Shown: piece by piece, positions 1 through 62,111 of the stretch | How the letters are laid out: each line of letters begins with the position of its first letter | Numbering within the stretch: position 1 is the stretch's first letter | DNA from: a virus | Lineage: Duplodnaviria > Caudoviricetes | Strand: one strand, 5' to 3' | Virus record (IMG/VR): IMGVR_UViG_3300044681_000510 | Span: 1 to 62,111 of that record | DNA: 62,111 nucleotides | Notes under the pieces: model-generated | What the model was told of the DNA's origin: nothing | The model's input: only the letters and a program-made list of their open reading frames with translations | The model's database searches: none | Made by a program: the position numbers and the translations under genes

Positions 1-1655
1 ACATTTTTTACATTGTTTTGTGTTGCGTTAGAACCTAAAGTTAAACTTTCAAGTCCTGTTGGTGGAATATCTTGCCATACAACTTCACCTGTTGATGTTG
101 AAGTTAATACCTTTCCAGCTTGTCCAGTTCCTACAACTCCGGGAAGATATTTTAAAGTCCCTTCAATATTAATGTTATCTGTTGTACTATTACCTAAAGT
201 AACATCATTATTAAATGTTATTGGGCCAGCTAAACTTTGTTGTGTTGTTTCTGTTGTTGATAAAGCGTTTAAATCAGATGCTACTAAATCAACTGTGTTT
301 CCGGTTTTTCCATTAATTGTTTTTACATAACTTAAAACGCTGTTTGGATCAACAAAAGACATTGTACCACCAGAACCAGCTTGTAACATATAACCAGTTG
401 TTGGGTTTGTGTCGTTTGGTCTAATTTTAAATGTACCGCGAATTTCAACATTATCTTGAATTGCGTCACCTAGATTAACGCTATCTTGAAATGTAACTGC
501 TCCTGTTACAGTACCGCCGGAAGAAGACAAAGCTCCTATTGAATCTGGAGTAATAACTACTTCTCCGGTTGATGTAGAAGCAGTTGAACCACCTAGTTTA
601 ATACTGTTTACAACGCTTTGCCAAGAAGCCGTTCCATTACTATCACTAGAAACTAATGCTTTTCCTGCTGTTGGTGATTGTGTAAATTTTACTGTACCAT
701 CAAATGTTGTAGTTGTGGAACCACCAAATGTTTTATTTCCAGATATAGTTTGATTATTTCCTGTTTGAACAATAGTTGATGGAACGGTTTCCCACGGATC
801 ATTTAATTGCCACTCTACTCCTCCGTTACCATCTCCGTTATATGCAAGAACATATTGAGTACCTTGTTGTTGTTCTGGAACACCATAATTAATTTTTAAT
901 GAATCGCTAAAAATAGCGTGTGTTAGTGTTTTAATACCAGTAATTGCCTGATCTGTATATAAATCAACAGCCCAAGGACTAGTTGTGGTATTGATTTTAT
1001 CATAAGTAATTTGTCCAGTACTAATTTTATCGTTTGTAATTGACAAATTTGCTATTTTTGAAGTAGTAACTGCGGATTCTTGAAGTGCGTTTGTATAAAC
1101 AGTATTGTCTGCGACATCAGCAACAACATCACCGTTTAACAACATCTGATAATAAACTCTATCTAAAACTTCTTGAATTAAGTATATTAGTTGGGTTGTT
1201 TCTAAATTTAATTGATTGCTTGTTAGTTTAGTTCCAGCACTATAAATAACAAGAGGTGTATTGCTAATTGTTTTTCTTCTTATAATTACATCCTCTCCAG
1301 CAACTATTGGAGGTACTTTAATAATATAAGGTGGGTTGGTTGTTACATAATCATATTGATTTACAGCAAGATCGTCAATATCAATAGTTTTGGTGTTTTC
1401 GTTATAAGTAATATAATTAGAAGGAATTAAAAACAGTTTTCTTTTATCTTCAATAGCAACATTTTTATCTTTTAAAAAGTTATTTACAGTTTCTGCCGAG
1501 CCATCACGATCAAATGTAAAAACCCGTTCGATTTCTAGTTGGTGTATATGAGGAATGTTTGGTATTAAACTTATACTTACATATGGAATATTTAATCTAC
1601 TAATAATTTCTGTTGTTTGACTAGTAACGGCTATTGAATTATCATAGGCTGGCAT
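1..1655 (-). CDS. Tail fibre protein, T7 gp17-like N-terminal anchor (partial, runs off window start)
   Basis: Hand-translated from ATG 1655 (RBS AGGAGT at 1661-1666): MPAYDNSIAV...VIIRRKTISNTPLVIYSAGTKLTSNQLN resembles the gp17 N-terminal domain; Thr/Gly/Ser-rich fibre sequence follows; directly after tail tube B; absent from ORF track because it has no stop in the window. Confidence 0.85.
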   Translation of the reverse strand, partial: MPAYDNSIAVTSQTTEIISRLNIPYVSISLIPNIPHIHQLEIERVFTFDRDGSAETVNNFLKDKNVAIEDKRKLFLIPSNYITYNENTKTIDIDDLAVNQYDYVTTNPPYIIKVPPIVAGEDVIIRRKTISNTPLVIYSAGTKLTSNQLNLETTQLIYLIQEVLDRVYYQMLLNGDVVADVADNTVYTNALQESAVTTSKIANLSITNDKISTGQITYDKINTTTSPWAVDLYTDQAITGIKTLTHAIFSDSLKINYGVPEQQQGTQYVLAYNGDGNGGVEWQLNDPWETVPSTIVQTGNNQTISGNKTFGGSTTTTFDGTVKFTQSPTAGKALVSSDSNGTASWQSVVNSIKLGGSTASTSTGEVVITPDSIGALSSSGGTVTGAVTFQDSVNLGDAIQDNVEIRGTFKIRPNDTNPTTGYMLQAGSGGTMSFVDPNSVLSYVKTINGKTGNTVDLVASDLNALSTTETTQQSLAGPITFNNDVTLGNSTTDNINIEGTLKYLPGVVGTGQAGKVLTSTSTGEVVWQDIPPTGLESLTLGSNATQNNVKN

Positions 1656-1667
1656 TTTTAACTCCTG

Positions 1668-4637
1668 TTATTTAATTGGAGATAGTTTTTTAATAAACTT
1701 ACCCTTAAACTCTAAATTAACTATATTTACTGGTGATGGATATTCTGATACAATTTTAATATTTGTAGTATCGGCATTACCTAAAACACGAACATTATAT
1801 CTTCCCTCTTCTTCCCAGTTTTCTAGATTAAGGGGATCTGAATTGTTGTCGGTTATTTGGTTTGTAAAGCTAGATACCACTGGGGTTCGTTCTCTAGTAG
1901 AAACAACAATATCGTAGTTGCCTGTTTGTTTGTGTCTAACCGAAAGAGTTCTTAAGTTTAAAGCACCGTCAATAACATTGTTATTTTCATCTCTTACAAA
2001 TTGAGTAGACAACTCTACTTCCATTTTAAATTTGATGCCTATGTATAGATATCTGTTTAGTGTGTAATCAACAACTCCGTTTGAATTTATTGGTACATAA
2101 GCACCGCTAACTTGAATTTCTAAATAATCATTTGTAATGGTGTATGACAATGGTGTTACTATTTCATATGCACGGTCTTCTGTACTAGTTATCCAAGAAT
2201 CGTCTGTTATTAGCTGTATTTTTTCTATTAAACTAGATGTAATAGAAATAGGAATTCTGATTGTAGTTCTTGATTGATTGAAATCAAAATCAGAATTATT
2301 ATCTGTTAGTTTAATTTTAATTAAATTATCCAATCTTGGTATGTTTGGATTTTCGGCTCTTAGATAAGAGGATTCAATATAATATCTTTTTTTTCTTTGG
2401 TTATTTGGGTTTAAAGTATCCGTTGTAATTGGATCATAGTCACCAGAACCAACTAAATCTGTTGTTGGTTTTTGAACAACGGTGTATAGATAATCATCAT
2501 AAGATTGAATAGATTTAACTTCTTCTGTTGGTTGTAATATATATCTAAAAAACGCATTTTGTAAATTTCTATCTCCAGCAAACCTAGAAGCATTAAAATA
2601 AATATAATTTGGGTTATCGTCATCAACAAAACAAAGTAAATTCTGTGCAGGAGCTACGCAAATACTTCTTAATTTTTCTGGTATATAATCAGCGCAGGTT
2701 ACTGTAAGTTCTTGAGCAACAGCTAAATCACTAGATTCTGAACTTAAATATAAATATAATTTTGCAGAATCAAAGAAGTAGATTAAAGAACCCATTAGTT
2801 GTGGTTCTATAAATTTTGCTGTTGAATAGAATGCTGTTGGTGAAATCTCAGCTGTTAGAGGAGTAATTTGATTTTGAGATCCCTTTAGTTCGTATTGTAC
2901 ACTTCCTAGGGTATTAATAAATAGGTATGTATTAAATGGAGTTAGTGATGAAATTTCTGTAAATGAGTTTGAAGACGCTCTAATATCAATAGGATCTGTT
3001 GATACAATGTTGCTTGGATCGTTTAAGAATAGGTCTTCATAAACACCCAATTGACTTGTAAATACAACATCCTCAGCAGAAAAATATAATCTATCTCTAA
3101 ATGTAGATAATGCTTTTATTTGAACTTGTCTTGGTGCTGTTTTTGTATCATTTAAGAAAACGCTTGGACCGGGATTAGAATAACGATCACCTGCTGTTTT
3201 TGGTTGCCAAGCTATTTTATTAGCTGTCCATTTAAAAGTAGAAGAAAGGGCGTTAAATGTAATTTTTTGGGGCATTCTTCTATCATCAATTACAGAGTAT
3301 AGATCTGGACTTCTAACTTTTTGGGTATATGGTTTTGATGAGGAACTTACAATTCTATAATAACCACTTGTAAAGTTAAGATATGGGGATGATGTGAAAT
3401 AGATTTTACCTGTTCCATTTCCGCCATAAAGAGCTGCTAAAGCATTTTTTGCTGATGTATTTAGGTTAAAAGCAGTAGGAGAATTAGGAAAGACTAAACC
3501 ATTATTTCCTTGAACTTCGGCTTGTTCTGGTGGGAATCTAATTTCACTGAAATCAATCATTGATTGGCCAAACCAAGGTTCGCTGGTGTCGTGCCAAATA
3601 AAGTCTTCAACTTCGGGAGTATAACCAGAAAAGACGCTTACAGAATCTCCTGTTGTAAAAGAAGAGCCGGGATAAATGTAATCAACTACATAAGAAGTTC
3701 CCCCTGATTTCCATCCATCTAATACACACCAATTGTTTACATCCTTAATAACATAAAACTTATTTTGGGCTGATGGGTTTACACTAGAACCTACTGTATG
3801 AGATAATCCGCTAGGGAGTGTTGGAGCCGCACCTAATGTAACTGCTCTATTTACAATAAAAGGACTAGAAAATGCAATTGTAGTAGATGTTGCAGCTGAA
3901 GTATTCAAATACCATTTTGAATCAGACCCCTTTGTATATCTTGCTGCACTATAATAAGTAATTAGTGGTCCTTTGCTATCATTAGTAGTTGATTCACTTC
4001 CATCTAGATTAAAAAGTTTACCATTTGGTCCACTTGTAAAACCAGCTTTTACTAAAGTATTTAAAATAATAATACTTGAGCCAACCGTGGTAGCCTTTAA
4101 AACATCTTTAGCTTTGTTAGAAGAACTACCATAAGTAATGTAGTTTCTGGTATCATCACTAATAATTGATGTATTTTGTTCTGTATTGGTTTGGTCAGAG
4201 TATTCTGTTTGGTCTGTCCAAGTACCATCTGTGTTTAATTTAAAAATTCTAAGAATAACAGAGTTTGCTGCGGTTGCTTTATAGTCTATTACAACAAGAA
4301 ATCTATTTTCATCGTTAATGTTAAACCAATAAAACCAATAATCTTTTTCAACCGAGTAGTCGTGTTCAAGTTGATATAAATCCAATCTTTGTGCGTTTGG
4401 TACTGGAGGAGAATTACTATAATTAATATCTCCAGTAAATGTATTTTGAGGAAGAATTTTAAACCCAGATCTTTTTTCAAAAGACCTTTCCAAAGATACA
4501 AGGGCGTTGTCCATGTTTTGTGCTTCAGATGGTAATCGTTTTGGTTGGGGTTGTCTACTAACGCCACCACTTAAAGTAAAAACTGGAATCTTAGTAGATA
4601 CGGACGGGCCTCTTGTATTTGGGAATCTTTTAGCCAT
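1668..4637 (-). CDS. Tail tubular protein B / nozzle (T7 gp12-like)
   Basis: GGVSRQP N-terminal motif, KRSG, FRDRLYF, DPIDI, QYEL; about 990 aa; follows tube A; start refined by GAGGAG RBS at 4645-4650. Confidence 0.9.
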   Translation of the reverse strand: MAKRFPNTRGPSVSTKIPVFTLSGGVSRQPQPKRLPSEAQNMDNALVSLERSFEKRSGFKILPQNTFTGDINYSNSPPVPNAQRLDLYQLEHDYSVEKDYWFYWFNINDENRFLVVIDYKATAANSVILRIFKLNTDGTWTDQTEYSDQTNTEQNTSIISDDTRNYITYGSSSNKAKDVLKATTVGSSIIILNTLVKAGFTSGPNGKLFNLDGSESTTNDSKGPLITYYSAARYTKGSDSKWYLNTSAATSTTIAFSSPFIVNRAVTLGAAPTLPSGLSHTVGSSVNPSAQNKFYVIKDVNNWCVLDGWKSGGTSYVVDYIYPGSSFTTGDSVSVFSGYTPEVEDFIWHDTSEPWFGQSMIDFSEIRFPPEQAEVQGNNGLVFPNSPTAFNLNTSAKNALAALYGGNGTGKIYFTSSPYLNFTSGYYRIVSSSSKPYTQKVRSPDLYSVIDDRRMPQKITFNALSSTFKWTANKIAWQPKTAGDRYSNPGPSVFLNDTKTAPRQVQIKALSTFRDRLYFSAEDVVFTSQLGVYEDLFLNDPSNIVSTDPIDIRASSNSFTEISSLTPFNTYLFINTLGSVQYELKGSQNQITPLTAEISPTAFYSTAKFIEPQLMGSLIYFFDSAKLYLYLSSESSDLAVAQELTVTCADYIPEKLRSICVAPAQNLLCFVDDDNPNYIYFNASRFAGDRNLQNAFFRYILQPTEEVKSIQSYDDYLYTVVQKPTTDLVGSGDYDPITTDTLNPNNQRKKRYYIESSYLRAENPNIPRLDNLIKIKLTDNNSDFDFNQSRTTIRIPISITSSLIEKIQLITDDSWITSTEDRAYEIVTPLSYTITNDYLEIQVSGAYVPINSNGVVDYTLNRYLYIGIKFKMEVELSTQFVRDENNNVIDGALNLRTLSVRHKQTGNYDIVVSTRERTPVVSSFTNQITDNNSDPLNLENWEEEGRYNVRVLGNADTTNIKIVSEYPSPVNIVNLEFKGKFIKKLSPIK

Positions 4638-4639
4638 TA

Positions 4640-5323
4640 TTATACTCCTCGCCAATAGCGATATCTATTTGGATCATAAGAATAGGGATTTCTAAACGCA
4701 GCTCCACGAACATTTGCATCCCCGGTTCTAAATATATTTCGTTTTTTATCATTAATATCAGCAGCTTTTCCCTTAAAGTTAAATATTTCTTCTTGATAAG
4801 CTAAGAATTGATCTGCTGCGGGATCTCCTTGAGTTAGGATTTGATAATGTCTTGCACTGGTTGTTAAAATTGCTTTTTGAGCTGGAGTATCAAGATGATC
4901 CCATTTAAGTTTTTTAATTACCTCAACATAGTAATCATTTGGCTCCCAAACATCAGTTTCATCTGTAAAATTATATAAAAAAATCGAGTTGGGTGTTCCT
5001 GTTCCATCGTTGTAAACTTTAGCAATAATTGGCTCGTTGTTTGAGTTAAAATGTAATGACATTAAATCAGCAGAAATAATACCCTCTTCATCCGCATCTG
5101 ATCCCACTTGAAAATATATTTTACCGTTTAAATCAGGGTTTAATTTTCTTATTATTTTATTATTAGCAAGACCTCTTAACTGAAAGTCTAAGCTAGCTTG
5201 TTCTAATATTGTTTCTGCAACGCTAGTATCAATACCAGAGTTACCTAATAGGTCGGCTACTGGAGACTCACCAGCAGCCAATAACATTTGATTAATTGCT
5301 TGTAGCTTGGTTATAAAGCCCAT
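4640..5323 (-). CDS. Tail tubular protein A / adaptor (T7 gp11-like)
   Basis: TKLQAINQMLLAAGESPV N-terminal motif; immediately after capsid gene. Confidence 0.9.
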   Translation of the reverse strand: MGFITKLQAINQMLLAAGESPVADLLGNSGIDTSVAETILEQASLDFQLRGLANNKIIRKLNPDLNGKIYFQVGSDADEEGIISADLMSLHFNSNNEPIIAKVYNDGTGTPNSIFLYNFTDETDVWEPNDYYVEVIKKLKWDHLDTPAQKAILTTSARHYQILTQGDPAADQFLAYQEEIFNFKGKAADINDKKRNIFRTGDANVRGAAFRNPYSYDPNRYRYWRGV

Positions 5324-5336
5324 ATAGCCTCCTTAG

Positions 5337-5375
5337 AAAAAAACCACCCGACTCCCACTTAAGGGAGCCGGGGGT
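5337..5375 (-). terminator. Intrinsic terminator after capsid gene (T-phi-like)
   Basis: ACCCCCGGCTCCC-TTAAGT-GGGAGTCGGGTGGT stem followed by a T run on the minus strand. Confidence 0.85.
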
Positions 5376-5445
5376 AGATATTAGATCACCTCCTGTCAAT
5401 CTTGTTTAACTAAATAAACGATATTAACAGTAAGATTAATCATTA

Positions 5446-6621
5446 TCAGGCAACTGCGTACTCGGTTTCCCAAGCATTGTAGTTAGCACCTAGAGCTGCA
5501 TCTAGTTCAACTCTTGTTGGTGCATCATCGGTGAATACACCATTGGTGTAACCAACTAGAGCCTGACATAGTTCTGGACGAAGAATACCAGTACCCTTCA
5601 TCATGCTAGCTACGGTAAACTGAGTATTTCGACGGACATCCTGTACGGTGTCAACCTTCATACCCATTAGTGATAGACCAGCAACTGCTTCTGGCTGGAA
5701 GATCATACCGTGTAGCTTAATTGTGCTTGCATTGATATTATACTTGCTGCTACCAATGTTAGCAGAAGAATAATCAGTTGTTGGCAAGTGATTGCTCTTG
5801 ATAATACGGCAACCCATATATTCAAGAGTATCATTTAGGCTATTCATACCCATAGCTAGAGGACCACCAAGTCTACCAGCTTCTTCGCCACCACCAAATA
5901 GTGGATACTTGACGAATGCGTTGGTTTCTCCTGTTGTTCTGGTAATACCAAGACTACGAATAGTCTGGAATACCTTTGGAGTGACTACGCAATAAACACT
6001 ATTAGTTGGGTAATCATTTTCTTGCATGAATACAAAGTACTCTTCAATAGCCTTAAGAATCTTAAGCGCAGCGTCTTCAGTTACATTAGAAGCAGCAGCT
6101 GCTGAAACTTCTACTGGAGGTGGAAAATTAAGTGCGCCGCGAGGATCGTTGGAGAGTGGATCTACTGCACAAGCAGCTAGAATAGATACTGCAATTTGAC
6201 GATCTCTGTTATTAGCGAGGGTTTGACCAGCCTGACGAGCTAGTTCGCTACGGTAATCCCATTGGGTTACTAGAGCGTCTACATTGTCAGTTTCAAAGTG
6301 AGCAGCCATTGGTCGCTTATCAAGATTTACCTTGAAGCTAGTACTGGTTGAGCTACCGCCACCAAGTTCGTCACCCGCATCCCATGCTGGCATAAGAGCA
6401 ATAGTTCCGGTAACTGGGAATTCCCATGAGAATCCACCAGTTAAGCTTTTAGTAGTAATTAGGTTTTCAAAAACATTGTACTGATCGTAAGCATGAATTA
6501 CTTCACCAGACCAAAGAGGTAGCCAAAGCTTGTTTGGATTAGAACCTGCGGGTGCATCGCCTGCTCCGGTACGAACGAGTGCAAAATCTGCTGCTGCAAT
6601 ATTATCACCTGTAAATGCCAT
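5446..6621 (-). CDS. Major capsid protein (T7 gp10-like)
   Basis: LWLPLWSGEV, WEFPVTG, DYRSELARQAGQTLA, YMGCRIIKSNHLP, GTGILRPE; between scaffold and tube A. Confidence 0.93.
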   Translation of the reverse strand: MAFTGDNIAAADFALVRTGAGDAPAGSNPNKLWLPLWSGEVIHAYDQYNVFENLITTKSLTGGFSWEFPVTGTIALMPAWDAGDELGGGSSTSTSFKVNLDKRPMAAHFETDNVDALVTQWDYRSELARQAGQTLANNRDRQIAVSILAACAVDPLSNDPRGALNFPPPVEVSAAAASNVTEDAALKILKAIEEYFVFMQENDYPTNSVYCVVTPKVFQTIRSLGITRTTGETNAFVKYPLFGGGEEAGRLGGPLAMGMNSLNDTLEYMGCRIIKSNHLPTTDYSSANIGSSKYNINASTIKLHGMIFQPEAVAGLSLMGMKVDTVQDVRRNTQFTVASMMKGTGILRPELCQALVGYTNGVFTDDAPTRVELDAALGANYNAWETEYAVA

Positions 6622-6789
6622 AATTATATACTCCTATTAGTTTAAGTTTAATTAGTAAAAAAGTAAAACAATATAGTGACAAATCTTAAACTAACATTAT
6701 TAGATTTTTCCTAATGGAGTCTACTTAATGTTTGCTTTGTTATTTAGCCATCCATTACCATAATGGGGGATTTGCATCAATAACTTAGC

Positions 6790-7761
6790 TTAGTTTGGAA
6801 GACGGGTTATATCCGTCATCATTACACGCTGTTCTACTGCCTGACGGAATTTAGGATCACTATTGTATCTTGGGTTCCCTCTATCGGCATAGAACTCACG
6901 CTTTGTCTTATAGGGCTGTAGAGGAGCCTTAGTAGAGGCCACATTGACCTGCTGTTTACCCTTAGGCATCTCTTTACCCTTGGCTGAACCTGCTGTAGCT
7001 TTATCATATTTAGCTTGCAGACCAAGTAATGCAACTTCCCAACTTGGGCTAGCTAGTGTTGCATTAATTTCTGCTTGCTGTGCAGGAGTCATTGTCTTTG
7101 CCGCCCAAGCAAAGATAGATGTCAACTGCTCCTTACTACCTACAATTTCAGCAGCCTTACCAAAGGCTTCACGGGACCGTGCTCTCTGTCCCTCGACATA
7201 ATCTGTAATCATACGATCAGAAAAACCAGTCTTAGTTTTAATTTCTGAAATGGTTTCTTCTGATAGTTTGTTGCTAATAGCAACTTCCATAGACCATTTA
7301 GACCAATCTTCATCTGAGATTGTTGATTTAACTGGTTCTGGTGTCTTAGCTTCTTCCTTTTTAATTTCAGGAATTCTAAGTTCTTCTGGAATATTTACCT
7401 TTGGTTGCTCAACTACTGGTTCTTCAGATTCAACATTAGGTTCTTCATATGCTGGATTTATAGAACCATCCTTTTCATATGTTTTCTTTAATGTTGCAAT
7501 TTCCTGACGAGCCTTAGTATATTCCTTTTGAGCATTCTTTAGAGAGTCAAAATAAGCACCCGCATCTTTAAAGTTTTTTGGAATTTCAATTCCTTGGTTT
7601 TGAACATAGATTTCAAATGCTTTTCTCTCTCTAGCATTAACCATATCTTCTTGACTAGAGACTGGAGATTGTTCAGCTTGTTTAATTTGGATATCAGCCT
7701 CGCTTGTAGCGGCTGGTTGTTGATATTCAAATTGCTGAGTCTCGTTGGTTTCTTCTGTCAT
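6790..7761 (-). CDS. Capsid scaffolding protein (T7 gp9-like)
   Basis: Acidic; IPKNFKD, WAAKTM, C-terminal NPRYNSDPKFRQAVE; upstream of capsid; RBS AGGAG. Confidence 0.88.
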   Translation of the reverse strand: MTEETNETQQFEYQQPAATSEADIQIKQAEQSPVSSQEDMVNARERKAFEIYVQNQGIEIPKNFKDAGAYFDSLKNAQKEYTKARQEIATLKKTYEKDGSINPAYEEPNVESEEPVVEQPKVNIPEELRIPEIKKEEAKTPEPVKSTISDEDWSKWSMEVAISNKLSEETISEIKTKTGFSDRMITDYVEGQRARSREAFGKAAEIVGSKEQLTSIFAWAAKTMTPAQQAEINATLASPSWEVALLGLQAKYDKATAGSAKGKEMPKGKQQVNVASTKAPLQPYKTKREFYADRGNPRYNSDPKFRQAVEQRVMMTDITRLPN

Positions 7762-7770
7762 ACACACTCC

Positions 7771-8010
7771 TTAGTTATTGTCTTTACGACGATTTGTGCG
7801 TCGGGATACTACTCTAAGATTTTTTAGATTATTAGTACCGCCTTTAGATAACGCTCTTCTGTGATCGACATCTTTGCCATCACCCTTACGAACACGGCCT
7901 AGTTTTTCTAGCTTTCGTCTAGCAAGAACTCTTTGAGATCTACGCTTACGATAAGCAGCAGTACCGTGATATTTAGCATATTCTTTTTTATAGTTTCTTT
8001 TAGTTTTCAT
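7771..8010 (-). CDS. Small basic HNH-like protein
   Basis: KGDGKDVDHRRALSKGGTNNLKNLRVVSRRTNR contains an HNH-type pattern; highly basic. Confidence 0.7.
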   Translation of the reverse strand: MKTKRNYKKEYAKYHGTAAYRKRRSQRVLARRKLEKLGRVRKGDGKDVDHRRALSKGGTNNLKNLRVVSRRTNRRKDNN

Positions 8011-8011
8011 A

Positions 8012-8572
8012 TTAGACTACCGCATTTGGACCTTGTGGTAAACTATTGGTTGTAAGTATATTTTTATTATCTGATGTTGATGTAAAAAATCTTTTCCATA
8101 ATGTAATATTAGATGGTGCTGCAATATAGTTTGTATTTGCTGCTGATGGAGAGGGGTCAATTCTTTTAATACATTTAATATCAATTGGTATTAATTCTGA
8201 CACAGGAACCCTAATCTCAACTTTATATTCTGTTGGGTCTACCAGTTCTAATAAACTTTCTGTTGATTGTTGTATAACATTAAAAACAGTACCCGCACCA
8301 TACCCTGTATCGTATACAATATAACAACCAACTACATTTGCGGGTAGTTGTGTATTGCTTTCTGGAGAAGCACTAAATGAAATATAATCTATATCTAATT
8401 TTTTTACATAATCAGGAATAACTAAACCAGTAGTTGGTAGTGTATTTGTTCCAGCTACATTTCCTCTAATACCACCCGGATATGAACTACCATCATTATA
8501 TGGTAATAAGTTACAAACTGGTATTACATATTGTTGTTGATTTTGAACTAATGCTTGAAAATAATTTGACAT
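8012..8572 (-). CDS. Hypothetical protein, paralogue of 8583..9203
   Basis: Shares PVCNL, KL.IDYISFS, PIDIK.I, NIT.WK.F with its neighbour; start refined by AAAGGA RBS. Confidence 0.75.
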   Translation of the reverse strand: MSNYFQALVQNQQQYVIPVCNLLPYNDGSSYPGGIRGNVAGTNTLPTTGLVIPDYVKKLDIDYISFSASPESNTQLPANVVGCYIVYDTGYGAGTVFNVIQQSTESLLELVDPTEYKVEIRVPVSELIPIDIKCIKRIDPSPSAANTNYIAAPSNITLWKRFFTSTSDNKNILTTNSLPQGPNAVV

Positions 8573-8582
8573 TTTAAATCCT

Positions 8583-9203
8583 TTATGGGGCTGGTAATTG
8601 AGCGGGGTTAACACCACCGGGTAGTTTTCCGTCTATCAAAAATGAGTCTTTATTTTTTATATCAGATTTATAAAACTTTTTCCAAAAAGTTATGTTAAAT
8701 GGAACAGCTTTATTAATTCTATCAACAGAACTAGATTGAACAGTTGTTGTTACAAAAACATCTACCAATTGATCAATGGTTTTAATATCTATTGGGTATC
8801 TTTTACCGTTAACAACTCTTGTTTGAACAGTGTATTTGAAGTAACTAGTTGTTAAATTTGGGTAGATATTAAAATTACTGTTTGTTGGGTGGTTATATAT
8901 TAAATTTATCATTAATTCTTTTGAGTAATCATAATCAAGAGTTTGGTGACTTAGTGAATTTCCTGAAAAAGAAATATAATCAATTTCTAATTTTCTTACA
9001 ATACTTGCAAAAGAAATTGTTTTAACATTCTTATAAAGTGAGTTTTCTGTATTAGCCTGAGTTGTCCCTCTCGGTCTAAATCCTGTTGGAGCAATATCAA
9101 TACCAAAAATATCTTCCAACTCATTATCTGTAATATCAAGATTGCAAACAGGTAAAATAAAGTATTTTTCATCTTCAACAAAACCTTTAAAAACATTACT
9201 CAT
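8583..9203 (-). CDS. Hypothetical protein, paralogue of 8012..8572
   Basis: 206 aa with AAGGA RBS; motifs shared with the downstream gene. Confidence 0.75.
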   Translation of the reverse strand: MSNVFKGFVEDEKYFILPVCNLDITDNELEDIFGIDIAPTGFRPRGTTQANTENSLYKNVKTISFASIVRKLEIDYISFSGNSLSHQTLDYDYSKELMINLIYNHPTNSNFNIYPNLTTSYFKYTVQTRVVNGKRYPIDIKTIDQLVDVFVTTTVQSSSVDRINKAVPFNITFWKKFYKSDIKNKDSFLIDGKLPGGVNPAQLPAP

Positions 9204-9258
9204 ATTTTACCATCCTTTAGTTTTTTTAGTAATTCACCATATTGCATTCTAATTTTTT

Positions 9259-9375
9259 TTAACGCTTTGATGAATTCTTCATCTTTGATGAAGCTTTCAT
9301 ATTTTTCTTTGATTCTGCGTTCTTCCCCGTCATCCTTGTTGTTGTTCCGCATGCGCATTTAAATTTAGTCTTCAT
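9259..9375 (-). CDS. Small basic protein (38 aa, CAC motif)
   Basis: Hand-translated MKTKFKCACGTTTRMTGKNAESKKNMKASSKMKNSSKR; ATGA overlap with upstream stop. Confidence 0.55.
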   Translation of the reverse strand: MKTKFKCACGTTTRMTGKNAESKKNMKASSKMKNSSKR

Positions 9376-9503
9376 TTCTTTTTTCTTTTTTTAGCGTACT
9401 TTGGTAATTTTTTAATTGATTTAGTTTTACTAGCCCATTTCTTAGCCATCTTAGGGTGTCTAGCAAACATAAATTTAGCTTGTTGTTTTGATTTAAACGG
9501 CAT
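9372..9503 (-). CDS. Small basic protein (43 aa)
   Basis: Hand-translated MPFKSKQQAKFMFARHPKMAKKWASKT...; TAATG coupling to upstream gene; pattern common in aquatic phages. Confidence 0.7.
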   Translation of the reverse strand: MPFKSKQQAKFMFARHPKMAKKWASKTKSIKKLPKYAKKRKKK

Positions 9504-9799
9504 TATTTTTTACACTTTCTACCCTTTGGGCAGCTGGCTTTAGAACCACTAGGACCAGCCCATAGATTCTTACAAGCCCAATATTTTGCTGTTAGTTTAT
9601 TGGTTGCACTAGAACATTTGTGTCTAGCTTTAAAAGATTTTCTAGCCGCTGGAGAATAATTATGACCATAACCAGTTGCTCCAAAATGAATAATCTTTTC
9701 TTTACCGTTTGCACAAGCTTTTACAACACGCTTTTTACCTGCTTTTGGAGATTTGCGTGGTTTATTACATGGCATTGATTTTTTATCTAATTTTTTCAT
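9503..9799 (-). CDS. Basic hypothetical protein
   Basis: KIIHFGATGY...ARKSFKARHKC...LTAKYWACKNLW; coupled to portal stop. Confidence 0.75.
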   Translation of the reverse strand: MKKLDKKSMPCNKPRKSPKAGKKRVVKACANGKEKIIHFGATGYGHNYSPAARKSFKARHKCSSATNKLTAKYWACKNLWAGPSGSKASCPKGRKCKK

Positions 9800-11415
9800 T
9801 ATTGTAACCCTAGTTGTGATAGATCAATTCCAGCCTGTTGAGCTACTTGAGCAATTCCCTGACCTCCAGTAGCCTGAAGATCCTGTTGGGCAGCTTGGGT
9901 GGCGGTATTAACGACTCCGTTGCTTATGGCTTGTCCAGCCTGCTGCTGCATCTGCATAGCCATTGCTTGCTGTTGAGCTATCTGTTGTTCTTGCATTATC
10001 TGCTCTTCAGATTTTACCCACATTCTTGGATCAAAACCAAGAGATGAAATTAAAGCCTTTGCATATGAATCCCATTTAAATGTTTGTAGGGCTTGTGGTG
10101 GAAGGTTTCTTACCATTTCACCCATTTGCATTAACTTCTGTAAATCTGAGTCTCTACTAAGAGCTTGTAATCCTGTTACAATTTCTATATTTAAAGTACC
10201 GTCTTTATCAAAAAATTGTTCATACATTCTATCATCCATGTCACCATTATTAAGCATTACGAATACAGTTCGTTTAATAATTGGTTCCATTAAATCTCTG
10301 GCAATCGCTGAGAAGGCTCCACCAAGAACTGTTTCTAATTCAGAACCAATCATTCTAACGGCTGTAGCGGTTACGCGATCACCAGTTGGTAATGCTCCTC
10401 TTGTCATTAAGAATGCATCAGATACTTCTTTACGCATTCCATCAACGGCAGCTGAAGTAGCCTGAATTTGTGGATTTAGTGTTTGGGACGGGCTTAAACA
10501 AAAGACATCATTTGTTCTTGCTGGTATAAAAGTACCGTTATTTGCGGATGAAATATCGTCAATTTCAGTAAGACCACTTGGATCTACTCCAATCCAGAAT
10601 GTAGAAGATGCAGCCATCCCCTCAATATGGGATTGTGTATAGTTTTCTAGTGTTGAAAGATCACCTAAAATATCTTCACAATGGGATCTTCCATAATTTT
10701 CACCAACAATACCATACCATCTTAAGGGAATAATTGGAAGAATAGAATATTCTCCTTCCATAATTAATTCACCTTCTTCGTCTTCTTTTCTAGCAAACCA
10801 AGTTTTTTCATCTTCACCTAGTTTATATTGACAATAAATAGTATTATAGCCAACTCTTGTTTCCATCCCGATACCTTCACCAAGAAGATCAACTTCTCCC
10901 TCTGGTTCGATTGGATAATATTCTAGATGAATTATTTCAATTACCTTACCTTGAACATTTCTTTGTAAGACATATTGATCTATTCTTAGGTTTTTAAAAG
11001 AAAAATTATCGTCCATAACAACTAATACATCTCCAACAATAATTAAATGTTGAAGAGCTTGAAATATGTTTTCTCTTAAATTTTGAGAAACAACTTTATT
11101 ATACACTTGATAACTAAGAGTTTCTAAATAAGCTTTTATTTCTGGTGTTGGTTCTGCACCATTCTTAAGACCAAACTTAAAAAATGGTGTATCATTTAGA
11201 GGCATAAGGGCTGATAGCATTCTACTTGCCATCGCAGTAACACCTCTGCTTGCTACAGAAGAATATGGTTGTGGTAATGCAGCATCTTCTGACCATCCTC
11301 TTGGTGGCAGAACAGATGGGATTGTTAGACTAGAGCATTTTCTGGCTAATTCGATTCGGTACTGTCTTCGCCCATCCAGTAGTCTAAATCTTTCGGCTAA
11401 GGTTTGTTCTGCCAT
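9799..11415 (-). CDS. Portal / head-tail connector (T7 gp8-like)
   Basis: LTIPS, SVASRGV..MAS, PFFKF, GENYGRS, RVTATAVR..GSELE..LGG. Confidence 0.95.
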   Translation of the reverse strand: MAEQTLAERFRLLDGRRQYRIELARKCSSLTIPSVLPPRGWSEDAALPQPYSSVASRGVTAMASRMLSALMPLNDTPFFKFGLKNGAEPTPEIKAYLETLSYQVYNKVVSQNLRENIFQALQHLIIVGDVLVVMDDNFSFKNLRIDQYVLQRNVQGKVIEIIHLEYYPIEPEGEVDLLGEGIGMETRVGYNTIYCQYKLGEDEKTWFARKEDEEGELIMEGEYSILPIIPLRWYGIVGENYGRSHCEDILGDLSTLENYTQSHIEGMAASSTFWIGVDPSGLTEIDDISSANNGTFIPARTNDVFCLSPSQTLNPQIQATSAAVDGMRKEVSDAFLMTRGALPTGDRVTATAVRMIGSELETVLGGAFSAIARDLMEPIIKRTVFVMLNNGDMDDRMYEQFFDKDGTLNIEIVTGLQALSRDSDLQKLMQMGEMVRNLPPQALQTFKWDSYAKALISSLGFDPRMWVKSEEQIMQEQQIAQQQAMAMQMQQQAGQAISNGVVNTATQAAQQDLQATGGQGIAQVAQQAGIDLSQLGLQ

Positions 11416-11423
11416 TATTTACC

Positions 11424-11762
11424 TCACTCTGGTCTTGATTGATTAGAAGATAATCCTCTGTATAAACTATCATAAAAACCTGAACTAAGCCTTGTTTGAT
11501 CTGTTTCTTCTTCTTCAGAAACAGCTTTAATTTCTTCCGCTAGTTCAGCTTCAGCAGCCTGCTGCGATGCAATTTTTTCGGCTTCTGCTAATTTTTGAGC
11601 CTCTAAAAGTTCCTTTTCTGCGGAAATTCTTTCTTTTTCCATCTGCTCAATTTTTGACATTCTTTCTTTTTCAGCTTGGTCAGCATATTTTCTTTGTTCG
11701 GCTAATAACTCTTGATATTCAGCCTGAGTCATACCGCCGGATATTGTAGGTGCTCCACCCAT
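11424..11762 (-). CDS. Putative virion protein (gp6.7/7.3-like position)
   Basis: MGG start, coiled coil, directly upstream of portal. Confidence 0.6.
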   Translation of the reverse strand: MGGAPTISGGMTQAEYQELLAEQRKYADQAEKERMSKIEQMEKERISAEKELLEAQKLAEAEKIASQQAAEAELAEEIKAVSEEEETDQTRLSSGFYDSLYRGLSSNQSRPE

Positions 11763-11773
11763 AATAATTCTCC

Positions 11774-12904
11774 TTAAATTGGTCTTGCCTTAAACTGAGG
11801 CGTTTTTTTAATCGTACGATCAAATTTAGATACCATACCAGCTCTTGCAACAGCCTGTTCTCTAGGGGATACCATTGCTTCTTTGATTGTTACTCTTTCT
11901 TTTTGTTGAACAACATCCACTGGTCTTAGTGATTTTTGAATTGCCTGTAGAGAACCTAATGTAGCTTCTTTTGTACCTCTGGCGGCAGTTAATGAAGTTT
12001 CTGCTGATCTAAGTATTTTTGGTAGTTCAGAAGACATGTTTTTGGCTGTGTCTAAAACAGCTTTATTATATGTTTCGAACCAATCTTTATCAAACTTAGA
12101 ACCAGATTTTAAATATTTTTGTTGATAAGTATTTCTAAGAGATATATTTTTTTCATATTCGGCTTTCAAAGTATTCCAACCTTTTAAATCAGCCATTGAT
12201 AATATATCTTCTGATACCTGTAGTTTGTTGTTAGCTTTATAGAACTTATCTAATTCGGTTTGTAATGAAGATAAACCAGAACCAGAAACGCCATATAGCT
12301 TATTAAGCTCTTCCAGTCTTGACTGTCTTACTCTAAGTGATTCTAACTTAGGTCTAACATCAAAAGCAGATTTAATATTAAGTTGTTTTAATAAATTAGC
12401 TTCTTCTTCTTGAAGTGATTTTAATTTATCTTGTATTTGAGGTGTTCTTGGTTGTCTTGTTGTACCAGTTCCTCTTCTCATTCCAGTTTTTGGTAGTATT
12501 TGAGATATGGAAGAACTTAATTCTTGAACTCTTTGTAATGTTTCTATTTGTTTTTTTGTTTCAACAAGGGGAGATGAAATGTTTTGTTGATTTGTTTTTG
12601 ATTGTTGTCCAAAGAATTCAAAAGCACCCAACACTTCTTTTGTTGGTTTTTTAGCTACCTGAAAAGATTCTGCTTGTTTAATTAATGGAGCTATTTCATC
12701 TCGTCTTTGTCTAATTACGGTATCAGGTTCACCCATTACTCTTTGTCTTGGCCTAATAGCGGTAGGAGTAACTTGGGTAGGTTTTAATCTAGATGTTATG
12801 GTTTGTTGCCTTGCTAATAATGACTCTCTTTGTTGTTGCTGTTCTCTAATTACTTGTGCTCTCTTAATTAGATCAGCTAAATATGAGGAATTAAAATTAG
12901 ACAT
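11774..12904 (-). CDS. Hypothetical coiled-coil protein
   Basis: Long Q/K/R-rich ORF with AAGGAG RBS; no recognisable motif. Confidence 0.65.
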   Translation of the reverse strand: MSNFNSSYLADLIKRAQVIREQQQQRESLLARQQTITSRLKPTQVTPTAIRPRQRVMGEPDTVIRQRRDEIAPLIKQAESFQVAKKPTKEVLGAFEFFGQQSKTNQQNISSPLVETKKQIETLQRVQELSSSISQILPKTGMRRGTGTTRQPRTPQIQDKLKSLQEEEANLLKQLNIKSAFDVRPKLESLRVRQSRLEELNKLYGVSGSGLSSLQTELDKFYKANNKLQVSEDILSMADLKGWNTLKAEYEKNISLRNTYQQKYLKSGSKFDKDWFETYNKAVLDTAKNMSSELPKILRSAETSLTAARGTKEATLGSLQAIQKSLRPVDVVQQKERVTIKEAMVSPREQAVARAGMVSKFDRTIKKTPQFKARPI

Positions 12905-13091
12905 TAAATCTCTCCTTTTTCTGCTTTTCATAAGCCAATCTTAACTTTTGTACAACATCTAGTTGACCAGCAGCAAACGCAGATTCCCTAGTAAAATCCT
13001 CAGAGCTTAAATCCTGACTGTATGGAAGAGGCTTGTATATTTTTTCCAGTATCAGTACCAGTTCCTCGCTTATTTGTGGAAATTGATTCAT
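12897..13091 (-). CDS. Conserved small T7-like hypothetical protein
   Basis: FPQISEELV..LE..Y...AGQ.DVV..L pattern seen upstream of portal in T7-like phages. Confidence 0.7.
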   Translation of the reverse strand: MNQFPQISEELVLILEKIYKPLPYSQDLSSEDFTRESAFAAGQLDVVQKLRLAYEKQKKERFNV

Positions 13092-13233
13092 TATGTAGGT
13101 TCTTTAAATTATTAATTTCTGTTTGTAATTCTTCAACCTTTTCAAAAAGCGTTTTAACTACTAAAGCTAATTCTGGGGTTGATAAAGTTGTTCCTAGTTT
13201 AAGTCTTGTTGACATTTGTTCTCTTGAATACAT
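13000..13233 (-). CDS. Hypothetical protein
   Basis: AAGGA RBS; short coiled coil; overlaps next gene. Confidence 0.55.
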   Translation of the reverse strand: MYSREQMSTRLKLGTTLSTPELALVVKTLFEKVEELQTEINNLKNLHNESISTNKRGTGTDTGKNIQASSIQSGFKL

Positions 13234-13242
13234 ATTAATTCC

Positions 13243-15126
13243 TTATGATAAATCTACAATTTCACAAGCACCAGCAGTACAGGCCATAGCATGAGAAGAC
13301 TTAGTTGAATCTGTCTTTTCGTATTCCTGTAACAACGACCAATCCACATCTACTTTTGGATATAGGTTGTATGTTCTAGCATCAATCTCTTCAAATGGAG
13401 CCTGAGCATAAACATGATCAGACTTTGGTAAAAACGAGATACCAGAAATTTCATTAAAGTTTTCATATACCCATTGTCCTATAGCTAGAAATTCATCATC
13501 TCCATAAGAGACTGTAATTGATGGTTTGTGGTGGCAGTATGATTGCTGATATGTATGCCATAGTTCAAGATGATCTAAAGCTCTAAGATTTTTTTGTGTA
13601 ATAGAATCTTCAGGAGCTTTCTGAGCAAATGTAAAGATACCAGTTGAATCTGGATTCATTACACAATCTTCACAAGGAACTCCAGCATCTTTCATAAACT
13701 GATACATAGGATCTTTCTTATCAATCCGTACCCGTCTATAATAGAAGTGAGAGTATCTTGGGTGTAGACCGCTAGATGAATCAGCAAGACAGCTTGTTGT
13801 TCCTTCTGGCTTAATACATGTAATTGATTTACTTGGATTAATTCCCAGTTTTTCGGACCACTCAAGATTTATTTTTACAGCATGTTCTCTAAGAGACTCT
13901 AGAGCATGAGCAAGCTTACCCATTCCCTTGGAGCCATTCATAAGAGAGTTATCAAAGATACCAGTCATTGATACTCCAAGTAGTCTTTCTTCTTTACAGT
14001 TGTTTGCCCAATCTTCAGAAAGATATGGGAAGTGGGTAAACATACTTTGGATAGTACCAATAATAGTAGCCATTTCAATTTTCTTTTTGATTGTGGTTAT
14101 TGTATCCTCTTGTCTTAAGACAATCGTACTGAGATTGCAGAATTGATTCGGCCTGAGAATTATTTCTGAACATGGGTTTGTACCATACTCTATGTCGCTT
14201 CTTCTTCCAGACTTTTCCGCTATTATTTTCATCGCGTGACGATTGCATATTCCTCGTTCTCCTGAGTGAGAGTTATACAATTCAGTCCATTCCTCAAGGA
14301 ACTGACCAAGGGGTGGACGATTCTGATAGATTGCTGAGTTATTAGCAAGTGCTCTATGACCACTAGATGCCCACCAAGAACCGCTTTTACACTTGGCCAT
14401 CTCACGATCAGATAGGTCTGAAAGTGAAATCATAGCAGACCTACGAACACCACCAACAATAACTGATTGAGCAATCTTACAACAAATATCGTGACATTCT
14501 AATGCTGTTAATTTACGACCTTTTGCAGCATAGAATGTTTGTGTGACAAATCTAAATACTTCTTCCAAGGGACCGGGACCACTTGCACGACCACCAAATG
14601 TCTTTAGTTTAGCACCTGCTGGTCTTACTCTGCTAGTATCCCATTTTGGATGAACACCCTCATATAGGTTGCATATTAGATCAAATAAAGAATCACACCA
14701 ACCTTCTCTTGAATCAGGTACTTCAATAATCTTATTAAAATTCTTTTCAATTTTATTAGGAACTACTGGTAGTTTTTCTGTACAACGATGTTCAACAGAA
14801 TATCCTACACCAGTACCACACATAAGAATATACATAAGAGTACTGAATGATCTTGCTGAATCAATATCTAAGTAAGAACAGTTATATAAAGCAGTGTGAT
14901 CTCTATCTAGTGCTGGTCCAGCAGTCATAAGACCGCGCATACTTGGTAATACTTGTAGATTTAAAATAGCATCTTTAATATCTGGTCTAGTTGCTAATTG
15001 TGGTGCTTTGCTTGTAAAGTAATCCCACCAACGGTCTACTGTTTCTGACCAAGTTTCTCTACGATTCTCTGACTCAATCCAACGACTATAACGACTTAGT
15101 GCAATAAAGTTTTGAAATGTATTCAT
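13243..15126 (-). CDS. nrdJ: Class II (B12-dependent, monomeric) ribonucleotide reductase
   Basis: LPSMR, LYNCSY, GGVRRSA, TNPCSEI catalytic motif, IKPEGT, C-terminal CTAGAC. Confidence 0.93.
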   Translation of the reverse strand: MNTFQNFIALSRYSRWIESENRRETWSETVDRWWDYFTSKAPQLATRPDIKDAILNLQVLPSMRGLMTAGPALDRDHTALYNCSYLDIDSARSFSTLMYILMCGTGVGYSVEHRCTEKLPVVPNKIEKNFNKIIEVPDSREGWCDSLFDLICNLYEGVHPKWDTSRVRPAGAKLKTFGGRASGPGPLEEVFRFVTQTFYAAKGRKLTALECHDICCKIAQSVIVGGVRRSAMISLSDLSDREMAKCKSGSWWASSGHRALANNSAIYQNRPPLGQFLEEWTELYNSHSGERGICNRHAMKIIAEKSGRRSDIEYGTNPCSEIILRPNQFCNLSTIVLRQEDTITTIKKKIEMATIIGTIQSMFTHFPYLSEDWANNCKEERLLGVSMTGIFDNSLMNGSKGMGKLAHALESLREHAVKINLEWSEKLGINPSKSITCIKPEGTTSCLADSSSGLHPRYSHFYYRRVRIDKKDPMYQFMKDAGVPCEDCVMNPDSTGIFTFAQKAPEDSITQKNLRALDHLELWHTYQQSYCHHKPSITVSYGDDEFLAIGQWVYENFNEISGISFLPKSDHVYAQAPFEEIDARTYNLYPKVDVDWSLLQEYEKTDSTKSSHAMACTAGACEIVDLS

Positions 15127-15666
15127 TTAGTTTTTTCCTGTTGATCCAAAGCCACCACTACTTCTTATTGTATCGTTTAAACTATAAACATGCTTTAAAA
15201 AAGGTGAAAAATAATCTAATATAACCAATTGGGCTATTCTATCACCATTAAGTAAAGTATGTCGTTTTGACGAAGAAAAGTTTCTAAGGGGAACTAAAAT
15301 TTCTCCCCTATAATCTGAGTCAATTACTCCAACGCCATTTGTTAAACCAAGTGGAGATTCAACAGATAGGCCGGATCTAATGAATAAAAGACCTACTTTA
15401 CCCTTAGGAATTTCTATTGAAACTCCTGTAGGAACTAGGTGTGTTTCTCCGGCCCTAAATAAAAGGTTGTTTGAAGACAGGTTAGCAATTAGGTCAAAAC
15501 CAGCCGAACCCTCTGTTTTTTGTTTAGGGGTATATCTTGAAACAATGTTTACTGTATTGGGGTGTTTTTTCTTTTTCTTTTTCTTTAGACCCCCTAGCAA
15601 TCTTGTCTTCAAAGCGGTTATTTTAGTCCGCATTAAGTAAATATAGTAATGTATTGTATTAAACAT
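15127..15666 (-). CDS. dut: Trimeric dUTPase with basic N-terminal extension
   Basis: SAGFDL, RSGL, GVIDSDYRGE, GDRIAQL, RSSGGFGSTG (motifs I-V). Confidence 0.93.
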   Translation of the reverse strand: MFNTIHYYIYLMRTKITALKTRLLGGLKKKKKKKHPNTVNIVSRYTPKQKTEGSAGFDLIANLSSNNLLFRAGETHLVPTGVSIEIPKGKVGLLFIRSGLSVESPLGLTNGVGVIDSDYRGEILVPLRNFSSSKRHTLLNGDRIAQLVILDYFSPFLKHVYSLNDTIRSSGGFGSTGKN

Positions 15667-15686
15667 TGCTTAACCCTTTCTGAAAA

Positions 15687-15706
15687 TATCTATTAGCTCC
15701 AACAAT
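15687..15706 (-). promoter_or_regulatory. Putative phage RNAP promoter (degenerate copy)
   Basis: ATTGTTGGAGCTAATAGATA resembles the ATAGTTGGRGCTAnnGATA repeat, with one extra base. Confidence 0.45.
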
Positions 15707-16457
15707 TGGGAGTCCATAGTTTAATTTCTTTATCAATATCTTTTGATGTTATTTTCTTCTCTGAAACATCCCCACATCTTAGGATTCTTACACATCTAGC
15801 CATAGCTAAACAATAATCATAGGTATATTTTTCTTTATTTCTATCTTTAGCTTGTTCATATGTAGCCAAAACCGCTTGAGTCCAATCTGATTTAGATACA
15901 CTATCTATTAATTTATTTGCTTTGGCTGGACCCATTTTCCATATACCCGGAATATTATCGGTCGTATCTCCGGTAAGCCATTGGATATGGAAGTTTCTAT
16001 CGGCTTCTTCTTCAGATACTAGGACTGGCTCTAGCTCCTTATCCGGGTTCCAATGCCATCCCGGTACACTGCGAAGATCCTTGTCGATTGTGACCGCTAT
16101 ACAGCTTCTAGAGGGGCTTGAGGCAGCTATCCCCATGAAATCATCTGCCTCAATTTGATTACCACACACAAAGTGTTGGCACTCCTCTTTCAGGACATCT
16201 TCTACTTCAAGCCTACATTCAGGGCTTTGTTTTCCAGTATCCCTGTGGGCTTTATAAGAGTCCCATAACTTTCTTCTAAAGTTTTTTGATCTAGGACAAG
16301 AAAAAGCGACTAATACTTCAGTCACCTTTGGGGGTGTCCACTTTACTATGGCATCTTTAACCCAGTCCTCTACATCCTCAATACCTTCAGAATCAGCTCT
16401 AAAGGCAATACGATAAGCTAAAATATCTCCATCAAGAATTGCCTTCATTTTTTTCAT
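15693..16457 (-). CDS. 5'-3' exonuclease (T7 gp6-like)
   Basis: LDGDILAY, NFRR, YKAHR, EADD, DKDL, GDTTDNIPG. Confidence 0.92.
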   Translation of the reverse strand: MKKMKAILDGDILAYRIAFRADSEGIEDVEDWVKDAIVKWTPPKVTEVLVAFSCPRSKNFRRKLWDSYKAHRDTGKQSPECRLEVEDVLKEECQHFVCGNQIEADDFMGIAASSPSRSCIAVTIDKDLRSVPGWHWNPDKELEPVLVSEEEADRNFHIQWLTGDTTDNIPGIWKMGPAKANKLIDSVSKSDWTQAVLATYEQAKDRNKEKYTYDYCLAMARCVRILRCGDVSEKKITSKDIDKEIKLWTPNCWS

Positions 16458-17184
16458 CCTCTTCTTCTAAAGCTTTTTCCAGAATATCCATAAGTTCATT
16501 TATGATTTTTTCTGGATCTGGATCTCTATCTTCTCGTCTAGCGGTACATAGTTCACACCCACACTCATCTTGATTTTCTGAAAAGTTAATAGTTAACCCT
16601 AACCACTTATTCATATTAGCTAGACAATGATTTTTTAATGCATTTAAAGTACTATCGTTGGTAACTGTATATTTAAACATCTCTAGATAGTCTTTATTTC
16701 CAGCCTCAATATGGTTTGCTAGTTCTTCGCTTGGGTGCATTCTCCACTCAGCATCTTCATCAATAATTCGTCTTTTACCCTGCTTGACAAAAATAGATAC
16801 AGCGTTTAAGTCTCTAGCTGCTGCAACCTCATTTACATAACGACAGTCATCTACAATAATAATTCTCTCTTTCCAAAACTCGGCATTTAGTAATAGATCG
16901 TTTGTTTCTTCTTTTTCAATTTCTTTTACACGCTTCTTCCATTCATTTACCCAATGATCTGGGTTTTTAACCCGCATGGATTCGCCTAGTGTTTGGCAAA
17001 AGTTTCGATATTCGGCTGGATTACTATCCTTAGTAAGTCCCTTTGCTTTTGCGGCTTCTTTAATACCATGAGCAAAAGGAACAATCTTGGGGGTAAGATT
17101 ATTTTCTAATGCAAACTCAGCAATAATATTAGCTACGGTTGTCTTACCAACTCGTCCTTTACCGCCTATAATAACTGTAATCAT
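16432..17184 (-). CDS. Deoxynucleoside monophosphate kinase
   Basis: P-loop GGKGRVGKTT, PFAHGIKE, IIVDDCRYVNE, HPSE; Cys-containing acidic tail. Confidence 0.75.
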   Translation of the reverse strand: MITVIIGGKGRVGKTTVANIIAEFALENNLTPKIVPFAHGIKEAAKAKGLTKDSNPAEYRNFCQTLGESMRVKNPDHWVNEWKKRVKEIEKEETNDLLLNAEFWKERIIIVDDCRYVNEVAAARDLNAVSIFVKQGKRRIIDEDAEWRMHPSEELANHIEAGNKDYLEMFKYTVTNDSTLNALKNHCLANMNKWLGLTINFSENQDECGCELCTARREDRDPDPEKIINELMDILEKALEEEDEKNEGNS

Positions 17185-17632
17185 TTCTTACCTCCTCAAG
17201 AAAACGATGGGGGATATGACCCATCTTATAGTTATAACCAAGATTTTTATTAAGCCAGTTTTGGGCTAAAGTACCACAATGATTAACTTTAAAACCAAGC
17301 CATCTCCCAACTAAATACCATAACAACACTTTATACCAAGTTGATATCTTTTGTGTATCAGTTATATGTTTAATTTGTTCTAAACATATTTCTTTAGTCC
17401 CCATAAACTTTTTATATAATAACTTAGCACCTCTTTTTTCTAACATATATTCTGTAATTAATCTACATCGCTCTCCATCCACCACCATCGGAGAGAGACT
17501 AGAAAAAGGAAGATCAAAAATAATTCCAACATGATTGACTCTAGAGAAGGTGCTCGATTTAATGAGTAAAGTTCTCCACCATCCAAGTCCTTTTGAATTG
17601 TCATAAAATGCAAGGTATATCTCCGCTTTCAT
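17159..17632 (-). CDS. Putative permuted papain-like (NlpC/P60, YiiX-type) enzyme
   Basis: SRVNHVGI (His) precedes NHCGTL (Cys), the permuted catalytic order. Confidence 0.5.
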   Translation of the reverse strand: MKAEIYLAFYDNSKGLGWWRTLLIKSSTFSRVNHVGIIFDLPFSSLSPMVVDGERCRLITEYMLEKRGAKLLYKKFMGTKEICLEQIKHITDTQKISTWYKVLLWYLVGRWLGFKVNHCGTLAQNWLNKNLGYNYKMGHIPHRFLEEVRNDYSYYRR

Positions 17633-17640
17633 AGAAATCC

Positions 17641-19338
17641 TTAATGAGTCTCACTCCAATTAGATCCAATAGAATAGTTTGCATCAATCCGTATCTTAAG
17701 CCCCAACTTTTGGCCAGCTTCGGTAGCAGCAGCAGTTACAGTTTTACCAACCTCATCTGCAATATCTTTATGACATGAATATTGTAATTCATCGTGTACA
17801 TAAGCAACCTGTTTAACTTTATCGCCAAACTTTTTCTTAAGATTTACATAAGCAATACACATCCACAATTTACTAACAATAGCACCAGATCCTTGTAATA
17901 GTGTATTTAATGCTGCGTGTTCGGATCTAACAGGAACAATTCTTCCATCTGGTAATTGAACACCTTTAATTTTGGTAACAGAAAACTTAACTTCTTGCTG
18001 AACACGGTCTAGTGCAGGAATTTCTTTTTGAAACTTAGCTCTAATTTGACTACCAGCATTACGATTACCGCCGATAATTTTACCTAACTTTTCATCACCA
18101 GCACCATAGCAGTAGGCATAGATAAAGGTTTTGGCTGCATCTCTATTAGGAAGACCGGCTGCTTTTTGATTGTAAGTGTGAATATCATCATTAAGAATCT
18201 TATCACCATACTTACCGTTGTCGTATTTAGCCATAAAATGGGATAGCATTCTTAATTCAAGACCTTGTAAGTCTGAGCCTACTAATACATGCTCCGGCTC
18301 TAGGGGGCAGAATAAAGCCCTAGCACGCTTGTCTTTACTAACCTGAGCCATGTTAGGCTGGCTATGGGTGCAACGCCCTGTAGCGGCTCCCTGTGCGTTT
18401 ACAAGCCCGTGAACACGACCGTCCCTAGAGTGTTGGATTCTTGTGTTCCAATCCTCAACCTGACCCATTAATTTAATACAATCAAAATATTGAACTAGCT
18501 TTTTTGCTTCGGGATAATCCAGTTTAGACAAAACTGATTCATCAACCTTGGGATTACCTTTATCTGTAAGGGGGGCTTCCCACCCATACTTATCAAACAA
18601 TCTACTTGCGATTTGCTGACGGCTACCGGGATTAAAAACTTCAATTTTATCCTTAAGACGCTTACCTGTTTTGGTTGACCATCTTTCTTCAACTTTGTCT
18701 GGAAAGATAGTTCGCATCTCATCTTCGATCTGAGCCTTCTCAATAAGAAGATCTCCGATTAGGCGGTCGCCGCCAGCAGCATCATAACCAAAACCAGTAA
18801 AGGTTTGTTCAGAAAGTATTTTAGATACTAGGTGTTCAAACTTAATTACTCGCTCTGGGACTTGACAGACAGATTGTTGATAGCGAAAGATATCTGCCGT
18901 AAGCATAACATCCTGAGTACAGTATACTAACATCTCATCACTAAACTTTTCCCACCCTCCTTTATAATCAATTTTATCATTCTTAAGGAATTTACCCCAA
19001 GATTGTAATGAGTTATCTCCAAGAGGATGATTATTAATATCTGGATACATTAGCTTTGATATGATTAATGTATCGTGATATTTAGTACACTTAAAGTTAC
19101 CAAGAATCTTACGAATAGCAGAAATATCAAAGAAAATATTATGACCGATTATTAGGGATGCTTTATTTAAAAGACTTGGTAGGGTCACAATATTTTCTGG
19201 AGTAAACTTATAAGTAGTACCTGAGTCAAGATCGTGTGCTACAGCACAGTGAATAATAGTAGCTTCTGGAGTAATTTTGTTACCATCAATAGCAACTTCA
19301 TTTAATCCATTAGCTTCAACATCAAGTACTAGTCTCAT
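17641..19338 (-). CDS. Family A DNA polymerase with 3'-5' exonuclease (T7 gp5-like)
   Basis: DVEANG, GHNIFFD, YCTQD, TGRCTHSQPNMAQV, DLQGLELR, KTFIYAYCYG, HAALNTLLQG, VHDE. Confidence 0.96.
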   Translation of the reverse strand: MRLVLDVEANGLNEVAIDGNKITPEATIIHCAVAHDLDSGTTYKFTPENIVTLPSLLNKASLIIGHNIFFDISAIRKILGNFKCTKYHDTLIISKLMYPDINNHPLGDNSLQSWGKFLKNDKIDYKGGWEKFSDEMLVYCTQDVMLTADIFRYQQSVCQVPERVIKFEHLVSKILSEQTFTGFGYDAAGGDRLIGDLLIEKAQIEDEMRTIFPDKVEERWSTKTGKRLKDKIEVFNPGSRQQIASRLFDKYGWEAPLTDKGNPKVDESVLSKLDYPEAKKLVQYFDCIKLMGQVEDWNTRIQHSRDGRVHGLVNAQGAATGRCTHSQPNMAQVSKDKRARALFCPLEPEHVLVGSDLQGLELRMLSHFMAKYDNGKYGDKILNDDIHTYNQKAAGLPNRDAAKTFIYAYCYGAGDEKLGKIIGGNRNAGSQIRAKFQKEIPALDRVQQEVKFSVTKIKGVQLPDGRIVPVRSEHAALNTLLQGSGAIVSKLWMCIAYVNLKKKFGDKVKQVAYVHDELQYSCHKDIADEVGKTVTAAATEAGQKLGLKIRIDANYSIGSNWSETH

Positions 19339-19348
19339 AGGCTACTCC

Positions 19349-20404
19349 TTATTCAAAGAAATCATTAAGCTGTCTATTAACTCTAACGAATGTAGTTCTC
19401 TTAGGTAGATCTTTTAGTTTATCAGCACCAACATAAGTACACGCTGATCTTACACCACCTAGAATGGACTTCATTACTTCTGATATTGGGCCAGTATATG
19501 GAACATCTACGGTCTTACCTTCCGATGCTCTGTAGGTAGCCACACCTCCAGAATACTTTTCCATAGCCGTATCTGATGACATTCCATAAAACCTCTTGTG
19601 GGTAATTGTATCACTTTCGTTATATACATCCTCACCAGACGCTTCATTAGTACCAGCAAACATACCACCAATCATAACAAAATCTGCACCCGCTCCAAAT
19701 GCCTTGGATACATCGCCCGGACAAGTACATCCACCGTCTGAGAGAACATATCCATTAAGTCCGTGTGCGGCATCAGCACACTCCATGATACACGATAGCT
19801 GCGGATATCCAACACCAGCAATCTTTCTAGTTGTACACACAGAACCGGGGCCAATACCAATCTTGATAATATTAGCACCAGCTAACAATAAAGCTTCAGT
19901 CATTTCGCGTGATACAACATTACCAGCAATAATTGCTTGGTTAGGAAATAAACCCCGCACTGTTGACACATACTTTACAAACTTTTCAGTATAACCATTA
20001 GCAACATCAATACAAATAAATCGGATGCTTGGGTATAGATTAATAATTTGTTGAGCCTTATCAATCTCAGCAAAGTTATCTTTACCCATTCCCATCGTAT
20101 ATACTATATTATCCGAAAGATTACCAGCAATAATATTTGCTTTTTTCCATTCATCTACACTATAGTATTTGTGTATTGCAGTTAGTGAGTCAAAACCAGC
20201 AAGCTCTGTAGCAACATCCCAATTACCAATAGTATCCATATTACTAGCAACAATAGGAACTCCAGTCCATTGCATAAGACCTGATGGTAGACTAAACTTA
20301 AATGTTCTTAACATAGACACTTCGCTTCTACTTCTTAAGGTAGAACGCTTTGGTCTAATTAGAACATCACGAAAATCTAATTTAATATCTTCTTCTACTT
20401 TCAT
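19349..20404 (-). CDS. guaC: GMP reductase
   Basis: KLDFRDVLIRPKRSTLRSRS, SNMD, DVANGY, GIGPGSVCTTR, SDGGC, FYGMSS, YRASEG, GGVRSACTY. Confidence 0.95.
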   Translation of the reverse strand: MKVEEDIKLDFRDVLIRPKRSTLRSRSEVSMLRTFKFSLPSGLMQWTGVPIVASNMDTIGNWDVATELAGFDSLTAIHKYYSVDEWKKANIIAGNLSDNIVYTMGMGKDNFAEIDKAQQIINLYPSIRFICIDVANGYTEKFVKYVSTVRGLFPNQAIIAGNVVSREMTEALLLAGANIIKIGIGPGSVCTTRKIAGVGYPQLSCIMECADAAHGLNGYVLSDGGCTCPGDVSKAFGAGADFVMIGGMFAGTNEASGEDVYNESDTITHKRFYGMSSDTAMEKYSGGVATYRASEGKTVDVPYTGPISEVMKSILGGVRSACTYVGADKLKDLPKRTTFVRVNRQLNDFFE

Positions 20405-21447
20405 ACGATCTCCTGTGGAATTGTTTCTGGGCTATTAGAAAAATAGACACAACTTTCATCAACCCAAGTAGCATTATCAATCTGCGCTCTAATAAAGTCT
20501 TGCATTTCTTCAAGAGTATTGAATGTTACAGTATCACCGGGCATTCCATAGTAAAGTTTGAAGATACCGCATTCATCAAGAACATCGCCTTTATTAAGAA
20601 TAACTGTTGTAGTACCGCTCATATAAATAGCCTTTAAAAGTCTATTTAAATCTAGAAAATCAACCTTACGCTGGCGACCAGTAGTAGTGCCGTATTCCTT
20701 ACCTATAGCCCCAATCTTTGAGCGTTCAGGACAACTTAAGAAAGACTCAGGAAATCGTGGATCGTTTCCAGATCTAGTATCATACATCTTTGCAACACCG
20801 ACAACCTCTCCAATATCTCTAAAAGAAAAACCAAGAGAGCAAGCCGAATAAGGTAAAGTCTCTGAACTTGTTGTATACGGTGGATTACCTTGATTGATGT
20901 CTAGCCACATACCCTGAGCACCCTCACAAAGAAGTCTATCACTACCGCAGAATTCTCTATCTTCAGGCCATAGTAAATTCTCCATCTCAACAACCTTTAG
21001 AAAATTCTTTGCTAACGCAGACTTTCGTAACGCCTTATCTGAATAACAAGGAGCAATACCACAACCAGTAGTTCCTAGTTCTTTATGAAGATACATCTCA
21101 TCATAACGAATGTTTTCTGGTGTAATAAAACTAGCGTGTGGGTGAATCCAAAGTTTTTTCATTGGATTAAATCCAGCATTTTCTAGATATCTAATTTCTT
21201 TCTGAAGTTTAAAGTAATCAATAACACAATTAGGACCAATGATACATTCTTTATCGTGAAAAATACCACTAGGAATTTGGTGTGTCTTATATTTATTACC
21301 GTTTACATATACAGTATGACCTGCATTTGGTCCACCATTCCAACGGCATACATACTTGTAAGGAAACTTTTGACAATAACCAGATACAACCTTACCTTTA
21401 CCCTCATCCCCCCAAGCAAGACCAAATACAATATCAACTATTGCCAT
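20401..21447 (-). CDS. purA: Adenylosuccinate synthetase (short type)
   Basis: WGDEGKGK with catalytic Asp, GGPNAGHT, GTTGCGI, EGAQG, PYTTSS, EYGTTTGRQR, NKGD. Confidence 0.92.
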   Translation of the reverse strand: MAIVDIVFGLAWGDEGKGKVVSGYCQKFPYKYVCRWNGGPNAGHTVYVNGNKYKTHQIPSGIFHDKECIIGPNCVIDYFKLQKEIRYLENAGFNPMKKLWIHPHASFITPENIRYDEMYLHKELGTTGCGIAPCYSDKALRKSALAKNFLKVVEMENLLWPEDREFCGSDRLLCEGAQGMWLDINQGNPPYTTSSETLPYSACSLGFSFRDIGEVVGVAKMYDTRSGNDPRFPESFLSCPERSKIGAIGKEYGTTTGRQRKVDFLDLNRLLKAIYMSGTTTVILNKGDVLDECGIFKLYYGMPGDTVTFNTLEEMQDFIRAQIDNATWVDESCVYFSNSPETIPQEIV

Positions 21448-21448
21448 C

Positions 21449-23203
21449 TTAAACTCCTTGTGTTTGAGTTACATTATTAGGATCAAATACAACTTGACCA
21501 CCATCATCTATTGCAAAACCAACTTCCCTAAGTCTACCCGTTTTTCTATCGTAATACAATGCAGTAGCAATACCAGCCCTACCAGTAAGACGATTTTTAA
21601 GAACACGAATCATTGTAGTATTGGCAATAGTTTCATCAGGATTTTGACGATCACGCTCTAGAGCAATAACAGTATTTGGTACAGAAGATAGAGCACCAGA
21701 ACCACGAAGATCCTGTAGTGTAATTCTGTCACCTTCTTCATATGCTTTTTCTGTCTTCTTTAGCTGAGATACAATATCAATATGAACACCTGTACGAACA
21801 GCAATAGATCGTAGTTCCTTCATAAGTGTATCAATAATAATACGCTCTGAGTTACCACCATCAACATCTTTATCATGCATGCCGATAAGACCAGCAGCGG
21901 CAGCAGTAATATGGTCAAGAACAATAACATCAACCTTAAGACTAACGGCCATGTATTCCATGCGTGCTAGTAGGTTCTGCATTGCATTATTACCAAGATG
22001 ATCATAGATAAAGAAGTTAGTACCACTAAGCTTACGCTTTGCTCCTGCATACTCTTCATCAGAAAGATCGTCAATAAAGTCCATGTTGATTGGGTTCTTA
22101 CCAAGCTTATTACGAAGATCATTCATCATACGACAAGCACGAATAGCCCGTACTGGTTTATTTAGTATGAGACTAATCATATCATCCATTGTTTCTTGTG
22201 GAGATTCCTCAAGCATAATAGCACCAACTGATCTACCTTCTTCAAGATGGTGAAGAATTAGCTCACGAAGAATGGTAGACTTACCACTACCAGTACCACT
22301 AGCCCAAAGACTAATTTCACCTGATCTTTGACCAATAAGAAACTCGCTAAGGCTATCGAATGGGAATGGATAAACTCTTACATTAGCAATATCTTCTCCA
22401 TCATCAGCAATAGATGAAACATGTAAAATCTCATCTGGAGAATACATTTGTGCTTCCCATACAGCGGATACAACAGCTTTACCGTTGTTGTTCATTAAAC
22501 ATTCATTAGCATCTTTGAATGGAAGCTTCGCAATCTTACACTTACCGGGCGGTAGTATTTCAGCCGCTTGCTTAGTAGCAGTTCTGCCGGGTTCATCATT
22601 ATCGAAGCAAAGCACAATCTCATTGTAAGAGCAAAGGAATTCATAGTTATCCTTGATAGCCTTAACAGCAGATTGAGCACCATTAGGGATGGATACAACA
22701 GGCCAAGTGCCACCAAGTAGTTGATTAATTGTCATACAATCAATCTCACCCTCAGTTACAATAATACGCTTACCGCCAGTCTTCCAAAGATGCTGACCAA
22801 ATAGCTCTACATTCTTACTGTTACCCTTCCAGTAAAATTGCTTGTTTGGCCCTCGTAAGTGTTGTGCAACAAGTTCACCTGATCTATAATAGTTTGAGAT
22901 TTCTACATCCTTACCATTTACCTTGGCGGACTCATAGCCATACAAACGACAAGTCTTATCATCAATATTACGATGAGTAAGAGGGACTACAGTTCCTTTA
23001 ATTGGCTTAAAGTCTGTAACCTGAGTAAAAGAAGTTTCTTGTTCCATAGGTCTAGTTACTCCATCCTTTCCTTCATAGTATTGACAAGCAAAACAGTAAA
23101 AGTGATCTGTATATTCTACAAGATTGTCGCCCTTATGGTCGTTACCAGAAGCAGAACATCTTGGACACCTGCTACGCTTACCAGTAAATGTACTATTATT
23201 CAT
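21449..23203 (-). CDS. DNA primase-helicase (T7 gp4-like)
   Basis: Zn finger CPRC...CFAC, TEGEIDC, FDNDEPG TOPRIM, GTGSGKS, LDHI, DLRGSG, KNRLTG. Confidence 0.96.
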   Translation of the reverse strand: MNNSTFTGKRSRCPRCSASGNDHKGDNLVEYTDHFYCFACQYYEGKDGVTRPMEQETSFTQVTDFKPIKGTVVPLTHRNIDDKTCRLYGYESAKVNGKDVEISNYYRSGELVAQHLRGPNKQFYWKGNSKNVELFGQHLWKTGGKRIIVTEGEIDCMTINQLLGGTWPVVSIPNGAQSAVKAIKDNYEFLCSYNEIVLCFDNDEPGRTATKQAAEILPPGKCKIAKLPFKDANECLMNNNGKAVVSAVWEAQMYSPDEILHVSSIADDGEDIANVRVYPFPFDSLSEFLIGQRSGEISLWASGTGSGKSTILRELILHHLEEGRSVGAIMLEESPQETMDDMISLILNKPVRAIRACRMMNDLRNKLGKNPINMDFIDDLSDEEYAGAKRKLSGTNFFIYDHLGNNAMQNLLARMEYMAVSLKVDVIVLDHITAAAAGLIGMHDKDVDGGNSERIIIDTLMKELRSIAVRTGVHIDIVSQLKKTEKAYEEGDRITLQDLRGSGALSSVPNTVIALERDRQNPDETIANTTMIRVLKNRLTGRAGIATALYYDRKTGRLREVGFAIDDGGQVVFDPNNVTQTQGV

Positions 23204-23501
23204 TAAGACCAAGCTCCTCATCTAACTCTGCTAATTTATCCATACACTTTTTACACTTTGATTCTGGAAGTAACCATGCATTTTTACCATTATCAAAACA
23301 ATCCCACCCCCACTTTTCAGCAACCTTTTGGGGATCTGCGGGAGATAACTGTTTGCAGTACAAGGCTCGTACCCTGTCACGATCTTTGATAAGAACATCC
23401 ATTGCTAATGCAAGATTATTCCTATCTGTTTCAAGATGCTCGCATCGAGATTCAAGTTCTTCAATTTGTAACAAAGCCCAACTCATAGGATCATCACTCA
23501 T
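23196..23501 (-). CDS. Hypothetical protein
   Basis: Coupled overlaps on both sides; coiled coil and CKKC. Confidence 0.6.
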   Translation of the reverse strand: MSDDPMSWALLQIEELESRCEHLETDRNNLALAMDVLIKDRDRVRALYCKQLSPADPQKVAEKWGWDCFDNGKNAWLLPESKCKKCMDKLAELDEELGLNE

Positions 23502-23809
23502 AGTTTTAATACCTTGCTTTGTATTGATGTTGTAATTTCTACAGTAAGATAACCTTCCTGTGTAGGCTCAATTGCAATAACACGACTAATTTTTTCCTTT
23601 TTTGAACCACCAACAAAGAATGACATTGAATCTCCGGTACAGATAAAAGGACCGCCCTCATAATCAATATAATAATTACCGTCGTTATCTTGCCCTCCTC
23701 TACAATATACCGAAGGTCCATCAACAATGTACTTGTTTCTAGCAACTTTAGTAAATACTCTTGGTTGCTGATATCTAGACATAATTGTTTTAGTTTCGCC
23801 TATCTTCAT
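23498..23809 (-). CDS. Hypothetical protein
   Basis: ATGA overlaps at both ends; DYEGGPFI motif. Confidence 0.65.
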   Translation of the reverse strand: MKIGETKTIMSRYQQPRVFTKVARNKYIVDGPSVYCRGGQDNDGNYYIDYEGGPFICTGDSMSFFVGGSKKEKISRVIAIEPTQEGYLTVEITTSIQSKVLKL

Positions 23810-24159
23810 AACTCAACCATTTCCCCAACTTCGTTGGTATAAAAGATTTTATCGAATAAATTGATACACCAAGGCATACAAAACTTGCATGGTTTAGACA
23901 TTCCAATATGACCAGTCTTACTAAATCTATAGTTCATAAGAACAAGCTTATCAAAATTACCGTCCATTTTTCTAAAAGCATCTAACTCAGAATGAAGATA
24001 TGGTAACATATAACCAAGCTCAACAGTCTTTGGGTGCGTTTTCCAGTTATTAGTACCAACAGTAATAAGTTTATTCTTACGGACTATAAGAGAAACATGA
24101 ACACGATCACGCTGAACAGTTTCGGATATTTTTCTAGCAAGTTCAAGCCAAGATTCCAT
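23806..24159 (-). CDS. Zn-dependent cytidine/deoxycytidylate deaminase family protein
   Basis: VGTN, HSE (HxE) and SKPCKFC (PCxxC) motifs; start refined to MESWL after GGAG. Confidence 0.8.
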   Translation of the reverse strand: MESWLELARKISETVQRDRVHVSLIVRKNKLITVGTNNWKTHPKTVELGYMLPYLHSELDAFRKMDGNFDKLVLMNYRFSKTGHIGMSKPCKFCMPWCINLFDKIFYTNEVGEMVEL

Positions 24160-24619
24160 TAGACATCTCCGTATACCATGACGGCGTTTCGGTCCTCTTC
24201 CAGTAAGCAATATCTTTCTTATCATTTACATAATAGGTACGATAAGCAAGAACGGCATTAGTATTTTTATATTTATCTGGCATAGCCTGAGCAAACTCAG
24301 TTAAACCAAGATCAAGAATAGGTGGTCTATTAATTTTACACCACTCAATAACATCACTGGATTTGTGATGCTTACCAAAACGCTTGGTATATTCAAAACC
24401 AATTTCTTCGCCATGTTCAATTAACCAGTTATAGTTTGATATACTTGTTCTTGTCCAAATAGTGCATGGATGGTTTTTGTGTGCAACTTTATATGGAGCA
24501 GCCCCGTTATGAACAGTACACAACATTTGAGCAGATTCAAGAACCATCTTTACAACATGCTTATCACAAAGGTATCTAGCAGCTTGTCTTGGACAATTAT
24601 CAAGCACGAAGATATTCAT
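24143..24619 (-). CDS. Pyrimidine-dimer DNA glycosylase (DenV-like) family protein
   Basis: MNIFVLD..P..AA...CDKHVVKM.LESAQML, HKNHPC..W, NY.WL, AYR.YY. Confidence 0.8.
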   Translation of the reverse strand: MNIFVLDNCPRQAARYLCDKHVVKMVLESAQMLCTVHNGAAPYKVAHKNHPCTIWTRTSISNYNWLIEHGEEIGFEYTKRFGKHHKSSDVIEWCKINRPPILDLGLTEFAQAMPDKYKNTNAVLAYRTYYVNDKKDIAYWKRTETPSWYTEMSNGILA

Positions 24620-25244
24620 TAAGTGCCCTCCAACTCATGGGGAAAAGGTTAGAACAAATATTACTAACAGCAGTAGCGTATTCCCTAACTTCAGCCTGTG
24701 CGGTTTCGTGTGATCGCAGGGAAACCATCCTAGCCCACGCATACAACGAACCAGTCCAAATCCACTCTGTGAACATAGACTGCGGCAGAATGGCTCTAGC
24801 TTGCTCAGGACACACGCCACTCTCTAGAAGTCTATCGTACATGATTAGGGCAGCGGAGCACATATTCTTATAATCAAGAAGCAACTCTGGATTATCAATA
24901 AACTCATCCATTGAACCTTGCTTCTTATTAGCAGCCCTTCTTCTAAAGTTATCTGGAACCCAACAATCTGGTGTATAGTCAACATAACGACGGCTAACTT
25001 CATTCCAAGCAAAGCCAACCTGATGCTTTGCTAACTGTCGTGCGATAAAAACAGGAGCCTTAAATCTCATTTTAATTGATGTATGAGCAAAAGGACTCCA
25101 ATGATTATGCTTGGCTAAATAATTAATTAGCTTATTGTTTTGTTCAGTTTCATATTGAGTAGAGATCTTATCAAAAGAAACTCTTGCAGCATCAACAACA
25201 GACCCGTCATTTCCCATATGATCAATATATTCAACAATAGTCAT
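24600..25244 (-). CDS. thyX: Flavin-dependent thymidylate synthase
   Basis: AARVSF, HWSPFAH, IARQLAKH, NEVSRRY, EQARAILP, AQAEVR. Confidence 0.93.
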   Translation of the reverse strand: MTIVEYIDHMGNDGSVVDAARVSFDKISTQYETEQNNKLINYLAKHNHWSPFAHTSIKMRFKAPVFIARQLAKHQVGFAWNEVSRRYVDYTPDCWVPDNFRRRAANKKQGSMDEFIDNPELLLDYKNMCSAALIMYDRLLESGVCPEQARAILPQSMFTEWIWTGSLYAWARMVSLRSHETAQAEVREYATAVSNICSNLFPMSWRALNEYLRA

Positions 25245-25260
25245 AATTAATCTCCTTTAA

Positions 25261-25343
25261 ATCGTTGGGGCGGATTTGCACCGCCATCTTTATACACGCT
25301 TGGGGTAAATGTATACTGTTTTCCTAGCTTAAACTACCAAAGA
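25261..25343 (-). ncRNA. tRNA-like element with elongated anticodon arm
   Basis: Acceptor TCTTTGG/CCAACGA (one mismatch), D-stem GTTT/AAAC with GG in loop, T-arm GGCGG-TGCAAAT-CCGCC, 27-nt anticodon arm; fills the rusA-thyX gap. Confidence 0.65.
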
Positions 25344-25348
25344 CACAC

Positions 25349-25726
25349 TTATTTGGGATTGTTTATTCCAAGTATGAAGTAACCACTAGAGCCGACTTCA
25401 GCCCACTCCTTAGTTACATACATGGATACGATCTGCGAATCGTCTTCCCATAGTTTACCATTTAAAATATCAAACACCGCTTTTGCGTAATTATCCAAGT
25501 CTGCTCTTGGATGATCTCTAGCCGTCTTTTTTGGACGCTTTACATATAACTCCAAAGTAATGCATAGGGGTCCACTAAGTAATTTTCTATCAGTTCCAAT
25601 TACTTCGTAGACTTTTGCAGAAGCTTCTTCTCTAAAGTCTTTGTAAGGACCGGAGTAATAAGCTCCCCACTTACCAACCCTAGGTCTAGAAGCAGCAACG
25701 GGTGATATATCAAACTTCCATTCCAT
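25349..25726 (-). CDS. rusA: RusA-family Holliday junction resolvase
   Basis: RPR, DLDNYAKAVFDIL, WEDDSQIV. Confidence 0.9.
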   Translation of the reverse strand: MEWKFDISPVAASRPRVGKWGAYYSGPYKDFREEASAKVYEVIGTDRKLLSGPLCITLELYVKRPKKTARDHPRADLDNYAKAVFDILNGKLWEDDSQIVSMYVTKEWAEVGSSGYFILGINNPK

Positions 25727-26253
25727 CAGAACGGAATATCATCATCTGTAACTTCTTCTGTCTCGACTGTGGATGCAGACTTATTGCTGGCAGCACCAAC
25801 AAAACCACCTTCAACTGGAGCGAATCCACTGCTGGAACCGCCACCAATATTATTCTTTTCGATGATTTGAACACCGTTAAGATATAGACTGAGAGAGTTA
25901 TCACGACTAAGAACCATAGGCTGAAGCTTTAGGCGAACTTTATCTCCACCAAAAGCAACAACTTCTGTTTCCTTAGCAAGAGCATCAACACAAGGGAACT
26001 TAACCTTGTCAACATGAGTCTTGCTCTTAAACTTTACATACTTAACGCCCTCTTTTTCAATCATACCATTAATCTTCTTTGCCCCACTCTTTTTGAGTAT
26101 TTCAGCAAGAGTCTTTTGAAGACCCTTATCAGCGATAACGGTAATGTTATGGTTAGCGGAGTTTTCGCCAAAGTTAGTATCTGGCTTCAGTAAATTACTC
26201 CACTTAACTTCAAGAGTTTCAGTTACTAGGGGCGGCAACTTCGTTGACTTCAT
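25726..26253 (-). CDS. ssb: Single-stranded DNA-binding protein (T7 gp2.5-like)
   Basis: WSNLLKPDTNF, SLYLNGVQII, acidic tail ending DDDIPF. Confidence 0.85.
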   Translation of the reverse strand: MKSTKLPPLVTETLEVKWSNLLKPDTNFGENSANHNITVIADKGLQKTLAEILKKSGAKKINGMIEKEGVKYVKFKSKTHVDKVKFPCVDALAKETEVVAFGGDKVRLKLQPMVLSRDNSLSLYLNGVQIIEKNNIGGGSSSGFAPVEGGFVGAASNKSASTVETEEVTDDDIPF

Positions 26254-26428
26254 TTGAATTCTCCTTATTCATATTTGTAGTAGCAGCAGACTGAGCAGCA
26301 ATAAGACGAGTAACCTGTTCATTAATATTACTAGTAATTCCAGTTAGAACTGTACTAATATTTGAAAGATACTCAATTACGCTTACGCCAGTTACAGTTG
26401 GTCCATTTTCAATATTTCCTGTATTCAT
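26219..26428 (-). CDS. Hypothetical protein
   Basis: AGGAGG RBS; first gene after the promoter repeat. Confidence 0.6.
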   Translation of the reverse strand: MNTGNIENGPTVTGVSVIEYLSNISTVLTGITSNINEQVTRLIAAQSAATTNMNKENSNEVNEVAAPSN

Positions 26429-26452
26429 TACTTTTCCTCCTTTCTGATAGCA

Positions 26453-26473
26453 CCTATCAGTAGCCCCAACTAT
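26453..26473 (-). promoter_or_regulatory. Putative phage RNAP promoter
   Basis: ATAGTTGGGGCTACTGATAGG, identical 21-mer at 33549-33569; intergenic, upstream of the replication block. Confidence 0.7.
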
Positions 26474-26793
26474 CAGGGCCAGTCGTTATAGAAAACTTTT
26501 CCATTTCCGTCCTTATCAAGAACTTCAACAGCATTGGCTTCATAGGCCGATAACAAACGCATACCAAGTTCAGTCATTCCAAGATCTTTCCAATTAGTTT
26601 CAATACACTTTTCAATATTAGACCTCATCCAAGACTCGTCGCATACAGTATAATCTGGTTGTTTAGCATAACTTGGGTAAAGCTCTGCTTCACTAAATGG
26701 TTGGGATAGTGGAAGCCACATTCTAACAGTAAACTTTGGAGTAACAAACTTAAACATTTCTTCAGTGAGAACAGTAAATCTTTTTTGTTCCAT
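26473..26793 (-). CDS. Hypothetical protein
   Basis: GAGG RBS; 106 aa within operon. Confidence 0.65.
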   Translation of the reverse strand: MEQKRFTVLTEEMFKFVTPKFTVRMWLPLSQPFSEAELYPSYAKQPDYTVCDESWMRSNIEKCIETNWKDLGMTELGMRLLSAYEANAVEVLDKDGNGKVFYNDWP

Positions 26794-26801
26794 GTTTTAC
26801 C

Positions 26802-27461
26802 TCACATATTCATAAGTTCAAGATAAGGAACACCATCAATTACAACACCACAAGATATAATAGGCTTCTTAATAAGATTCTTGCCATAGGCCATCTCATA
26901 TCTATTCTTATCTACACCACACCCAACATCCATGCCAAAAATACGACGGTCAGGACCACAAAGCCAATTGATGCCAGCAATAGAATGGTGATGTCCCATA
27001 ACGATTGGAAACGCGGACATCTTAGCTGTATTAAAAGCTGGATATTGAGAAGAAGAGCCAGTACCGTGTTGATAGCGAGTGCTATCGATAATATGAGCAT
27101 ACATCCACTCCCATTTAGTAGTTCCGTAAACTTCATTATAAGTCTTTAGATAAAAATCTGGAATACCTACGCTGGATGCCAATCTAAAGACACGCTCATC
27201 GTGATTACCAATACAAACCTTGAGATTAGGAAATTCCTTTTCCCATTGCTTAATGTAATTCATTGCCTTTTTGTACTCAACAACAGCACCTTCATTTTCC
27301 GGGTGCTTTGAGTGGAATGAAATACAATGGTGATCTACAACATCACCCATATGAACAAATTCATTACACTTATATTTATCTCTAATCTTTTTAACAAAAG
27401 TAAAGTAATTTTTGTGTACCGCAGGAAAATGGGTATCACCAATAACAAGAACTCTAGACAT
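26802..27461 (-). CDS. Calcineurin-like metallophosphoesterase
   Basis: GDTH, GDVVD, GNHD, HG, GHHH motifs; AGGAG RBS. Confidence 0.9.
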   Translation of the reverse strand: MSRVLVIGDTHFPAVHKNYFTFVKKIRDKYKCNEFVHMGDVVDHHCISFHSKHPENEGAVVEYKKAMNYIKQWEKEFPNLKVCIGNHDERVFRLASSVGIPDFYLKTYNEVYGTTKWEWMYAHIIDSTRYQHGTGSSSQYPAFNTAKMSAFPIVMGHHHSIAGINWLCGPDRRIFGMDVGCGVDKNRYEMAYGKNLIKKPIISCGVVIDGVPYLELMNM

Positions 27462-27462
27462 G

Positions 27463-27702
27463 TTACTCCTTTTCAATGTAAATGTTGATGTTCATATCTG
27501 TTTGAAATGGAACATCCTTTAACATCATCTCTGCATGACAATTATCTAAAAAGATAGCAGAAAATCTTCCGGTAGGAAACCAAAGATTTATGGTTTTCTT
27601 TATCTCATCAGATAAAGCAAGATCAACTACTCTTTTTACTGCGACCTCCATATCGCCTTCGCTTTCTACCTTTAGTATTTTTCTTCTTCTTTTTTTTGCC
27701 AC
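27463..27702 (-). CDS. Hypothetical protein
   Basis: 79 aa within operon, basic N-terminus. Confidence 0.55.
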   Translation of the reverse strand: MAKKRRRKILKVESEGDMEVAVKRVVDLALSDEIKKTINLWFPTGRFSAIFLDNCHAEMMLKDVPFQTDMNINIYIEKE

Positions 27703-28078
27703 TTGTAATTAACCTTTCAATTGATACAATCATTCCCCAAGGTATTTTATTGATTACGCCAACACAATCATTGGCTACTGTATCAACCAAAGCTATGTAT
27801 GATTTAGTTTCTTCTACAATAAAACCAATTGAAATAACCGTTGGTAATTCTCCATCAAGAGTTTTTTCTAAGTTTTTAATCGGATACCATCCACCATCTC
27901 CAAGTGTTTCAGCATCAAGCCAAATAACAACAACTGGATTAGTGGAAGAAATAATCTGCTTCAAGAACGGATGAAATGTTGAAGCAGCCGATTTCAGGCG
28001 TTCCCGGTAATTCAACACCGAGGACTTTTTCAACATCTTCTTTGAGTCGTTCAAGAAGGGGTTCTTTGTGCATTTCAT
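27623..28078 (-). CDS. Hypothetical protein (true start probably near 27964, overlapping RNAP end)
   Basis: VIWLDA...W...SIGF....IPWGMIVSIERL pattern of a common phage family; the 5' part of the ORF call lies inside RNAP. Confidence 0.55.
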   Translation of the reverse strand: MKCTKNPFLNDSKKMLKKSSVLNYRERLKSAASTFHPFLKQIISSTNPVVVIWLDAETLGDGGWYPIKNLEKTLDGELPTVISIGFIVEETKSYIALVDTVANDCVGVINKIPWGMIVSIERLITSGKKKKKKNTKGRKRRRYGGRSKKSS

Positions 28079-30434
28079 AAAACTCCTCTCTTGTATATTG
28101 CCTCATCATTGGAATATACGGTGCAGCACAACCATAAGAATCGTGAACAAAACTAAAATTAGTAAGACCAGCATTAATCATTCTATTTAGTGTCATCCAC
28201 ATATGAGATGCATCTAGACTGTGGATATAATTTGGACTAACAGCGAGATTAACTTGATCGTCGTCAATTTGGGTAGAATCAGTAGATCCAAAGTTTAACT
28301 CTTTCATGTTAAAGAGCTTTGCAATAGATCGTCTAGTTAAAATCTCATAATATTGATGGACAACTTTAAAACCACATGGAGTAGTCCATTCAAGATTTTT
28401 ACCCATATTGCTGGCAATATCTGCAATCTGCTTTAGCCATACCTTTCCTTTATTAGCGTTTGTTAAGGTATTCTTAAGGCACTTATCAATATATGTAGCC
28501 AGTTCCATTACTGCACCAGCTATTCTTTCTTTACCAACCCAATCTAAATGTCCCTCAGACTTACAATAACGACGGATACCATAGAAAGTTACTCCATAAG
28601 GATCTGTCATTACAGCTCTCTTGCATACTGATCTTGGAATATTGTGATTCCAGTGTTCAAGAAACTTATCCGCCCAAACCTTAGTGTCTGGGTCTGCGTT
28701 ATCATCCTTTACATCCTTTTCCATACTATTAGTCATGGAGTCTGCAACAAAGCCGTAAAGATCCTGTGGTATCTCAGACTTCACAAGATTAACCTTGTAA
28801 GCAAGGTCTGTATCTCTCATAACAGCAGCCCAATGTTGAACTCCGTTACACGACCCATCCATTTGAATAGGTAATTGTGTTAAACCATCCGTTCTGCACA
28901 ACTCAAAAATAGCTGCAAGACGCTGAAAACTTGGATTCTTTTTCTTTTTATCTGAAACCCAGAAATATCGCATTTCATAGGGATCTTTTGCAGTATCCTG
29001 AATAAGATCTAAGTTTTCATCAACCCATTTAATTCTATCTTCAAATGATTCCTTATCTTGGTCAAAGAGATTTGCCAAGTGGATTTTTAACCAATACCTA
29101 CCTTGTTCTGTTTGCTTGACTGGTTTTGCAAACATAATTAAACTACGATCAAAATCTGAACTTTGTGGAGATAATAAGTCACATGCCGTATAAGCACGAC
29201 CTCTAAAATCACATGTATAAGTGTGATAAAAGAATCCCCACTTGAGCAAATCTTTAGCAAGCTTAAGACGAACTAACATCCTACCACGGGAACGCTCTTC
29301 TTTATACCAACTACTGTAAGCCTCTTCTTTTCTCTGACACCACTTAGCCTTTTCTTCCTTAGCTCCACTTTCTGGGTAAGGTTCTCCAAAATCAAAAGCA
29401 TCAAAATTGTATGCTGGAAGATTAGCCTGTCTAGTGTTGTTAAGGAACATGTTTTCCATAACTTCATAAACAGACTTATTAATAGTCCACTCTGTATTCA
29501 TCAAGTTATTAAGACCATTAACAACCATTTCACTAGGGGTGGAGTTTTTCTGAACAACTGTTTCGTCCCAGAACACATCACGAAACTTCTGAACAACAGG
29601 CTTTCTAAGCCACGGCATAAGATTGCCCCCGCTAGAATTAACGGTATGCGGTACAGGAGGAACAATCATAGGACGATACAAAAAGCTAGCCCTTGAGACA
29701 AGATCATTGTGTCGATTGTGTAGTTCCATCAAGATTTCATCAGTAAAACTAACAACAACTCTTTCATACCAACGACTACCGATACGCTTTCTGTAGTTTT
29801 TGATAGAAATAATATTACTAATCTCAGCAATTCGAAGCATATGATGCCCAAAATCTTCCCTTTGCTTCCTAGTAAATTGCTTCTTATTAATGCAATTCAT
29901 TTTCTTAGCAAAAGCACGGCAACGCTTTACAGTCCAATTTTTCTGATAATGAGACTGCTTTAGCCAATCTTCTCTAAAATCTTTCTTTGCTGCTTGATAA
30001 GCAACAATATCAATAACCATATTAGAGATTTGGTGTGACATATGTTGGGCGGAAGGAAGGGGAACGGTGTGAATATCACCATCCTTACCATCCATCTTAC
30101 GGTCCCAAGTGTTAGAATTAAACCACTCTAACATCAAGCACCTAATAGTAATGTCGGCCATCTTACCAGCACCAACAGCAAATAGAGGATAAGCCCACTC
30201 AGGAGTCTTACGATTCTTGCTAACAAGATCAATCCATTCCTGATAGAACGGTGTCAAGTGAACAACACAAGAATCTAGAAGACCTTGTTCTGGATATCCC
30301 TCATCTGGGGATCTGTTGTATTCTTCCCAATATCGGTTGTTAGAAAGATTAAGCATCTCTTCTTCAAGAAGAGCCTGATAGTTCTTTCTATTTTCCTGAA
30401 CTTCTGGCTTAAGTAAATTCCATAACTCAGGCAT
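27939..30434 (-). CDS. Single-subunit DNA-directed RNA polymerase (T7 gp1-like)
   Basis: PMIVPP, DFRGRAY, DGSCNGVQH, KRAVMTDPYG, PNYIHSLDASH, VHDSY, C-terminal YFFH. Confidence 0.97.
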   Translation of the reverse strand: MPELWNLLKPEVQENRKNYQALLEEEMLNLSNNRYWEEYNRSPDEGYPEQGLLDSCVVHLTPFYQEWIDLVSKNRKTPEWAYPLFAVGAGKMADITIRCLMLEWFNSNTWDRKMDGKDGDIHTVPLPSAQHMSHQISNMVIDIVAYQAAKKDFREDWLKQSHYQKNWTVKRCRAFAKKMNCINKKQFTRKQREDFGHHMLRIAEISNIISIKNYRKRIGSRWYERVVVSFTDEILMELHNRHNDLVSRASFLYRPMIVPPVPHTVNSSGGNLMPWLRKPVVQKFRDVFWDETVVQKNSTPSEMVVNGLNNLMNTEWTINKSVYEVMENMFLNNTRQANLPAYNFDAFDFGEPYPESGAKEEKAKWCQRKEEAYSSWYKEERSRGRMLVRLKLAKDLLKWGFFYHTYTCDFRGRAYTACDLLSPQSSDFDRSLIMFAKPVKQTEQGRYWLKIHLANLFDQDKESFEDRIKWVDENLDLIQDTAKDPYEMRYFWVSDKKKKNPSFQRLAAIFELCRTDGLTQLPIQMDGSCNGVQHWAAVMRDTDLAYKVNLVKSEIPQDLYGFVADSMTNSMEKDVKDDNADPDTKVWADKFLEHWNHNIPRSVCKRAVMTDPYGVTFYGIRRYCKSEGHLDWVGKERIAGAVMELATYIDKCLKNTLTNANKGKVWLKQIADIASNMGKNLEWTTPCGFKVVHQYYEILTRRSIAKLFNMKELNFGSTDSTQIDDDQVNLAVSPNYIHSLDASHMWMTLNRMINAGLTNFSFVHDSYGCAAPYIPMMRQYTREEFYEMHKEPLLERLKEDVEKVLGVELPGTPEIGCFNISSVLEADYFFH

Positions 30435-30446
30435 AGATACCTCCTA

Positions 30447-30851
30447 TCAAAGTTCATCTATATTAGCATTAATAATAGCAGCAATCTTATCAAAAGATTT
30501 TGACCCTCGACCAAAATCACCATCATTAAGACCCGATAAAGTATACCACTCACCATTCTTTACATCGTTAAACTGACCATTCTTAGTTTTAATTCCAGCC
30601 CATTTTTTTACAGCTGGCGGTAGATAGCAAGCATATGAACCATATTTATAGCATTTACCGTCAAATAAATTATTAACCTTAGTAACCGTCAAGGTTTTCT
30701 TCTTGCTTTTCTTTCTTTCGGTATTATAAATATCGCACAAAACACCAAGACAACAGAAACTATTATTGTGGTTACGAAGTGTCCACTTTCCCTGCTTATA
30801 CTTACCAGAACGAAGAGCCTTTATCCAAAGTTTTGCCACATCCTTTTTCAT
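30447..30851 (-). CDS. Hypothetical protein
   Basis: WIKALRSGKYKQG...FCCLGVLCD...LND...F..IA pattern; AGGAG RBS. Confidence 0.75.
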   Translation of the reverse strand: MKKDVAKLWIKALRSGKYKQGKWTLRNHNNSFCCLGVLCDIYNTERKKSKKKTLTVTKVNNLFDGKCYKYGSYACYLPPAVKKWAGIKTKNGQFNDVKNGEWYTLSGLNDGDFGRGSKSFDKIAAIINANIDEL

Positions 30852-30906
30852 AGTATCTCCTGTATAATGCGTTTTAGGTATGCGCATCCCACCATCAACT
30901 TAATGA

Positions 30907-31914
30907 TTAGACCGTAGCAAGAGCGTGACGGAAAACCTTCATGGTCGAATCCTGATTTAACCCTGCAAGATTATCCCACGCACGATTCTCTGCCGTAGCC
31001 TTGCGACCACGGGCAGCAACACGATGCTGGATATACTTACTAACAGCATTAGCAGCCATCCACATACTTGCCTTACTACCAGTCTCATCCCTTTCACGGT
31101 CAAAGGTTTCAGACCAACTAGATACAGCCTTAACAGCATTATCATAGTTATCCTTCTCTGCATCAGTTCTTGGATTGGTAACAATGGGTGTTTCAATAAG
31201 ACCCCACACATCCATCCAGAACTGCTGGATATCAGACTTAGTAAGTTCACGATTAGCAAGAACATCTACCGTTTCACGGAAGAACTTGCCATTAGATTGG
31301 AATTGTCGAAGAGCATCACGCATAGCTTGCTTCTTATCTTCCATAGTATTACCCTTGTGGGTAATTCGGAACATATTCTTTCCCTTCCTAGCGTTGGCAA
31401 TAGCCATACTCAAAGTGTTCTGACAAACAATACGAACACTGGTTGGAAGAGCGGAGAAAGCAATACTACCATCATGGCTATTGATTAGACCCATATACTC
31501 TGTAACAGTATCTCCACTAGATCCTGCAACATCAAATGAATCACCACGAAGGAGAAGAACAACCTTTCGACCATTCTTAAGACTAAGTGCGGATTCAACC
31601 TTAACATCTCTTGACAACTCATAAGCCATCTCAAAGTGTTCGCTATTTTGGATTACCTGATAATCGCTAGATTGAACACTAAGAATTTCCTTCGTATCTT
31701 CTCGGACAATGGCACTATAGTCTTCTGAAAAGACCGTTCCAATGTCCGGATGATCTGCCTTAACAAAACCAGTCTTGATAACATTCCACTCAAGACCAGC
31801 ACTTCTCAAAGCATCAGTAGGAGACATATCAGACTCAACAACATTACCAAGACGATGCCATGCAGCAACACGATTGAAAACTGCACCATCCTTCTCCATG
31901 ATTTCATGTGCCAT
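30907..31914 (-). CDS. DUF932-family phage/plasmid protein
   Basis: MAHEI, AWH.LG, AGLEW.V, Y.VIQN, L.NGR.V, NSHDGS, VRIVCQNTL. Confidence 0.88.
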   Translation of the reverse strand: MAHEIMEKDGAVFNRVAAWHRLGNVVESDMSPTDALRSAGLEWNVIKTGFVKADHPDIGTVFSEDYSAIVREDTKEILSVQSSDYQVIQNSEHFEMAYELSRDVKVESALSLKNGRKVVLLLRGDSFDVAGSSGDTVTEYMGLINSHDGSIAFSALPTSVRIVCQNTLSMAIANARKGKNMFRITHKGNTMEDKKQAMRDALRQFQSNGKFFRETVDVLANRELTKSDIQQFWMDVWGLIETPIVTNPRTDAEKDNYDNAVKAVSSWSETFDRERDETGSKASMWMAANAVSKYIQHRVAARGRKATAENRAWDNLAGLNQDSTMKVFRHALATV

Positions 31915-31943
31915 TATAGTAACCTTTCTGCGTCAACAGACGC

Positions 31944-32078
31944 TTAATTAAAATCAGAACGATCACGAACTTTAAACTCTTCTTTCATACGCTTTCGTTT
32001 TTGACTACCCCATCCTTTATTTTGTTCTTTCTTCTTGTACTTGTAACGATCTTTCTCTTTATTTTTGTTTTGCTTCAT
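31944..32078 (-). CDS. Small basic hypothetical protein
   Basis: GGAG RBS before MKQNKNK; 44 aa. Confidence 0.45.
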   Translation of the reverse strand: MKQNKNKEKDRYKYKKKEQNKGWGSQKRKRMKEEFKVRDRSDFN

Positions 32079-32105
32079 AGTTTCTCCGAATGTTGATAGC
32101 GAAAG

Positions 32106-32178
32106 TGAGGCTACGGAGATTCGAACTCCGGTCAAGAGGATGAAAGCCTCCTATCCTAGACCACTAGACGATAGCCCC
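32106..32178 (-). tRNA. tRNA-Glu(UUC)
   Basis: Cloverleaf GGGGCTA/TAGCCTC, anticodon loop CTTTCAT, T-loop TTCGAAT; no encoded CCA. Confidence 0.95.
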
Positions 32179-32183
32179 AAATA

Positions 32184-32256
32184 TGACCAAGGTGGGATTC
32201 GAACCCACACTACAAACATTTTAAGTGTCTTGACTCTGCCGTTGGTCTACTTGGCC
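32184..32256 (-). tRNA. tRNA-Leu(UAA), short variable region
   Basis: GGCCAAG/CTTGGTC-A, anticodon loop CTTAAAA, T-arm GTGGG-TTCGAAT-CCCAC; 73 nt. Confidence 0.9.
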
Positions 32257-32369
32257 GTATTCTTTTTAGGCTTCTTCTTACCAAAGATAGCCTCATAGTT
32301 CTTGTCATATTGCTTTTTATCAACAGGGCGATACTTATCACCTTTACCAGCCGAATGCTTACCACTCAT
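32247..32369 (-). CDS. Small basic hypothetical protein (40 aa)
   Basis: Hand-translated MSGKHSAGKGDKYRPVDKKQYDKNYEAIFGKKK...; AGGAG RBS. Confidence 0.65.
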   Translation of the reverse strand: MSGKHSAGKGDKYRPVDKKQYDKNYEAIFGKKKPKKNTAK

Positions 32370-32396
32370 TATAGCACATCTCCTATGGTTTGTCAA
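32368..32396 (-). promoter_or_regulatory. Host sigma70 consensus promoter
   Basis: TTGACA-17 nt-TATAAT with TGn extended -10; points toward tRNA-Leu, tRNA-Glu, DUF932 and RNAP. Confidence 0.85.
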
Positions 32397-32400
32397 TAAG

Positions 32401-32474
32401 CGTTCCTGAATGGAATCGAACCATTAGCCTTAGCATTAGAAGTGCCACGCTCTATCCAATTGAGCTACAGGAAC
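32401..32474 (-). tRNA. tRNA-Arg(UCU)
   Basis: GTTCCTG/CAGGAAC-G, D-arm GCTC/GAGC, loop CTTCTAA, T-loop TTCGATT. Confidence 0.95.
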
Positions 32475-32482
32475 TAATGCCA

Positions 32483-32878
32483 TTACACCTTATTCGGTAT
32501 AAAAATAGGCTTTGTAAACTTAGCCATCTCATTAAAAACCTGACTAAGACGCTCCTTAATCAAGCCGTCAATATAATCCTTAATCCACTTATTATCCGTA
32601 TCATTCAAAGGAGCGATCATATTCTTCTGCTCTTTCATACGCTCAAGAATCTTATCATCAATATCGCTCATAATCTCATCAACAACATTACTGGTGACAT
32701 CATCACGCATATCGGAGATAGCAGAATCAACCATCTGTTCCATGCTATACTTTGCATCCTCAATTTCAGATTCCATATCACTTTTTATGTCATCAATAGC
32801 ATCACTAATCTGATCCTTGACTGCATCACTAGCGGCTTCCTTAAGAAACTCTTCCATCTTCTCAGCAAAATGATTCAT
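32483..32878 (-). CDS. Acidic helical hypothetical protein
   Basis: AAAGGA RBS before MNHFAE; D/E-rich repeats; upstream extension overlaps a tRNA so start refined. Confidence 0.7.
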   Translation of the reverse strand: MNHFAEKMEEFLKEAASDAVKDQISDAIDDIKSDMESEIEDAKYSMEQMVDSAISDMRDDVTSNVVDEIMSDIDDKILERMKEQKNMIAPLNDTDNKWIKDYIDGLIKERLSQVFNEMAKFTKPIFIPNKV

Positions 32879-32938
32879 AATCTGTCCTTTTAATAAGTAT
32901 AGATTTCGTAAAAACTGTCCTTCCAATAAGGCCAGTAA

Positions 32939-33012
32939 TAGGGGCGGCGGGATTCGAACCCACATGAGCGCGATTATAAGTCACGACCTTTTTCCAATTC
33001 AGGCACACCCCA
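32939..33012 (-). tRNA. tRNA with UAU anticodon (nominal Ile), atypical body
   Basis: GGGGTG/CGCCCC acceptor with U1-U72 mismatch, anticodon arm CGTGA-CTTATAA-TCGCG, T-arm GTGGG-TTCGAAT-CCCGC. Confidence 0.85.
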
Positions 33013-33021
33013 GTAAATTAC

Positions 33022-33420
33022 TTAGTCGCTATAATGATAATAACCGGGATCAGCCCACGGACCTTCATCAAAGTTATCATCGTAATAATCACCGTCATGC
33101 TCAGGTTCTTCAGCATTATCACTAGAGTATTGTTTACAAGCCTTAAGTAATTTATCAGCAAAATCTTTCTTAAGACCGTCAATACCAGTTTTCATACAAA
33201 GATCGTGCTCATTAAGATATTCATGGATATAGACATCTGTAATCTCTACAGACTCAAGTTCCCAACACCAATCTTCATGGATACCAAAAGCACCCCAATA
33301 TTCATAGGGTCCAATACCATGATCAACATAATTCCAAACTTCTGTAGCAATAAAAGACACGGTGTAATCATTATCACCAACACTAACAGTAATCTCTTCG
33401 TACAAAGTTTCCTTGTCCAT
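33022..33420 (-). CDS. Highly acidic early protein (possible DNA mimic)
   Basis: AGGAG RBS; hand count 33 D/E versus 7 K/R in 132 aa. Confidence 0.7.
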   Translation of the reverse strand: MDKETLYEEITVSVGDNDYTVSFIATEVWNYVDHGIGPYEYWGAFGIHEDWCWELESVEITDVYIHEYLNEHDLCMKTGIDGLKKDFADKLLKACKQYSSDNAEEPEHDGDYYDDNFDEGPWADPGYYHYSD

Positions 33421-33460
33421 AGTATCTCCTAAAGATAAAGGTTTATGTATTGTAACAAAG

Positions 33461-33533
33461 TGCCCCCTATAGGACTTGAACCTATAACCAATTGATTAAA
33501 AGTCAACTGCTCTACCAATTGAGCTAAGGAGGC
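33461..33533 (-). tRNA. tRNA-Lys(UUU)
   Basis: GCCTCCT/AGGGGGC-A, loop CTTTTAA, T-loop TTCAAGT. Confidence 0.95.
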
Positions 33534-33548
33534 AAGTACCGTGGAGTC

Positions 33549-33569
33549 CCTATCAGTAGCCCCAACTAT
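33549..33569 (-). promoter_or_regulatory. Putative phage RNAP promoter
   Basis: Identical 21-mer to 26453-26473; immediately upstream of the tRNA cluster. Confidence 0.7.
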
Positions 33570-33621
33570 TCGACTCTAGTATAGGCTGCGATAAAAACGA
33601 CGATAATGCAGATGATAAGAA

Positions 33622-33795
33622 TTACGGCCACTCTTTGTTGTCCTTATTCTCAAGATATGCTACATAAGCATGAGCATCTGACTCGTCACCAAACGCATCA
33701 ATTATAGTTACACGATTTCCAACACTAGTAATATAGGAACCACGAACTTCATACCAACCATTCGTAGGCTCATATACAACAGTATAATTAATCAT
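33622..33795 (-). CDS. Hypothetical protein (57 aa)
   Basis: Hand-translated MINYTVVYEPTNGWYEVRG...; fills gap, upstream AAGGAG. Confidence 0.55.
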   Translation of the reverse strand: MINYTVVYEPTNGWYEVRGSYITSVGNRVTIIDAFGDESDAHAYVAYLENKDNKEWP

Positions 33796-33955
33796 CGCTC
33801 ATCATCTCCTTCATATCATCCATAAAGATTTCTGGGGTCTTACCCAAAAGATAATAATGATGTGGCATAAACTGTGCAACATCTTCCCAAACTAAAGCAT
33901 GATCAATAAGCATCATATCTAAACGATGCACCCAATCAACATACTTGATATCCAT
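33788..33955 (-). CDS. Hypothetical protein (55 aa)
   Basis: Hand-translated MDIKYVDWVHRLDMML...; AAGGAG RBS. Confidence 0.55.
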   Translation of the reverse strand: MDIKYVDWVHRLDMMLIDHALVWEDVAQFMPHHYYLLGKTPEIFMDDMKEMMSDD

Positions 33956-34121
33956 CATCTAGATTCTCCTTATTCAAAACATACAACATATTAGCAACAG
34001 AAAAACCTAATTCAGTAAGTCTATAATAATCCCTACCATCCTCACCCCAACAAATCTCAACAAAATCAAGAGTTACCAGATAATCAAGAAGATCATGCCC
34101 AACCTTTTCAATGTCATCCAT
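33936..34121 (-). CDS. Small acidic protein, possible winged-helix fragment
   Basis: LDYLVTLDFVE...YYRLTELG. Confidence 0.6.
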   Translation of the reverse strand: MDDIEKVGHDLLDYLVTLDFVEICWGEDGRDYYRLTELGFSVANMLYVLNKENLDDGYQVC

Positions 34122-34122
34122 G

Positions 34123-34506
34123 TTACCACCATCCTACTAGTGTATAATTATTGTCAACACAAACCTTCATAAACTTATGAAGATCACGAATCTCATCAAT
34201 TTTGTAATGATACTCAATATCTCCATTATTATGGAGTTCATCTAGAGCATCTTGCAATTCCTCACTAGTACCACCAAGAAGAAACTCATCAATAGCATTA
34301 TAAAGCAAGGTAACTTCATCTGAACTATTGCGTTCAGTATACAGATCAACTTGATCATTTGTTACCCAGTTTACAAAACTATTGTAGACTTTACCACGAA
34401 ACGAAGAACCGCTACCACTAAACATACCACCACAAAGACTGATCCCATCAAAGTTAGAATCAGGTGCTTGCTTCTTTCCATCAAAAGCATATGTATCAAG
34501 CCCCAT
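34123..34506 (-). CDS. Acidic hypothetical protein
   Basis: GGGAG RBS before MGLDTY; SFRGKVY; ends GWW. Confidence 0.7.
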   Translation of the reverse strand: MGLDTYAFDGKKQAPDSNFDGISLCGGMFSGSGSSFRGKVYNSFVNWVTNDQVDLYTERNSSDEVTLLYNAIDEFLLGGTSEELQDALDELHNNGDIEYHYKIDEIRDLHKFMKVCVDNNYTLVGWW

Positions 34507-34702
34507 TATAGTTCTCCCAAAAGAATTGATATAGTTCATTACCAAACTCATCATCCTCACTAGGCTCAATATGAGATCCGTAGATATCCTCAATATGATC
34601 AATCTCAACATGAGGATAACCATCGGGATCTTCAATTGTAGTCAACTTGGCAATATACTCCTCACCCATATACTCAAACTTATATTCGCTAGGGGTTTCC
34701 AT
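34496..34702 (-). CDS. Highly acidic small protein
   Basis: Hand count 19 D/E versus 2 K in 68 aa; AAGGA RBS. Confidence 0.65.
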   Translation of the reverse strand: METPSEYKFEYMGEEYIAKLTTIEDPDGYPHVEIDHIEDIYGSHIEPSEDDEFGNELYQFFWENYNGA

Positions 34703-34704
34703 AA

Positions 34705-34860
34705 TTAAATCCTTGAGTTTCCATGAAAGAGAAGTAAATGATTGATTAGATGACTACAGTCAACAAGAAGTTCTTTGATTTCTTTTGTATCAAAAGAATC
34801 TTCCTCATTATAGTTTTCAAGATAGTAAAAAATACGATCAAGAACTTCACTAGGTTTCAC
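34705..34860 (-). CDS. Hypothetical protein (51 aa, GTG start)
   Basis: Hand-translated MKPSEVLDRIFYYLENY...; GTGA overlap, GGAG RBS. Confidence 0.5.
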   Translation of the reverse strand: MKPSEVLDRIFYYLENYNEEDSFDTKEIKELLVDCSHLINHLLLFHGNSRI

Positions 34861-35048
34861 TTGGTAAATCTCCGTGCAGCATCAGCCTTATACTGATCCA
34901 CAATACTAGGGTATTGAATACCATCTCTCATAATAGGGGCATAGATATCAATCTTGCCATCAAAGTGATCCTTTTGTGCCTGATTCCACGAATCATACAG
35001 ATCACCCCAACGATAACTAATACCATTCAAAACAATTTTCTTAGACAT
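34857..35048 (-). CDS. Hypothetical protein
   Basis: Coupled within early operon. Confidence 0.6.
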   Translation of the reverse strand: MSKKIVLNGISYRWGDLYDSWNQAQKDHFDGKIDIYAPIMRDGIQYPSIVDQYKADAARRFTK

Positions 35049-35394
35049 TCAGAAGATCCTTTGTGTTGACATCAGATGCAAACTCAACTTCAACCTTGGT
35101 CTTTGTAATCATTACAGACTCTTGATCCAAATGCTTACAGACAGTAGCAACAAGAGAACGAATAACAGCATCAATCTTATCAGCTTCTCCGGTAATAATA
35201 CCAACCTTCCACCACTTGTCAACCGCAAGATTACCATTCTTCATAATATAACAACCCTCACCTTCGGTAACAGAACATCCACCAAAGTGTTCACTAGTGT
35301 ATCGAACAAAACTATGAAGAATACTAGAGGCTACATCAGTACGCCTACGATCATTGTCATGCTTTGGAATAAGCACATTATACTCAGTCAACAT
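35041..35394 (-). CDS. Hypothetical protein, DUF3574/PII-like fold candidate
   Basis: IPKHDND, FGGCS..EG.G.Y, LDQESV pattern. Confidence 0.6.
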   Translation of the reverse strand: MLTEYNVLIPKHDNDRRRTDVASSILHSFVRYTSEHFGGCSVTEGEGCYIMKNGNLAVDKWWKVGIITGEADKIDAVIRSLVATVCKHLDQESVMITKTKVEVEFASDVNTKDLLNV

Positions 35395-35896
35395 CTTCGG
35401 TATTCCTTTCCTTTACAATGTAATACCCATCACCATTGTCAACAAGTTCGTAATCACTATCTTCGTACATATTGTTCATATTGAACATCTCAACCAACTC
35501 CGCTGGAATAGGACTATCCATCTCATAATAGTCTTCATAAAGACCATACTCAGGATCAGTACCATACTTACCAACAAATCCCATTCCAGGCTCAAAGAAA
35601 TAAGCCTCTACTGTCCAACCATCTGCAACCATTGCCTTATAAACTTCTTCGGGAGGACACCAAGCAGACTCAAAAGAAATCTCAATCTGATTCTTAGTAG
35701 ATGCAAACTGAACCCAAGAAAGATCGTGTGCTTCCCACTTGGTTCCCCAAGTATTGATCGCCTTGTCATATTCCCACTCACCAAGTGGCAGGATATAATC
35801 GAAGAAGATATCCTTATTTAATGAATCTTTGAGAGCCTGAATCTTTGCAGGATCATTATGACTAAGGACAACACTATTCACGCACCAGTTAGGCAT
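35384..35896 (-). CDS. DUF1281/YubB-like ferredoxin-fold protein
   Basis: MPNWCVN, WGTKWE, FESAWCPP, FFEPGMGFVG. Confidence 0.8.
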   Translation of the reverse strand: MPNWCVNSVVLSHNDPAKIQALKDSLNKDIFFDYILPLGEWEYDKAINTWGTKWEAHDLSWVQFASTKNQIEISFESAWCPPEEVYKAMVADGWTVEAYFFEPGMGFVGKYGTDPEYGLYEDYYEMDSPIPAELVEMFNMNNMYEDSDYELVDNGDGYYIVKERNTEDVD

Positions 35897-36095
35897 TTGC
35901 TTTGTCTCCTAGATAAAAGGAAAGATCATCACGATGACACGAAACAACATCAGATCCAACACCACCAACTTTCATAGCAGCACGATTAGCATCATACTTT
36001 GTAGCGTGGAATGAAAAAACTCTCCACTTGGGATTGTCTGGAGTACGATAGACAACCCACCAATCCATGTCCATATTAGGGGCACTAGTTTCCAT
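35889..36095 (-). CDS. Hypothetical protein
   Basis: Start refined to METSAP after purine-rich RBS. Confidence 0.55.
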   Translation of the reverse strand: METSAPNMDMDWWVVYRTPDNPKWRVFSFHATKYDANRAAMKVGGVGSDVVSCHRDDLSFYLGDKANA

Positions 36096-36184
36096 TTGAT
36101 TTCTTCTTCCAATAAAAGTACAAGATAACAGGAGTTGCAACGAGCAACCCAATTACCTTGATATACCAAGAAACAAGAATGTAA

Positions 36185-36574
36185 TCATCCATTTACAGTC
36201 TCCCTTACAAAAGGATCAATACCAAGAGGAATCTTCTCACTTCCAATCCAGTAATCAGAAACCATACCGTTACGATAGGTGAGATACCACTCGTGATTCT
36301 TTTGATAAATGCTACAGTTAGTACCAAAGATACTAAGGATAGCATTCAACCGATCCTTTGTAGTTCTTGTTCTCCAACCACAATCACGAATCCAAAGAAC
36401 ATAATGTCCCTTGGCATAATCGTACTGAATAACAGCAATACGATTGTTGTGAAGAAGATACTCAACAAGGGGATATCCATTCTCATCCTTCCAAACACAA
36501 AGTTCTGAAGAACCACGCTTGAAAGACTTGAGATTACGAATCCCATCACGAATCTTACGATCAATCACTCTCAT
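36185..36574 (-). CDS. Hypothetical protein
   Basis: LHNNRIA...GWRTRTTKDRLNAIL...IYQKN.EWY pattern; AAGGA RBS. Confidence 0.7.
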   Translation of the reverse strand: MRVIDRKIRDGIRNLKSFKRGSSELCVWKDENGYPLVEYLLHNNRIAVIQYDYAKGHYVLWIRDCGWRTRTTKDRLNAILSIFGTNCSIYQKNHEWYLTYRNGMVSDYWIGSEKIPLGIDPFVRETVNG

Positions 36575-36788
36575 TGGAAACTTCCTTTATTGAAGGAGTG
36601 GAATCAATCCACCGCATATCACACCAACCAGAAACCAGATCAACAACACCATCATCAAAGAGTTTCTGCTTTGCCATAGCAATCAGAATGTTTGGATCAG
36701 ATTCCCTGTTAGTCATCGTAGTAACCCTAGTACTAACAGAAACTCCACAACCATCACCACAAGACCAAGAAACAATCCAAGTTTTCAT
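36561..36788 (-). CDS. Hypothetical protein
   Basis: AGGAG RBS; 75 aa. Confidence 0.6.
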   Translation of the reverse strand: MKTWIVSWSCGDGCGVSVSTRVTTMTNRESDPNILIAMAKQKLFDDGVVDLVSGWCDMRWIDSTPSIKEVSNESD

Positions 36789-36809
36789 TTGTTTCTCCTA
36801 AAGATGGAA

Positions 36810-37240
36810 AAGAACAGAACAGATTGAAACATGGGTATTGTTGTATATCTTGTGTATAGCACCAATAGTTACAAACTATCTACTCGCTATACCAAATAGA
36901 TAGCAAGTAACACAAAGCAATACCCATGTTCCAAACTATTCTGCAAGTGTATCGTAGGGTACTCTCCGAAGAGAATACCGTGGCGAACCACTTGCCTACC
37001 TTGATTCTGGACATATCTCGACACCCCTCTTTATCTCCTTTGTGTGGATGAGGAATCTACACAACATATGTGGTTATTTAGGCTACCACGCGAAATGCCT
37101 GAAACATTCCCATGATATTTCTACCATGAGAACGCGGGAGAGTACTGCCCTCCGAAGGATCAGTCTAGGACATACACAAGACATCCTAGAGGAATACCAA
37201 CAACAACAAGAAGAATTGAGATCAACTCAATCATTGTTTG
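36810..37240 (-). ncRNA. Structured non-coding block A
   Basis: Stems AACATGGGTATTG/CAATACCCATGTT, GCAAGTG/CACTTGC, TTCCCATG/CATGAGAA; no credible minus-strand ORF; strand inferred from transcription direction. Confidence 0.45.
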
Positions 37241-37254
37241 TTTCCTTTCTTGGA

Positions 37255-37476
37255 TTACCTAGCAACTCCCCACTTACCATTGGGAAGAAGCATGTCACAA
37301 TCAAACTTTGACCAACGCAAACCGCAGCACTCACAATGCTCGGTAGTAAACCAATCCTTCTTCTCAAGTTCAAGCCAAGCATGGTCAACAGATTGTGCCT
37401 GAACAACAAACTTATCAGGTCCAACAAACACACCACCACTATTGTTCTGATTGAAACGGTAAGTGTTCATGTTCAA
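37255..37476 (-). CDS. Hypothetical Cys-rich protein
   Basis: F.QNNSGG.F and CECCG.RW motifs. Confidence 0.7.
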   Translation of the reverse strand: MNMNTYRFNQNNSGGVFVGPDKFVVQAQSVDHAWLELEKKDWFTTEHCECCGLRWSKFDCDMLLPNGKWGVAR

Positions 37477-37502
37477 ACCTTTCCCGGCAATGCCGGATTA
37501 GA

Positions 37503-37539
37503 GGAAAGATATCCATAGGATATTTCACCTATGGATACC
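37503..37539. repeat. Hairpin repeat copy 1 (loop ATATTTCA; TGAAATAT on minus)
   Basis: TATCCATAGG-ATATTTCA-CCTATGGATA; shares GGAAAGATATC flank with copy 2. Confidence 0.8.
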
Positions 37540-37800
37540 CGATCTGATCCTATTATATTCTTCTAGTGGATCTGCTAGAGTATACTATGAACGGTATACA
37601 AGCGTTGATCTATTGTTGGTTTGGATTCTTTCCAAATGCTCCAACCGCATAAGGAAGAACCAATAGATCAGTAAATACCCCCACGCATACCCGTCGATAT
37701 GCATGGGACGCACTATGCCTAAATCCTATTTATACTCGCATAGTCGAGTAACCCTTGTTTTCTCTGCTTACTGAAATGGCGGGTCATTCCTACAGTTCCG

Positions 37801-37837
37801 GGAAAGATATCTATGGAATATTTCATCCGTAGATATC
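37801..37837. repeat. Hairpin repeat copy 2
   Basis: GATATCTATGGA-ATATTTCA-TCCGTAGATATC; compensatory stem changes relative to copy 1. Confidence 0.8.
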
Positions 37838-37843
37838 AGAAGA

Positions 37844-38074
37844 TCAGCGAATCACGATGATCTTATCTTTCGCATTCCACGAAACCGGAGCCATCTTGTC
37901 GATGGACTTGATAAGTCCAACGACAACATTACCATCCACAAGTTCACCATCATTCAACCCGAAACTAGGGGCCAGCGCATTCCGAACCATGCGAATGAAA
38001 GTAACGATTCCATGCCGATTGACAGACAGACGAACCCATTCCTTTCGCCAATCCACCTTCTTCGGATCAGTCAT
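37844..38074 (-). CDS. Hypothetical earliest-region protein
   Basis: GGAG RBS; GC-rich codon usage. Confidence 0.65.
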   Translation of the reverse strand: MTDPKKVDWRKEWVRLSVNRHGIVTFIRMVRNALAPSFGLNDGELVDGNVVVGLIKSIDKMAPVSWNAKDKIIVIR

Positions 38075-38149
38075 GTATGCTCCATTCTCCCATGAAAGGG
38101 ATAAACCCCGGTATTACTACCGGGGAGAATCCATGCCATTGGATGAGTA

Positions 38150-38419
38150 TCAGATTCCAAGAATCGCCGCAGCGTCAGCGATCTTCGCCGCATTTCGCTC
38201 CGCAGCCGAAACCACGGTCTTCGGAATCGCTTTGTCCACCTTCGCCTCCCACGCCATTTGGTTCGTGAGGATGCTGACACCGTACTTCTTCTCGATCACA
38301 CCCTTGAGAACCGTATAGTTACGCCGTCCACGATTCGACAGAACACCATGAGCAACCAACTTGGCGAACACCTCAAGGATGCAATCACCTTGCTCCCGCT
38401 CACTCATCTGATTCCACAT
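38150..38419 (-). CDS. Hypothetical first gene of the genome
   Basis: AAAGGA RBS; GC-rich codons; first ORF after the sigma70 promoter. Confidence 0.65.
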   Translation of the reverse strand: MWNQMSEREQGDCILEVFAKLVAHGVLSNRGRRNYTVLKGVIEKKYGVSILTNQMAWEAKVDKAIPKTVVSAAERNAAKIADAAAILGI

Positions 38420-38429
38420 TTCAGAATCC

Positions 38430-39085
38430 TTTGTCCATTGGACAATAAAGTTACCCTATGCTCTCGACCATCGAAAGCATGGGATTCGCTACCCTAGAAT
38501 CGAATATGCATTCCTCATTTATATTTAGTGGGAAGGTGCAGGCGTTCTACCGCTAGGGTAACGAATCCCTCCCGAACGGGTTGCCAAGGATTCCTAGAAA
38601 AGAGCAGGAATCCACCCATTCGGGAAGGATCGGAAATAGAACTATTTCGGCGATGCCAACGCATCACACAATGGAGAACCTTACAATTATTCATTCCATT
38701 GCTCGGTCCCGTCATCGGACCGAACCACGACCGCTAGAATGCCGCAAGGTAAACCCTTGCCGATTGTGACCATTCTACCCTTACGGGCTTGTGGTCACAT
38801 CCTAGGCTAATGCCGCACCGGACATTTCAGGATTCCGGCGGTCCGTTAGACCACGATTCTCGCATCGGATGGTTCCATCCAATCGTTCCGCCGTGCGTAC
38901 CTTCAGGGGCATCGTGCGGAGAGAATCGTGGGATGTCAAAGAATCCGAAGGTAGTAGCCGATTCCCGCCGATTCCGCAGCCCTTGCCGATCTACGACCGA
39001 TAACGCAGGGGCAGGGCGAGGGACTGCCCGCGAGGGGGGGCCACGGGGGACGCTTCAAGCGACCGAAGGGAGCGAGTCCCCTTAT
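38430..39085 (-). ncRNA. GC-rich structured leader (block C)
   Basis: Near-continuous hairpins; several C.A mismatches on plus become G.U pairs on minus. Confidence 0.55.
38911..38939 (-). promoter_or_regulatory. Host sigma70-type early promoter
   Basis: TTGACA-17 nt-CACGAT, pointing into the early genes. Confidence 0.6.
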
Positions 39086-39402
39086 AAATTTCTGACCCCT
39101 AAGTCGATTTCCTAAGCTCTCCCAGATGGACTTGAACCAACGACCCGAGAGTTAACAGCTCTCTGCTCTACCGACTGAGCTATAGGAGAATAAGTACCCC
39201 CGCAGATATCTGGGGATAACGCAGGGGATTGAATTATTCATGTTATATCGAAATCGACCGGGATGGGAACCTGTGTAGTGATATTTATGTATTGTATGCT
39301 AGGAATCCCCTTAGATCCCTTTGGGGAACTAAAGGTATAAATACAAATATTATTTAATCCTATAGAGTCCCCTTAAGGGTATCCTAAGGATACCCCTAAG
39401 GG
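39074..39402. repeat. Short-repeat/palindrome region, probable genome terminus
   Basis: Multiple CCTAAG/CCCTTA words; GAGTCCCCTTA at 39074 and 39365; 33-bp near-perfect palindrome 39370-39402. Confidence 0.55.
39117..39189 (-). tRNA. tRNA-Asn(GUU)
   Basis: TCTCCTA/TGGGAGA-G, anticodon arm GAGAG-CTGTTAA-CTCTC, T-loop TTCAAGT. Confidence 0.95.
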
Positions 39403-39405
39403 AAA

Positions 39406-39424
39406 TATCTATAGCTCCAACTAT
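39406..39424 (-). promoter_or_regulatory. Putative phage RNAP promoter (phiOR-like position)
   Basis: ATAGTTGGAGCTATAGATA, 16/19 match to the repeat; just after the last gene. Confidence 0.55.
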
Positions 39425-39429
39425 TTGTA

Positions 39430-42400
39430 TTATTGATTGGACATGTCTTCCAATAGGTTTGCCAAATCTGTCGAAACTCCGGTATTTGGGGTGGATCTTC
39501 CTTGATCTAGGGTCTTTCTTAGGGTTTCCCTAAGGAGTTCATCCTTGCGTTCCTTGGGCATTCCCCCCTGCATTTTACTATAGGTGTAATCTGACTTTTT
39601 GGTATATACATTCTTTTTCTTTTTAATTAGATTCATGTATCTACCCATAGCATCAGCTTCATTAATAATACCAGCTTCTACCAACAATCTTGCAGGAATT
39701 GCAATTGGGGATTTATTTAATAATGTATTATAACCAATTAATGGTAATTCCCCTGTTGCTGCTGCTATTTTGGCAGGATCTCCGCTTGGAATAGCATCGG
39801 TTACTAGATCCTTGAATCCGGTAAACATCTTGTATGGTGTATTCAAAGCAATGTTTAAACCGGGGTAAGAAACTGGAGTACCATAGGACTTTAGAGGACC
39901 ACCCATCAATTGTGAGACTCCGCCCAAGGATGAGGATAGAATCCCGTTAAAGGCTCCTAGAGCGGGTAGAGAATACATCATCCTAAATAGGTATGTTTCT
40001 GGGTTTCTCTGCATTTCCTTTTCAATATCTTCAACATCCCTACCCATTATCCATTCCTTTAGATATTCGGTAGCTGCTGTTAGACCTGAATAAAGAATTA
40101 GAGATCCGAGATAGGCTGAAGCTCCCATGCTTGCGTATCCGCCGATAACATTGTTTTGGAAGCTTTGTGACCAACCCAACAATGCCTTAGTAAGTCTACC
40201 AAGTGGTGTTCTAGATTCAAACCTTAGTTCTTTATTTAGACCCCTAGGTAGTGAGATAGCACCTCTGGTTGTTGTTAAGGTTTCTGCGGCATACATTAAA
40301 GATTCAAAAGCATCCATTCCCTGTGTACCGTCTACTCCATCAATAACCTGTTGTTTCATGTTTTCATGGAACAGTTCTTTGAGTTCTGCCCAATTAATTA
40401 AGCCTCTCTTGGAATATCTTGGTCCTAGTTGTTGGAATGCTTTTTTGAGAGCATTAATCTTTTCAATTGTATTTACACCATACTTATTCATAGCCATAGC
40501 AATATCCCAACGATCACCAAAACCAGATTTTCTAGCAATATCTTTAAATACCTTAACTAGTTCTGCTTCAGCTTTAGGATCTAAAGCAGCAGCTTCCTCT
40601 AGTCTCTTTAGAGTGGCGTTTGTGTTTGGATCAGCTAGTGCGGTAAAGAATCGTTCGGCTGCACCGTTGTTAATAACCTTGGCAATAGATTTTCCGTATA
40701 CTTGCATAGCTAGCTTTCTAGCATAGTATGTAGTATATCTTACAGAACCGATTTCAACCATTGCATTTCCAAAGACATCAAAACTATCGCTGATAAGACC
40801 AAAACGACTATCTTCTCTAGTTGCTGTAATTCGATCAAACCATCTAGAAATCTTTGGAACACCGTCCAAGTCAGAATTAATGATTCTATCCTGAAGATCA
40901 GAGCGAACAAGATCAATAAAGAATACACTATCTCTTAATTCATCTTGTAAAGCCTTGGATGTTGAGAATCGTTTATCACCAATAATAATTCTAAGACCAT
41001 CCCAAATATTTTTAATAGTCTGAATAGTACCTACGGTTGCTGGTCCTCTTATTAGATGTTGTAATGGTTCTGACAAACTGGTAATACCCCAGATTGGGGC
41101 ACTAGCTCCACGAACCATAGATAGACCAATTTCTGTAAACTCCATTCCTAAGGTTGTCTCACCGGATGATAGAGTACCTAATCTTCCTAGATAAAATAGA
41201 TATTCATTGGCAATTCTATCATAACCAATAAGCAAATCTTTAATTTGGTCTTCTGATGCACCCAATGCTCTTAGGTCTTGTTCATCAGCTCGTCTTACAA
41301 TATCTAAAAATTTATTAAATCTAATACCTTTTGTTCCTAGCATTCTATCTAGTTCTTTTTGAAGTAATAGATCAAATCCTCTAGATTTTAAGAAGTTAGA
41401 GTAAGCCTCAAGTGGATCGTTTCTAGTAATCTTAAGTAGTACATCGCTTTTTAGGAGTTCATCCCAAGTTAGTGGCTTTACAGCAATACCGTATTCAATT
41501 CGATTACGATCTCTTAGCAAAGTCATTGGGCTTAGTGGATTTCCTCTTCTTGAAGCAAGATGCTTGCTATATCTTCCCTGATAAAGCTTAGAATCTAGGT
41601 ATTCACTCATTATGGTGTACAGTGGTGATACTGGATTTCCGGGGAAGTTTGCTTTCCATTGTTTTCCAATATGATTAGTACTACCATCCAATACTTCATT
41701 ATATTTAGCCAAATCTGGTAGTGATAGGTCTGCCTTTTTTCTTGGAATTAAACAAACAACCAATTCACCAGTATTAGAATCCTTATAAACAAAGTGTTTC
41801 TTACTTGCTTCTCCAGCCATTTGAGCAAAGGTTCTTGCATCACTTCCGGGGGCATATCTAGCAACTTCTAGATTTCGTAGTGTTTGCTGATCAAAGTTTG
41901 CTTCTGTTAAGAAGTGTATTCTTCTTCCTTCTACTTCTCTACCCTTATCTAGAATACCTGCTTGTGGATCATCGCTATTATCGAATAGCCAACCCATAGA
42001 AAGCATAATATCTGTAGATAGGTCATCTGAATTAAGTAGTGTTTCTCGTCTTACCCCAACTAGAGCCTTAATGATTTGATCTCTGTTTTGTGGTAGTACT
42101 CTTTCACCAATAAAGGTAATTGGGAAGTATTCTGTTGGGTTTACTGGATTTCCTTGCTTATCCTTTAATTCAATCCATCCAGTTTCGTTTTCAAGATCTA
42201 GGATCTTTTTATTTAAACCAACAACAGCACCGTATAGTTTTTGAGCGTAGTCAAAAGTTTTGTTTACTAGTTCTGGTCTTGGAGATGGAATTGCTATAGC
42301 AACAGCAGCTTCAATTATATTTCTATTTAAAGTGCTTTTTGAACCAAGAGCTTTCATAACTTCAATAAATACATTTTCAACAATCTTTTCACTTGGAACT

Positions 42401-45400
42401 TCTCTAATAAAGGGAGCAATAATGTTTCTAAGTTCACCAGTCATTCTAGTTACTTCGTGACCAATTGCTTCCCAAGACTTGAATGCATTCTTTCCACCAC
42501 CAACTAAACTGTGTAGATGGGCTTTTGAAGGATCAATCCAAGCAGCTAGGGTTCTAACTCTATTTGAAATAGAATGAACTGTATGCTTAGATTCTGTTCT
42601 ATATTCAATTAGGTTTCTAGCTCCGTTAATTAGCCTACGCCACCAGTTAGCATTGGTTCTATTACTACCACCAAAGATTCTTCCAATGAAGTTAGATTCT
42701 CTTAACAACATAGTATTATCAGTTGGTTTATTAGAAATAGCATCTAGAACTACTCTTTCTACTTCGTCTATATCCATTTCTTTTGGTTTTTCAGTAACAA
42801 CTCTTGGCTCTTCAGCCTTTAGTTTTCTTTCGAGATTTCTATTTGCAGTATAGGCTAAACTATTTTCTCTAAACTCTACACCATCTGGGTACTTATTAGT
42901 TACACTACTTACAGTAAAGTTAAAATCATTTGGGTGTAGTGGTTTTAAATACTCTGGTAAGTTTAGACCATCTCTTTGATTTCTAAGTCTAATGTTTTCA
43001 TTAACTTTTGTATGAGCAAATGTAAGAATTTCATTTAGTGATTTCATACTAAGTTCTTTAGTGAGATTGCCTCTAGCCACTAGTTCCTTAGCAACTTCTC
43101 TGTCAAAGATAGTCCAAAACTCATCATTAATTTGTTCGTAGAGATCACCAAATCTGTTTCGGTTTTCTTCTGCTATTTCTTCTGCTACTCTTAAAACCTT
43201 ATAAAGAACTGAATTAAATTCTTGTGGAATTCCTGTTAAAGTTTGTCCAATATTTTCTCTTAGTTCTTTTGCTTGTTTCATAAACTTAATCAAAGCAATC
43301 TTAATAAACTTTGGAGTAGTTCCATTCCATCTTAGTGATTCAGTAGCGTTTAGTACAGAGTGTACAAATCTTTCTTCTTCACTAATAACAGGAACATCAG
43401 AAGGACCGGGTTCAATTTCTTGTGCCTTTTCTAGTGACTCTCCATCTTTTGTTTTTACTGGTAATTCTTCTGGGTTAATTACTGGAGTTGGTTCGGTTTC
43501 AATTGTAACCTTTTCTGGTACTTCTTCTACTTTATTTTTTCTTAAAGCCTCTACAGAAACATATCCAGTAGCTTTTGGTTTTTCATGGTCTACTCGTTCA
43601 ATTACTTTGATATGATCTTTAGAAGTAGGAACATGACCAATTAAATTACCATTTTTGTCAATCAATTCAATAGCAGTATAGCCTTCTTCTTTTAGTTTAA
43701 ATAGAACAACTCGTAATGCTTCTTGTTCTGAGTGCTCTTTTTGAATAGCACCAAGAACTCTTTCCATGATTGACTTATTGATACCAGCCAGTCTAAGAAT
43801 AGGTTCTGGTAGGTTTTTAACTGATTGAAGAACTGATGGTGCTGATGATACAACCTTTAGAACTCTAGATTTATCTAGTTCTACTCTAGTTGTATATCTT
43901 CCCTTTAGTTTTCTTCTTAAACCAGCAGCTTTCTTTTCGGTTGTAAAGATACCACCAAGGTCAAGTGCTTCTAAGCTACCGTCCCAATTGCTTGACATAA
44001 AGGATTCTTTTTCACCAATTCCACGAATAATTGGAGCGGCAATTTCTGGTACTTCTTCTTTGGCAGTAATGGTAGAAGCGTTTTCTTCTGCTTGAATTAC
44101 ATCCTTTTGAATATTTTCTGTTTTTGTTTCTTGAATAGTTTGTACTGGCTCTTCGGCTGTAGCTACTTTTTCAAGAACTGCGTTGTGTAAGATTGCTTCT
44201 GATTCAATTGGTTTATCAGCGACATCTTTGAATTCAGCTAATAATTTCTTTTCTAATTTTTGAATTTTAGTAACTAGTTTAGTACTTTTCTTTTTAATTA
44301 TTTCTACAGTTTCTTTATCAGTTGCTTTTAACGCTTCATTATAAACAGCTCGTTCTTCAGGGAACTTTTGAAAGTATAGTTCTAAACCAGTACCAGCAGG
44401 AAGTTTTGGTGTTTCTCCGGGCTTGTATCCTTTTTTTAGTTTACTAAGTTCAAATCTAATCTCAATAAGATTTTTAAGATCTTTAATTACTTCATTTCCG
44501 TACTTAGTAATTTTAGTATCTAACCAATTTTGATAATCGCTACGCTGTTGTCTTTTTTTATCAATAGGTAACTCACCTTCACCAGTTGGTTCGTTATTCT
44601 TATTAGCCATACCAGCCATAACTTCTTCGTCTAGTTCAACTAAACCAACACCTTCTTCTGTAGCCTTGCCTTCTGTTAAAGTCTCTAGTGAAACAACTTT
44701 ACCTCGTTTTGCTTGAGCACTAAGATCAGCAAATGTTCCTAGTTTTTTAAACTGGAATAGTAATCTAAATAAACTTGTTTCGGAATCAACAGTAAGAATT
44801 ACTGGTACTTCTTTATTATCAAGTCGTTTTCTTGAAGCTAAAAAGATATCTACTAAGACATCTTTAGTATCATTGATATTAAACTTTTTACCAGTTTTCT
44901 TTGTTAAGCCAAAAGCAAGTCTCTTATAGAAACTATTTGGTAACTGATCTAACTTTACCATCATACTATCTAATTCTTTAATAAGATTTGGTAAGGTTTC
45001 GTTTGTAACTTCAGTAATAGATGTTGGTGTAAAATCAATATCTTTTTTAACGCTAATAGCTTCAGAAAAATCAGTTACTATTTCTTTTAAATCTGGTAAT
45101 AGTGAAATAATATTTTCTAAACTTTCTGAACCACGATAATTAATATCTAATAAATCTTTAGTAGTATTTTCTAAAACCTTACCAGTACTTCTTGATTTCC
45201 ATTGCCATACTCCTGTTTGAGAATCAAATTTACCATTAGCTTTAACATTTATAACTCTAGGATTAACTATAATAAAAGAGGTTGATCCCATATCTTCTGC
45301 GATATTTTTATATTTAATAATATCAACACCAACTTCTTTTAATAGCTTTTGTAGATCTTTTCCTGTAGATTGATAATATTGACTTTTTCTCTTTAACTCC

Positions 45401-48400
45401 GATATTATTTCTTCTGCTTTTTTTCTATTAACTACAATTTCTCTAATTACTTGTTCAATTGAACTGTCTGGTTTTATGTTATATGCATTTTGAATACCTG
45501 ACCAATAAGATTCAAAATCTCCATGTTGTGTCCCAGTATCTACTAGTTCAATTATATTCGCTTCTCTTGATATTTCAAAAGCTACCATATTATATTCATC
45601 ATAATATCCTATTAGATTTTTAACTCTATCCAAAGCAGCTTTTAAAGTACCAGCATGTAACATAACTGGTGATTTTTCTCCTGTCCAAGTTCCTCCATGA
45701 TATAATATTAAACTAGTTTCATCTAAACCAGTATCAAACTTTGGTCTATATACAACTCTTTCATTTGATAATTCAAATGTATTTTTTCTAAGAATTTCTT
45801 TAGATTTAGAGTGTTCTAATAGTTTTGTTAATAAAGTCCAATTATCAAATCCTTGTGTTTCAATAAATAATTTACTTGATAAGTATCTATTAAGATTTGC
45901 TGAAATGTAAGAACCTTGTTCTTCAATAGCTTTTTGAAGTTCTGCATTAGATGTAAATGCTTTTTTACTTCTGTTATTTAAGAAACGCTCAAAAGCAATT
46001 CTTGTTGATGTTAATTCTGCTAGTTGTACAATATCATATATTTTTTGTTTTGCTTGTTCTAGATTAGATGATAATAATGCATTAAATAAAATTGGAAAAG
46101 ACTGATCACTAAAGTATTTAGAAGATAGTTGAATTTTTAACATTTCGTTTGGGTTTTTTAATATAGTATATTTTTCAAGACCATCTAATGATGCCCAAAA
46201 ATCAGTAAAGTCTTGATTATTAAATAAATCTGGATTTTCGTTTTTTAAAATTTCATCTATAACTTCACTATAACCATCTTTATCTATTACAACTGTATCT
46301 ATACCGCCTATAAATACTCGTTTAGTTCTAGTTCCTTGTCTTTTTTCTAGAAAACCAGTATTAATAAGATTTTCTAAGTTTGAAAGATATGTTGTTCGAT
46401 TCTTATTATAAAAAGACATATTTACTAAAGCTTTAGTAAAAGTTCTTTCTACTTTAGTCATATCAATTAAATTCATAGTTAATATATCAACACTGTATGA
46501 CTCGGAAATATCTTTAATTATATTATCAAATACTTTACTTATATTTTTTAGTTTTCGTTGTGTTGTTTTATTAAAAGTAAATGATTGAAAAATACCTTCA
46601 ATAACTTCCGATACATATGAAGTAAACGCTTCTAAGAAAGATAGTTTTAATCTAGCCATTACATCTAAACTAGTGGCTATTCCTCTATTTGCAAAATAAT
46701 TAGCAAATACTTCTCCGGGATTAATTGCACCATATAATCCAACCTGATTATCTATTCCTCTAGATCTAATTTGATCAGTAAGATCAACAAAAGCTGATAA
46801 TACTGCTGGATCTAAAAATTCAGTATACATTACCATCATTCTTAAAATATCTCTTGGTGTAGCAAAATAAGAATAGGCATGTCCTAGTTCGTGTAAGATC
46901 GTATGAGTAATTAAGGTATTATCCCCTTCTACCAATGCTTTAATTAGTTTATTGGTATCCAAGGTAATAGTCAAAGATGAAGATCCATCTGGATTAATTT
47001 CTAGTTTGTTACTACCAAAAGTATTTTTTCCTAGATTGTCCAACTTTAGATTAATTTTAGTAAGACCAGCTCTTTCTGGTAGTTTTAGATTTACCAAAGC
47101 TCCTCTCATTAAACTAAGAACTAAATCATAATCGGATTTTGCTATGTTTCGTTGTGATGGTGTTAGTTTATTGAAAGCTTCGGTTATAACTGATTTTACA
47201 TCTAAATAAAACTCACCAGTTAGGTAAGTTGCTTTTTGATTAAAGTATTTTTCTTTTCTAAATGCTTTTGATGCTGCTTTTCTTTGTAGTAAGGTTAAGT
47301 TTTCTGGTGTTCCAATAAGAACATTTAGAATTTTTCTAGATTGTTCACTAATGCTTTTATCGGAAAGAATTTCATCAATAAGTTTTCTTCTTTCCGCTTT
47401 GGTTTTCTTTGTCTTAAGTCTTCTACCAAGCATGCTTTTTTCGTTTCTATTAAATAAATCTTTAGATTCTTTAATAAGACGATCAATCTCATCGTCTGAT
47501 TTTCCAGCATGCTGTAGAACAAAGTTTACCATTGCTTGTTTTCTAGTTTCTGGAAGTCTTGTAAAAGCGTTATCTCCAGCATTCATAGCTTTTTCAATAG
47601 CTTTTTGAAGTTCACCCTGCTCTAATCTTTGAATGCTTTCTATGGTTGATTTGGTCCATTCATCTCCACGATTATGGGTAATTTTACCAAGCAAGGCTTT
47701 AGCGTTTTCTAGTGTTCTTCTAAATTCAACCAACTTACCTAAAGTTGTTCTAGCTGCTGTTGGTGGTCCTGAAATAATTCTAAGGAAGTCTGAAGGTGTA
47801 TTAACTTCACCAGCGTTAATAGCTCTAACAGCATAGCTTTCATCGCTTTCTCCTTCAACTCTATTAAAGGCTGTTGATTCAGAAGCCTTTACAAGACCGT
47901 CTTCTCGCTTTGCTTTTGTGGAAATATCAGCTGCATCAGCAAACTTTTCGGAATCAATTGTTGTTGATTCAATCTTTGTTAGCTTTGGTTCTTCTGCTGT
48001 TACTGTAGGTGTTTCTTTTGGTTGAGCTGCTACAATAGCGTCTTCTCTTACCAAAACATCTGTATTTGTTCTAGTATTTCTTACTAGTTTATACTCACCA
48101 GAAAGAACCTTTTCTCTATCTACTTCAAAAACTTCAAAGATGTCATCTTCTCTAACTGTTGTTTTCTTTCCACTAGTATCAACAATTGTTACTCCGTCAT
48201 CTTTAACATTTTCATTAGTTTTTTCTAGTACATCTGTAGGCTTATCTGCTTGGTTTACAGTATTGGCTTCAATAGCTGCTTCTAGCCCCTCTCTAATTGG
48301 GATTGATTGATCAGGTGTAAGACCTACCATTGATCTATTGTTTCCTTCTGAGTCAACCAAAGCACCACTAGCATCTAATGTATGTGATTTACCAGCAAAA

Positions 48401-49977
48401 AGCAAAGGAGAACCCAAAATACCACCGAATGCAGCACCAAGACCAGCGGCAGTTGCTAGTTCTGATATATTAATTTGTTCTGTATTATCCGTCAATAGGG
48501 TTGTATTAGCCCAAGCAATACGATCAATCTGGCCTCTTAAACTAGCTCCTGCGTTTTGTGCAGCACCAATACCCATAGTAATACCTAGTTTTTCTAGATT
48601 TCCTCGATTCCTAAACCAAATAGGAAGATCTCCCATAGATAGTTGGTATAGTCCTTTTACAGCAGGCTTAATTTTTGAGGCAGCTGCTACTTTACTTGCT
48701 GCTTTTATAAACTGTGCCCCTCGTTTAATTGAGCTTAATCCAGCCACACCAGCAGATAGAATACTCCCTAGACCAGCCGTTGTAGCTGAAATTTCTAATG
48801 CCAATGCTGCGTCTGGATCGTTTATAATCATGGTTGGGAAACTATAACCAATTTGAGTAATTGGGGTTGTTTTCCACCAACTAGCATCTCTAGTATATCG
48901 TTCAATTCTTTCTTGAATTGTAGAAGTACTTAGTTCTTTTTGAATAAAGTAAAGGGCTTCTCTGTGGCCTCTAGCATATCTTACAAGGTTTTCACTAATT
49001 CCTTTTTGAGCTAAGAAAGGAACTACTTCTGGGTTTATACTTTTTTTAAACCAATCAACACCATCAAATCCATTATCTTTTTCCTCTTGTGTTGGTTCTA
49101 GTGCTTTTTTAATATCATCACTAATACCAGAAACATCTAAAGGATTTATTGAATTTGAATACTGTGCAACACCTACAGATCCAAGAAGGTCATTAATTTG
49201 TTCTTGAAGATCTACATTTCTAGAAGCTCCAAGCTCTCCGGGTATGGTTGTGGATATTCCCAACATTCCTTGGGTTGGGTCTAAATATTCATTTAAATCC
49301 ATTGCTCCAGATGAAATAAGGCTTGGCAATGATGCTTCACCCTTCATTGATGAGTTAACTCTATATAACATCCCTCTTTCAAGCATTGTTTTAGAAAGAG
49401 GCTCTAATAGTTTTTGACTAACTATTGAACCACCAATTTGTAAAGCTGGAACTTTTCGTCCCTGCATATCTAGATAATATCTTTCACCTGTTTCGGGATC
49501 AATTAATGCACTTGGGTCGTTTTTTGCTAGTTCACTTTCAAGAGCATATAAATCTGCCTGTTGTCTAATTTGTTCTGGTGTTAGGTTTTCTAGAATTACT
49601 TTACCTAGAGAGTTATAAGGGGCTACTCCCTGTCCCATAATTGCTCTTTCTTGAGCATATTTTTCTACATCTCTACCGATAAGACCGGGGTTTTCACCCT
49701 GAGCTAGATAGCTTAGTTTTATAAATGAACCAAAGTCTTCTGTAGTTGGTGTTGTGCTCCAGTTAGCAATGTTGTTTATAGCAGCCAAAGAAACATCTGG
49801 TAGTACGCCGCTTCTTGCTGTACTATCCTTATCAATATTACTAAAGAAGGATCTGTAAAACAAGACTGGTTGTGTGGCTGTATAAGCAACAAAGGGGTCT
49901 GATGCTCCATATGCAGGAGCGTTGTAAATATTTGACCAATCGGGAGTTTTAATTGTGCTAACTGGAGTTTTATACAT
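39430..49977 (-). CDS. Giant internal virion/ejection protein (gp16-like position) with metallopeptidase and ADP-ribosyltransferase-like domains
   Basis: 3515 aa; Gly/Ala hydrophobic segments; HELGH...EVFANY; YHG...LHAG...KYKNIAED..S; helical C-terminus; almost no Cys. Confidence 0.75.
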   Translation of the reverse strand: MYKTPVSTIKTPDWSNIYNAPAYGASDPFVAYTATQPVLFYRSFFSNIDKDSTARSGVLPDVSLAAINNIANWSTTPTTEDFGSFIKLSYLAQGENPGLIGRDVEKYAQERAIMGQGVAPYNSLGKVILENLTPEQIRQQADLYALESELAKNDPSALIDPETGERYYLDMQGRKVPALQIGGSIVSQKLLEPLSKTMLERGMLYRVNSSMKGEASLPSLISSGAMDLNEYLDPTQGMLGISTTIPGELGASRNVDLQEQINDLLGSVGVAQYSNSINPLDVSGISDDIKKALEPTQEEKDNGFDGVDWFKKSINPEVVPFLAQKGISENLVRYARGHREALYFIQKELSTSTIQERIERYTRDASWWKTTPITQIGYSFPTMIINDPDAALALEISATTAGLGSILSAGVAGLSSIKRGAQFIKAASKVAAASKIKPAVKGLYQLSMGDLPIWFRNRGNLEKLGITMGIGAAQNAGASLRGQIDRIAWANTTLLTDNTEQINISELATAAGLGAAFGGILGSPLLFAGKSHTLDASGALVDSEGNNRSMVGLTPDQSIPIREGLEAAIEANTVNQADKPTDVLEKTNENVKDDGVTIVDTSGKKTTVREDDIFEVFEVDREKVLSGEYKLVRNTRTNTDVLVREDAIVAAQPKETPTVTAEEPKLTKIESTTIDSEKFADAADISTKAKREDGLVKASESTAFNRVEGESDESYAVRAINAGEVNTPSDFLRIISGPPTAARTTLGKLVEFRRTLENAKALLGKITHNRGDEWTKSTIESIQRLEQGELQKAIEKAMNAGDNAFTRLPETRKQAMVNFVLQHAGKSDDEIDRLIKESKDLFNRNEKSMLGRRLKTKKTKAERRKLIDEILSDKSISEQSRKILNVLIGTPENLTLLQRKAASKAFRKEKYFNQKATYLTGEFYLDVKSVITEAFNKLTPSQRNIAKSDYDLVLSLMRGALVNLKLPERAGLTKINLKLDNLGKNTFGSNKLEINPDGSSSLTITLDTNKLIKALVEGDNTLITHTILHELGHAYSYFATPRDILRMMVMYTEFLDPAVLSAFVDLTDQIRSRGIDNQVGLYGAINPGEVFANYFANRGIATSLDVMARLKLSFLEAFTSYVSEVIEGIFQSFTFNKTTQRKLKNISKVFDNIIKDISESYSVDILTMNLIDMTKVERTFTKALVNMSFYNKNRTTYLSNLENLINTGFLEKRQGTRTKRVFIGGIDTVVIDKDGYSEVIDEILKNENPDLFNNQDFTDFWASLDGLEKYTILKNPNEMLKIQLSSKYFSDQSFPILFNALLSSNLEQAKQKIYDIVQLAELTSTRIAFERFLNNRSKKAFTSNAELQKAIEEQGSYISANLNRYLSSKLFIETQGFDNWTLLTKLLEHSKSKEILRKNTFELSNERVVYRPKFDTGLDETSLILYHGGTWTGEKSPVMLHAGTLKAALDRVKNLIGYYDEYNMVAFEISREANIIELVDTGTQHGDFESYWSGIQNAYNIKPDSSIEQVIREIVVNRKKAEEIISELKRKSQYYQSTGKDLQKLLKEVGVDIIKYKNIAEDMGSTSFIIVNPRVINVKANGKFDSQTGVWQWKSRSTGKVLENTTKDLLDINYRGSESLENIISLLPDLKEIVTDFSEAISVKKDIDFTPTSITEVTNETLPNLIKELDSMMVKLDQLPNSFYKRLAFGLTKKTGKKFNINDTKDVLVDIFLASRKRLDNKEVPVILTVDSETSLFRLLFQFKKLGTFADLSAQAKRGKVVSLETLTEGKATEEGVGLVELDEEVMAGMANKNNEPTGEGELPIDKKRQQRSDYQNWLDTKITKYGNEVIKDLKNLIEIRFELSKLKKGYKPGETPKLPAGTGLELYFQKFPEERAVYNEALKATDKETVEIIKKKSTKLVTKIQKLEKKLLAEFKDVADKPIESEAILHNAVLEKVATAEEPVQTIQETKTENIQKDVIQAEENASTITAKEEVPEIAAPIIRGIGEKESFMSSNWDGSLEALDLGGIFTTEKKAAGLRRKLKGRYTTRVELDKSRVLKVVSSAPSVLQSVKNLPEPILRLAGINKSIMERVLGAIQKEHSEQEALRVVLFKLKEEGYTAIELIDKNGNLIGHVPTSKDHIKVIERVDHEKPKATGYVSVEALRKNKVEEVPEKVTIETEPTPVINPEELPVKTKDGESLEKAQEIEPGPSDVPVISEEERFVHSVLNATESLRWNGTTPKFIKIALIKFMKQAKELRENIGQTLTGIPQEFNSVLYKVLRVAEEIAEENRNRFGDLYEQINDEFWTIFDREVAKELVARGNLTKELSMKSLNEILTFAHTKVNENIRLRNQRDGLNLPEYLKPLHPNDFNFTVSSVTNKYPDGVEFRENSLAYTANRNLERKLKAEEPRVVTEKPKEMDIDEVERVVLDAISNKPTDNTMLLRESNFIGRIFGGSNRTNANWWRRLINGARNLIEYRTESKHTVHSISNRVRTLAAWIDPSKAHLHSLVGGGKNAFKSWEAIGHEVTRMTGELRNIIAPFIREVPSEKIVENVFIEVMKALGSKSTLNRNIIEAAVAIAIPSPRPELVNKTFDYAQKLYGAVVGLNKKILDLENETGWIELKDKQGNPVNPTEYFPITFIGERVLPQNRDQIIKALVGVRRETLLNSDDLSTDIMLSMGWLFDNSDDPQAGILDKGREVEGRRIHFLTEANFDQQTLRNLEVARYAPGSDARTFAQMAGEASKKHFVYKDSNTGELVVCLIPRKKADLSLPDLAKYNEVLDGSTNHIGKQWKANFPGNPVSPLYTIMSEYLDSKLYQGRYSKHLASRRGNPLSPMTLLRDRNRIEYGIAVKPLTWDELLKSDVLLKITRNDPLEAYSNFLKSRGFDLLLQKELDRMLGTKGIRFNKFLDIVRRADEQDLRALGASEDQIKDLLIGYDRIANEYLFYLGRLGTLSSGETTLGMEFTEIGLSMVRGASAPIWGITSLSEPLQHLIRGPATVGTIQTIKNIWDGLRIIIGDKRFSTSKALQDELRDSVFFIDLVRSDLQDRIINSDLDGVPKISRWFDRITATREDSRFGLISDSFDVFGNAMVEIGSVRYTTYYARKLAMQVYGKSIAKVINNGAAERFFTALADPNTNATLKRLEEAAALDPKAEAELVKVFKDIARKSGFGDRWDIAMAMNKYGVNTIEKINALKKAFQQLGPRYSKRGLINWAELKELFHENMKQQVIDGVDGTQGMDAFESLMYAAETLTTTRGAISLPRGLNKELRFESRTPLGRLTKALLGWSQSFQNNVIGGYASMGASAYLGSLILYSGLTAATEYLKEWIMGRDVEDIEKEMQRNPETYLFRMMYSLPALGAFNGILSSSLGGVSQLMGGPLKSYGTPVSYPGLNIALNTPYKMFTGFKDLVTDAIPSGDPAKIAAATGELPLIGYNTLLNKSPIAIPARLLVEAGIINEADAMGRYMNLIKKKKNVYTKKSDYTYSKMQGGMPKERKDELLRETLRKTLDQGRSTPNTGVSTDLANLLEDMSNQ

Positions 49978-50017
49978 TGTTTACCTTTCTGGGAACTGGG
50001 TGTGCCATGAATAAGTA

Positions 50018-53000
50018 TTAGTTACTTGACCAAAGATCAGCTTCAGCTTTTCTTCGTCTTTCAAGACCTTTTAATTTTTTACCGCCTGCTTTTACATATA
50101 ATCTAAAAGCTTGTGGAACATTCTTTAGATTTTCTTTATTTGATAAAGCTTTGGTTATAGTTTCAAATCCTTTTTTGTTGTAAAAGTTTTCACCTAGATT
50201 ATAAGAGAATGAAATTAAAGCAGCTTTCTGATTATTATTTAGATCATTCCAAGTTGGAACAGTTTCCTGTAGTGTTGGAATAATTCTAGTGTTTACATAA
50301 TCTACAAGATACTCTTGGGCTTGTTGTTCTGTAATCTTATCACCTTGTTTAACTGGAGTTCCATCTGGATATCTAGTAGTTCCTTTACCGATAGTCCAAA
50401 CTTTACCAGCATCATCCCAATAAGCCTCTGTTTTTAATCCCTCAAACTCTGAAATTAAGTTTACATATGGTTTATCTGAAACAGATCCCATATTAGATCT
50501 TCTTTCATTTAACCTTTCCATTCCTGTTTTATTTTGTTCTATTTCTTTGATTTTTTGGCTTTGTTTATTAACTTCTTCTAAACCTTGGTTGTAAAGTTTA
50601 GCTTCTTTAGCAGACATCATTCCAGTAGATAGATCAAAGTCTACGGCTGTTGCTCCGGGTCTAAACAAGGCTTTAGCAGCCTGTGACCAAACAGACTCGT
50701 ACTTGGTATCCATAATTAAATCTATTGGAAATATGGTTTGTCCTGTTGCTTTAAGAAGCTCTCCAGCACCACCTAATGTTTGAGACATTACTGATTCTTC
50801 TTGTGGTTTTTTTGTAGGTACTACTATTGGGACTGGTTTTAAAGCCTCTCCCCAAAAATAAGATACTTCTGGTTTTGGATAAACATCCCCTTCCATAAGA
50901 CTTTCTTTAAAATTAGAATTTAATGAATAACCAATTGCAGCTCTCGTCATATTATTTAAAAGATCTAAATTGGTAAAACTAGTTTCTTTTGTAGTATCTA
51001 CTTTGGTAATATAGCCAGCTAAAAGTTCGTTATCTGCAATTTCTGACAAGGCTGATACCCAAAATGTTTTTGGTTTTTTGGGGAAGTTTTTGGAAAGTAC
51101 ATCAGCAACATAATCAACATAGTAGGAATCTTTAAGTCCCATATAAGCTTCATGTTGAGAAAGTTCGCGTGATAGGAGAGTTATTTCCTTGGCACTTAAA
51201 CCATCCTTTAACATTCCATGAATTAACAAATCTTTTTGATCTTCGGTTCGTACTAATAACTGAGCAGCAGACACTAAACCTTCATCTCCTTCTGCTGTAA
51301 TTGGTGTAATACCATCTTGAATTTCAATAGCATAAGGAGAATCGTTTAATACTTTTCTTTCAAAAGTTTTTCTTGCTTCTTCCATTGATTCTTGATTTAG
51401 AGAATTATTTTCAATCATTGTGAAAGGAAGTCCGTTTGAAGCAGTAAATCTTATGTTTTCTTTGTTTGCTGGAGAAACAACAAACCGATTATTCATTAGA
51501 TCTTGCTCTTCTCCAGCTTCATTTAAATAAGGAATACTAGAAAGATTAAACGGCACTCCACCCTGCTGAGAGTTTAGTAGTTGATCATCTCTTGATGAAT
51601 TTTTAAACTTCCACCCCCAATTATCAGCTGATCCAATAGTTCTATAAGCTTTTGCCGCAGCTTGTAAAGCTTCTTTTTTATTTTGTGGATTTCTACCACC
51701 GTTAAAATCCCTAATTACGGATGGATTAGTTGCAATAGATAATCGTACTGCTTCTCCTAGAGTAATATTAGCACCACGGTTTTGACCTTTATCAGAATGT
51801 ACTGTTCTAAGTGAATTCATTAAACCAACTCTATCTTCTGGGTTTAATAATTGTGTTTGACTTGGTATAAAGTTTGTATCAACAGACTCTATTAATGATG
51901 GTAGATCTTCTGTTGGGAAGTTTTGATTTAAACTATAGTTTCTAAAAAAAGCTTCTTGTGGTGTTTGTTGATTAAATTTTTCAATCTCGTCTTTATTTAC
52001 ATTAGGATACAGTTTACTTATTTGTGTAATATTATTTTTTATATCTCCATACCAACCAGAACTTGGGCTTTCTTCGTTTAGTCCTTTTGTTCCTAATAGA
52101 ACCATTCTTGAATTTCTAGAAACAACAGGCTTACCTTCACTATCTTTCCATACAATTGAGTTTAAAGATTCTGCTACTGTTTTTTTGGCAACAGCTGGAT
52201 CAATACCGTTTCGTGTTAGTGTTTCATACTCTAATAATGATGAGTAGATAATTGGTTGTAGTTCTGGGTTATCCTGTAAAAAACTTTTAAAGGTGTCTTG
52301 GTTTTGAGAAATATCGTATAAAGATTGATCAATAATATTTCCTTTAGAATCTACAGCACCTACTAAAACATTATAAATATTTTTAGTTGTTTCAAAAGAA
52401 GACAGAACAGAAAGAGAAGGACCGAAGCCTTGTCCTTCTGGTGATGTATCTTTAGATATAAATCTTATTAATCCTGATAAAGCATTTGCATCTGATGTTT
52501 TAATGTTGTTTATTTTTTGATGGTATGTTTCTGGGTTTAGTTCTTCTTGTCCGGGATATATACCAGAATTAGCATAAGCAACAAACAACCTAGCTCTTTG
52601 AATTGGAGTAAAATCAGTGCTTATTGTCATCATATAGTTTAGCTTTTCTGGTGACATATATTTGAGTATAGATTTTAACTCTGTTGCTTGTAATTGTGAG
52701 ATATTATTTGAACTTATAAATTGTCTAACTTTATCAGCTGTTTGTGAACTTATATTTTGACCCCTAGCTGACATTTCAGTAGCATAGTCATTTTCTTTAA
52801 TCATTTGATATCCACTTAAACCAACAGCATTTGCTATTTCTTGCTCTGAAGCTTGTGGATTGATATAAGCGTTTTTATTAGCATCTACAATAATTACTGG
52901 AGATCCTGTAGATGTTCTGGCATTAAGATTTACATTTTCAGTTCCAAGAGTTTCAATAATATTGTTAACTGGTATTGTTCCTTTACTGGTGGGGTGCAGG

Positions 53001-53680
53001 AATGGTTCGATTTTTTCTAAATCACTTTTAGAAACATACTCACCAGCCATATATTTGTCCAAAATTACTCTTTGATTTGTGTTTTCTTTAAAAGATTTTA
53101 GTAAATCACTTTGTACTCTTTCAGCATCTCTTGTTATTTCATATAAACCACTTCTTGCACCGTCTATAATTCTAAACCAAGCAGCTCCGGTGTTTTCAAA
53201 ATCAAAGTCTTCTGAAAATACATCAACTAGATTTCCATCACTATCCTTAAAACCAATAATTTCATTGGCTTTGGATTTGTATTCTTCCTGAAATGATTTA
53301 GATCTATCAAATGGAAGATTAAAATCTACTTCATTTGGTCTATCTACATAGTTTTTTGGTTCGGTTGTAATAGACTCGGAAAAGGTATTTTCCATTTTTG
53401 ATCTTAGGTCGTATTGAAGATCGCTGATTTTAGCTCCAGTTTTCATAACATTATACTGAAGAAGATCTCCATATAGATCTCCAGCAACCTTAAAAGCTTT
53501 AGAACCCAAAGCATACCAATCCATTCCGTAATCAATAGGGCCAATCCATTGTTCTGGAGTTGGCATTCCTACTTGTCCCTCTTTAATTACTGGAGCTTGT
53601 TGAATCTGCTCTTGTACTTGTGGTTGTTGTATTAGATTGGGCTGTTGTTCGATTAATAGTTGCTCAGGGGTTGGAGCCAT
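50018..53680 (-). CDS. Internal virion protein (gp15-like position) with C-terminal GH24 lysozyme
   Basis: FEGLKTEAYWDDAGKVWTIGKGTT, NQKAALISFSYNLG, GLERRRKAE. Confidence 0.85.
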   Translation of the reverse strand: MAPTPEQLLIEQQPNLIQQPQVQEQIQQAPVIKEGQVGMPTPEQWIGPIDYGMDWYALGSKAFKVAGDLYGDLLQYNVMKTGAKISDLQYDLRSKMENTFSESITTEPKNYVDRPNEVDFNLPFDRSKSFQEEYKSKANEIIGFKDSDGNLVDVFSEDFDFENTGAAWFRIIDGARSGLYEITRDAERVQSDLLKSFKENTNQRVILDKYMAGEYVSKSDLEKIEPFLHPTSKGTIPVNNIIETLGTENVNLNARTSTGSPVIIVDANKNAYINPQASEQEIANAVGLSGYQMIKENDYATEMSARGQNISSQTADKVRQFISSNNISQLQATELKSILKYMSPEKLNYMMTISTDFTPIQRARLFVAYANSGIYPGQEELNPETYHQKINNIKTSDANALSGLIRFISKDTSPEGQGFGPSLSVLSSFETTKNIYNVLVGAVDSKGNIIDQSLYDISQNQDTFKSFLQDNPELQPIIYSSLLEYETLTRNGIDPAVAKKTVAESLNSIVWKDSEGKPVVSRNSRMVLLGTKGLNEESPSSGWYGDIKNNITQISKLYPNVNKDEIEKFNQQTPQEAFFRNYSLNQNFPTEDLPSLIESVDTNFIPSQTQLLNPEDRVGLMNSLRTVHSDKGQNRGANITLGEAVRLSIATNPSVIRDFNGGRNPQNKKEALQAAAKAYRTIGSADNWGWKFKNSSRDDQLLNSQQGGVPFNLSSIPYLNEAGEEQDLMNNRFVVSPANKENIRFTASNGLPFTMIENNSLNQESMEEARKTFERKVLNDSPYAIEIQDGITPITAEGDEGLVSAAQLLVRTEDQKDLLIHGMLKDGLSAKEITLLSRELSQHEAYMGLKDSYYVDYVADVLSKNFPKKPKTFWVSALSEIADNELLAGYITKVDTTKETSFTNLDLLNNMTRAAIGYSLNSNFKESLMEGDVYPKPEVSYFWGEALKPVPIVVPTKKPQEESVMSQTLGGAGELLKATGQTIFPIDLIMDTKYESVWSQAAKALFRPGATAVDFDLSTGMMSAKEAKLYNQGLEEVNKQSQKIKEIEQNKTGMERLNERRSNMGSVSDKPYVNLISEFEGLKTEAYWDDAGKVWTIGKGTTRYPDGTPVKQGDKITEQQAQEYLVDYVNTRIIPTLQETVPTWNDLNNNQKAALISFSYNLGENFYNKKGFETITKALSNKENLKNVPQAFRLYVKAGGKKLKGLERRRKAEADLWSSN

Positions 53681-54719
53681 TAGTTTCTTCTCCTAATAAA
53701 TCTTTATATTGAGATAAAATCATATAAATACTTTTTACCATATCTTCGCTATTTGAGATTCTTCCAGATTCTAATTCACCACGAAGACCTTTTTTCATTA
53801 GTGTTGTGTATTCTGGTTTTGAGAACATAGAAAAAGCTTCTCCCCATTTGTCTGGAGTTAGTGTTCCAGATTCTAACATCATGGAAGCAACCCCTTCAGA
53901 AGCCTTGTTATCAAGTTCTATTTTTTCTCTTTGATTTGAGATGTTTCCTTTTACATACTGACGAATAAAATCAGGTGCTAGTTCATCAATCAATAGCTGT
54001 TCATCAGTATTTGGAGCACCATAAATATCATTTGGGAAAACTTGATTTCTATCTTCAAGATCAAAGGCTGGAATAAATCCACCATCTCTGCCTACAACAC
54101 CAAATCTTCCATTAAAAGCTTCAGATACATCCATAAGATTCATTTTTTCTAGTTTTAATAGATCGTTTATATGAGCTTCTTCTGAAACATCTGGATCTAA
54201 CGCTCTATCAGCTAGAGAGTTTAATCGTTTTGAAAGATCATCCTTATAGACTTGCTTTGCTTTGTTAAAGTTTGTGTCTGAATTCCTAACAGAATAGTTT
54301 TGAAGATCGTCTTTTACTTCATTTACCAACCAATTAGGCATTCTTGAAATCTTATCTCTGATAAAATGTTCTTTTTGTGTTGGTGTTTCAAGAGAGTTTA
54401 ATTCTAAAACAAATTTATTAACTAAATCCTTTTTAACCTTATCTGTTTTTTCTGGGTTTAGTTCAAGATATTTATTCCAATAAAATTCTTTAAAACTTTC
54501 CGTTGGCATTGGAAAATCTTTTGTTGCTTGTTCCCAAGTTTTAAAAAACTTTGTTTTATTGTTTGGGTACATAGCTTTAATTTCGGTTTCTATTTTTTTA
54601 AGTTTATCCTTAAGTTTTGTTTCTCTGATTTTAGAAACATCTTTATCATTTGTTTTACTACCGGAATAAACTGAACCTGTTGCTATTTGTTGAAGTTGGT
54701 TTAAGAGTTCTGGTTTCAT
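53664..54719 (-). CDS. Putative internal virion protein
   Basis: 351 aa, helical, coupled between the gp14-like and gp15-like genes. Confidence 0.6.
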   Translation of the reverse strand: MKPELLNQLQQIATGSVYSGSKTNDKDVSKIRETKLKDKLKKIETEIKAMYPNNKTKFFKTWEQATKDFPMPTESFKEFYWNKYLELNPEKTDKVKKDLVNKFVLELNSLETPTQKEHFIRDKISRMPNWLVNEVKDDLQNYSVRNSDTNFNKAKQVYKDDLSKRLNSLADRALDPDVSEEAHINDLLKLEKMNLMDVSEAFNGRFGVVGRDGGFIPAFDLEDRNQVFPNDIYGAPNTDEQLLIDELAPDFIRQYVKGNISNQREKIELDNKASEGVASMMLESGTLTPDKWGEAFSMFSKPEYTTLMKKGLRGELESGRISNSEDMVKSIYMILSQYKDLLGEETNGSNP

Positions 54720-55360
54720 TCTTGTTTTCCATATATTAGTCCAGCAGAAATACCAGAAGAAAGACCGCTAAGGGCAGCAGATCCAATAATAGCACCCATT
54801 GGAGCACCACTAATAGTACTGGTATCACCGGGAAGGAATGTGTTAAATTCTTGATAATTGAAATCTCTTTGGGCTAATCTATTTTGATAAATAGTTTGAA
54901 TATCTCTCATTTTGTTTGTATTAGATATTCTTAGGTTTGCCATGTTCGCAGTTGCATTAAATAGGTTTTGTCTTAGCAGTGCTCTAGCTGTTCCTGATTG
55001 TGCTGAAATGTTTCTTCCAGAAATACTAGATAGCAATGCAGAATTAACTTGATTAGTTTGTTTACTGAACTGGCTTTTTGCGTTATCATACCCAAGTTTT
55101 TGATATACTTCAGCAATAGATCTTTCGTTTAATGCCGCTCTTTCAATGGCCATATTATTAACAGCTCTTGCAAGATTGGCCCGATCTATAGCTCTATTAC
55201 TAGCGTCTACTTGCCACTGTCTTTGAAAGTTTGCGTTTTCGGCAGCTAGTTGTTGTTGTTTTGCTTGTGCTTGTGCTTGGCTGGATGCTCCTAGGCCACC
55301 TAGTAAAGATGATGCCATAGACAATCCACCCATAATTCCACCAACAGTCAATGGGTCCAT
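54716..55360 (-). CDS. Internal virion protein (T7 gp14-like)
   Basis: MDP start, Gly/Ala hydrophobic termini, Q/A-rich core, about 200 aa. Confidence 0.7.
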   Translation of the reverse strand: MDPLTVGGIMGGLSMASSLLGGLGASSQAQAQAKQQQLAAENANFQRQWQVDASNRAIDRANLARAVNNMAIERAALNERSIAEVYQKLGYDNAKSQFSKQTNQVNSALLSSISGRNISAQSGTARALLRQNLFNATANMANLRISNTNKMRDIQTIYQNRLAQRDFNYQEFNTFLPGDTSTISGAPMGAIIGSAALSGLSSGISAGLIYGKQE

Positions 55361-57043
55361 TTATCTTAATCTCCTTTTAACAACTTTTGGGTATACTTTT
55401 TTATTATATTTATCAGATCCGTTTAATAAAATAGCTCCGCTTATTCTATTTCCAAGTAATCCCAAAGCTCTTTTATTAGACATCCACTCTTTAATTTGTT
55501 GTTTATATTCGTCTTGTTTGTTTTTTTCAATCTGAGAATCAGCATCAATAGATAATGCATCTTGCCAATAAGCAACTGAGCTAGCAAGAATATCTACTCT
55601 ATCGTCATGCTTAAGACTACCTCGTTTTTCAGTAATCCTAGTTATTTGTTTTTGATTCTCGGAGTCTTTAATTGCTTTTGTATTAAAGATTAATTTATGA
55701 ACAGCCATTATGGGTTCTAAAATTCTAATTATTCTAGCTTCTTTAGATCCACTTACTCTAAAATCTTCAATAGCAACCTGACCACAAATTTCTGATACGA
55801 CTGGTCTAAGTAGGTTGCAATACATAGCATCACCAAAGTTAGACTCAACTCTTATAAGATTAATATTATATTGATATGCTAACTTAGCTATTTTTCTTAA
55901 TAAGACTTCTTCATATCCTCCTTGCAAACCAAGCAGTTCATGTATGATGACATAGCCATTGACAAATGACGCAATGCAAATAGCCGTTTCGTCTGATCCA
56001 CGGCCACTAGGGTCAACAAACATGACAGTTTGCATATAGGGGATAAAATTCGGACTAATCCATTGTGGTTCATAAAGAAGATCTCCGCTAATTCCATAAG
56101 ATTCTATTTTTTTAACAGTACGCTTTTCCCAAGTTATTTTTTCTGGAAATAATTCAGGATTAACATCCATAACAATTAAATCTTCTAACTTAAGGGGATA
56201 CTTAGCTCTATCGCTAAGGGTAGGATCTAATTTATAGTGTAATGAGAATAACCTAGGTCCAATCTTAGCTTCTCTAGACTTAAGGATATCTAAAGGGAAT
56301 CTCTCTGGTTGTGTTGATTCTCCTACTTCTAGGTCCAACTTTAGGATATATTCAGAACAGTTATCTATTTCACCGGGAATGTCTGGATTAGGCATAACCG
56401 CAGGAAATTTAATAATAGGATATGAATTAGATAGTTTAATATAGATACTGTCTGTGGATTGGAAAGTACCTAGAATACGAATACACCCATCTGGAGTATT
56501 GTTTCTAATTTGTTCTAACTCCGCTAATTTATTTATAAGTTTATCTCTTGCTGAAGGAGTATCTGCATTTTCTTCAATCTCAACATCGTCTGCGATAATA
56601 TCATCTGCGTGGCTACCAGTTATCTGACCAGTAATACCCTTAGCGTAGCAAGATAAATCCTGTCCATATACAGTCCTACAACCAACATTAAAACCGAAGG
56701 CATTATCTTTATCAGACTCTTTTGGCTTTAGGTGTTCACAATATGGAACAACATCTAAAATCTTTCTTACCTGTGAGATGAACTTAATGGCGCGATCTTG
56801 GGTTGCAGATATAACCATAATAGTTCTATCTGGGTTTGTTAATAATCTCCAACTGGCAAAGCAAGCGTTGATTACAGACTTACCAGCACCACGACCAGCC
56901 TGTAGCTGGAAGTCCTTTGGTCCCTTTTGCATGACATCTGCCATAGCATACTGAATTGGGGTTGGTTCTCCCAAGCCAAGATACTTAAAACAGGCCCATA
57001 GGTGGTTTCTAAAATCATCAATCATTTCTTGTGGTGCGTGCAT
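55361..57043 (-). CDS. terL: Terminase large subunit (T7 gp19-like)
   Basis: PTPIQY, QAGRGAGKS, GQITGSHAD.IIADDVE, VDPSGRGSDET, ESNFGD, HDDRVD. Confidence 0.96.
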   Translation of the reverse strand: MHAPQEMIDDFRNHLWACFKYLGLGEPTPIQYAMADVMQKGPKDFQLQAGRGAGKSVINACFASWRLLTNPDRTIMVISATQDRAIKFISQVRKILDVVPYCEHLKPKESDKDNAFGFNVGCRTVYGQDLSCYAKGITGQITGSHADDIIADDVEIEENADTPSARDKLINKLAELEQIRNNTPDGCIRILGTFQSTDSIYIKLSNSYPIIKFPAVMPNPDIPGEIDNCSEYILKLDLEVGESTQPERFPLDILKSREAKIGPRLFSLHYKLDPTLSDRAKYPLKLEDLIVMDVNPELFPEKITWEKRTVKKIESYGISGDLLYEPQWISPNFIPYMQTVMFVDPSGRGSDETAICIASFVNGYVIIHELLGLQGGYEEVLLRKIAKLAYQYNINLIRVESNFGDAMYCNLLRPVVSEICGQVAIEDFRVSGSKEARIIRILEPIMAVHKLIFNTKAIKDSENQKQITRITEKRGSLKHDDRVDILASSVAYWQDALSIDADSQIEKNKQDEYKQQIKEWMSNKRALGLLGNRISGAILLNGSDKYNKKVYPKVVKRRLR

Positions 57044-57082
57044 ACAACCTCCAAAAAGAGGAACTTTAACTTCTACTTATTA

Positions 57083-57141
57083 TCGGACTAATAGGATCTA
57101 CTAGGTGTTCCCTAGTAGACCCCCAAAGGTAGCGAAGTCCG
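57083..57141 (-). other. Long stem-loop between terS and terL
   Basis: GGGGTCTACTAGG-GAACA-CCTAGTAGATCCT inside CGGACT/AGTCCG. Confidence 0.6.
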
Positions 57142-57143
57142 CG

Positions 57144-57374
57144 TTATCCAGCGGACGCTTTGAATCGAAACGGAGCCTTGGATGCCATCTTAGCTTCTAG
57201 CTCGTCCAAGGTATCTTTGGAGATACCATCAAGCATCTCTCTATTGTCGTTTATAAGCCCTCTAATGACCGTATAAAGCCCCGGAGTACATCGGGTGGGG
57301 TCATCTAGGTCTAAGAGCAACTGACTCAATAAACGGTCATTAAGGCGTTTAATGAGATCCTTGTTATCGGACAT
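57144..57374 (-). CDS. terS: Terminase small subunit (T7 gp18-like)
   Basis: 76 aa; LL..L.DP...TPGLY.VIR.L..DN; directly upstream of terL. Confidence 0.75.
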   Translation of the reverse strand: MSDNKDLIKRLNDRLLSQLLLDLDDPTRCTPGLYTVIRGLINDNREMLDGISKDTLDELEAKMASKAPFRFKASAG

Positions 57375-57375
57375 A

Positions 57376-57486
57376 TTAACCCTTAATCCAACCCTTGATG
57401 CGATCAACATTTATGACATGTCCAGCGACATATCCACCAAAAAACATAAAACAACCAAACCATACACTTCCTAAAAATGATTCCAT
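57376..57486 (-). CDS. Small membrane protein (36 aa)
   Basis: Hand-translated MESFLGSVWFGCFMFFGGYVAGHVINVDRIKGWIKG; AGGAGG RBS. Confidence 0.65.
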   Translation of the reverse strand: MESFLGSVWFGCFMFFGGYVAGHVINVDRIKGWIKG

Positions 57487-57497
57487 AAAAAACCTCC

Positions 57498-57827
57498 TTA
57501 TGTGATTTTTAAAAGACTAATAATAACCTCAACATCTAGACTATTAGATGTTATAAAAATTTCATCATCCTCATCTAAAATAATAGGACCATCTAAAACC
57601 TGTAATGATGATCCATATGGTAACTCAGCGTTTTTTATAATATGAAAATCATCACCTTCACTATCGTCGTACCAACATACAGAAACTATTGCTGAAGAAG
57701 ATGAACTAGTATTTGCTAAATTTATAGCGTTTATAATATTAATACTATTTACGGCGGCAGTAAAGATAGTAGTAGATACGGTTGTAGATGTTGCTCTTCC
57801 TCCAACTGATATGTATTGTTCAGCCAT
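57498..57827 (-). CDS. Hypothetical, probable tail-associated beta protein
   Basis: 109 aa, INLANT...LP.GSSL; in fibre cluster; GAGGAG RBS. Confidence 0.6.
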   Translation of the reverse strand: MAEQYISVGGRATSTTVSTTIFTAAVNSINIINAINLANTSSSSSAIVSVCWYDDSEGDDFHIIKNAELPYGSSLQVLDGPIILDEDDEIFITSNSLDVEVIISLLKIT

Positions 57828-58056
57828 TGTTAAACTCCTCTGGTATGATTATATCGTAGGTATCTTCTATAATTGGTTTTTCTAAGTTAAAAAAAGAATA
57901 CGCTTCCTCTTCATAATCAAACCAATACCACCCATCAACTGGATATGTATGAATATCCTTTTCTTCTTTTAACAAAGTATAATCTTTGTTTTTTACAAAA
58001 TTTGGACCATACAATAATGTTTTTTCTTCTAATTTATAAAAACCTGATTTATTCAT
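57820..58056 (-). CDS. Hypothetical, probable fibre-associated protein
   Basis: GFYK..LLYGPNFV..YPVDGWYWF; follows the repeat protein. Confidence 0.6.
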   Translation of the reverse strand: MNKSGFYKLEEKTLLYGPNFVKNKDYTLLKEEKDIHTYPVDGWYWFDYEEEAYSFFNLEKPIIEDTYDIIIPEEFNNG

Positions 58057-58062
58057 AATATA

Positions 58063-59736
58063 TTATCCTGTTACTGTCCATCCTTTTGCTGTTGCTATTG
58101 TTGGATTGTCTGAAGCTGTTCCCCAATTTCCCGTTACTGTTATTGTTTTAGATGTAACGGTTGGAAGATTTGTATAAACTTCATTTAATTCATCGGGACC
58201 AAGCCTACAACCGGATAAGCTAAACGATAAATTTGGACCTATACAAGAAAATTTTGATAAAGATTGACATGTTGCAAATGTATTTGTCATATTTGTTGCA
58301 GAACTAAAATCTAACGCTGGTAGTTCTGTTACATAACGACATAATTGAAACATACTTTGAAAATTAGTTCCTGAAGAAGTATCCAACAAAGGGAAAACAG
58401 AATTATTTCTTAAAGAAAAACAGTTATAAAACATTTCACTAAAGTTGGTTCCAGATGATGTATCTAGTGCTGGTATTTCTCTTAAAGCCTGACAATCTCT
58501 AAACATTCTATAAAAATTAGTACCAGAAGATGTATCTAGTAATGGAGCTTTCTCTAAACTGTAACACCCATAAAACATTTCTGTAAAGTTGGTTCCATTT
58601 GATGTATCTATAAGAGGGACTTCTTTTAAACTATAACAAAATGAAAACATATTAGAAAAATCCGCTGCTAAAGATGTATCACTAAGAGTTGGTATTTTTT
58701 TTAATCTAGTACAACCATAAAACATCGAATTAAAATGAGTAGAAGAGCTAGTATCAAAATAACTAGGTATTTCTTCTAAATTATTACAGTTTTGAAATAA
58801 CTGACTTAATCTTTTAATTCCTGCTGTACTAAAATAACCAACTTTTCTTAATGCTCTACAACTTGCAAACATAGCAATAAGACCGCTTGCGTTTGTTACT
58901 GAGGATGTATCAAATCCATCTACTTCTCTTAAATTATAACAATCAACAAAACAATAACCAAAATAAGTTGATGATTGTGTTTGCCACATATTTTTCGGTA
59001 ATCTTTTTAATCTATAACACCTATAATATACAGATCCAAAAGAAGTTACATTTTGTGTTGATGGAAAGTTTACAATATTTTCTAAAGAAAAACAATTACC
59101 AAAAGCAATTCCAAGTAAAGTTCCGGCACTAAGAACATCTATTTGTTCTAACATGGAACATTGCGTTGCATTCGATTCACTGGTAGAGCTGATAAAAAGA
59201 TACTGATATGATCCAGCCATTCTAACATCAAGCCATTGATTTCCATGATATGCGTTTAATCCAGCTTCATTGTGTTTTCTATCTAAATAAGCTCTTGTTA
59301 ATGTAGCTCCAGCAGTTTTTGGAGTTACAGTAATAACTAATGTTTTATAATTACGAAAAACATCGCTTGTTAGAGAAGAATAGGTAGAAGAATCGTATTT
59401 TTTATAAGCTACTGTAGCACTGTTATGATCTGAGGTTGTTCCATCACCCCAATCAACGGTATATTGACCAGTACTTGTGTAAAACATAAGAGCAACAAAA
59501 TTAGAGTCATTGTTATAAACAGCATAAACACCAGCAAATTTTTCTTCACTAGAAGATATACTAGGAAGATCCTCCCACTCTGCTGGCCTTACATAGGGAA
59601 CATCTGGGGGTTCTACACTAAGGGCGTTTAATTTATTTAAATAGTTTTTTTGAGGAGTCAAAACACCGTTTAAACTAGATAACATTCTATCCTTACCTAT
59701 ATAACCGTTATTTAATCTTTTACTTCCTTTTTTCAT
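58063..59736 (-). CDS. BspA/DUF285-like leucine-rich repeat protein, putative adhesin
   Basis: About 23-aa repeats P.LDTSSGTNF..MF..C.SL; VDWGDG; C-terminal IATAKGWTV. Confidence 0.8.
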   Translation of the reverse strand: MKKGSKRLNNGYIGKDRMLSSLNGVLTPQKNYLNKLNALSVEPPDVPYVRPAEWEDLPSISSSEEKFAGVYAVYNNDSNFVALMFYTSTGQYTVDWGDGTTSDHNSATVAYKKYDSSTYSSLTSDVFRNYKTLVITVTPKTAGATLTRAYLDRKHNEAGLNAYHGNQWLDVRMAGSYQYLFISSTSESNATQCSMLEQIDVLSAGTLLGIAFGNCFSLENIVNFPSTQNVTSFGSVYYRCYRLKRLPKNMWQTQSSTYFGYCFVDCYNLREVDGFDTSSVTNASGLIAMFASCRALRKVGYFSTAGIKRLSQLFQNCNNLEEIPSYFDTSSSTHFNSMFYGCTRLKKIPTLSDTSLAADFSNMFSFCYSLKEVPLIDTSNGTNFTEMFYGCYSLEKAPLLDTSSGTNFYRMFRDCQALREIPALDTSSGTNFSEMFYNCFSLRNNSVFPLLDTSSGTNFQSMFQLCRYVTELPALDFSSATNMTNTFATCQSLSKFSCIGPNLSFSLSGCRLGPDELNEVYTNLPTVTSKTITVTGNWGTASDNPTIATAKGWTVTG

Positions 59737-60515
59737 AAGAACCAATGCCTCGCTAAACTAGTTACTTGATTTCCATTAATTACCGTAATTCCGTTTGAAG
59801 CTCCCATATTTATGAGTGTAGCAGCACCAAAAGCATTAACTGTTGTTGCGGTGGTATTAAATAATGTTACTAATGTTGAGTTTGTGGTAAGGGTTCCATT
59901 TACAGTTAGATCTCCGTTTATTGTTAAACTGCCGGGTATAGATATTGAATTAGGAACATCGTTAGTTCTACCGGGACCAGTAACAATAATTTCTCCATTA
60001 TTAGTATTAACTCTACCAACTTTACCTATATTTTGAATTAATTCAGTAGCTCCAGTAGGTTTAACATTAGTAAGACCACCACCAACGGCTACATAAAGAG
60101 TTTGACCTACTATGTAACTATTGGTGTTCATTTGTTGAACTACTCCAATTAAAGTTACATATCCAAATTGATTAATACCAACTTGATCTGTGGTTAAACC
60201 CAAGGCTGGCATTTTAGCTGAATTTCCTGCATCTGCTGCTGATACTTCAATAACATTTGTAGCCCCTACAGTACCAGTAATATAAACAGGATGGCCTTTT
60301 GGAATTATTACACCACTTGTATTTTTACATTCTACTTGCAGTTCTCCGATAAAATCTCCTCTAAAATGAACGGCTGATACATCACCCGTAAATGTTCCAT
60401 CTACGGCTGTTATGTCGCCAGTTGTGGTAGTGTAATTACCTACATTATCTATAAGATCTACCGGAGGATCGTTAATAGAATAACCTTCTTTAGAATTAAA
60501 TTTATTAATAGCCAT
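59733..60515 (-). CDS. Putative tail fibre/structural protein
   Basis: KGHPVYITG, MPALGL, GQTLYV..GG.LT..KP; G/T-rich. Confidence 0.65.
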   Translation of the reverse strand: MAINKFNSKEGYSINDPPVDLIDNVGNYTTTTGDITAVDGTFTGDVSAVHFRGDFIGELQVECKNTSGVIIPKGHPVYITGTVGATNVIEVSAADAGNSAKMPALGLTTDQVGINQFGYVTLIGVVQQMNTNSYIVGQTLYVAVGGGLTNVKPTGATELIQNIGKVGRVNTNNGEIIVTGPGRTNDVPNSISIPGSLTINGDLTVNGTLTTNSTLVTLFNTTATTVNAFGAATLINMGASNGITVINGNQVTSLARHWFL

Positions 60516-60525
60516 TAGTTATTCC

Positions 60526-61161
60526 TTATACTGGAGGAAGCCAAACATTATCTTGTGATATAAAACAGAATGCAATTGCTCTATGTAAAGTTGTTGTATT
60601 ATTAGCTGGAGTGATTACTAAATCAAATTTTGTAGTGTTATCAATAAAATTCCATGTACCTAAAGATGAACTTGAAGTACTAAGTCCAGCGTATTCGTTA
60701 TGTAAGACCGTTCCTGTATTGTGATTAAATAATAATAAAAACTTTGTAATTTTTCGATGAACAACAGATTGTGGAAAAATTGTGTTAATTGTATCACCAA
60801 CTTCGCTTTGAACAACAACTTCAGCACAACCATAAACTTGATTAGCTCCAGTAAATTTAGGAAATGAAAGTAAAACTTGGTTAGCAGTAGTACTTCCAGT
60901 CAATAGTTCTCCAGTAAGTACTGTAGAAATATTATTAAAAGATGGTAATATTAGATTAGCGTTTGTATTAAATACAAGATTTCCAGTACCAGTTTCATCA
61001 GTAATAACTTGTGCTAATTGAAGAGATGTTGTGTTAGCAAATTTATTTAAAGTATCTGTTCTTAAAGCAATGTGTGGTGGAACAGTACCAGTAAGAGAAC
61101 CTTTTTGAATCGTTCTATCGCTAGAGTGTTGTCCAAGATCTATAGGTCTTTTACCGGGCAT
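60526..61161 (-). CDS. Putative tail fibre/structural protein
   Basis: TTS.QLA.VITDETGTGNLVF fibre-type motif; start refined to MPGKR. Confidence 0.6.
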   Translation of the reverse strand: MPGKRPIDLGQHSSDRTIQKGSLTGTVPPHIALRTDTLNKFANTTSLQLAQVITDETGTGNLVFNTNANLILPSFNNISTVLTGELLTGSTTANQVLLSFPKFTGANQVYGCAEVVVQSEVGDTINTIFPQSVVHRKITKFLLLFNHNTGTVLHNEYAGLSTSSSSLGTWNFIDNTTKFDLVITPANNTTTLHRAIAFCFISQDNVWLPPV

Positions 61162-61621
61162 TGTTATCAGCCTTTCTCCAAGCAGCATCAAACTCAGGAT
61201 CACTAAGACGCTTGGCTGCTATAAGTTCTCTAATGTTTTCTGGTTTATTGTCATCTAATACAGATTTAGCTAATGATGCTTCTTTGCGTTTGTTGCTTGG
61301 TATCCATCCAATAGCAATTCGTATTGCTTGACCAATACCAGTTTGCCATATAACTATTACAATAGCTACAAAAATAATCATAATAAACCCATATTGTAAA
61401 AGATCTGCCCACCAAGGAGTTGAATCTTTTACCCCACTAATTGCCGAAGCAATATCTTTAGTTTCGTTAAGAATTATTTCTGCGTGTTTATGGGCTACAG
61501 ATATCTCTTCTGTATTTAATATTTGAATTGCATTTTCTTGAACTATGTGGTTACTAGTAGATATCTGATTAACAGAAGAGCAGCCACACAGTAACAACAT
61601 AATTAAGAATAATTTATTCAT
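61151..61621 (-). CDS. Lipoprotein with internal transmembrane helix (spanin candidate)
   Basis: Lipobox LLLCGC; TM YGFIMIIFVAIVIVIW. Confidence 0.6.
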   Translation of the reverse strand: MNKLFLIMLLLCGCSSVNQISTSNHIVQENAIQILNTEEISVAHKHAEIILNETKDIASAISGVKDSTPWWADLLQYGFIMIIFVAIVIVIWQTGIGQAIRIAIGWIPSNKRKEASLAKSVLDDNKPENIRELIAAKRLSDPEFDAAWRKADNNAR

Positions 61622-61877
61622 ATTTAAATTTTTCCAATACCTCTATACGGTGTCTTAATTCTTTTAATTCTCCATAGATGGTAATGATATTTTTACCGTT
61701 TTCAATGTCGGTTTTTACAAGATCTTTTGTAATATCTTTTAAAACTATTAGTTCATCCATATTACGATCAATGATGGCATCTCGTTTACCTAGTTTTAAA
61801 ATTACAGTTACTACTCCTATAGTTAGAATAGCTAGTTGCATAAAAGCAACATAAACAGAGAGTTGATTTTCGTGCAT
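61614..61877 (-). CDS. Holin-like single-TM protein
   Basis: N-terminal TM followed by coiled coil; AAGGA RBS; adjacent to lipoprotein. Confidence 0.55.
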   Translation of the reverse strand: MHENQLSVYVAFMQLAILTIGVVTVILKLGKRDAIIDRNMDELIVLKDITKDLVKTDIENGKNIITIYGELKELRHRIEVLEKFKYE

Positions 61878-61942
61878 GGTGTTATCCTTTTAATATTATT
61901 ATCTTTTTTAAATATAGGCTGATTGTTGTTCCTTGTGTTCTG

Positions 61943-62111
61943 TCAAGACAGCCGCGTAACAATCGCCATTACCCAGCAATATGAATAGTATTGGGATGAG
62001 AAAAGGCGACCAAGTTGCAAGTTCTGCGAGCCAAACGCAGTCCCCTTTGTAAGTCGGATGTCTGTATTGGGAAAGACGGATGAATTAGTGGGAGTTTGAC
62101 TTTCAAATTGC
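61943..62111 (-). CDS. C-terminal fragment of a gene truncated by the window end
   Basis: Open frame ...QFESQTPTNSSVFPNTDIRLTKG...CWVMAIVTRLS ending at TGA 61943-61945. Confidence 0.5.
   Translation of the reverse strand, partial: QFESQTPTNSSVFPNTDIRLTKGTAFGSQNLQLGRLFSSQYYSYCWVMAIVTRLS

What the first reader, a model, noticed from the sequence alone, without database searches (positions are those of the whole stretch)
13243..25244. Nucleotide re-balancing toolkit: converting host G and C into A and T
Seen: adjacent, stop/start-overlapping purA and guaC between primase and polymerase; a Zn deaminase, thyX, dUTPase, dNMP kinase, class II RNR and gp6-like exonuclease. Known: GuaC makes IMP from GMP and PurA commits IMP to AMP (host PurB finishes), so the pair converts G to A; dCMP deaminase plus ThyX converts C to T; T7-like phages recycle host DNA. 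Inference: an AT-rich phage (sample line 45721-45780 is 16/60 GC) rewires both purine and pyrimidine pools of a GC-rich host. The U34 tRNAs and the GC-rich leader point the same way. I do not know this complete two-arm set from T7-like phages.
Basis: partly seen in the sequence, partly recalled or inferred. Interest (0 to 1): 0.85.

Follow-up and report, generated by a model that had tools for sequence, protein, structure and literature searches.

The report
Phage guanine-to-adenine and cytosine-to-thymine enzyme set
A freshwater T7-like phage with AT-rich DNA carries its own GMP reductase, a compact virus-type adenylosuccinate synthetase and a small cytosine-type deaminase, a trio that recurs in unrelated aquatic viruses and probably shifts nucleotide supply from G and C towards A and T, although its host and the enzymes' substrates are untested.

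Summary
guaC (19349-20404) passes both NCBIfam GMP-reductase cut-offs. purA (20401-21447) overlaps its start by ATGA. It is a short PurA that keeps the cellular W-G-D, TTGR and NKxD motifs, so it is not the Z-base enzyme PurZ.

The "Zn deaminase" (23806-24159) is a confident cytidine-deaminase fold. Its family profile is nearest to dCMp deaminases.

New here:
- About 21 contigs of this phage lineage keep the cassette.
- All viral short PurAs sampled form one clade, apart from five bacterial PurAs and from PurZ.
- The same trio (GMP-reductase-family gene, short PurA, small deaminase) recurs in two other groups of large phages.
- The PurA-GuaC pair alone also occurs in contigs labelled giant-virus.
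- Cultured phages with a GMP-reductase-type gene (Cr30, XacN1, Xoo-sp13, RAS14, phiYS40) have 33-50% GC around the gene. Their hosts are about 64-69% GC (recalled).

The G-to-A and C-to-T reading is therefore the best explanation. The "GC-rich host" part stays untested, because I could not infer the host. The purine arm works on ribonucleotides, not on host-DNA dGMP.

This scan has noted guaC+purA before on at least seven other viral genomes. I found no paper describing it.

The parts
19349..20404 (-). guaC: type-1 GMP reductase, 351 aa (GMP + NADPH -> IMP + NH3)
   Evidence: It passes both NCBIfam equivalog cut-offs: NF003470 517 bits against 397, and TIGR01305 498.1 against 492.15. It scores 446 bits to human GMPR2 (2a7r), and the GSVCTT and YRASEGK segments are kept in the printed alignment. 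It is 57% identical to Salmonella GuaC. It is present in 31 of 31 lineage loci.
20401..21447 (-). Short viral adenylosuccinate synthetase (vPurA), 348 aa (IMP + Asp + GTP -> adenylosuccinate)
   Evidence: PF00709 scores 245 bits. The PurA equivalog scores 229.5 bits, below its cut-off of 402; the PurZ model scores only 103.8 against 300. The alignment to the 339-aa Pyrococcus PurA is unbroken. W-G-D, NAGHT, TTGR and NKGD are kept, whereas phiVC8 PurZ has F-G-S, VTKK and NFCN. It sits in a single viral clade.
23806..24159 (-). Small CDA-fold zinc deaminase, 117 aa, probably acting on dCMP or another cytosine compound. The listed ORF runs on to 24225.
   Evidence: H56, E58, P90, C91 and C94 are invariant in 60 family members. 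The family profile's best PDB hit is cyanophage S-TIM5 dCMP deaminase, E 8e-8. 41 of 60 members hit PF00383. The AlphaFold2 model has pLDDT 93.6. Foldseek finds blasticidin-S, cytidine and dCMP deaminases at TM about 0.6.
24600..25244 (-). thyX: flavin-dependent thymidylate synthase (dUMP -> dTMP)
   Evidence: PF02511, E 1.4e-46, 159 bits.
15127..15666 (-). dUTPase (dUTP -> dUMP), with an N-terminal extension that holds a lysine run
   Evidence: PF00692, E 2.6e-24; translation.
13243..15126 (-). B12-dependent class II ribonucleotide reductase of the monomeric NTP-reducing (RTPR) type
   Evidence: PF21995 E 2.9e-9 and PF02867 E 4.1e-9. TIGR02505 RTPR scores 289.8 bits, below its cut-off of 340.
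16432..17184 (-). dNMP kinase
   Evidence: PF21448 E 9.9e-7; phrog_139 E 4.2e-22.
15693..16457 (-). 5'-3' exonuclease (T7 gp6 / FEN type)
   Evidence: PF02739 E 5.1e-9, 36.5 bits against cut-off 34.3.
17641..19338 (-). Family A DNA polymerase; flanks the pair on one side
   Evidence: PF00476 E 4.8e-44.
21449..23221 (-). T7-type primase-helicase; flanks the pair on the other side
   Evidence: Toprim_2, DnaB_C and Helic-prim_T7_N domains.

Best explanation
The replication module of this 62-kb, 36% GC freshwater T7-like phage encodes two short routes that raise the supply of A and T precursors.

Purine arm:
1. GuaC reduces GMP to IMP.
2. The translationally coupled short PurA condenses IMP with aspartate, using GTP, to give adenylosuccinate.
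3. The host's PurB releases AMP. The phage record has no PurB.
4. Host kinases make ATP.
5. The phage's B12-dependent NTP reductase makes dATP.

Pyrimidine arm:
1. A small CDA-fold deaminase makes a uracil nucleotide from a cytosine one, most likely dCMP to dUMP.
2. The dUTPase adds dUMP from dUTP.
3. ThyX makes dTMP.
4. The dNMP kinase starts re-phosphorylation.

Shown: gene identities, intactness, coupling, conservation, and recurrence of the trio in other viruses.

Inferred: substrates, direction of flux, and the benefit. I take the benefit to be matching nucleotide pools to an AT-rich genome, whatever the host's GC.
For: Enzyme identities:
- GuaC passes two curated equivalog cut-offs.
- PurA keeps the cellular catalytic and GTP-specificity motifs and lacks the PurZ signature. 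The signature is taken from passages of PMC12884076 and bioRxiv 10.1101/2025.10.22.683976.
- The deaminase family is nearest to dCMP deaminases.

Coupling and conservation:
- There is an ATGA overlap.
- Both ORFs are intact, and the overlap is kept across nearly all lineage loci.
- GuaC and PurA have GC3 of 0.24, like the rest of the phage.

Recurrence in other viruses:
- 28 of 33 non-lineage viral loci whose GuaC is at least 60% identical have a short PurA within 6 kb. 20 of those 33 also have the deaminase family.
- 72 of 79 PurA-seeded loci have an IMPDH/GMPR-family gene within 10 kb, and 65 of 79 have the deaminase family, mostly next to that gene.
- Two contigs labelled giant-virus MAG have the pair side by side.

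Composition:
- Carrier loci are AT-rich, with median GC of 0.29, 0.36 and 0.40 in the three groups.
- Cultured phages with such a gene have locus GC of 0.33-0.50. Their hosts are about 64-69% GC (recalled).
- The phage's tRNAs match its preferred A-ending codons: AGA is 63% of Arg codons and GAA 81% of Glu codons.

No PurB, DatZ-like or MazG gene is in the record.
Against: - No enzyme assay, pool measurement or expression data exists.
- The host is unknown.
- PurA scores below NCBIfam's PurA cut-offs. It has Cys where cellular PurA has Arg in the TTG-R-GI motif, and Lys for the second Arg of TTGRxRR.
- The window's own deaminase sequence hits no curated family, and its substrate is open.
- 27 viral loci with a more distant GuaC have no PurA within 6 kb, and 7 of 79 PurA loci have no GuaC-family gene within 10 kb.
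- None of the five cultured phages checked has PurA.
- I had no background GC distribution for viral contigs, so 'carriers are AT-rich' is not tested against a null.
- The carriers are related through horizontally shared genes, so the counts are not independent events.
Confidence: 0.6

Rival explanations
1. General purine salvage or adenylate boosting. The pair supplies a GMP-to-AMP route, or more IMP-to-AMP capacity, that streamlined freshwater hosts lack. It would raise ATP and dATP for replication without any link to base composition.
For: The chemistry is the same, so all the identity evidence applies. Type-1 GuaC was found in only 1 of 401 Actinomycetota genomes sampled, so many potential hosts may lack it. 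The very low-GC carriers have Pelagibacter myophages as nearest cultured relatives, which suggests there may be no GC gap.
Against: It does not explain why a cytosine-type deaminase travels with the pair in three viral backbones. It also does not explain why every cultured GuaC-type phage checked is far more AT-rich around the gene than the GC I recall for its host.
Confidence: 0.2
2. Counter-defence or host manipulation. The pair would lower GTP or GMP (and so (p)ppGpp or guanine-based signals), or rebuild adenine nucleotides after a host defence has destroyed or deaminated ATP or dATP.
For: Only the reaction directions: GMP is consumed, and IMP is turned back to AMP. No tool result points to this reading specifically.
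Against: The genes lie inside the replication and nucleotide module between primase and polymerase, not among early anti-host genes. No defence-related neighbour was seen.
Confidence: 0.07
3. A deoxy-level shunt. The viral GuaC and short PurA accept dGMP and dIMP, so that dGMP from degraded host DNA becomes dAMP directly.
For: Short PurA relatives (PurZ) did evolve to use a deoxynucleotide, according to passages of PMC12884076. The viral PurA clade sits on a long branch of 2.4 changes per site and has substitutions in substrate-side motifs. A 5'-3' exonuclease and a dNMP kinase are next door.
Against: GuaC is an ordinary type-1 GMP reductase that passes equivalog cut-offs. The phage carries its own ribonucleotide reductase, which fits a ribonucleotide route. 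No residue evidence for loss of 2'-OH recognition was obtained.
Confidence: 0.08
4. The purA homologue is a PurZ, and the phage makes 2-aminoadenine (Z) DNA.
For: It is a short (348-aa) phage PurA homologue next to a family A polymerase. PHROGs names its family '2-aminooxy adenylosuccinate synthetase'.
Against: Asp is kept where all 147 phage PurZ have Ser, according to a passage of PMC12884076. It has W-G-D, TTGR and NKGD, against F-G-S, VTKK and NFCN in phiVC8 PurZ. The PurZ model scores 103.8 bits against a cut-off of 300. It is outside the PurZ/PurZ0 branch. The record has no DatZ-like or MazG gene. An adjacent GMP reductase would also drain the guanine pool that PurZ needs.
Confidence: 0.02

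Closest known systems
Cellular purine interconversion branch GuaC -> PurA -> PurB (for example E. coli guaC, purA, purB)
   Same: The same two enzyme families and, by motif, the same chemistry. GuaC passes the curated GMP-reductase models.
   Different: The genes are virus-encoded, adjacent and translationally coupled inside a T7-type replication module. PurA is a compact 330-350-aa form belonging to a clade seen here only in viruses. PurB is left to the host.
PurZ / PurZ0 Z-genome cluster of phages (phiVC8, S-2L, Gordonia and Arthrobacter phages)
   Same: A short phage-borne PurA homologue placed beside replication genes.
   Different: The catalytic Asp, TTGR and the NKxD guanine motif are retained. 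There are no DatZ or MazZ partners, and it falls in a separate clade.
Classical phage pyrimidine set (T4 cd, td and dUTPase; cyanophage S-TIM5 dCMP deaminase, PDB 4p9c)
   Same: A CDA-fold deaminase plus thymidylate synthase plus dUTPase to make dTMP.
   Different: The deaminase is a minimal 117-aa form with no curated family hit of its own. It travels with GuaC and PurA in other viruses.
GMP reductase genes of cultured AT-rich phages on GC-rich hosts (Caulobacter Cr30, Xanthomonas XacN1 and Xoo-sp13, Stenotrophomonas RAS14 and CM1, Thermus phiYS40 and TMA)
   Same: A phage-borne GMP-reductase-type gene in genomes far more AT-rich around the gene than the GC I recall for their hosts.
   Different: They are only 28-43% identical to the window's GuaC. 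The five checked (Cr30, XacN1, RAS14, Xoo-sp13, phiYS40) have no PurA. They are large myoviruses or jumbo phages, not T7-like.

Membership tests
GMP reductase, type 1 (GuaC; NCBIfam NF003470 / TIGR01305) | Whole-protein score over the curated equivalog cut-off | tested here: met
   517.1 bits against 397, and 498.1 against 492.15.
GMP reductase, type 1 (GuaC) | Catalytic Cys-x-Thr loop and the downstream Glu (residue roles recalled from the GMPR literature) | tested here: met
   GSVCTTR and YRASEGK align identically with human GMPR2. C190, T192 and E295 are invariant in 19 viral GuaCs.
Adenylosuccinate synthetase (PurA; TIGR00184 / NF002223) | Whole-protein score over the curated equivalog cut-off | tested here: not met
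   229.5 bits against 402, and 219.8 against 395.55. The match comes in two stretches because the protein lacks the middle and C-terminal segments of bacterial PurA. It does pass Pfam PF00709, at 245 bits against 27.
Adenylosuccinate synthetase (PurA) | Catalytic Asp in the GDEGKGK loop, His in NAGHT, TTGR, and the (N/T)KxD guanine-specificity motif (E. coli numbering recalled; Asp13 cited from PMC12884076) | tested here: met
   All are present in the window protein and in 28 of 28 family members aligned. Two differences: Cys or Gln replaces the Arg of TTG-R-GI, and Lys replaces the second Arg after TTGR.
PurZ / PurZ0 (NF038379) | Ser in place of the catalytic Asp; F-G-S loop; loss of NKxD; score over the cut-off | tested here: not met
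   Asp is kept, the loop is W-G-D, and NKGD is kept. The score is 103.8 bits against 300. It lies outside the PurZ branch.
dCMP / cytidine deaminase zinc-binding family (PF00383) | H(C)xE ... PCxxC zinc motif and CDA fold | tested here: met
   H56, E58, P90, C91 and C94 are invariant. The model has pLDDT 93.6 and Foldseek places it in the CDA fold.
dCMP / cytidine deaminase zinc-binding family (PF00383) | Pfam match for the protein itself | tested here: not met
   The window protein has no PF00383 hit even at E up to 1. 41 of 60 family members do hit it.
dCMP deaminase specifically | Activity on dCMP rather than cytidine, dCTP or a purine | not testable with these tools
   The best profile hits are dCMP deaminases: 4p9c at 8e-8 and 2hvv at 1.8e-5. 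Guanine and guanosine deaminases come only at E of 0.02 or more.
ThyX (PF02511) | Pfam gathering score | tested here: met
   159.1 bits against 24.8.
Adenosylcobalamin-dependent ribonucleoside-triphosphate reductase (TIGR02505) | Equivalog cut-off | tested here: not met
   289.8 bits against 340.05. It is the best-scoring RNR model by far, and the B12 insertion domain PF21995 passes at 37.6 against 27.

The most novel reading that the evidence does not exclude
GMP reductase, the virus-only short PurA and the minimal cytosine-type deaminase form a mobile three-gene 'GC-to-AT converter'. It has moved horizontally between T7-like podoviruses, T4-like myoviruses, other large phages and giant viruses. 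It is what lets such viruses keep genomes far more AT-rich than the nucleotide pools of their hosts. The short viral PurA clade may also be the stock from which PurZ arose.
Probability: 0.3. Interest if true: 0.78.

Novelty: new variant of a known kind. Interest (0 to 1): 0.6.

Why it matters
Phages are usually more AT-rich than their hosts, and the metabolic means of sustaining that gap are poorly known.

A portable enzyme set that turns G into A and C into T would give a concrete and testable mechanism. It would also add purine interconversion to the list of viral auxiliary metabolism, and explain why a compact PurA lineage is so common in aquatic viromes.

A second use is practical. Pfam and PHROGs lump true PurA-type phage enzymes with PurZ. 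The motifs used here separate them, which matters when Z-genome phages are predicted from sequence.

Tried and rejected
Host inference. All routes failed.
- The terminase and RNA polymerase are under 40% identical to those of any cultured phage.
- The closest cellular GuaCs are 55-61% identical and come from mixed phyla.
- The viral GuaC clade is sister to two Actinomarina/Acidimicrobiaceae single-cell genomes. However, only 1 of 401 Actinomycetota genomes sampled has such a gene, so I draw no host from it.
- One early ORF (36185-36574) has homologues almost only in cyanophages: 285 of 292 records. A second early ORF points elsewhere: 5 records, from Roseobacter, Puniceispirillum and Prochlorococcus phages. 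The DenV-like gene is widespread. I rejected this as host evidence.

Other checks that led nowhere.
- Promoter and terminator scan of 13000-28000: 35 promoter-like sites against 48.8 expected, and 9 terminator-like sites against 7.3. This is not informative.
- The listing of cluster members gave no organism names.
- Sequencing runs: no RNA holder was listed. The DNA holders with a share of at least 0.26, other than possible sources, are freshwater (studies P3-P5) and one estuary metagenome.

Literature.
- 'GMP reductase' + adenylosuccinate + phage + 'auxiliary metabolic': 0 papers.
- 'GMP reductase' + bacteriophage + 'GC content': 4 papers, none on this idea.
- 'GMP reductase' + phage: 44 papers, of which I saw 25 in the listing; none on this.
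- adenylosuccinate + AMG + purine + virus: 5 papers.
- The YS40 search gave nothing useful. The guaC/purA/virus-encoded search was noise.
- PMC7029224 (passages) mentions a GMP reductase in one pelagimyophage group only.
- PMC9611531 (passages) lists adenylosuccinate synthetase hits to Pithovirus and Cedratvirus.
- Supplements were closed. Supplementary Fig. S8 of PMC12884076 may show phage PurA-type groups that I could not see.

Limits of the comparisons.
- The IMPDH/GMPR-family gene of the very low-GC phages could not be assigned. IMPDH and GMP-reductase models both score below their cut-offs. It lacks the Arg of the IMPDH Arg-Tyr pair in the printed alignment (the role of that pair is recalled).
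- I had no archaeal PurA, so the relation of the viral PurA clade to archaeal PurA and to PurZ is unresolved (open polytomy with long branches).
- I made no structure model of PurA.

Full report
WHAT THE WINDOW IS. The window is a whole IMG/VR virus record of 62,111 bases. It is classed linear and estimated 92% complete. It is 36.2% GC, with GC3 of 0.14-0.35 in its genes. It has a T7-type portal, RNA polymerase, primase-helicase, family A polymerase and terminase. No cultured phage is more than about 38% identical in the terminase or 30% in the RNA polymerase. Near-identical DNA occurs in runs labelled freshwater metagenome and one labelled estuary metagenome.

All genes lie on the minus strand.
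- The region has an RTPR-like B12 ribonucleotide reductase, dUTPase, 5'-3' exonuclease, dNMP kinase, polymerase, GuaC, PurA, primase-helicase, a DenV-like gene, ThyX, RusA and an SSB.
- The PurA stop and GuaC start overlap as ATGA. The PurA ATG follows the primase-helicase stop by one base, with AAGGAG just upstream.
- The deaminase ORF has no curated family hit of its own. A search of 1.8 billion representative proteins found 739 relatives of about 125 aa.
- An alignment of 60 of these has invariant H, E and P-C-x-x-C. Its profile finds dCMP deaminases first in the PDB: S-TIM5 at 8e-8, then S. mutans, human and T4. 41 of the 60 members hit PF00383.
- A confident model (pLDDT 93.6) has the cytidine-deaminase fold.

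PurA, NOT PurZ. Passages of PMC12884076 and of bioRxiv 10.1101/2025.10.22.683976 give the PurZ signature. The catalytic Asp is replaced by Ser, the loop reads F-G-S, and aromatic residues replace the guanine-specificity motif.
- The window protein and its relatives keep W-G-D-E-G-K-G-K, NAGHT, TTGR and NKxD, as a bacterial PurA does. phiVC8 PurZ and a Gordonia PurZ0 do not.
- The PurZ model scores 104 bits against a cut-off of 300.
- The record has no DatZ-like, MazG or PurB gene.
- The protein is short. It aligns without a break to the 339-aa Pyrococcus PurA. It falls below NCBIfam's bacterial PurA cut-offs.
- It also has Cys where cellular PurA has Arg in TTG-R-GI. Its activity is therefore inferred, not shown.

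GuaC IS ORDINARY. It passes both GMP-reductase equivalog cut-offs. It aligns end to end with human GMPR2 at 446 bits, with the catalytic segments intact.

CONSERVATION IN THE LINEAGE. I fetched 31 loci, from about 21 distinct contigs, of the same phage lineage.
- GuaC is in 31 of 31. PurA is in 29 of 31, and the two misses start inside guaC at a contig end.
- The deaminase is in 22 of 31, the rest being cut short.
- All ORFs are intact, and the 4-base overlap is kept in nearly all loci.
- PurA comes in three allele classes: 92-99%, 74% and 63-67% identity. GuaC and the flanking genes stay at about 87-100%.

THE SAME GENES IN OTHER VIRUSES.
- A search of 5.8 billion proteins found a large family of 330-aa PurAs at 50-55% identity. 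IMG/VR holds 493 confirmed stretches of it.
- I fetched 79 of these loci, with median GC 0.29. 72 have an IMPDH/GMPR-family gene within 10 kb.
- 65 of the 79 have a member of the small deaminase family, usually directly beside that gene.
- These are large phages with class I RNR. Their NrdA is closest, at 51-53%, to Pelagibacter myophages.
- IMG/VR also holds 223 relatives of the window's GuaC.
- Among 33 non-lineage loci with GuaC at least 60% identical (GC 0.34-0.49), 28 have a short PurA within 6 kb downstream. 20 also have the deaminase further downstream on the same strand.
- In one such locus the neighbours are a lysozyme, a SET-domain protein and a SpoU methylase, not a nucleotide-metabolism cluster.
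- Two contigs labelled giant-virus MAGs have PurA and GuaC side by side on opposite strands.
- Against this: 27 loci with a more distant GuaC (under 60% identity) have no PurA within 6 kb.

TREES.
- All 29 viral short PurAs sampled form one clade (SH-aLRT 99, stem 2.4 changes per site). It is apart from five bacterial PurAs and from PurZ/PurZ0.
- The T7-like lineage is monophyletic inside it and sister to the giant-virus contigs. I had no archaeal PurA, so deeper relations are open.
- GuaC of the T7-like lineage and of the second phage group form one clade (SH-aLRT 96).
- The closest cellular GuaCs are only 55-61% identical.
- Both genes have the phage's own codon bias. They are old viral residents that move between viral backbones.

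DOES HOST GC MATTER?
- I could not identify the host (see Tried and rejected).
- Indirect support comes from the tRNAs. Five of six read A-ending codons that are the phage's favourites.
- Among GenBank phages, full-length type-1 GuaC occurs in Caulobacter phage Cr30 (locus GC 0.378), Xanthomonas XacN1 (0.496) and Xoo-sp13 (0.397), and Stenotrophomonas RAS14 (0.425) and CM1.
- A more distant IMPDH/GMPR gene occurs in Thermus phiYS40 (0.330) and TMA.
- Their hosts are about 64-69% GC by my recollection, which no call checked.
- None of the five checked has PurA.
- This is only two or three independent lineages, so it is suggestive and no more.
- On the other side, the very low-GC carriers resemble phages of SAR11, whose GC is 30-35% according to PMC7029224.
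- My reading is that the driver is the virus's own AT-rich genome. A GC-rich host would sharpen the need but may not be required.

MECHANISM AND ITS LIMITS.
- The purine arm is a ribonucleotide route: GMP to IMP to adenylosuccinate. Host PurB then gives AMP, and phosphorylation followed by the phage's NTP reductase gives dATP.
- By known chemistry it cannot use dGMP from degraded host DNA.
- Substrates, flux and benefit are all inferred.

NOVELTY.
- The enzymes are textbook. The virus-borne pairing, the virus-only compact PurA clade and the travelling deaminase are not described in any paper my searches found.
- This scan has noted guaC+purA, sometimes with purB, on at least seven other viral genomes. 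Those are unchecked AI notes. My own counts on IMG/VR agree with them.
- What this window adds is the smallest carrier so far: a 62-kb T7-like phage with the pair fused into its replication operon.

Noticed in passing
window 20401-21447 and loci L003-L018, L100-L111: Within one phage lineage PurA exists in three allele classes (92-99%, 74% and 63-67% identity to the window). The adjacent GuaC, primase-helicase and polymerase stay at about 86-100%. This suggests repeated replacement of purA alone by recombination.
   Followed up: partly
window 36185-36574 (-): This early-region ORF matches Pfam Kyano_Gp96 (E 1.3e-16). Its homologues among GenBank phages are almost all in cyanophages: 285 of 292 records. 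That is a weak hint of a cyanobacterial host, and a second early ORF does not repeat it.
   Followed up: partly
L097 (7240-11002) and L098: Two viral contigs (GC 0.37-0.40) have ThyX, a class II RNR that is 66% identical to the window's, and a short PurA in a row. No GuaC-family gene lies within 10 kb.
   Followed up: no
L262 (G002, a Flavobacterium genome), 1486-2568: This is a second, short (360-aa) PF00709 homologue beside the normal PurA. It has an F-G-D loop and lacks TTGR. It sits on a very long branch near PurZ in the tree. Its function is unknown.
   Followed up: no
L214, L245, L251 (Actinomarina / Acidimicrobiaceae single-cell genomes): Their type-1 GuaC is the sister of the viral GuaC clade. 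Only 1 of 401 Actinomycetota genomes sampled has such a gene. This could be transfer between virus and cell in either direction, or viral DNA inside the single-cell assemblies.
   Followed up: partly
GenBank records PQ189377, PQ189285, PQ189357, PQ189333 (Vibrio 'PE002' elements): These records begin or end with a 78-aa fragment that is 64-65% identical to the C-terminus of GuaC. The elements look as if they are integrated at or beside the host guaC.
   Followed up: no
window 23498-23809 (-): The unknown 103-aa ORF next to the deaminase has 38-45% identical homologues in three loci of the second large-phage group (L132, L135, L136), upstream of their GuaC.
   Followed up: no
window 15127-15666 and 27623-28078 (-): The dUTPase has an N-terminal extension with a run of seven lysines. 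The 151-aa ORF upstream of the RNA polymerase ends in a similar lysine/arginine run.
   Followed up: no
L255 (Caulobacter phage Cr30) 1757-2224 and 7977-9023: Cr30 has an annotated CMP/dCMP deaminase 5.7 kb from its GMP reductase, near its class Ia RNR. This echoes the deaminase-GuaC association seen in uncultured phages.
   Followed up: no

What the first reader, a model, noticed from the sequence alone, without database searches (positions are those of the whole stretch)
38430..39085. Large, almost wholly base-paired leader RNA candidate (block C)
Seen: a continuous series of stems, e.g. ATCCCTCCCGAACGGGT/ACCCATTCGGGAAGGAT enclosing GGATTCCT/AGGAATCC, ATGCTCTCGA/TCGAAAGCAT, TCGGTCC/GGACCGA, GCAAGG/CCTTGC, TGTGACCA/TGGTCACA, CCACGATTCTC/GAGAATCGTGG. 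Mismatches in the longest stems are G.U on the minus strand. The promoter at 38911-38939 would give about 480 nt of untranslated RNA before the first ORF. I cannot match it to tmRNA, RNase P or an intron. Inference: an undescribed ncRNA made first in infection (antiterminator, defence decoy or aid to transcription-driven DNA entry).
Basis: partly seen in the sequence, partly recalled or inferred. Interest (0 to 1): 0.8.

Follow-up and report, generated by a model that had tools for sequence, protein, structure and literature searches.

The report
Structured RNA leader of phage early genes
A roughly 520-700-base non-coding stretch between a phage tRNA gene and the first early gene of a freshwater T7-like phage folds into a chain of RNA helices that relatives keep through compensating mutations, so it is a real, undescribed structured RNA, most likely a leader that controls processing and translation of the first early gene.

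Summary
The stems are real and the fold is far beyond chance. Core 38400-38945, minus strand: z -10.6. Two of its 150-nt windows rank 2nd and 3rd of 827 across the genome.

One full-length relative, L039 (72% identical), keeps the helices. 30 of 154 consensus pairs changed on both sides and none is broken; slid controls give 1-2. The minus-strand fold is 53 kcal/mol better than the plus-strand fold and holds 41 G.U cells against 7. So it is an RNA in gene sense. It is non-coding and matches no Rfam family.

It is not one uniform, wholly paired RNA:
- About 67% is paired in the MFE.
- The first ~170 nt after tRNA-Asn are not unusually structured.
- The region is modular. A 3' five-branch module whose closing helix pairs with the Shine-Dalgarno of the first gene (p89) occurs in all 5 p89-bearing sequences. 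Domain I occurs only in the window and L039. Other relatives carry an ORF instead.

The proposed promoter (38911-38939) is not supported: its spacer is the 5' arm of a covarying helix.

Best reading: a cis-acting structured leader for processing, stability or translation control, a much more structured counterpart of the T7 early leader. An autonomous tRNA-linked large ncRNA is not excluded. Transcription was not shown.

The parts
39116..39189 (-). tRNA-Asn (GUU), directly upstream of the leader on the same strand
   Evidence: Rfam tRNA 63.4 bits; ARAGORN. The same tRNA follows the giant gene in every relative that reaches that far.
39077..39115 (-). Post-tRNA segment conserved in all relatives (AAATCGRCTTAGGGGTCA...), then a small GGGG/CCCC hairpin
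   Evidence: Window 39450->39077 is 79-87% identical in the 9 loci that reach it. The exact 18-mer occurs in 26 IMG/VR stretches.
38946..39076 (-). C-rich 5' segment of the leader, partly shared with L007 and L039, not unusually structured
   Evidence: 150-nt windows 38862-39011 and 38937-39086 have z +0.41 and +0.50. About 72% identical to L007 over the first ~165 nt.
38935..38943 (-).
   Evidence: Identical in the window, L039 and L007. No acceptable -10.
38851..38931 (-). Domain I: three-way junction, an 11-bp outer helix enclosing a 10-bp and an 8-bp hairpin
   Evidence: Helices 4-6: 7 of 11 outer pairs changed on both sides between the window and L039, none broken. Covariance model R1 finds it only in the window (111 bits) and L039 (106 bits) among 27 sources.
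38724..38819 (-). Domain II: two stacked helices enclosing a hairpin with a GNRA loop (GUAA in the window, GAAA in L039) and a second hairpin (GCAAGG/CCTTGC)
   Evidence: Helices 7-11: 10 pairs changed on both sides, none broken.
38703..38723 (-). Hairpin H12 (TCGGTCC/GGACCGA)
   Evidence: Helix 12: 7 pairs, 1 compensatory.
38668..38702 (-). Hairpin H13 (CAATGGA.../...TCCATTG) with a conserved loop
   Evidence: Helix 13: 12 pairs, 5 changed on both sides. A hairpin with different stem letters stands at the same place in L025 and L027.
38626..38641 (-). 5' strand of the closing helix of module III; contains the anti-Shine-Dalgarno GAUCCU
   Evidence: Pairs with 38412-38430 (helix 14). The inner 6 bp are paired in 5 of 5 sequences and are invariant. 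They appear in 5 of 5 independent MFE folds.
38570..38625 (-). S1: long hairpin of 12 + 8 bp with a one-sided 6-nt internal loop (UUGGCA); the apical loop carries a 63-nt insertion in L025 and L027
   Evidence: Helices 2-3: 100% paired in 5 sequences, 2 pairs compensatory. Insertion seen.
38481..38569 (-). S2: 17-bp stem with a variable apical part (about 55 nt in the window, about 33 in L007, a short 4-nt loop in L039/L025/L027)
   Evidence: Helix 5: 100% paired, 2 pairs compensatory.
38458..38480 (-). S3: 10-bp hairpin (ATGCTTTCGA/TCGAGAGCAT)
   Evidence: Helix 7: 100% paired, 3 pairs compensatory.
38431..38445 (-). S5: small hairpin just before the ribosome-binding site
   Evidence: Present as GCCC/GGGC in the relatives. 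MAFFT mis-registers it, so scores it poorly.
38412..38430 (-). Shine-Dalgarno AGGA (38427-38430) and the AUG of p89 (38417-38419), forming the 3' strand of the closing helix
38150..38419 (-). p89, the first early gene (89 aa, no known family), always preceded by module III
   Evidence: Homologues at 43-47% identity in L039, L007, L025 and L027. No Pfam or PHROG family.

Best explanation
The stretch is the non-coding, highly structured 5' leader of the early operon of a T7-like phage. It is read on the minus strand, downstream of and probably together with tRNA-Asn.

It is built of modules:
- a weakly structured C-rich start;
- two three-way-junction domains (I and II);
- two hairpins;
- a 3' five-branch module.

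In the 3' module the closing helix pairs GAUCCU with the Shine-Dalgarno AGGAUU of the first early gene, p89, and partly pairs the start codon.

Shown here: the helices are under selection as RNA, and the region is non-coding.

Inferred: the leader holds the ribosome-binding site closed until something opens it. The long S1 hairpin, about 20 bp with a one-sided internal loop, is the likely site of a double-strand-specific cut like those RNase III makes in T7 early RNA. The stacked helices may also protect the early transcript from decay.
For: - Fold statistics: z -10.6 for the core. Its windows rank 2nd and 3rd of 827 genome windows.
- Covariation with L039: 154 consensus pairs, 30 changed on both sides, 0 broken, against 1-2 in six slid controls and 15.1 +/- 2.7 in shuffles.
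- A structure taken from the window alone still holds in L039: of 187 pairs, 142 kept (25 changed on both sides), 21 broken, 24 at gaps.
- Strand: consensus energy -199.1 kcal/mol on the minus strand against -146.5 on the plus strand. G.U cells are 41 of 308 against 7 of 262 (my count).
- Non-coding: 5-13 stops in every frame in three leaders, and no 3-base periodicity of mismatches (49/45/39). No protein-level remnant of relatives' ORFs. No Pfam hit with E below 0.1 for 7 ORFs inside it.
- 3' module in 5 sequences: S1, S2 and S3 are 100% paired, and 10 pairs changed on both sides against 0-2 in slid controls.
- The Shine-Dalgarno is paired with GAUCCU in 5 of 5 independent MFE folds.
- The module always precedes a p89 homologue.
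- T7 itself has 924 nt before its first gene and a 427-nt leader from promoter A1. That leader folds at z -3.7.
- RNase III cuts five signals in the T7 early precursor, and internal loops direct single-strand cuts that leave stabilising 3' ends (PMC3867540, passages read).
Against: - No transcription data.
- No start site was found. The only sigma-70-like site is weak and conflicts with Domain I.
- The Shine-Dalgarno/anti-Shine-Dalgarno helix is invariant, so it has no covariation support. Its outer part, over the AUG, is paired in only 80.8% of cells.
- In L007 the mean unpaired probability over the Shine-Dalgarno-to-AUG stretch is 0.51.
- Domains I and II are found only in the window and L039. 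Other relatives replace them with other sequence or with an ORF, so the upstream two thirds are dispensable for the phage type.
- RNase III cleavage is an analogy, not a result.
- Covariation rests on 2 sequences for the upstream part and on 5 (4 clearly distinct) for the 3' module. That is too few for a formal test of the R-scape type.
Confidence: 0.55

Rival explanations
1. It is an autonomous, stable, large non-coding RNA of about 500-700 nt. It would be released from the tRNA-Asn transcript and act in trans, for example as a sponge, decoy, scaffold or multimer. That would make it a new class in the niche of GOLLD and ROOL, which lie next to tRNAs in phages.
For: - It lies directly after a tRNA.
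- It has multi-domain architecture with two three-way junctions and a GNRA loop (GUAA/GAAA) kept between the window and L039.
- It is far more structured than the T7 leader: z -10.6 against -3.7.
- GOLLD and ROOL are phage RNAs 'often near tRNA islands' (bioRxiv 10.1101/2024.12.08.627333, passages read).
Against: - No Rfam match at all.
- The helices are nearly all local; the long-range pairs of the MFE are the ones broken in L039.
- The 3' end is physically paired with the ribosome-binding site of the next gene.
- Distribution is narrow and the modules are exchangeable.
Confidence: 0.2
2. The hairpins act at the DNA level on the leading end of the genome. Possible forms are single-strand hairpins or cruciforms used as promoters, an origin or packaging signals, or a cluster of GANTC methylation or restriction sites.
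For:
- GANTC is enriched: 13 in 696 nt against 3.45 per kb genome-wide and 2.7 expected from base composition.
Against: - Strong strand asymmetry: 41 G.U cells on the minus strand would be A.C mismatches on the other, and the energy gap is 53 kcal/mol.
- Many GANTC sites are lost in L039 while the helices are kept: L039 has 5 in 620 nt.
- The phage has its own T7-type RNA polymerase gene.
- The giant protein shows no sequence match to any solved structure, so nothing here points to a virion polymerase that uses DNA hairpins.
Confidence: 0.08
3. It is a loose collection of independent intergenic hairpins, such as terminators, processing sites or mobile hairpin repeats. These would have accumulated by recombination in a fast-changing early region, with no function as a whole.
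For: - The whole early region 36300-39540 is rich in strongly folding windows.
- So are the non-homologous early regions of other clusters: L012 z -11.5, L014 z -15.4, L023 z -9.4.
- A 36-nt hairpin (37504-37539) is repeated in relatives.
- The leaders are mosaics.
Against: - Two three-way junctions and a five-branch module closed on the ribosome-binding site are more than single hairpins.
- The order of all helices is kept over about 520 nt between the window and L039.
Confidence: 0.12
4. It is a chance effect of a GC-rich patch, or a decayed or unrecognised protein-coding gene.
For: - GC is 0.52 in 38001-39000 against about 0.37 in the flanks.
- Group A relatives do carry an ORF of about 93 aa at this place.
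Against: - Dinucleotide-preserving shuffles are beaten by 7-10 sd.
- There are 25-30 compensatory pairs.
- Every frame has stops and there is no codon periodicity.
- tblastn with all relatives' ORFs finds only the nucleotide-conserved hairpin, on both strands.
Confidence: 0.02

Closest known systems
T7 early leader and its RNase III processing signals
   Same: - A T7-type phage: single-subunit RNA polymerase gene, all genes on one strand.
- A long non-coding stretch before the first early gene. T7 has 924 nt, 427 nt from promoter A1, and that leader also folds beyond chance (z -3.7).
- S1 has the shape described for such signals, two stacked helices with a one-sided internal loop (PMC3867540, passages read; the exact shape of the T7 sites is recalled, not checked).
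   Different: - Much longer and more structured (z -10.6).
- Preceded by a tRNA.
- Organised in junction domains.
- No sequence similarity: blastn against 50,697 phage records matched only the tRNA.
- Cleavage was not tested.
   Same: A structured leader just upstream of the first early gene, whose folding limits access to the ribosome-binding site and where processing could relieve it.
   Different: - No nut-like boxes were identified.
- The phage type is different.
- The leader is much larger.
- No evidence for antitermination.
GOLLD and ROOL large phage RNAs
   Same: Large, highly structured, phage-encoded, and next to tRNA genes.
   Different: - No match to either covariance model or to any other Rfam family.
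- No pseudoknots or long-range helices are supported.
- The 3' end pairs with a ribosome-binding site.
- Known from only 5 distinct sequences.
Shine-Dalgarno-sequestering leaders (riboswitch expression platforms, RNA thermometers)
   Same: An anti-Shine-Dalgarno strand pairs with the Shine-Dalgarno in every member.
   Different: - No ligand-binding aptamer family matches.
- The T-box family was considered because of the neighbouring tRNA and a GGGUGG-like word, but nothing matched at E up to 10.

Membership tests
Any Rfam family (GOLLD, ROOL, OLE, raiA, HEARO, T-box, tmRNA, RNase P, group I/II introns, self-cleaving ribozymes) | Match to the family's covariance model | tested here: not met
   - cmscan of the whole window at gathering scores: only 6 tRNAs and a Pistol ribozyme at 37673-37749.
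- 38000-39500 at E up to 10: nothing within 38420-39115 better than E 6.9.
- 7 relatives' loci: tRNAs and Pistol only.
Conserved structured RNA (generic) | Thermodynamic stability beyond shuffled sequence | tested here: met
   - z -6.8 for the 696 nt.
- z -10.6 for the core.
- Its windows rank 2nd and 3rd of 827.
Conserved structured RNA (generic) | Compensatory base changes in relatives | tested here: met
   - 30 of 154 pairs changed on both sides, 0 broken, slid controls 1-2.
- 25 when the structure comes from the window alone.
- 10 pairs in the 3' module over 5 sequences.
- Too few sequences for a formal significance test.
Conserved structured RNA (generic) | Transcribed | not testable with these tools
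   No RNA run is listed as holding the stretch.
T7-type RNase III processing signal | Hairpin of about two helical turns with an internal loop | tested here: met
   S1 has 12 + 8 bp with a 6-nt one-sided loop and is 100% paired in 5 sequences.
T7-type RNase III processing signal | Cleaved by RNase III | not testable with these tools
   Needs an enzyme assay or mapping of RNA ends.
   - -35 TTGACA is kept in 3 of 3 sequences.
- -10 is CACGAT in the window, CACGCT in L039 and absent in L007.
- The consensus scan did not report the site.
- The spacer is the 5' arm of a covarying helix.
Shine-Dalgarno-sequestering leader | Anti-Shine-Dalgarno/Shine-Dalgarno helix present in all members | tested here: inconclusive
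   It is predicted in 5 of 5 MFE folds, and the inner 6 bp are paired in 5 of 5 sequences. The helix is invariant, so there is no covariation, and the effect on translation is untested.
Protein-coding gene | Open frame kept in relatives, with codon periodicity | tested here: not met

The most novel reading that the evidence does not exclude
The stretch, cut from a tRNA-Asn co-transcript, is a free-standing large structured RNA of a new class. It would be a freshwater-phage counterpart of GOLLD and ROOL, with junction domains and GNRA loops that build a defined three-dimensional particle. That particle would act in trans early in infection, for example by capturing a host RNA-binding protein, a nuclease or the ribosome. 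Its pairing with the p89 ribosome-binding site would be a secondary feature.
Probability: 0.18. Interest if true: 0.85.

Novelty: new variant of a known kind. Interest (0 to 1): 0.55.

Why it matters
Early leaders of T7-type phages are the first RNA made in the cell. In T7 they carry the RNase III sites that set early mRNA stability.

Here an uncultured freshwater clade has a leader that is several times more structured than T7's. It is organised in junction domains and kept by compensatory change. It is joined to a tRNA on one side and to the ribosome-binding site of an unknown first gene on the other.

This gives three things:
- a defined, testable RNA element for how a phage times its very first protein;
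- a new candidate for curated RNA family collections;
- a case in which long structured leaders are swapped as modules between related phages.

If it proved to be a free RNA, it would add a new member to the small set of large phage RNAs of unknown function.

Tried and rejected
**Family and similarity searches**
- Rfam at permissive thresholds gave nothing.
- GenBank phages: blastn matched only the tRNA, and megablast of 20 kb matched only a tRNA-sized piece.

**Route to relatives**
- Pattern searches with p89 and with the C-terminal 499 aa of the giant protein found no relatives in IMG/VR.
- Relatives came through a profile of the giant protein and through DNA motifs. Two further motif scans added nothing new.

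**Ideas rejected**
- T-box. Raised by the tRNA next door and a GGGUGG word; no model match.
- Integrase or attP. No PF00589 match in the record.
- Giant protein as a virion RNA polymerase using DNA hairpin promoters. No Pfam or PHROG family and no PDB sequence match with a 14-sequence profile.
- p89 function. No family. ESM Atlas gave no usable hit. The AlphaFold model is a four-helix protein (pLDDT 77.8) with no Foldseek PDB match at E <= 0.001 (best E 4.5).
- Decayed gene: rejected.
- The long-range pairs of the MFE (38954-38948 with 38414-38421, 38839-38830 with 38733-38743) are broken in L039, so I dropped them.

**Sequencing runs (no weight given)**
- No RNA holder is listed for the stretch.
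- I laid four runs as contigs.
- X5 and X6, probably one data set filed twice, hold a roughly 95%-identical relative over 38047-38623. One contig joins 38638 to 38862 with the letters between unknown. I read this as a divergent or missing middle, not as proof of deletion.
- X20 is labelled metatranscriptomic but flagged 'probably DNA'. It holds one 173-nt contig identical to 38565-38624 and 38631-38743, with a strand switch at the base of S1.

**Technical failures**
- One script timed out with no output. I repeated it with 150-nt windows.

Full report
**Setting**

The window is a whole IMG/VR virus record of 62,111 bp, estimated 92% complete. All long ORFs lie on the minus strand. It encodes a T7-type single-subunit RNA polymerase at 27939-30434 (PF00940, E 1.4e-91) and no integrase.

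Reading the minus strand, the order is:
- a 3,515-aa ORF (49977->39430);
- a 240-nt intergenic stretch;
- tRNA-Asn (39189->39116);
- the stretch in question (39115->38420);
- an 89-aa ORF, 'p89' (38419->38150), and a 76-aa ORF;
- a Pistol ribozyme (37749->37673, 60 bits).

GC is 0.52 in 38001-39000 against about 0.37 around it.

**Observation**

| Stretch | Strand | MFE (kcal/mol) | z | Shuffles |
|---|---|---|---|---|
| 696 nt | minus | -296.1 | -6.82 | 20 |
| 696 nt | plus | -272.7 | -6.70 | 20 |
| Core 38400-38945 | minus | -236.8 | -10.62 | 100 |

I scanned the whole record in 150-nt windows: 827 windows on the minus strand, 15 dinucleotide shuffles each. Mean z is -0.63, sd 1.38.
- Windows 38487-38636 (z -6.38) and 38562-38711 (z -6.12) rank 2nd and 3rd.
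- Window 38787-38936 has z -4.91.
- Windows 38862-39011 and 38937-39086 have z +0.41 and +0.50.

So the strong structure lies in about 38420-38940, not in the first 170 nt after the tRNA. The MFE pairs about 67% of the bases (187 pairs in 561 nt), which is not 'almost all'.

**Relatives**

I therefore reached relatives another way:
- through a 14-sequence alignment of the giant protein, which gave 3 IMG/VR and 7 metagenome loci;
- through the 18-nt word that follows the tRNA (26 IMG/VR stretches);
- through a 17-nt word of hairpin S1 (10 stretches, of which 3 are true relatives: L025, L027 and the new L039).

All loci that reach that far have tRNA-Asn right after the giant gene. Window 39450->39077 is 79-87% identical in them, although the giant protein is only 43-59% identical.

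Beyond that point the sequences fall into 13 clusters among the 26 stretches of at least 700 nt. Group A (L003, L004, L009, L010, L026) and L006 carry an ORF of about 93 aa with its own ribosome-binding site where the window has its leader.

The window's cluster holds L007 (= L011), L025 and L027. L039 came in, after the clustering, and aligns with the window over the whole leader at 72%.

**Covariation**

RNAalifold on the window and L039, minus strand, gives 154 pairs. Of these, 30 changed on both sides and none is broken. Counted independently:

| Measure | Observed | Shuffled | Six slid controls |
|---|---|---|---|
| Pairs changed on both sides | 30 | 15.1 +/- 2.7 (0 of 500 reach it) | 1-2 |
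| Cells paired | 100% | not applicable | 37-48% |

That structure was derived from both sequences, so I also took the MFE of the window alone and mapped it on L039. Of 187 pairs:
- 142 are kept (103 unchanged, 14 changed on one side, 25 on both);
- 21 are broken, mostly long-range pairs and small mis-registered hairpins;
- 24 fall on gaps.

The best case is the outer helix of Domain I: CCACGATTCTC/GAGAATCGTGG in the window against CCGTTCTCATG/CATGAGAACGG in L039. Seven of its 11 aligned pairs changed on both sides.

**Strand**

The same pipeline on the plus strand gives -146.5 kcal/mol, 131 pairs and 24 compensatory pairs. The minus strand gives -199.1 kcal/mol. From the pair tables I count 41 G.U cells of 308 on the minus strand and 7 of 262 on the plus strand.

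**Not coding**

- The leaders of the window, L039 and L007 have 5-13 stops in every frame.
- Mismatches between the window and L039 show no 3-base period (49/45/39).
- ORFs inside the stretch differ between relatives and have no Pfam match with E below 0.1.
- tblastn with all relatives' ORFs finds only the hairpin that is conserved at nucleotide level, on both strands.

**Architecture (minus strand)**

- 39115-39077: the segment conserved in all relatives.
- 39076-38946: C-rich and weakly structured.
- 38943-38935: conserved TCTTTGACA.
- Domain I, 38931-38851: a three-way junction.
- Domain II, 38819-38724: stacked helices enclosing a hairpin with a GNRA loop (GUAA in the window, GAAA in L039) and a second hairpin.
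- Hairpins H12 (38723-38703) and H13 (38702-38668).
- Two small hairpins that the consensus does not keep.
- Module III, 38641-38412.

Module III is a multibranch loop holding S1 (12 + 8 bp with a one-sided UUGGCA loop), S2, S3 and small hairpins. It is closed by GAUCCU pairing with AGGAUU, which is the Shine-Dalgarno of p89. The helix extends, less regularly, over the AUG.

In five sequences folded independently, the same architecture and the same Shine-Dalgarno pairing appear 5 of 5 times. With the window's structure laid on the five-sequence alignment:
- S1, S2 and S3 are 100% paired.
- 10 pairs changed on both sides, against 0-2 in slid controls.
- The inner six closing pairs are invariant, so they neither gain nor lose support.
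- The outer closing pairs are 80.8% paired.

Peripheral parts vary freely. There is a 63-nt insertion in the S1 loop of L025 and L027. The S2 tip ranges from a 4-nt loop to about 55 nt.

A covariance model of Domain I finds it only in the window and L039 among 27 sources totalling 361,580 bases. The leaders are therefore mosaics. Module III goes with p89, while the upstream domains are exchangeable.

TTGACA at 38940-38935 is conserved. The -10 is poor and not conserved, and the scan does not list the site. More telling, the 5' arm of the covarying Domain I helix (38931-38921) lies in its spacer. A transcript from that promoter would lack the arm.

The RNA must therefore start upstream, most simply together with tRNA-Asn. 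I did not test this further.

**Comparison**

T7 has 924 nt before its first gene and promoters A1-A3 at 498, 626 and 750. Its A1 leader folds at z -3.69. RNase III cuts five signals in the T7 early precursor, and internal loops direct single-strand cuts that leave stabilising 3' hairpins (PMC3867540, passages read).

The present leader has the same position and an S1 hairpin of that shape. It is much more structured, is organised in junctions, and is joined to a tRNA.

GOLLD and ROOL share the tRNA neighbourhood (bioRxiv 10.1101/2024.12.08.627333, passages read). They share no model match with this stretch.

Strongly folding windows also occur in the non-homologous early regions of other clusters: L012 z -11.5, L014 z -15.4, L023 z -9.4. 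Heavy RNA structure seems to be a habit of this clade's early regions.

**Verdict**

This is a real, conserved, non-coding structured RNA region of a kind not yet described in detail. The best reading is a modular cis-acting leader of the early operon, whose 3' module gates the first gene.

Function, transcript ends and processing remain inferred. The covariation rests on few sequences.

The scan has not found this element on other DNA.

Noticed in passing
window 37673-37749 (-); L003 9835-9911; L006 9646-9714: A Pistol self-cleaving ribozyme (60 bits; gathering score 34.5) sits in the early region about 100 nt after the second early gene. It is kept in two relatives (57.3 and 40.8 bits). It may serve as a processing site in the early transcript.
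   Followed up: partly
window 39077-39450: The intergenic stretch plus tRNA-Asn is 79-87% identical in relatives whose neighbouring giant protein is only 43-59% identical. It holds a 25-nt near-palindrome (39361-39411) and CCCTTAGGGG-type words. It is possibly the genome end or a strong control region.
   Followed up: partly
window 38420-39115: GANTC sites, all of them GAATC or GATTC but one, are enriched: 13 in 696 nt against 3.45 per kb in the record and 2.7 expected from base composition. Enrichment is weaker in L039 (8.1 per kb) and L007 (12 per kb). Several sites are lost in L039 while the helices stay.
   Followed up: partly
window 37504-37539; several copies in L003, L004, L006: A 36-nt hairpin element is repeated between early genes in the window and in relatives, at 84-100% identity.
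   Followed up: no
L004 about 21240-21530; likewise L003, L009, L010, L026, L006: Group A relatives carry an ORF of about 93 aa with its own ribosome-binding site where the window has leader domains. A word, CCTGCTCTTTTCTAGGA, that forms the S1 loop in the window lies there directly before the start codon of the next gene.
   Followed up: partly
window 5337-5486: This is the most strongly folding 150-nt window of the whole record (z -7.26, minus strand). It lies between the ORFs 4640-5323 and 5446-6621.
   Followed up: no
window 38075-38149: The spacer between p89 and the next gene is almost identical in L007, L025, L027 and L039. It holds the hairpin CCCCGGTAGTAATACCGGGG followed by TTTAT, which looks like a terminator or attenuator.
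   Followed up: no
run X20 on window 38565-38743: One small library is labelled metatranscriptomic but flagged 'probably DNA'. Its only contig on the 2-kb stretch is a 173-nt piece identical to the leader, with a strand switch at the base of hairpin S1.
   Followed up: no
L012, L014/L036, L023 (first 1.2 kb after the tRNA): Other clusters have non-homologous early regions with extreme local folding (z -11.5, -15.4, -9.4 in 150-nt windows).
   Followed up: no
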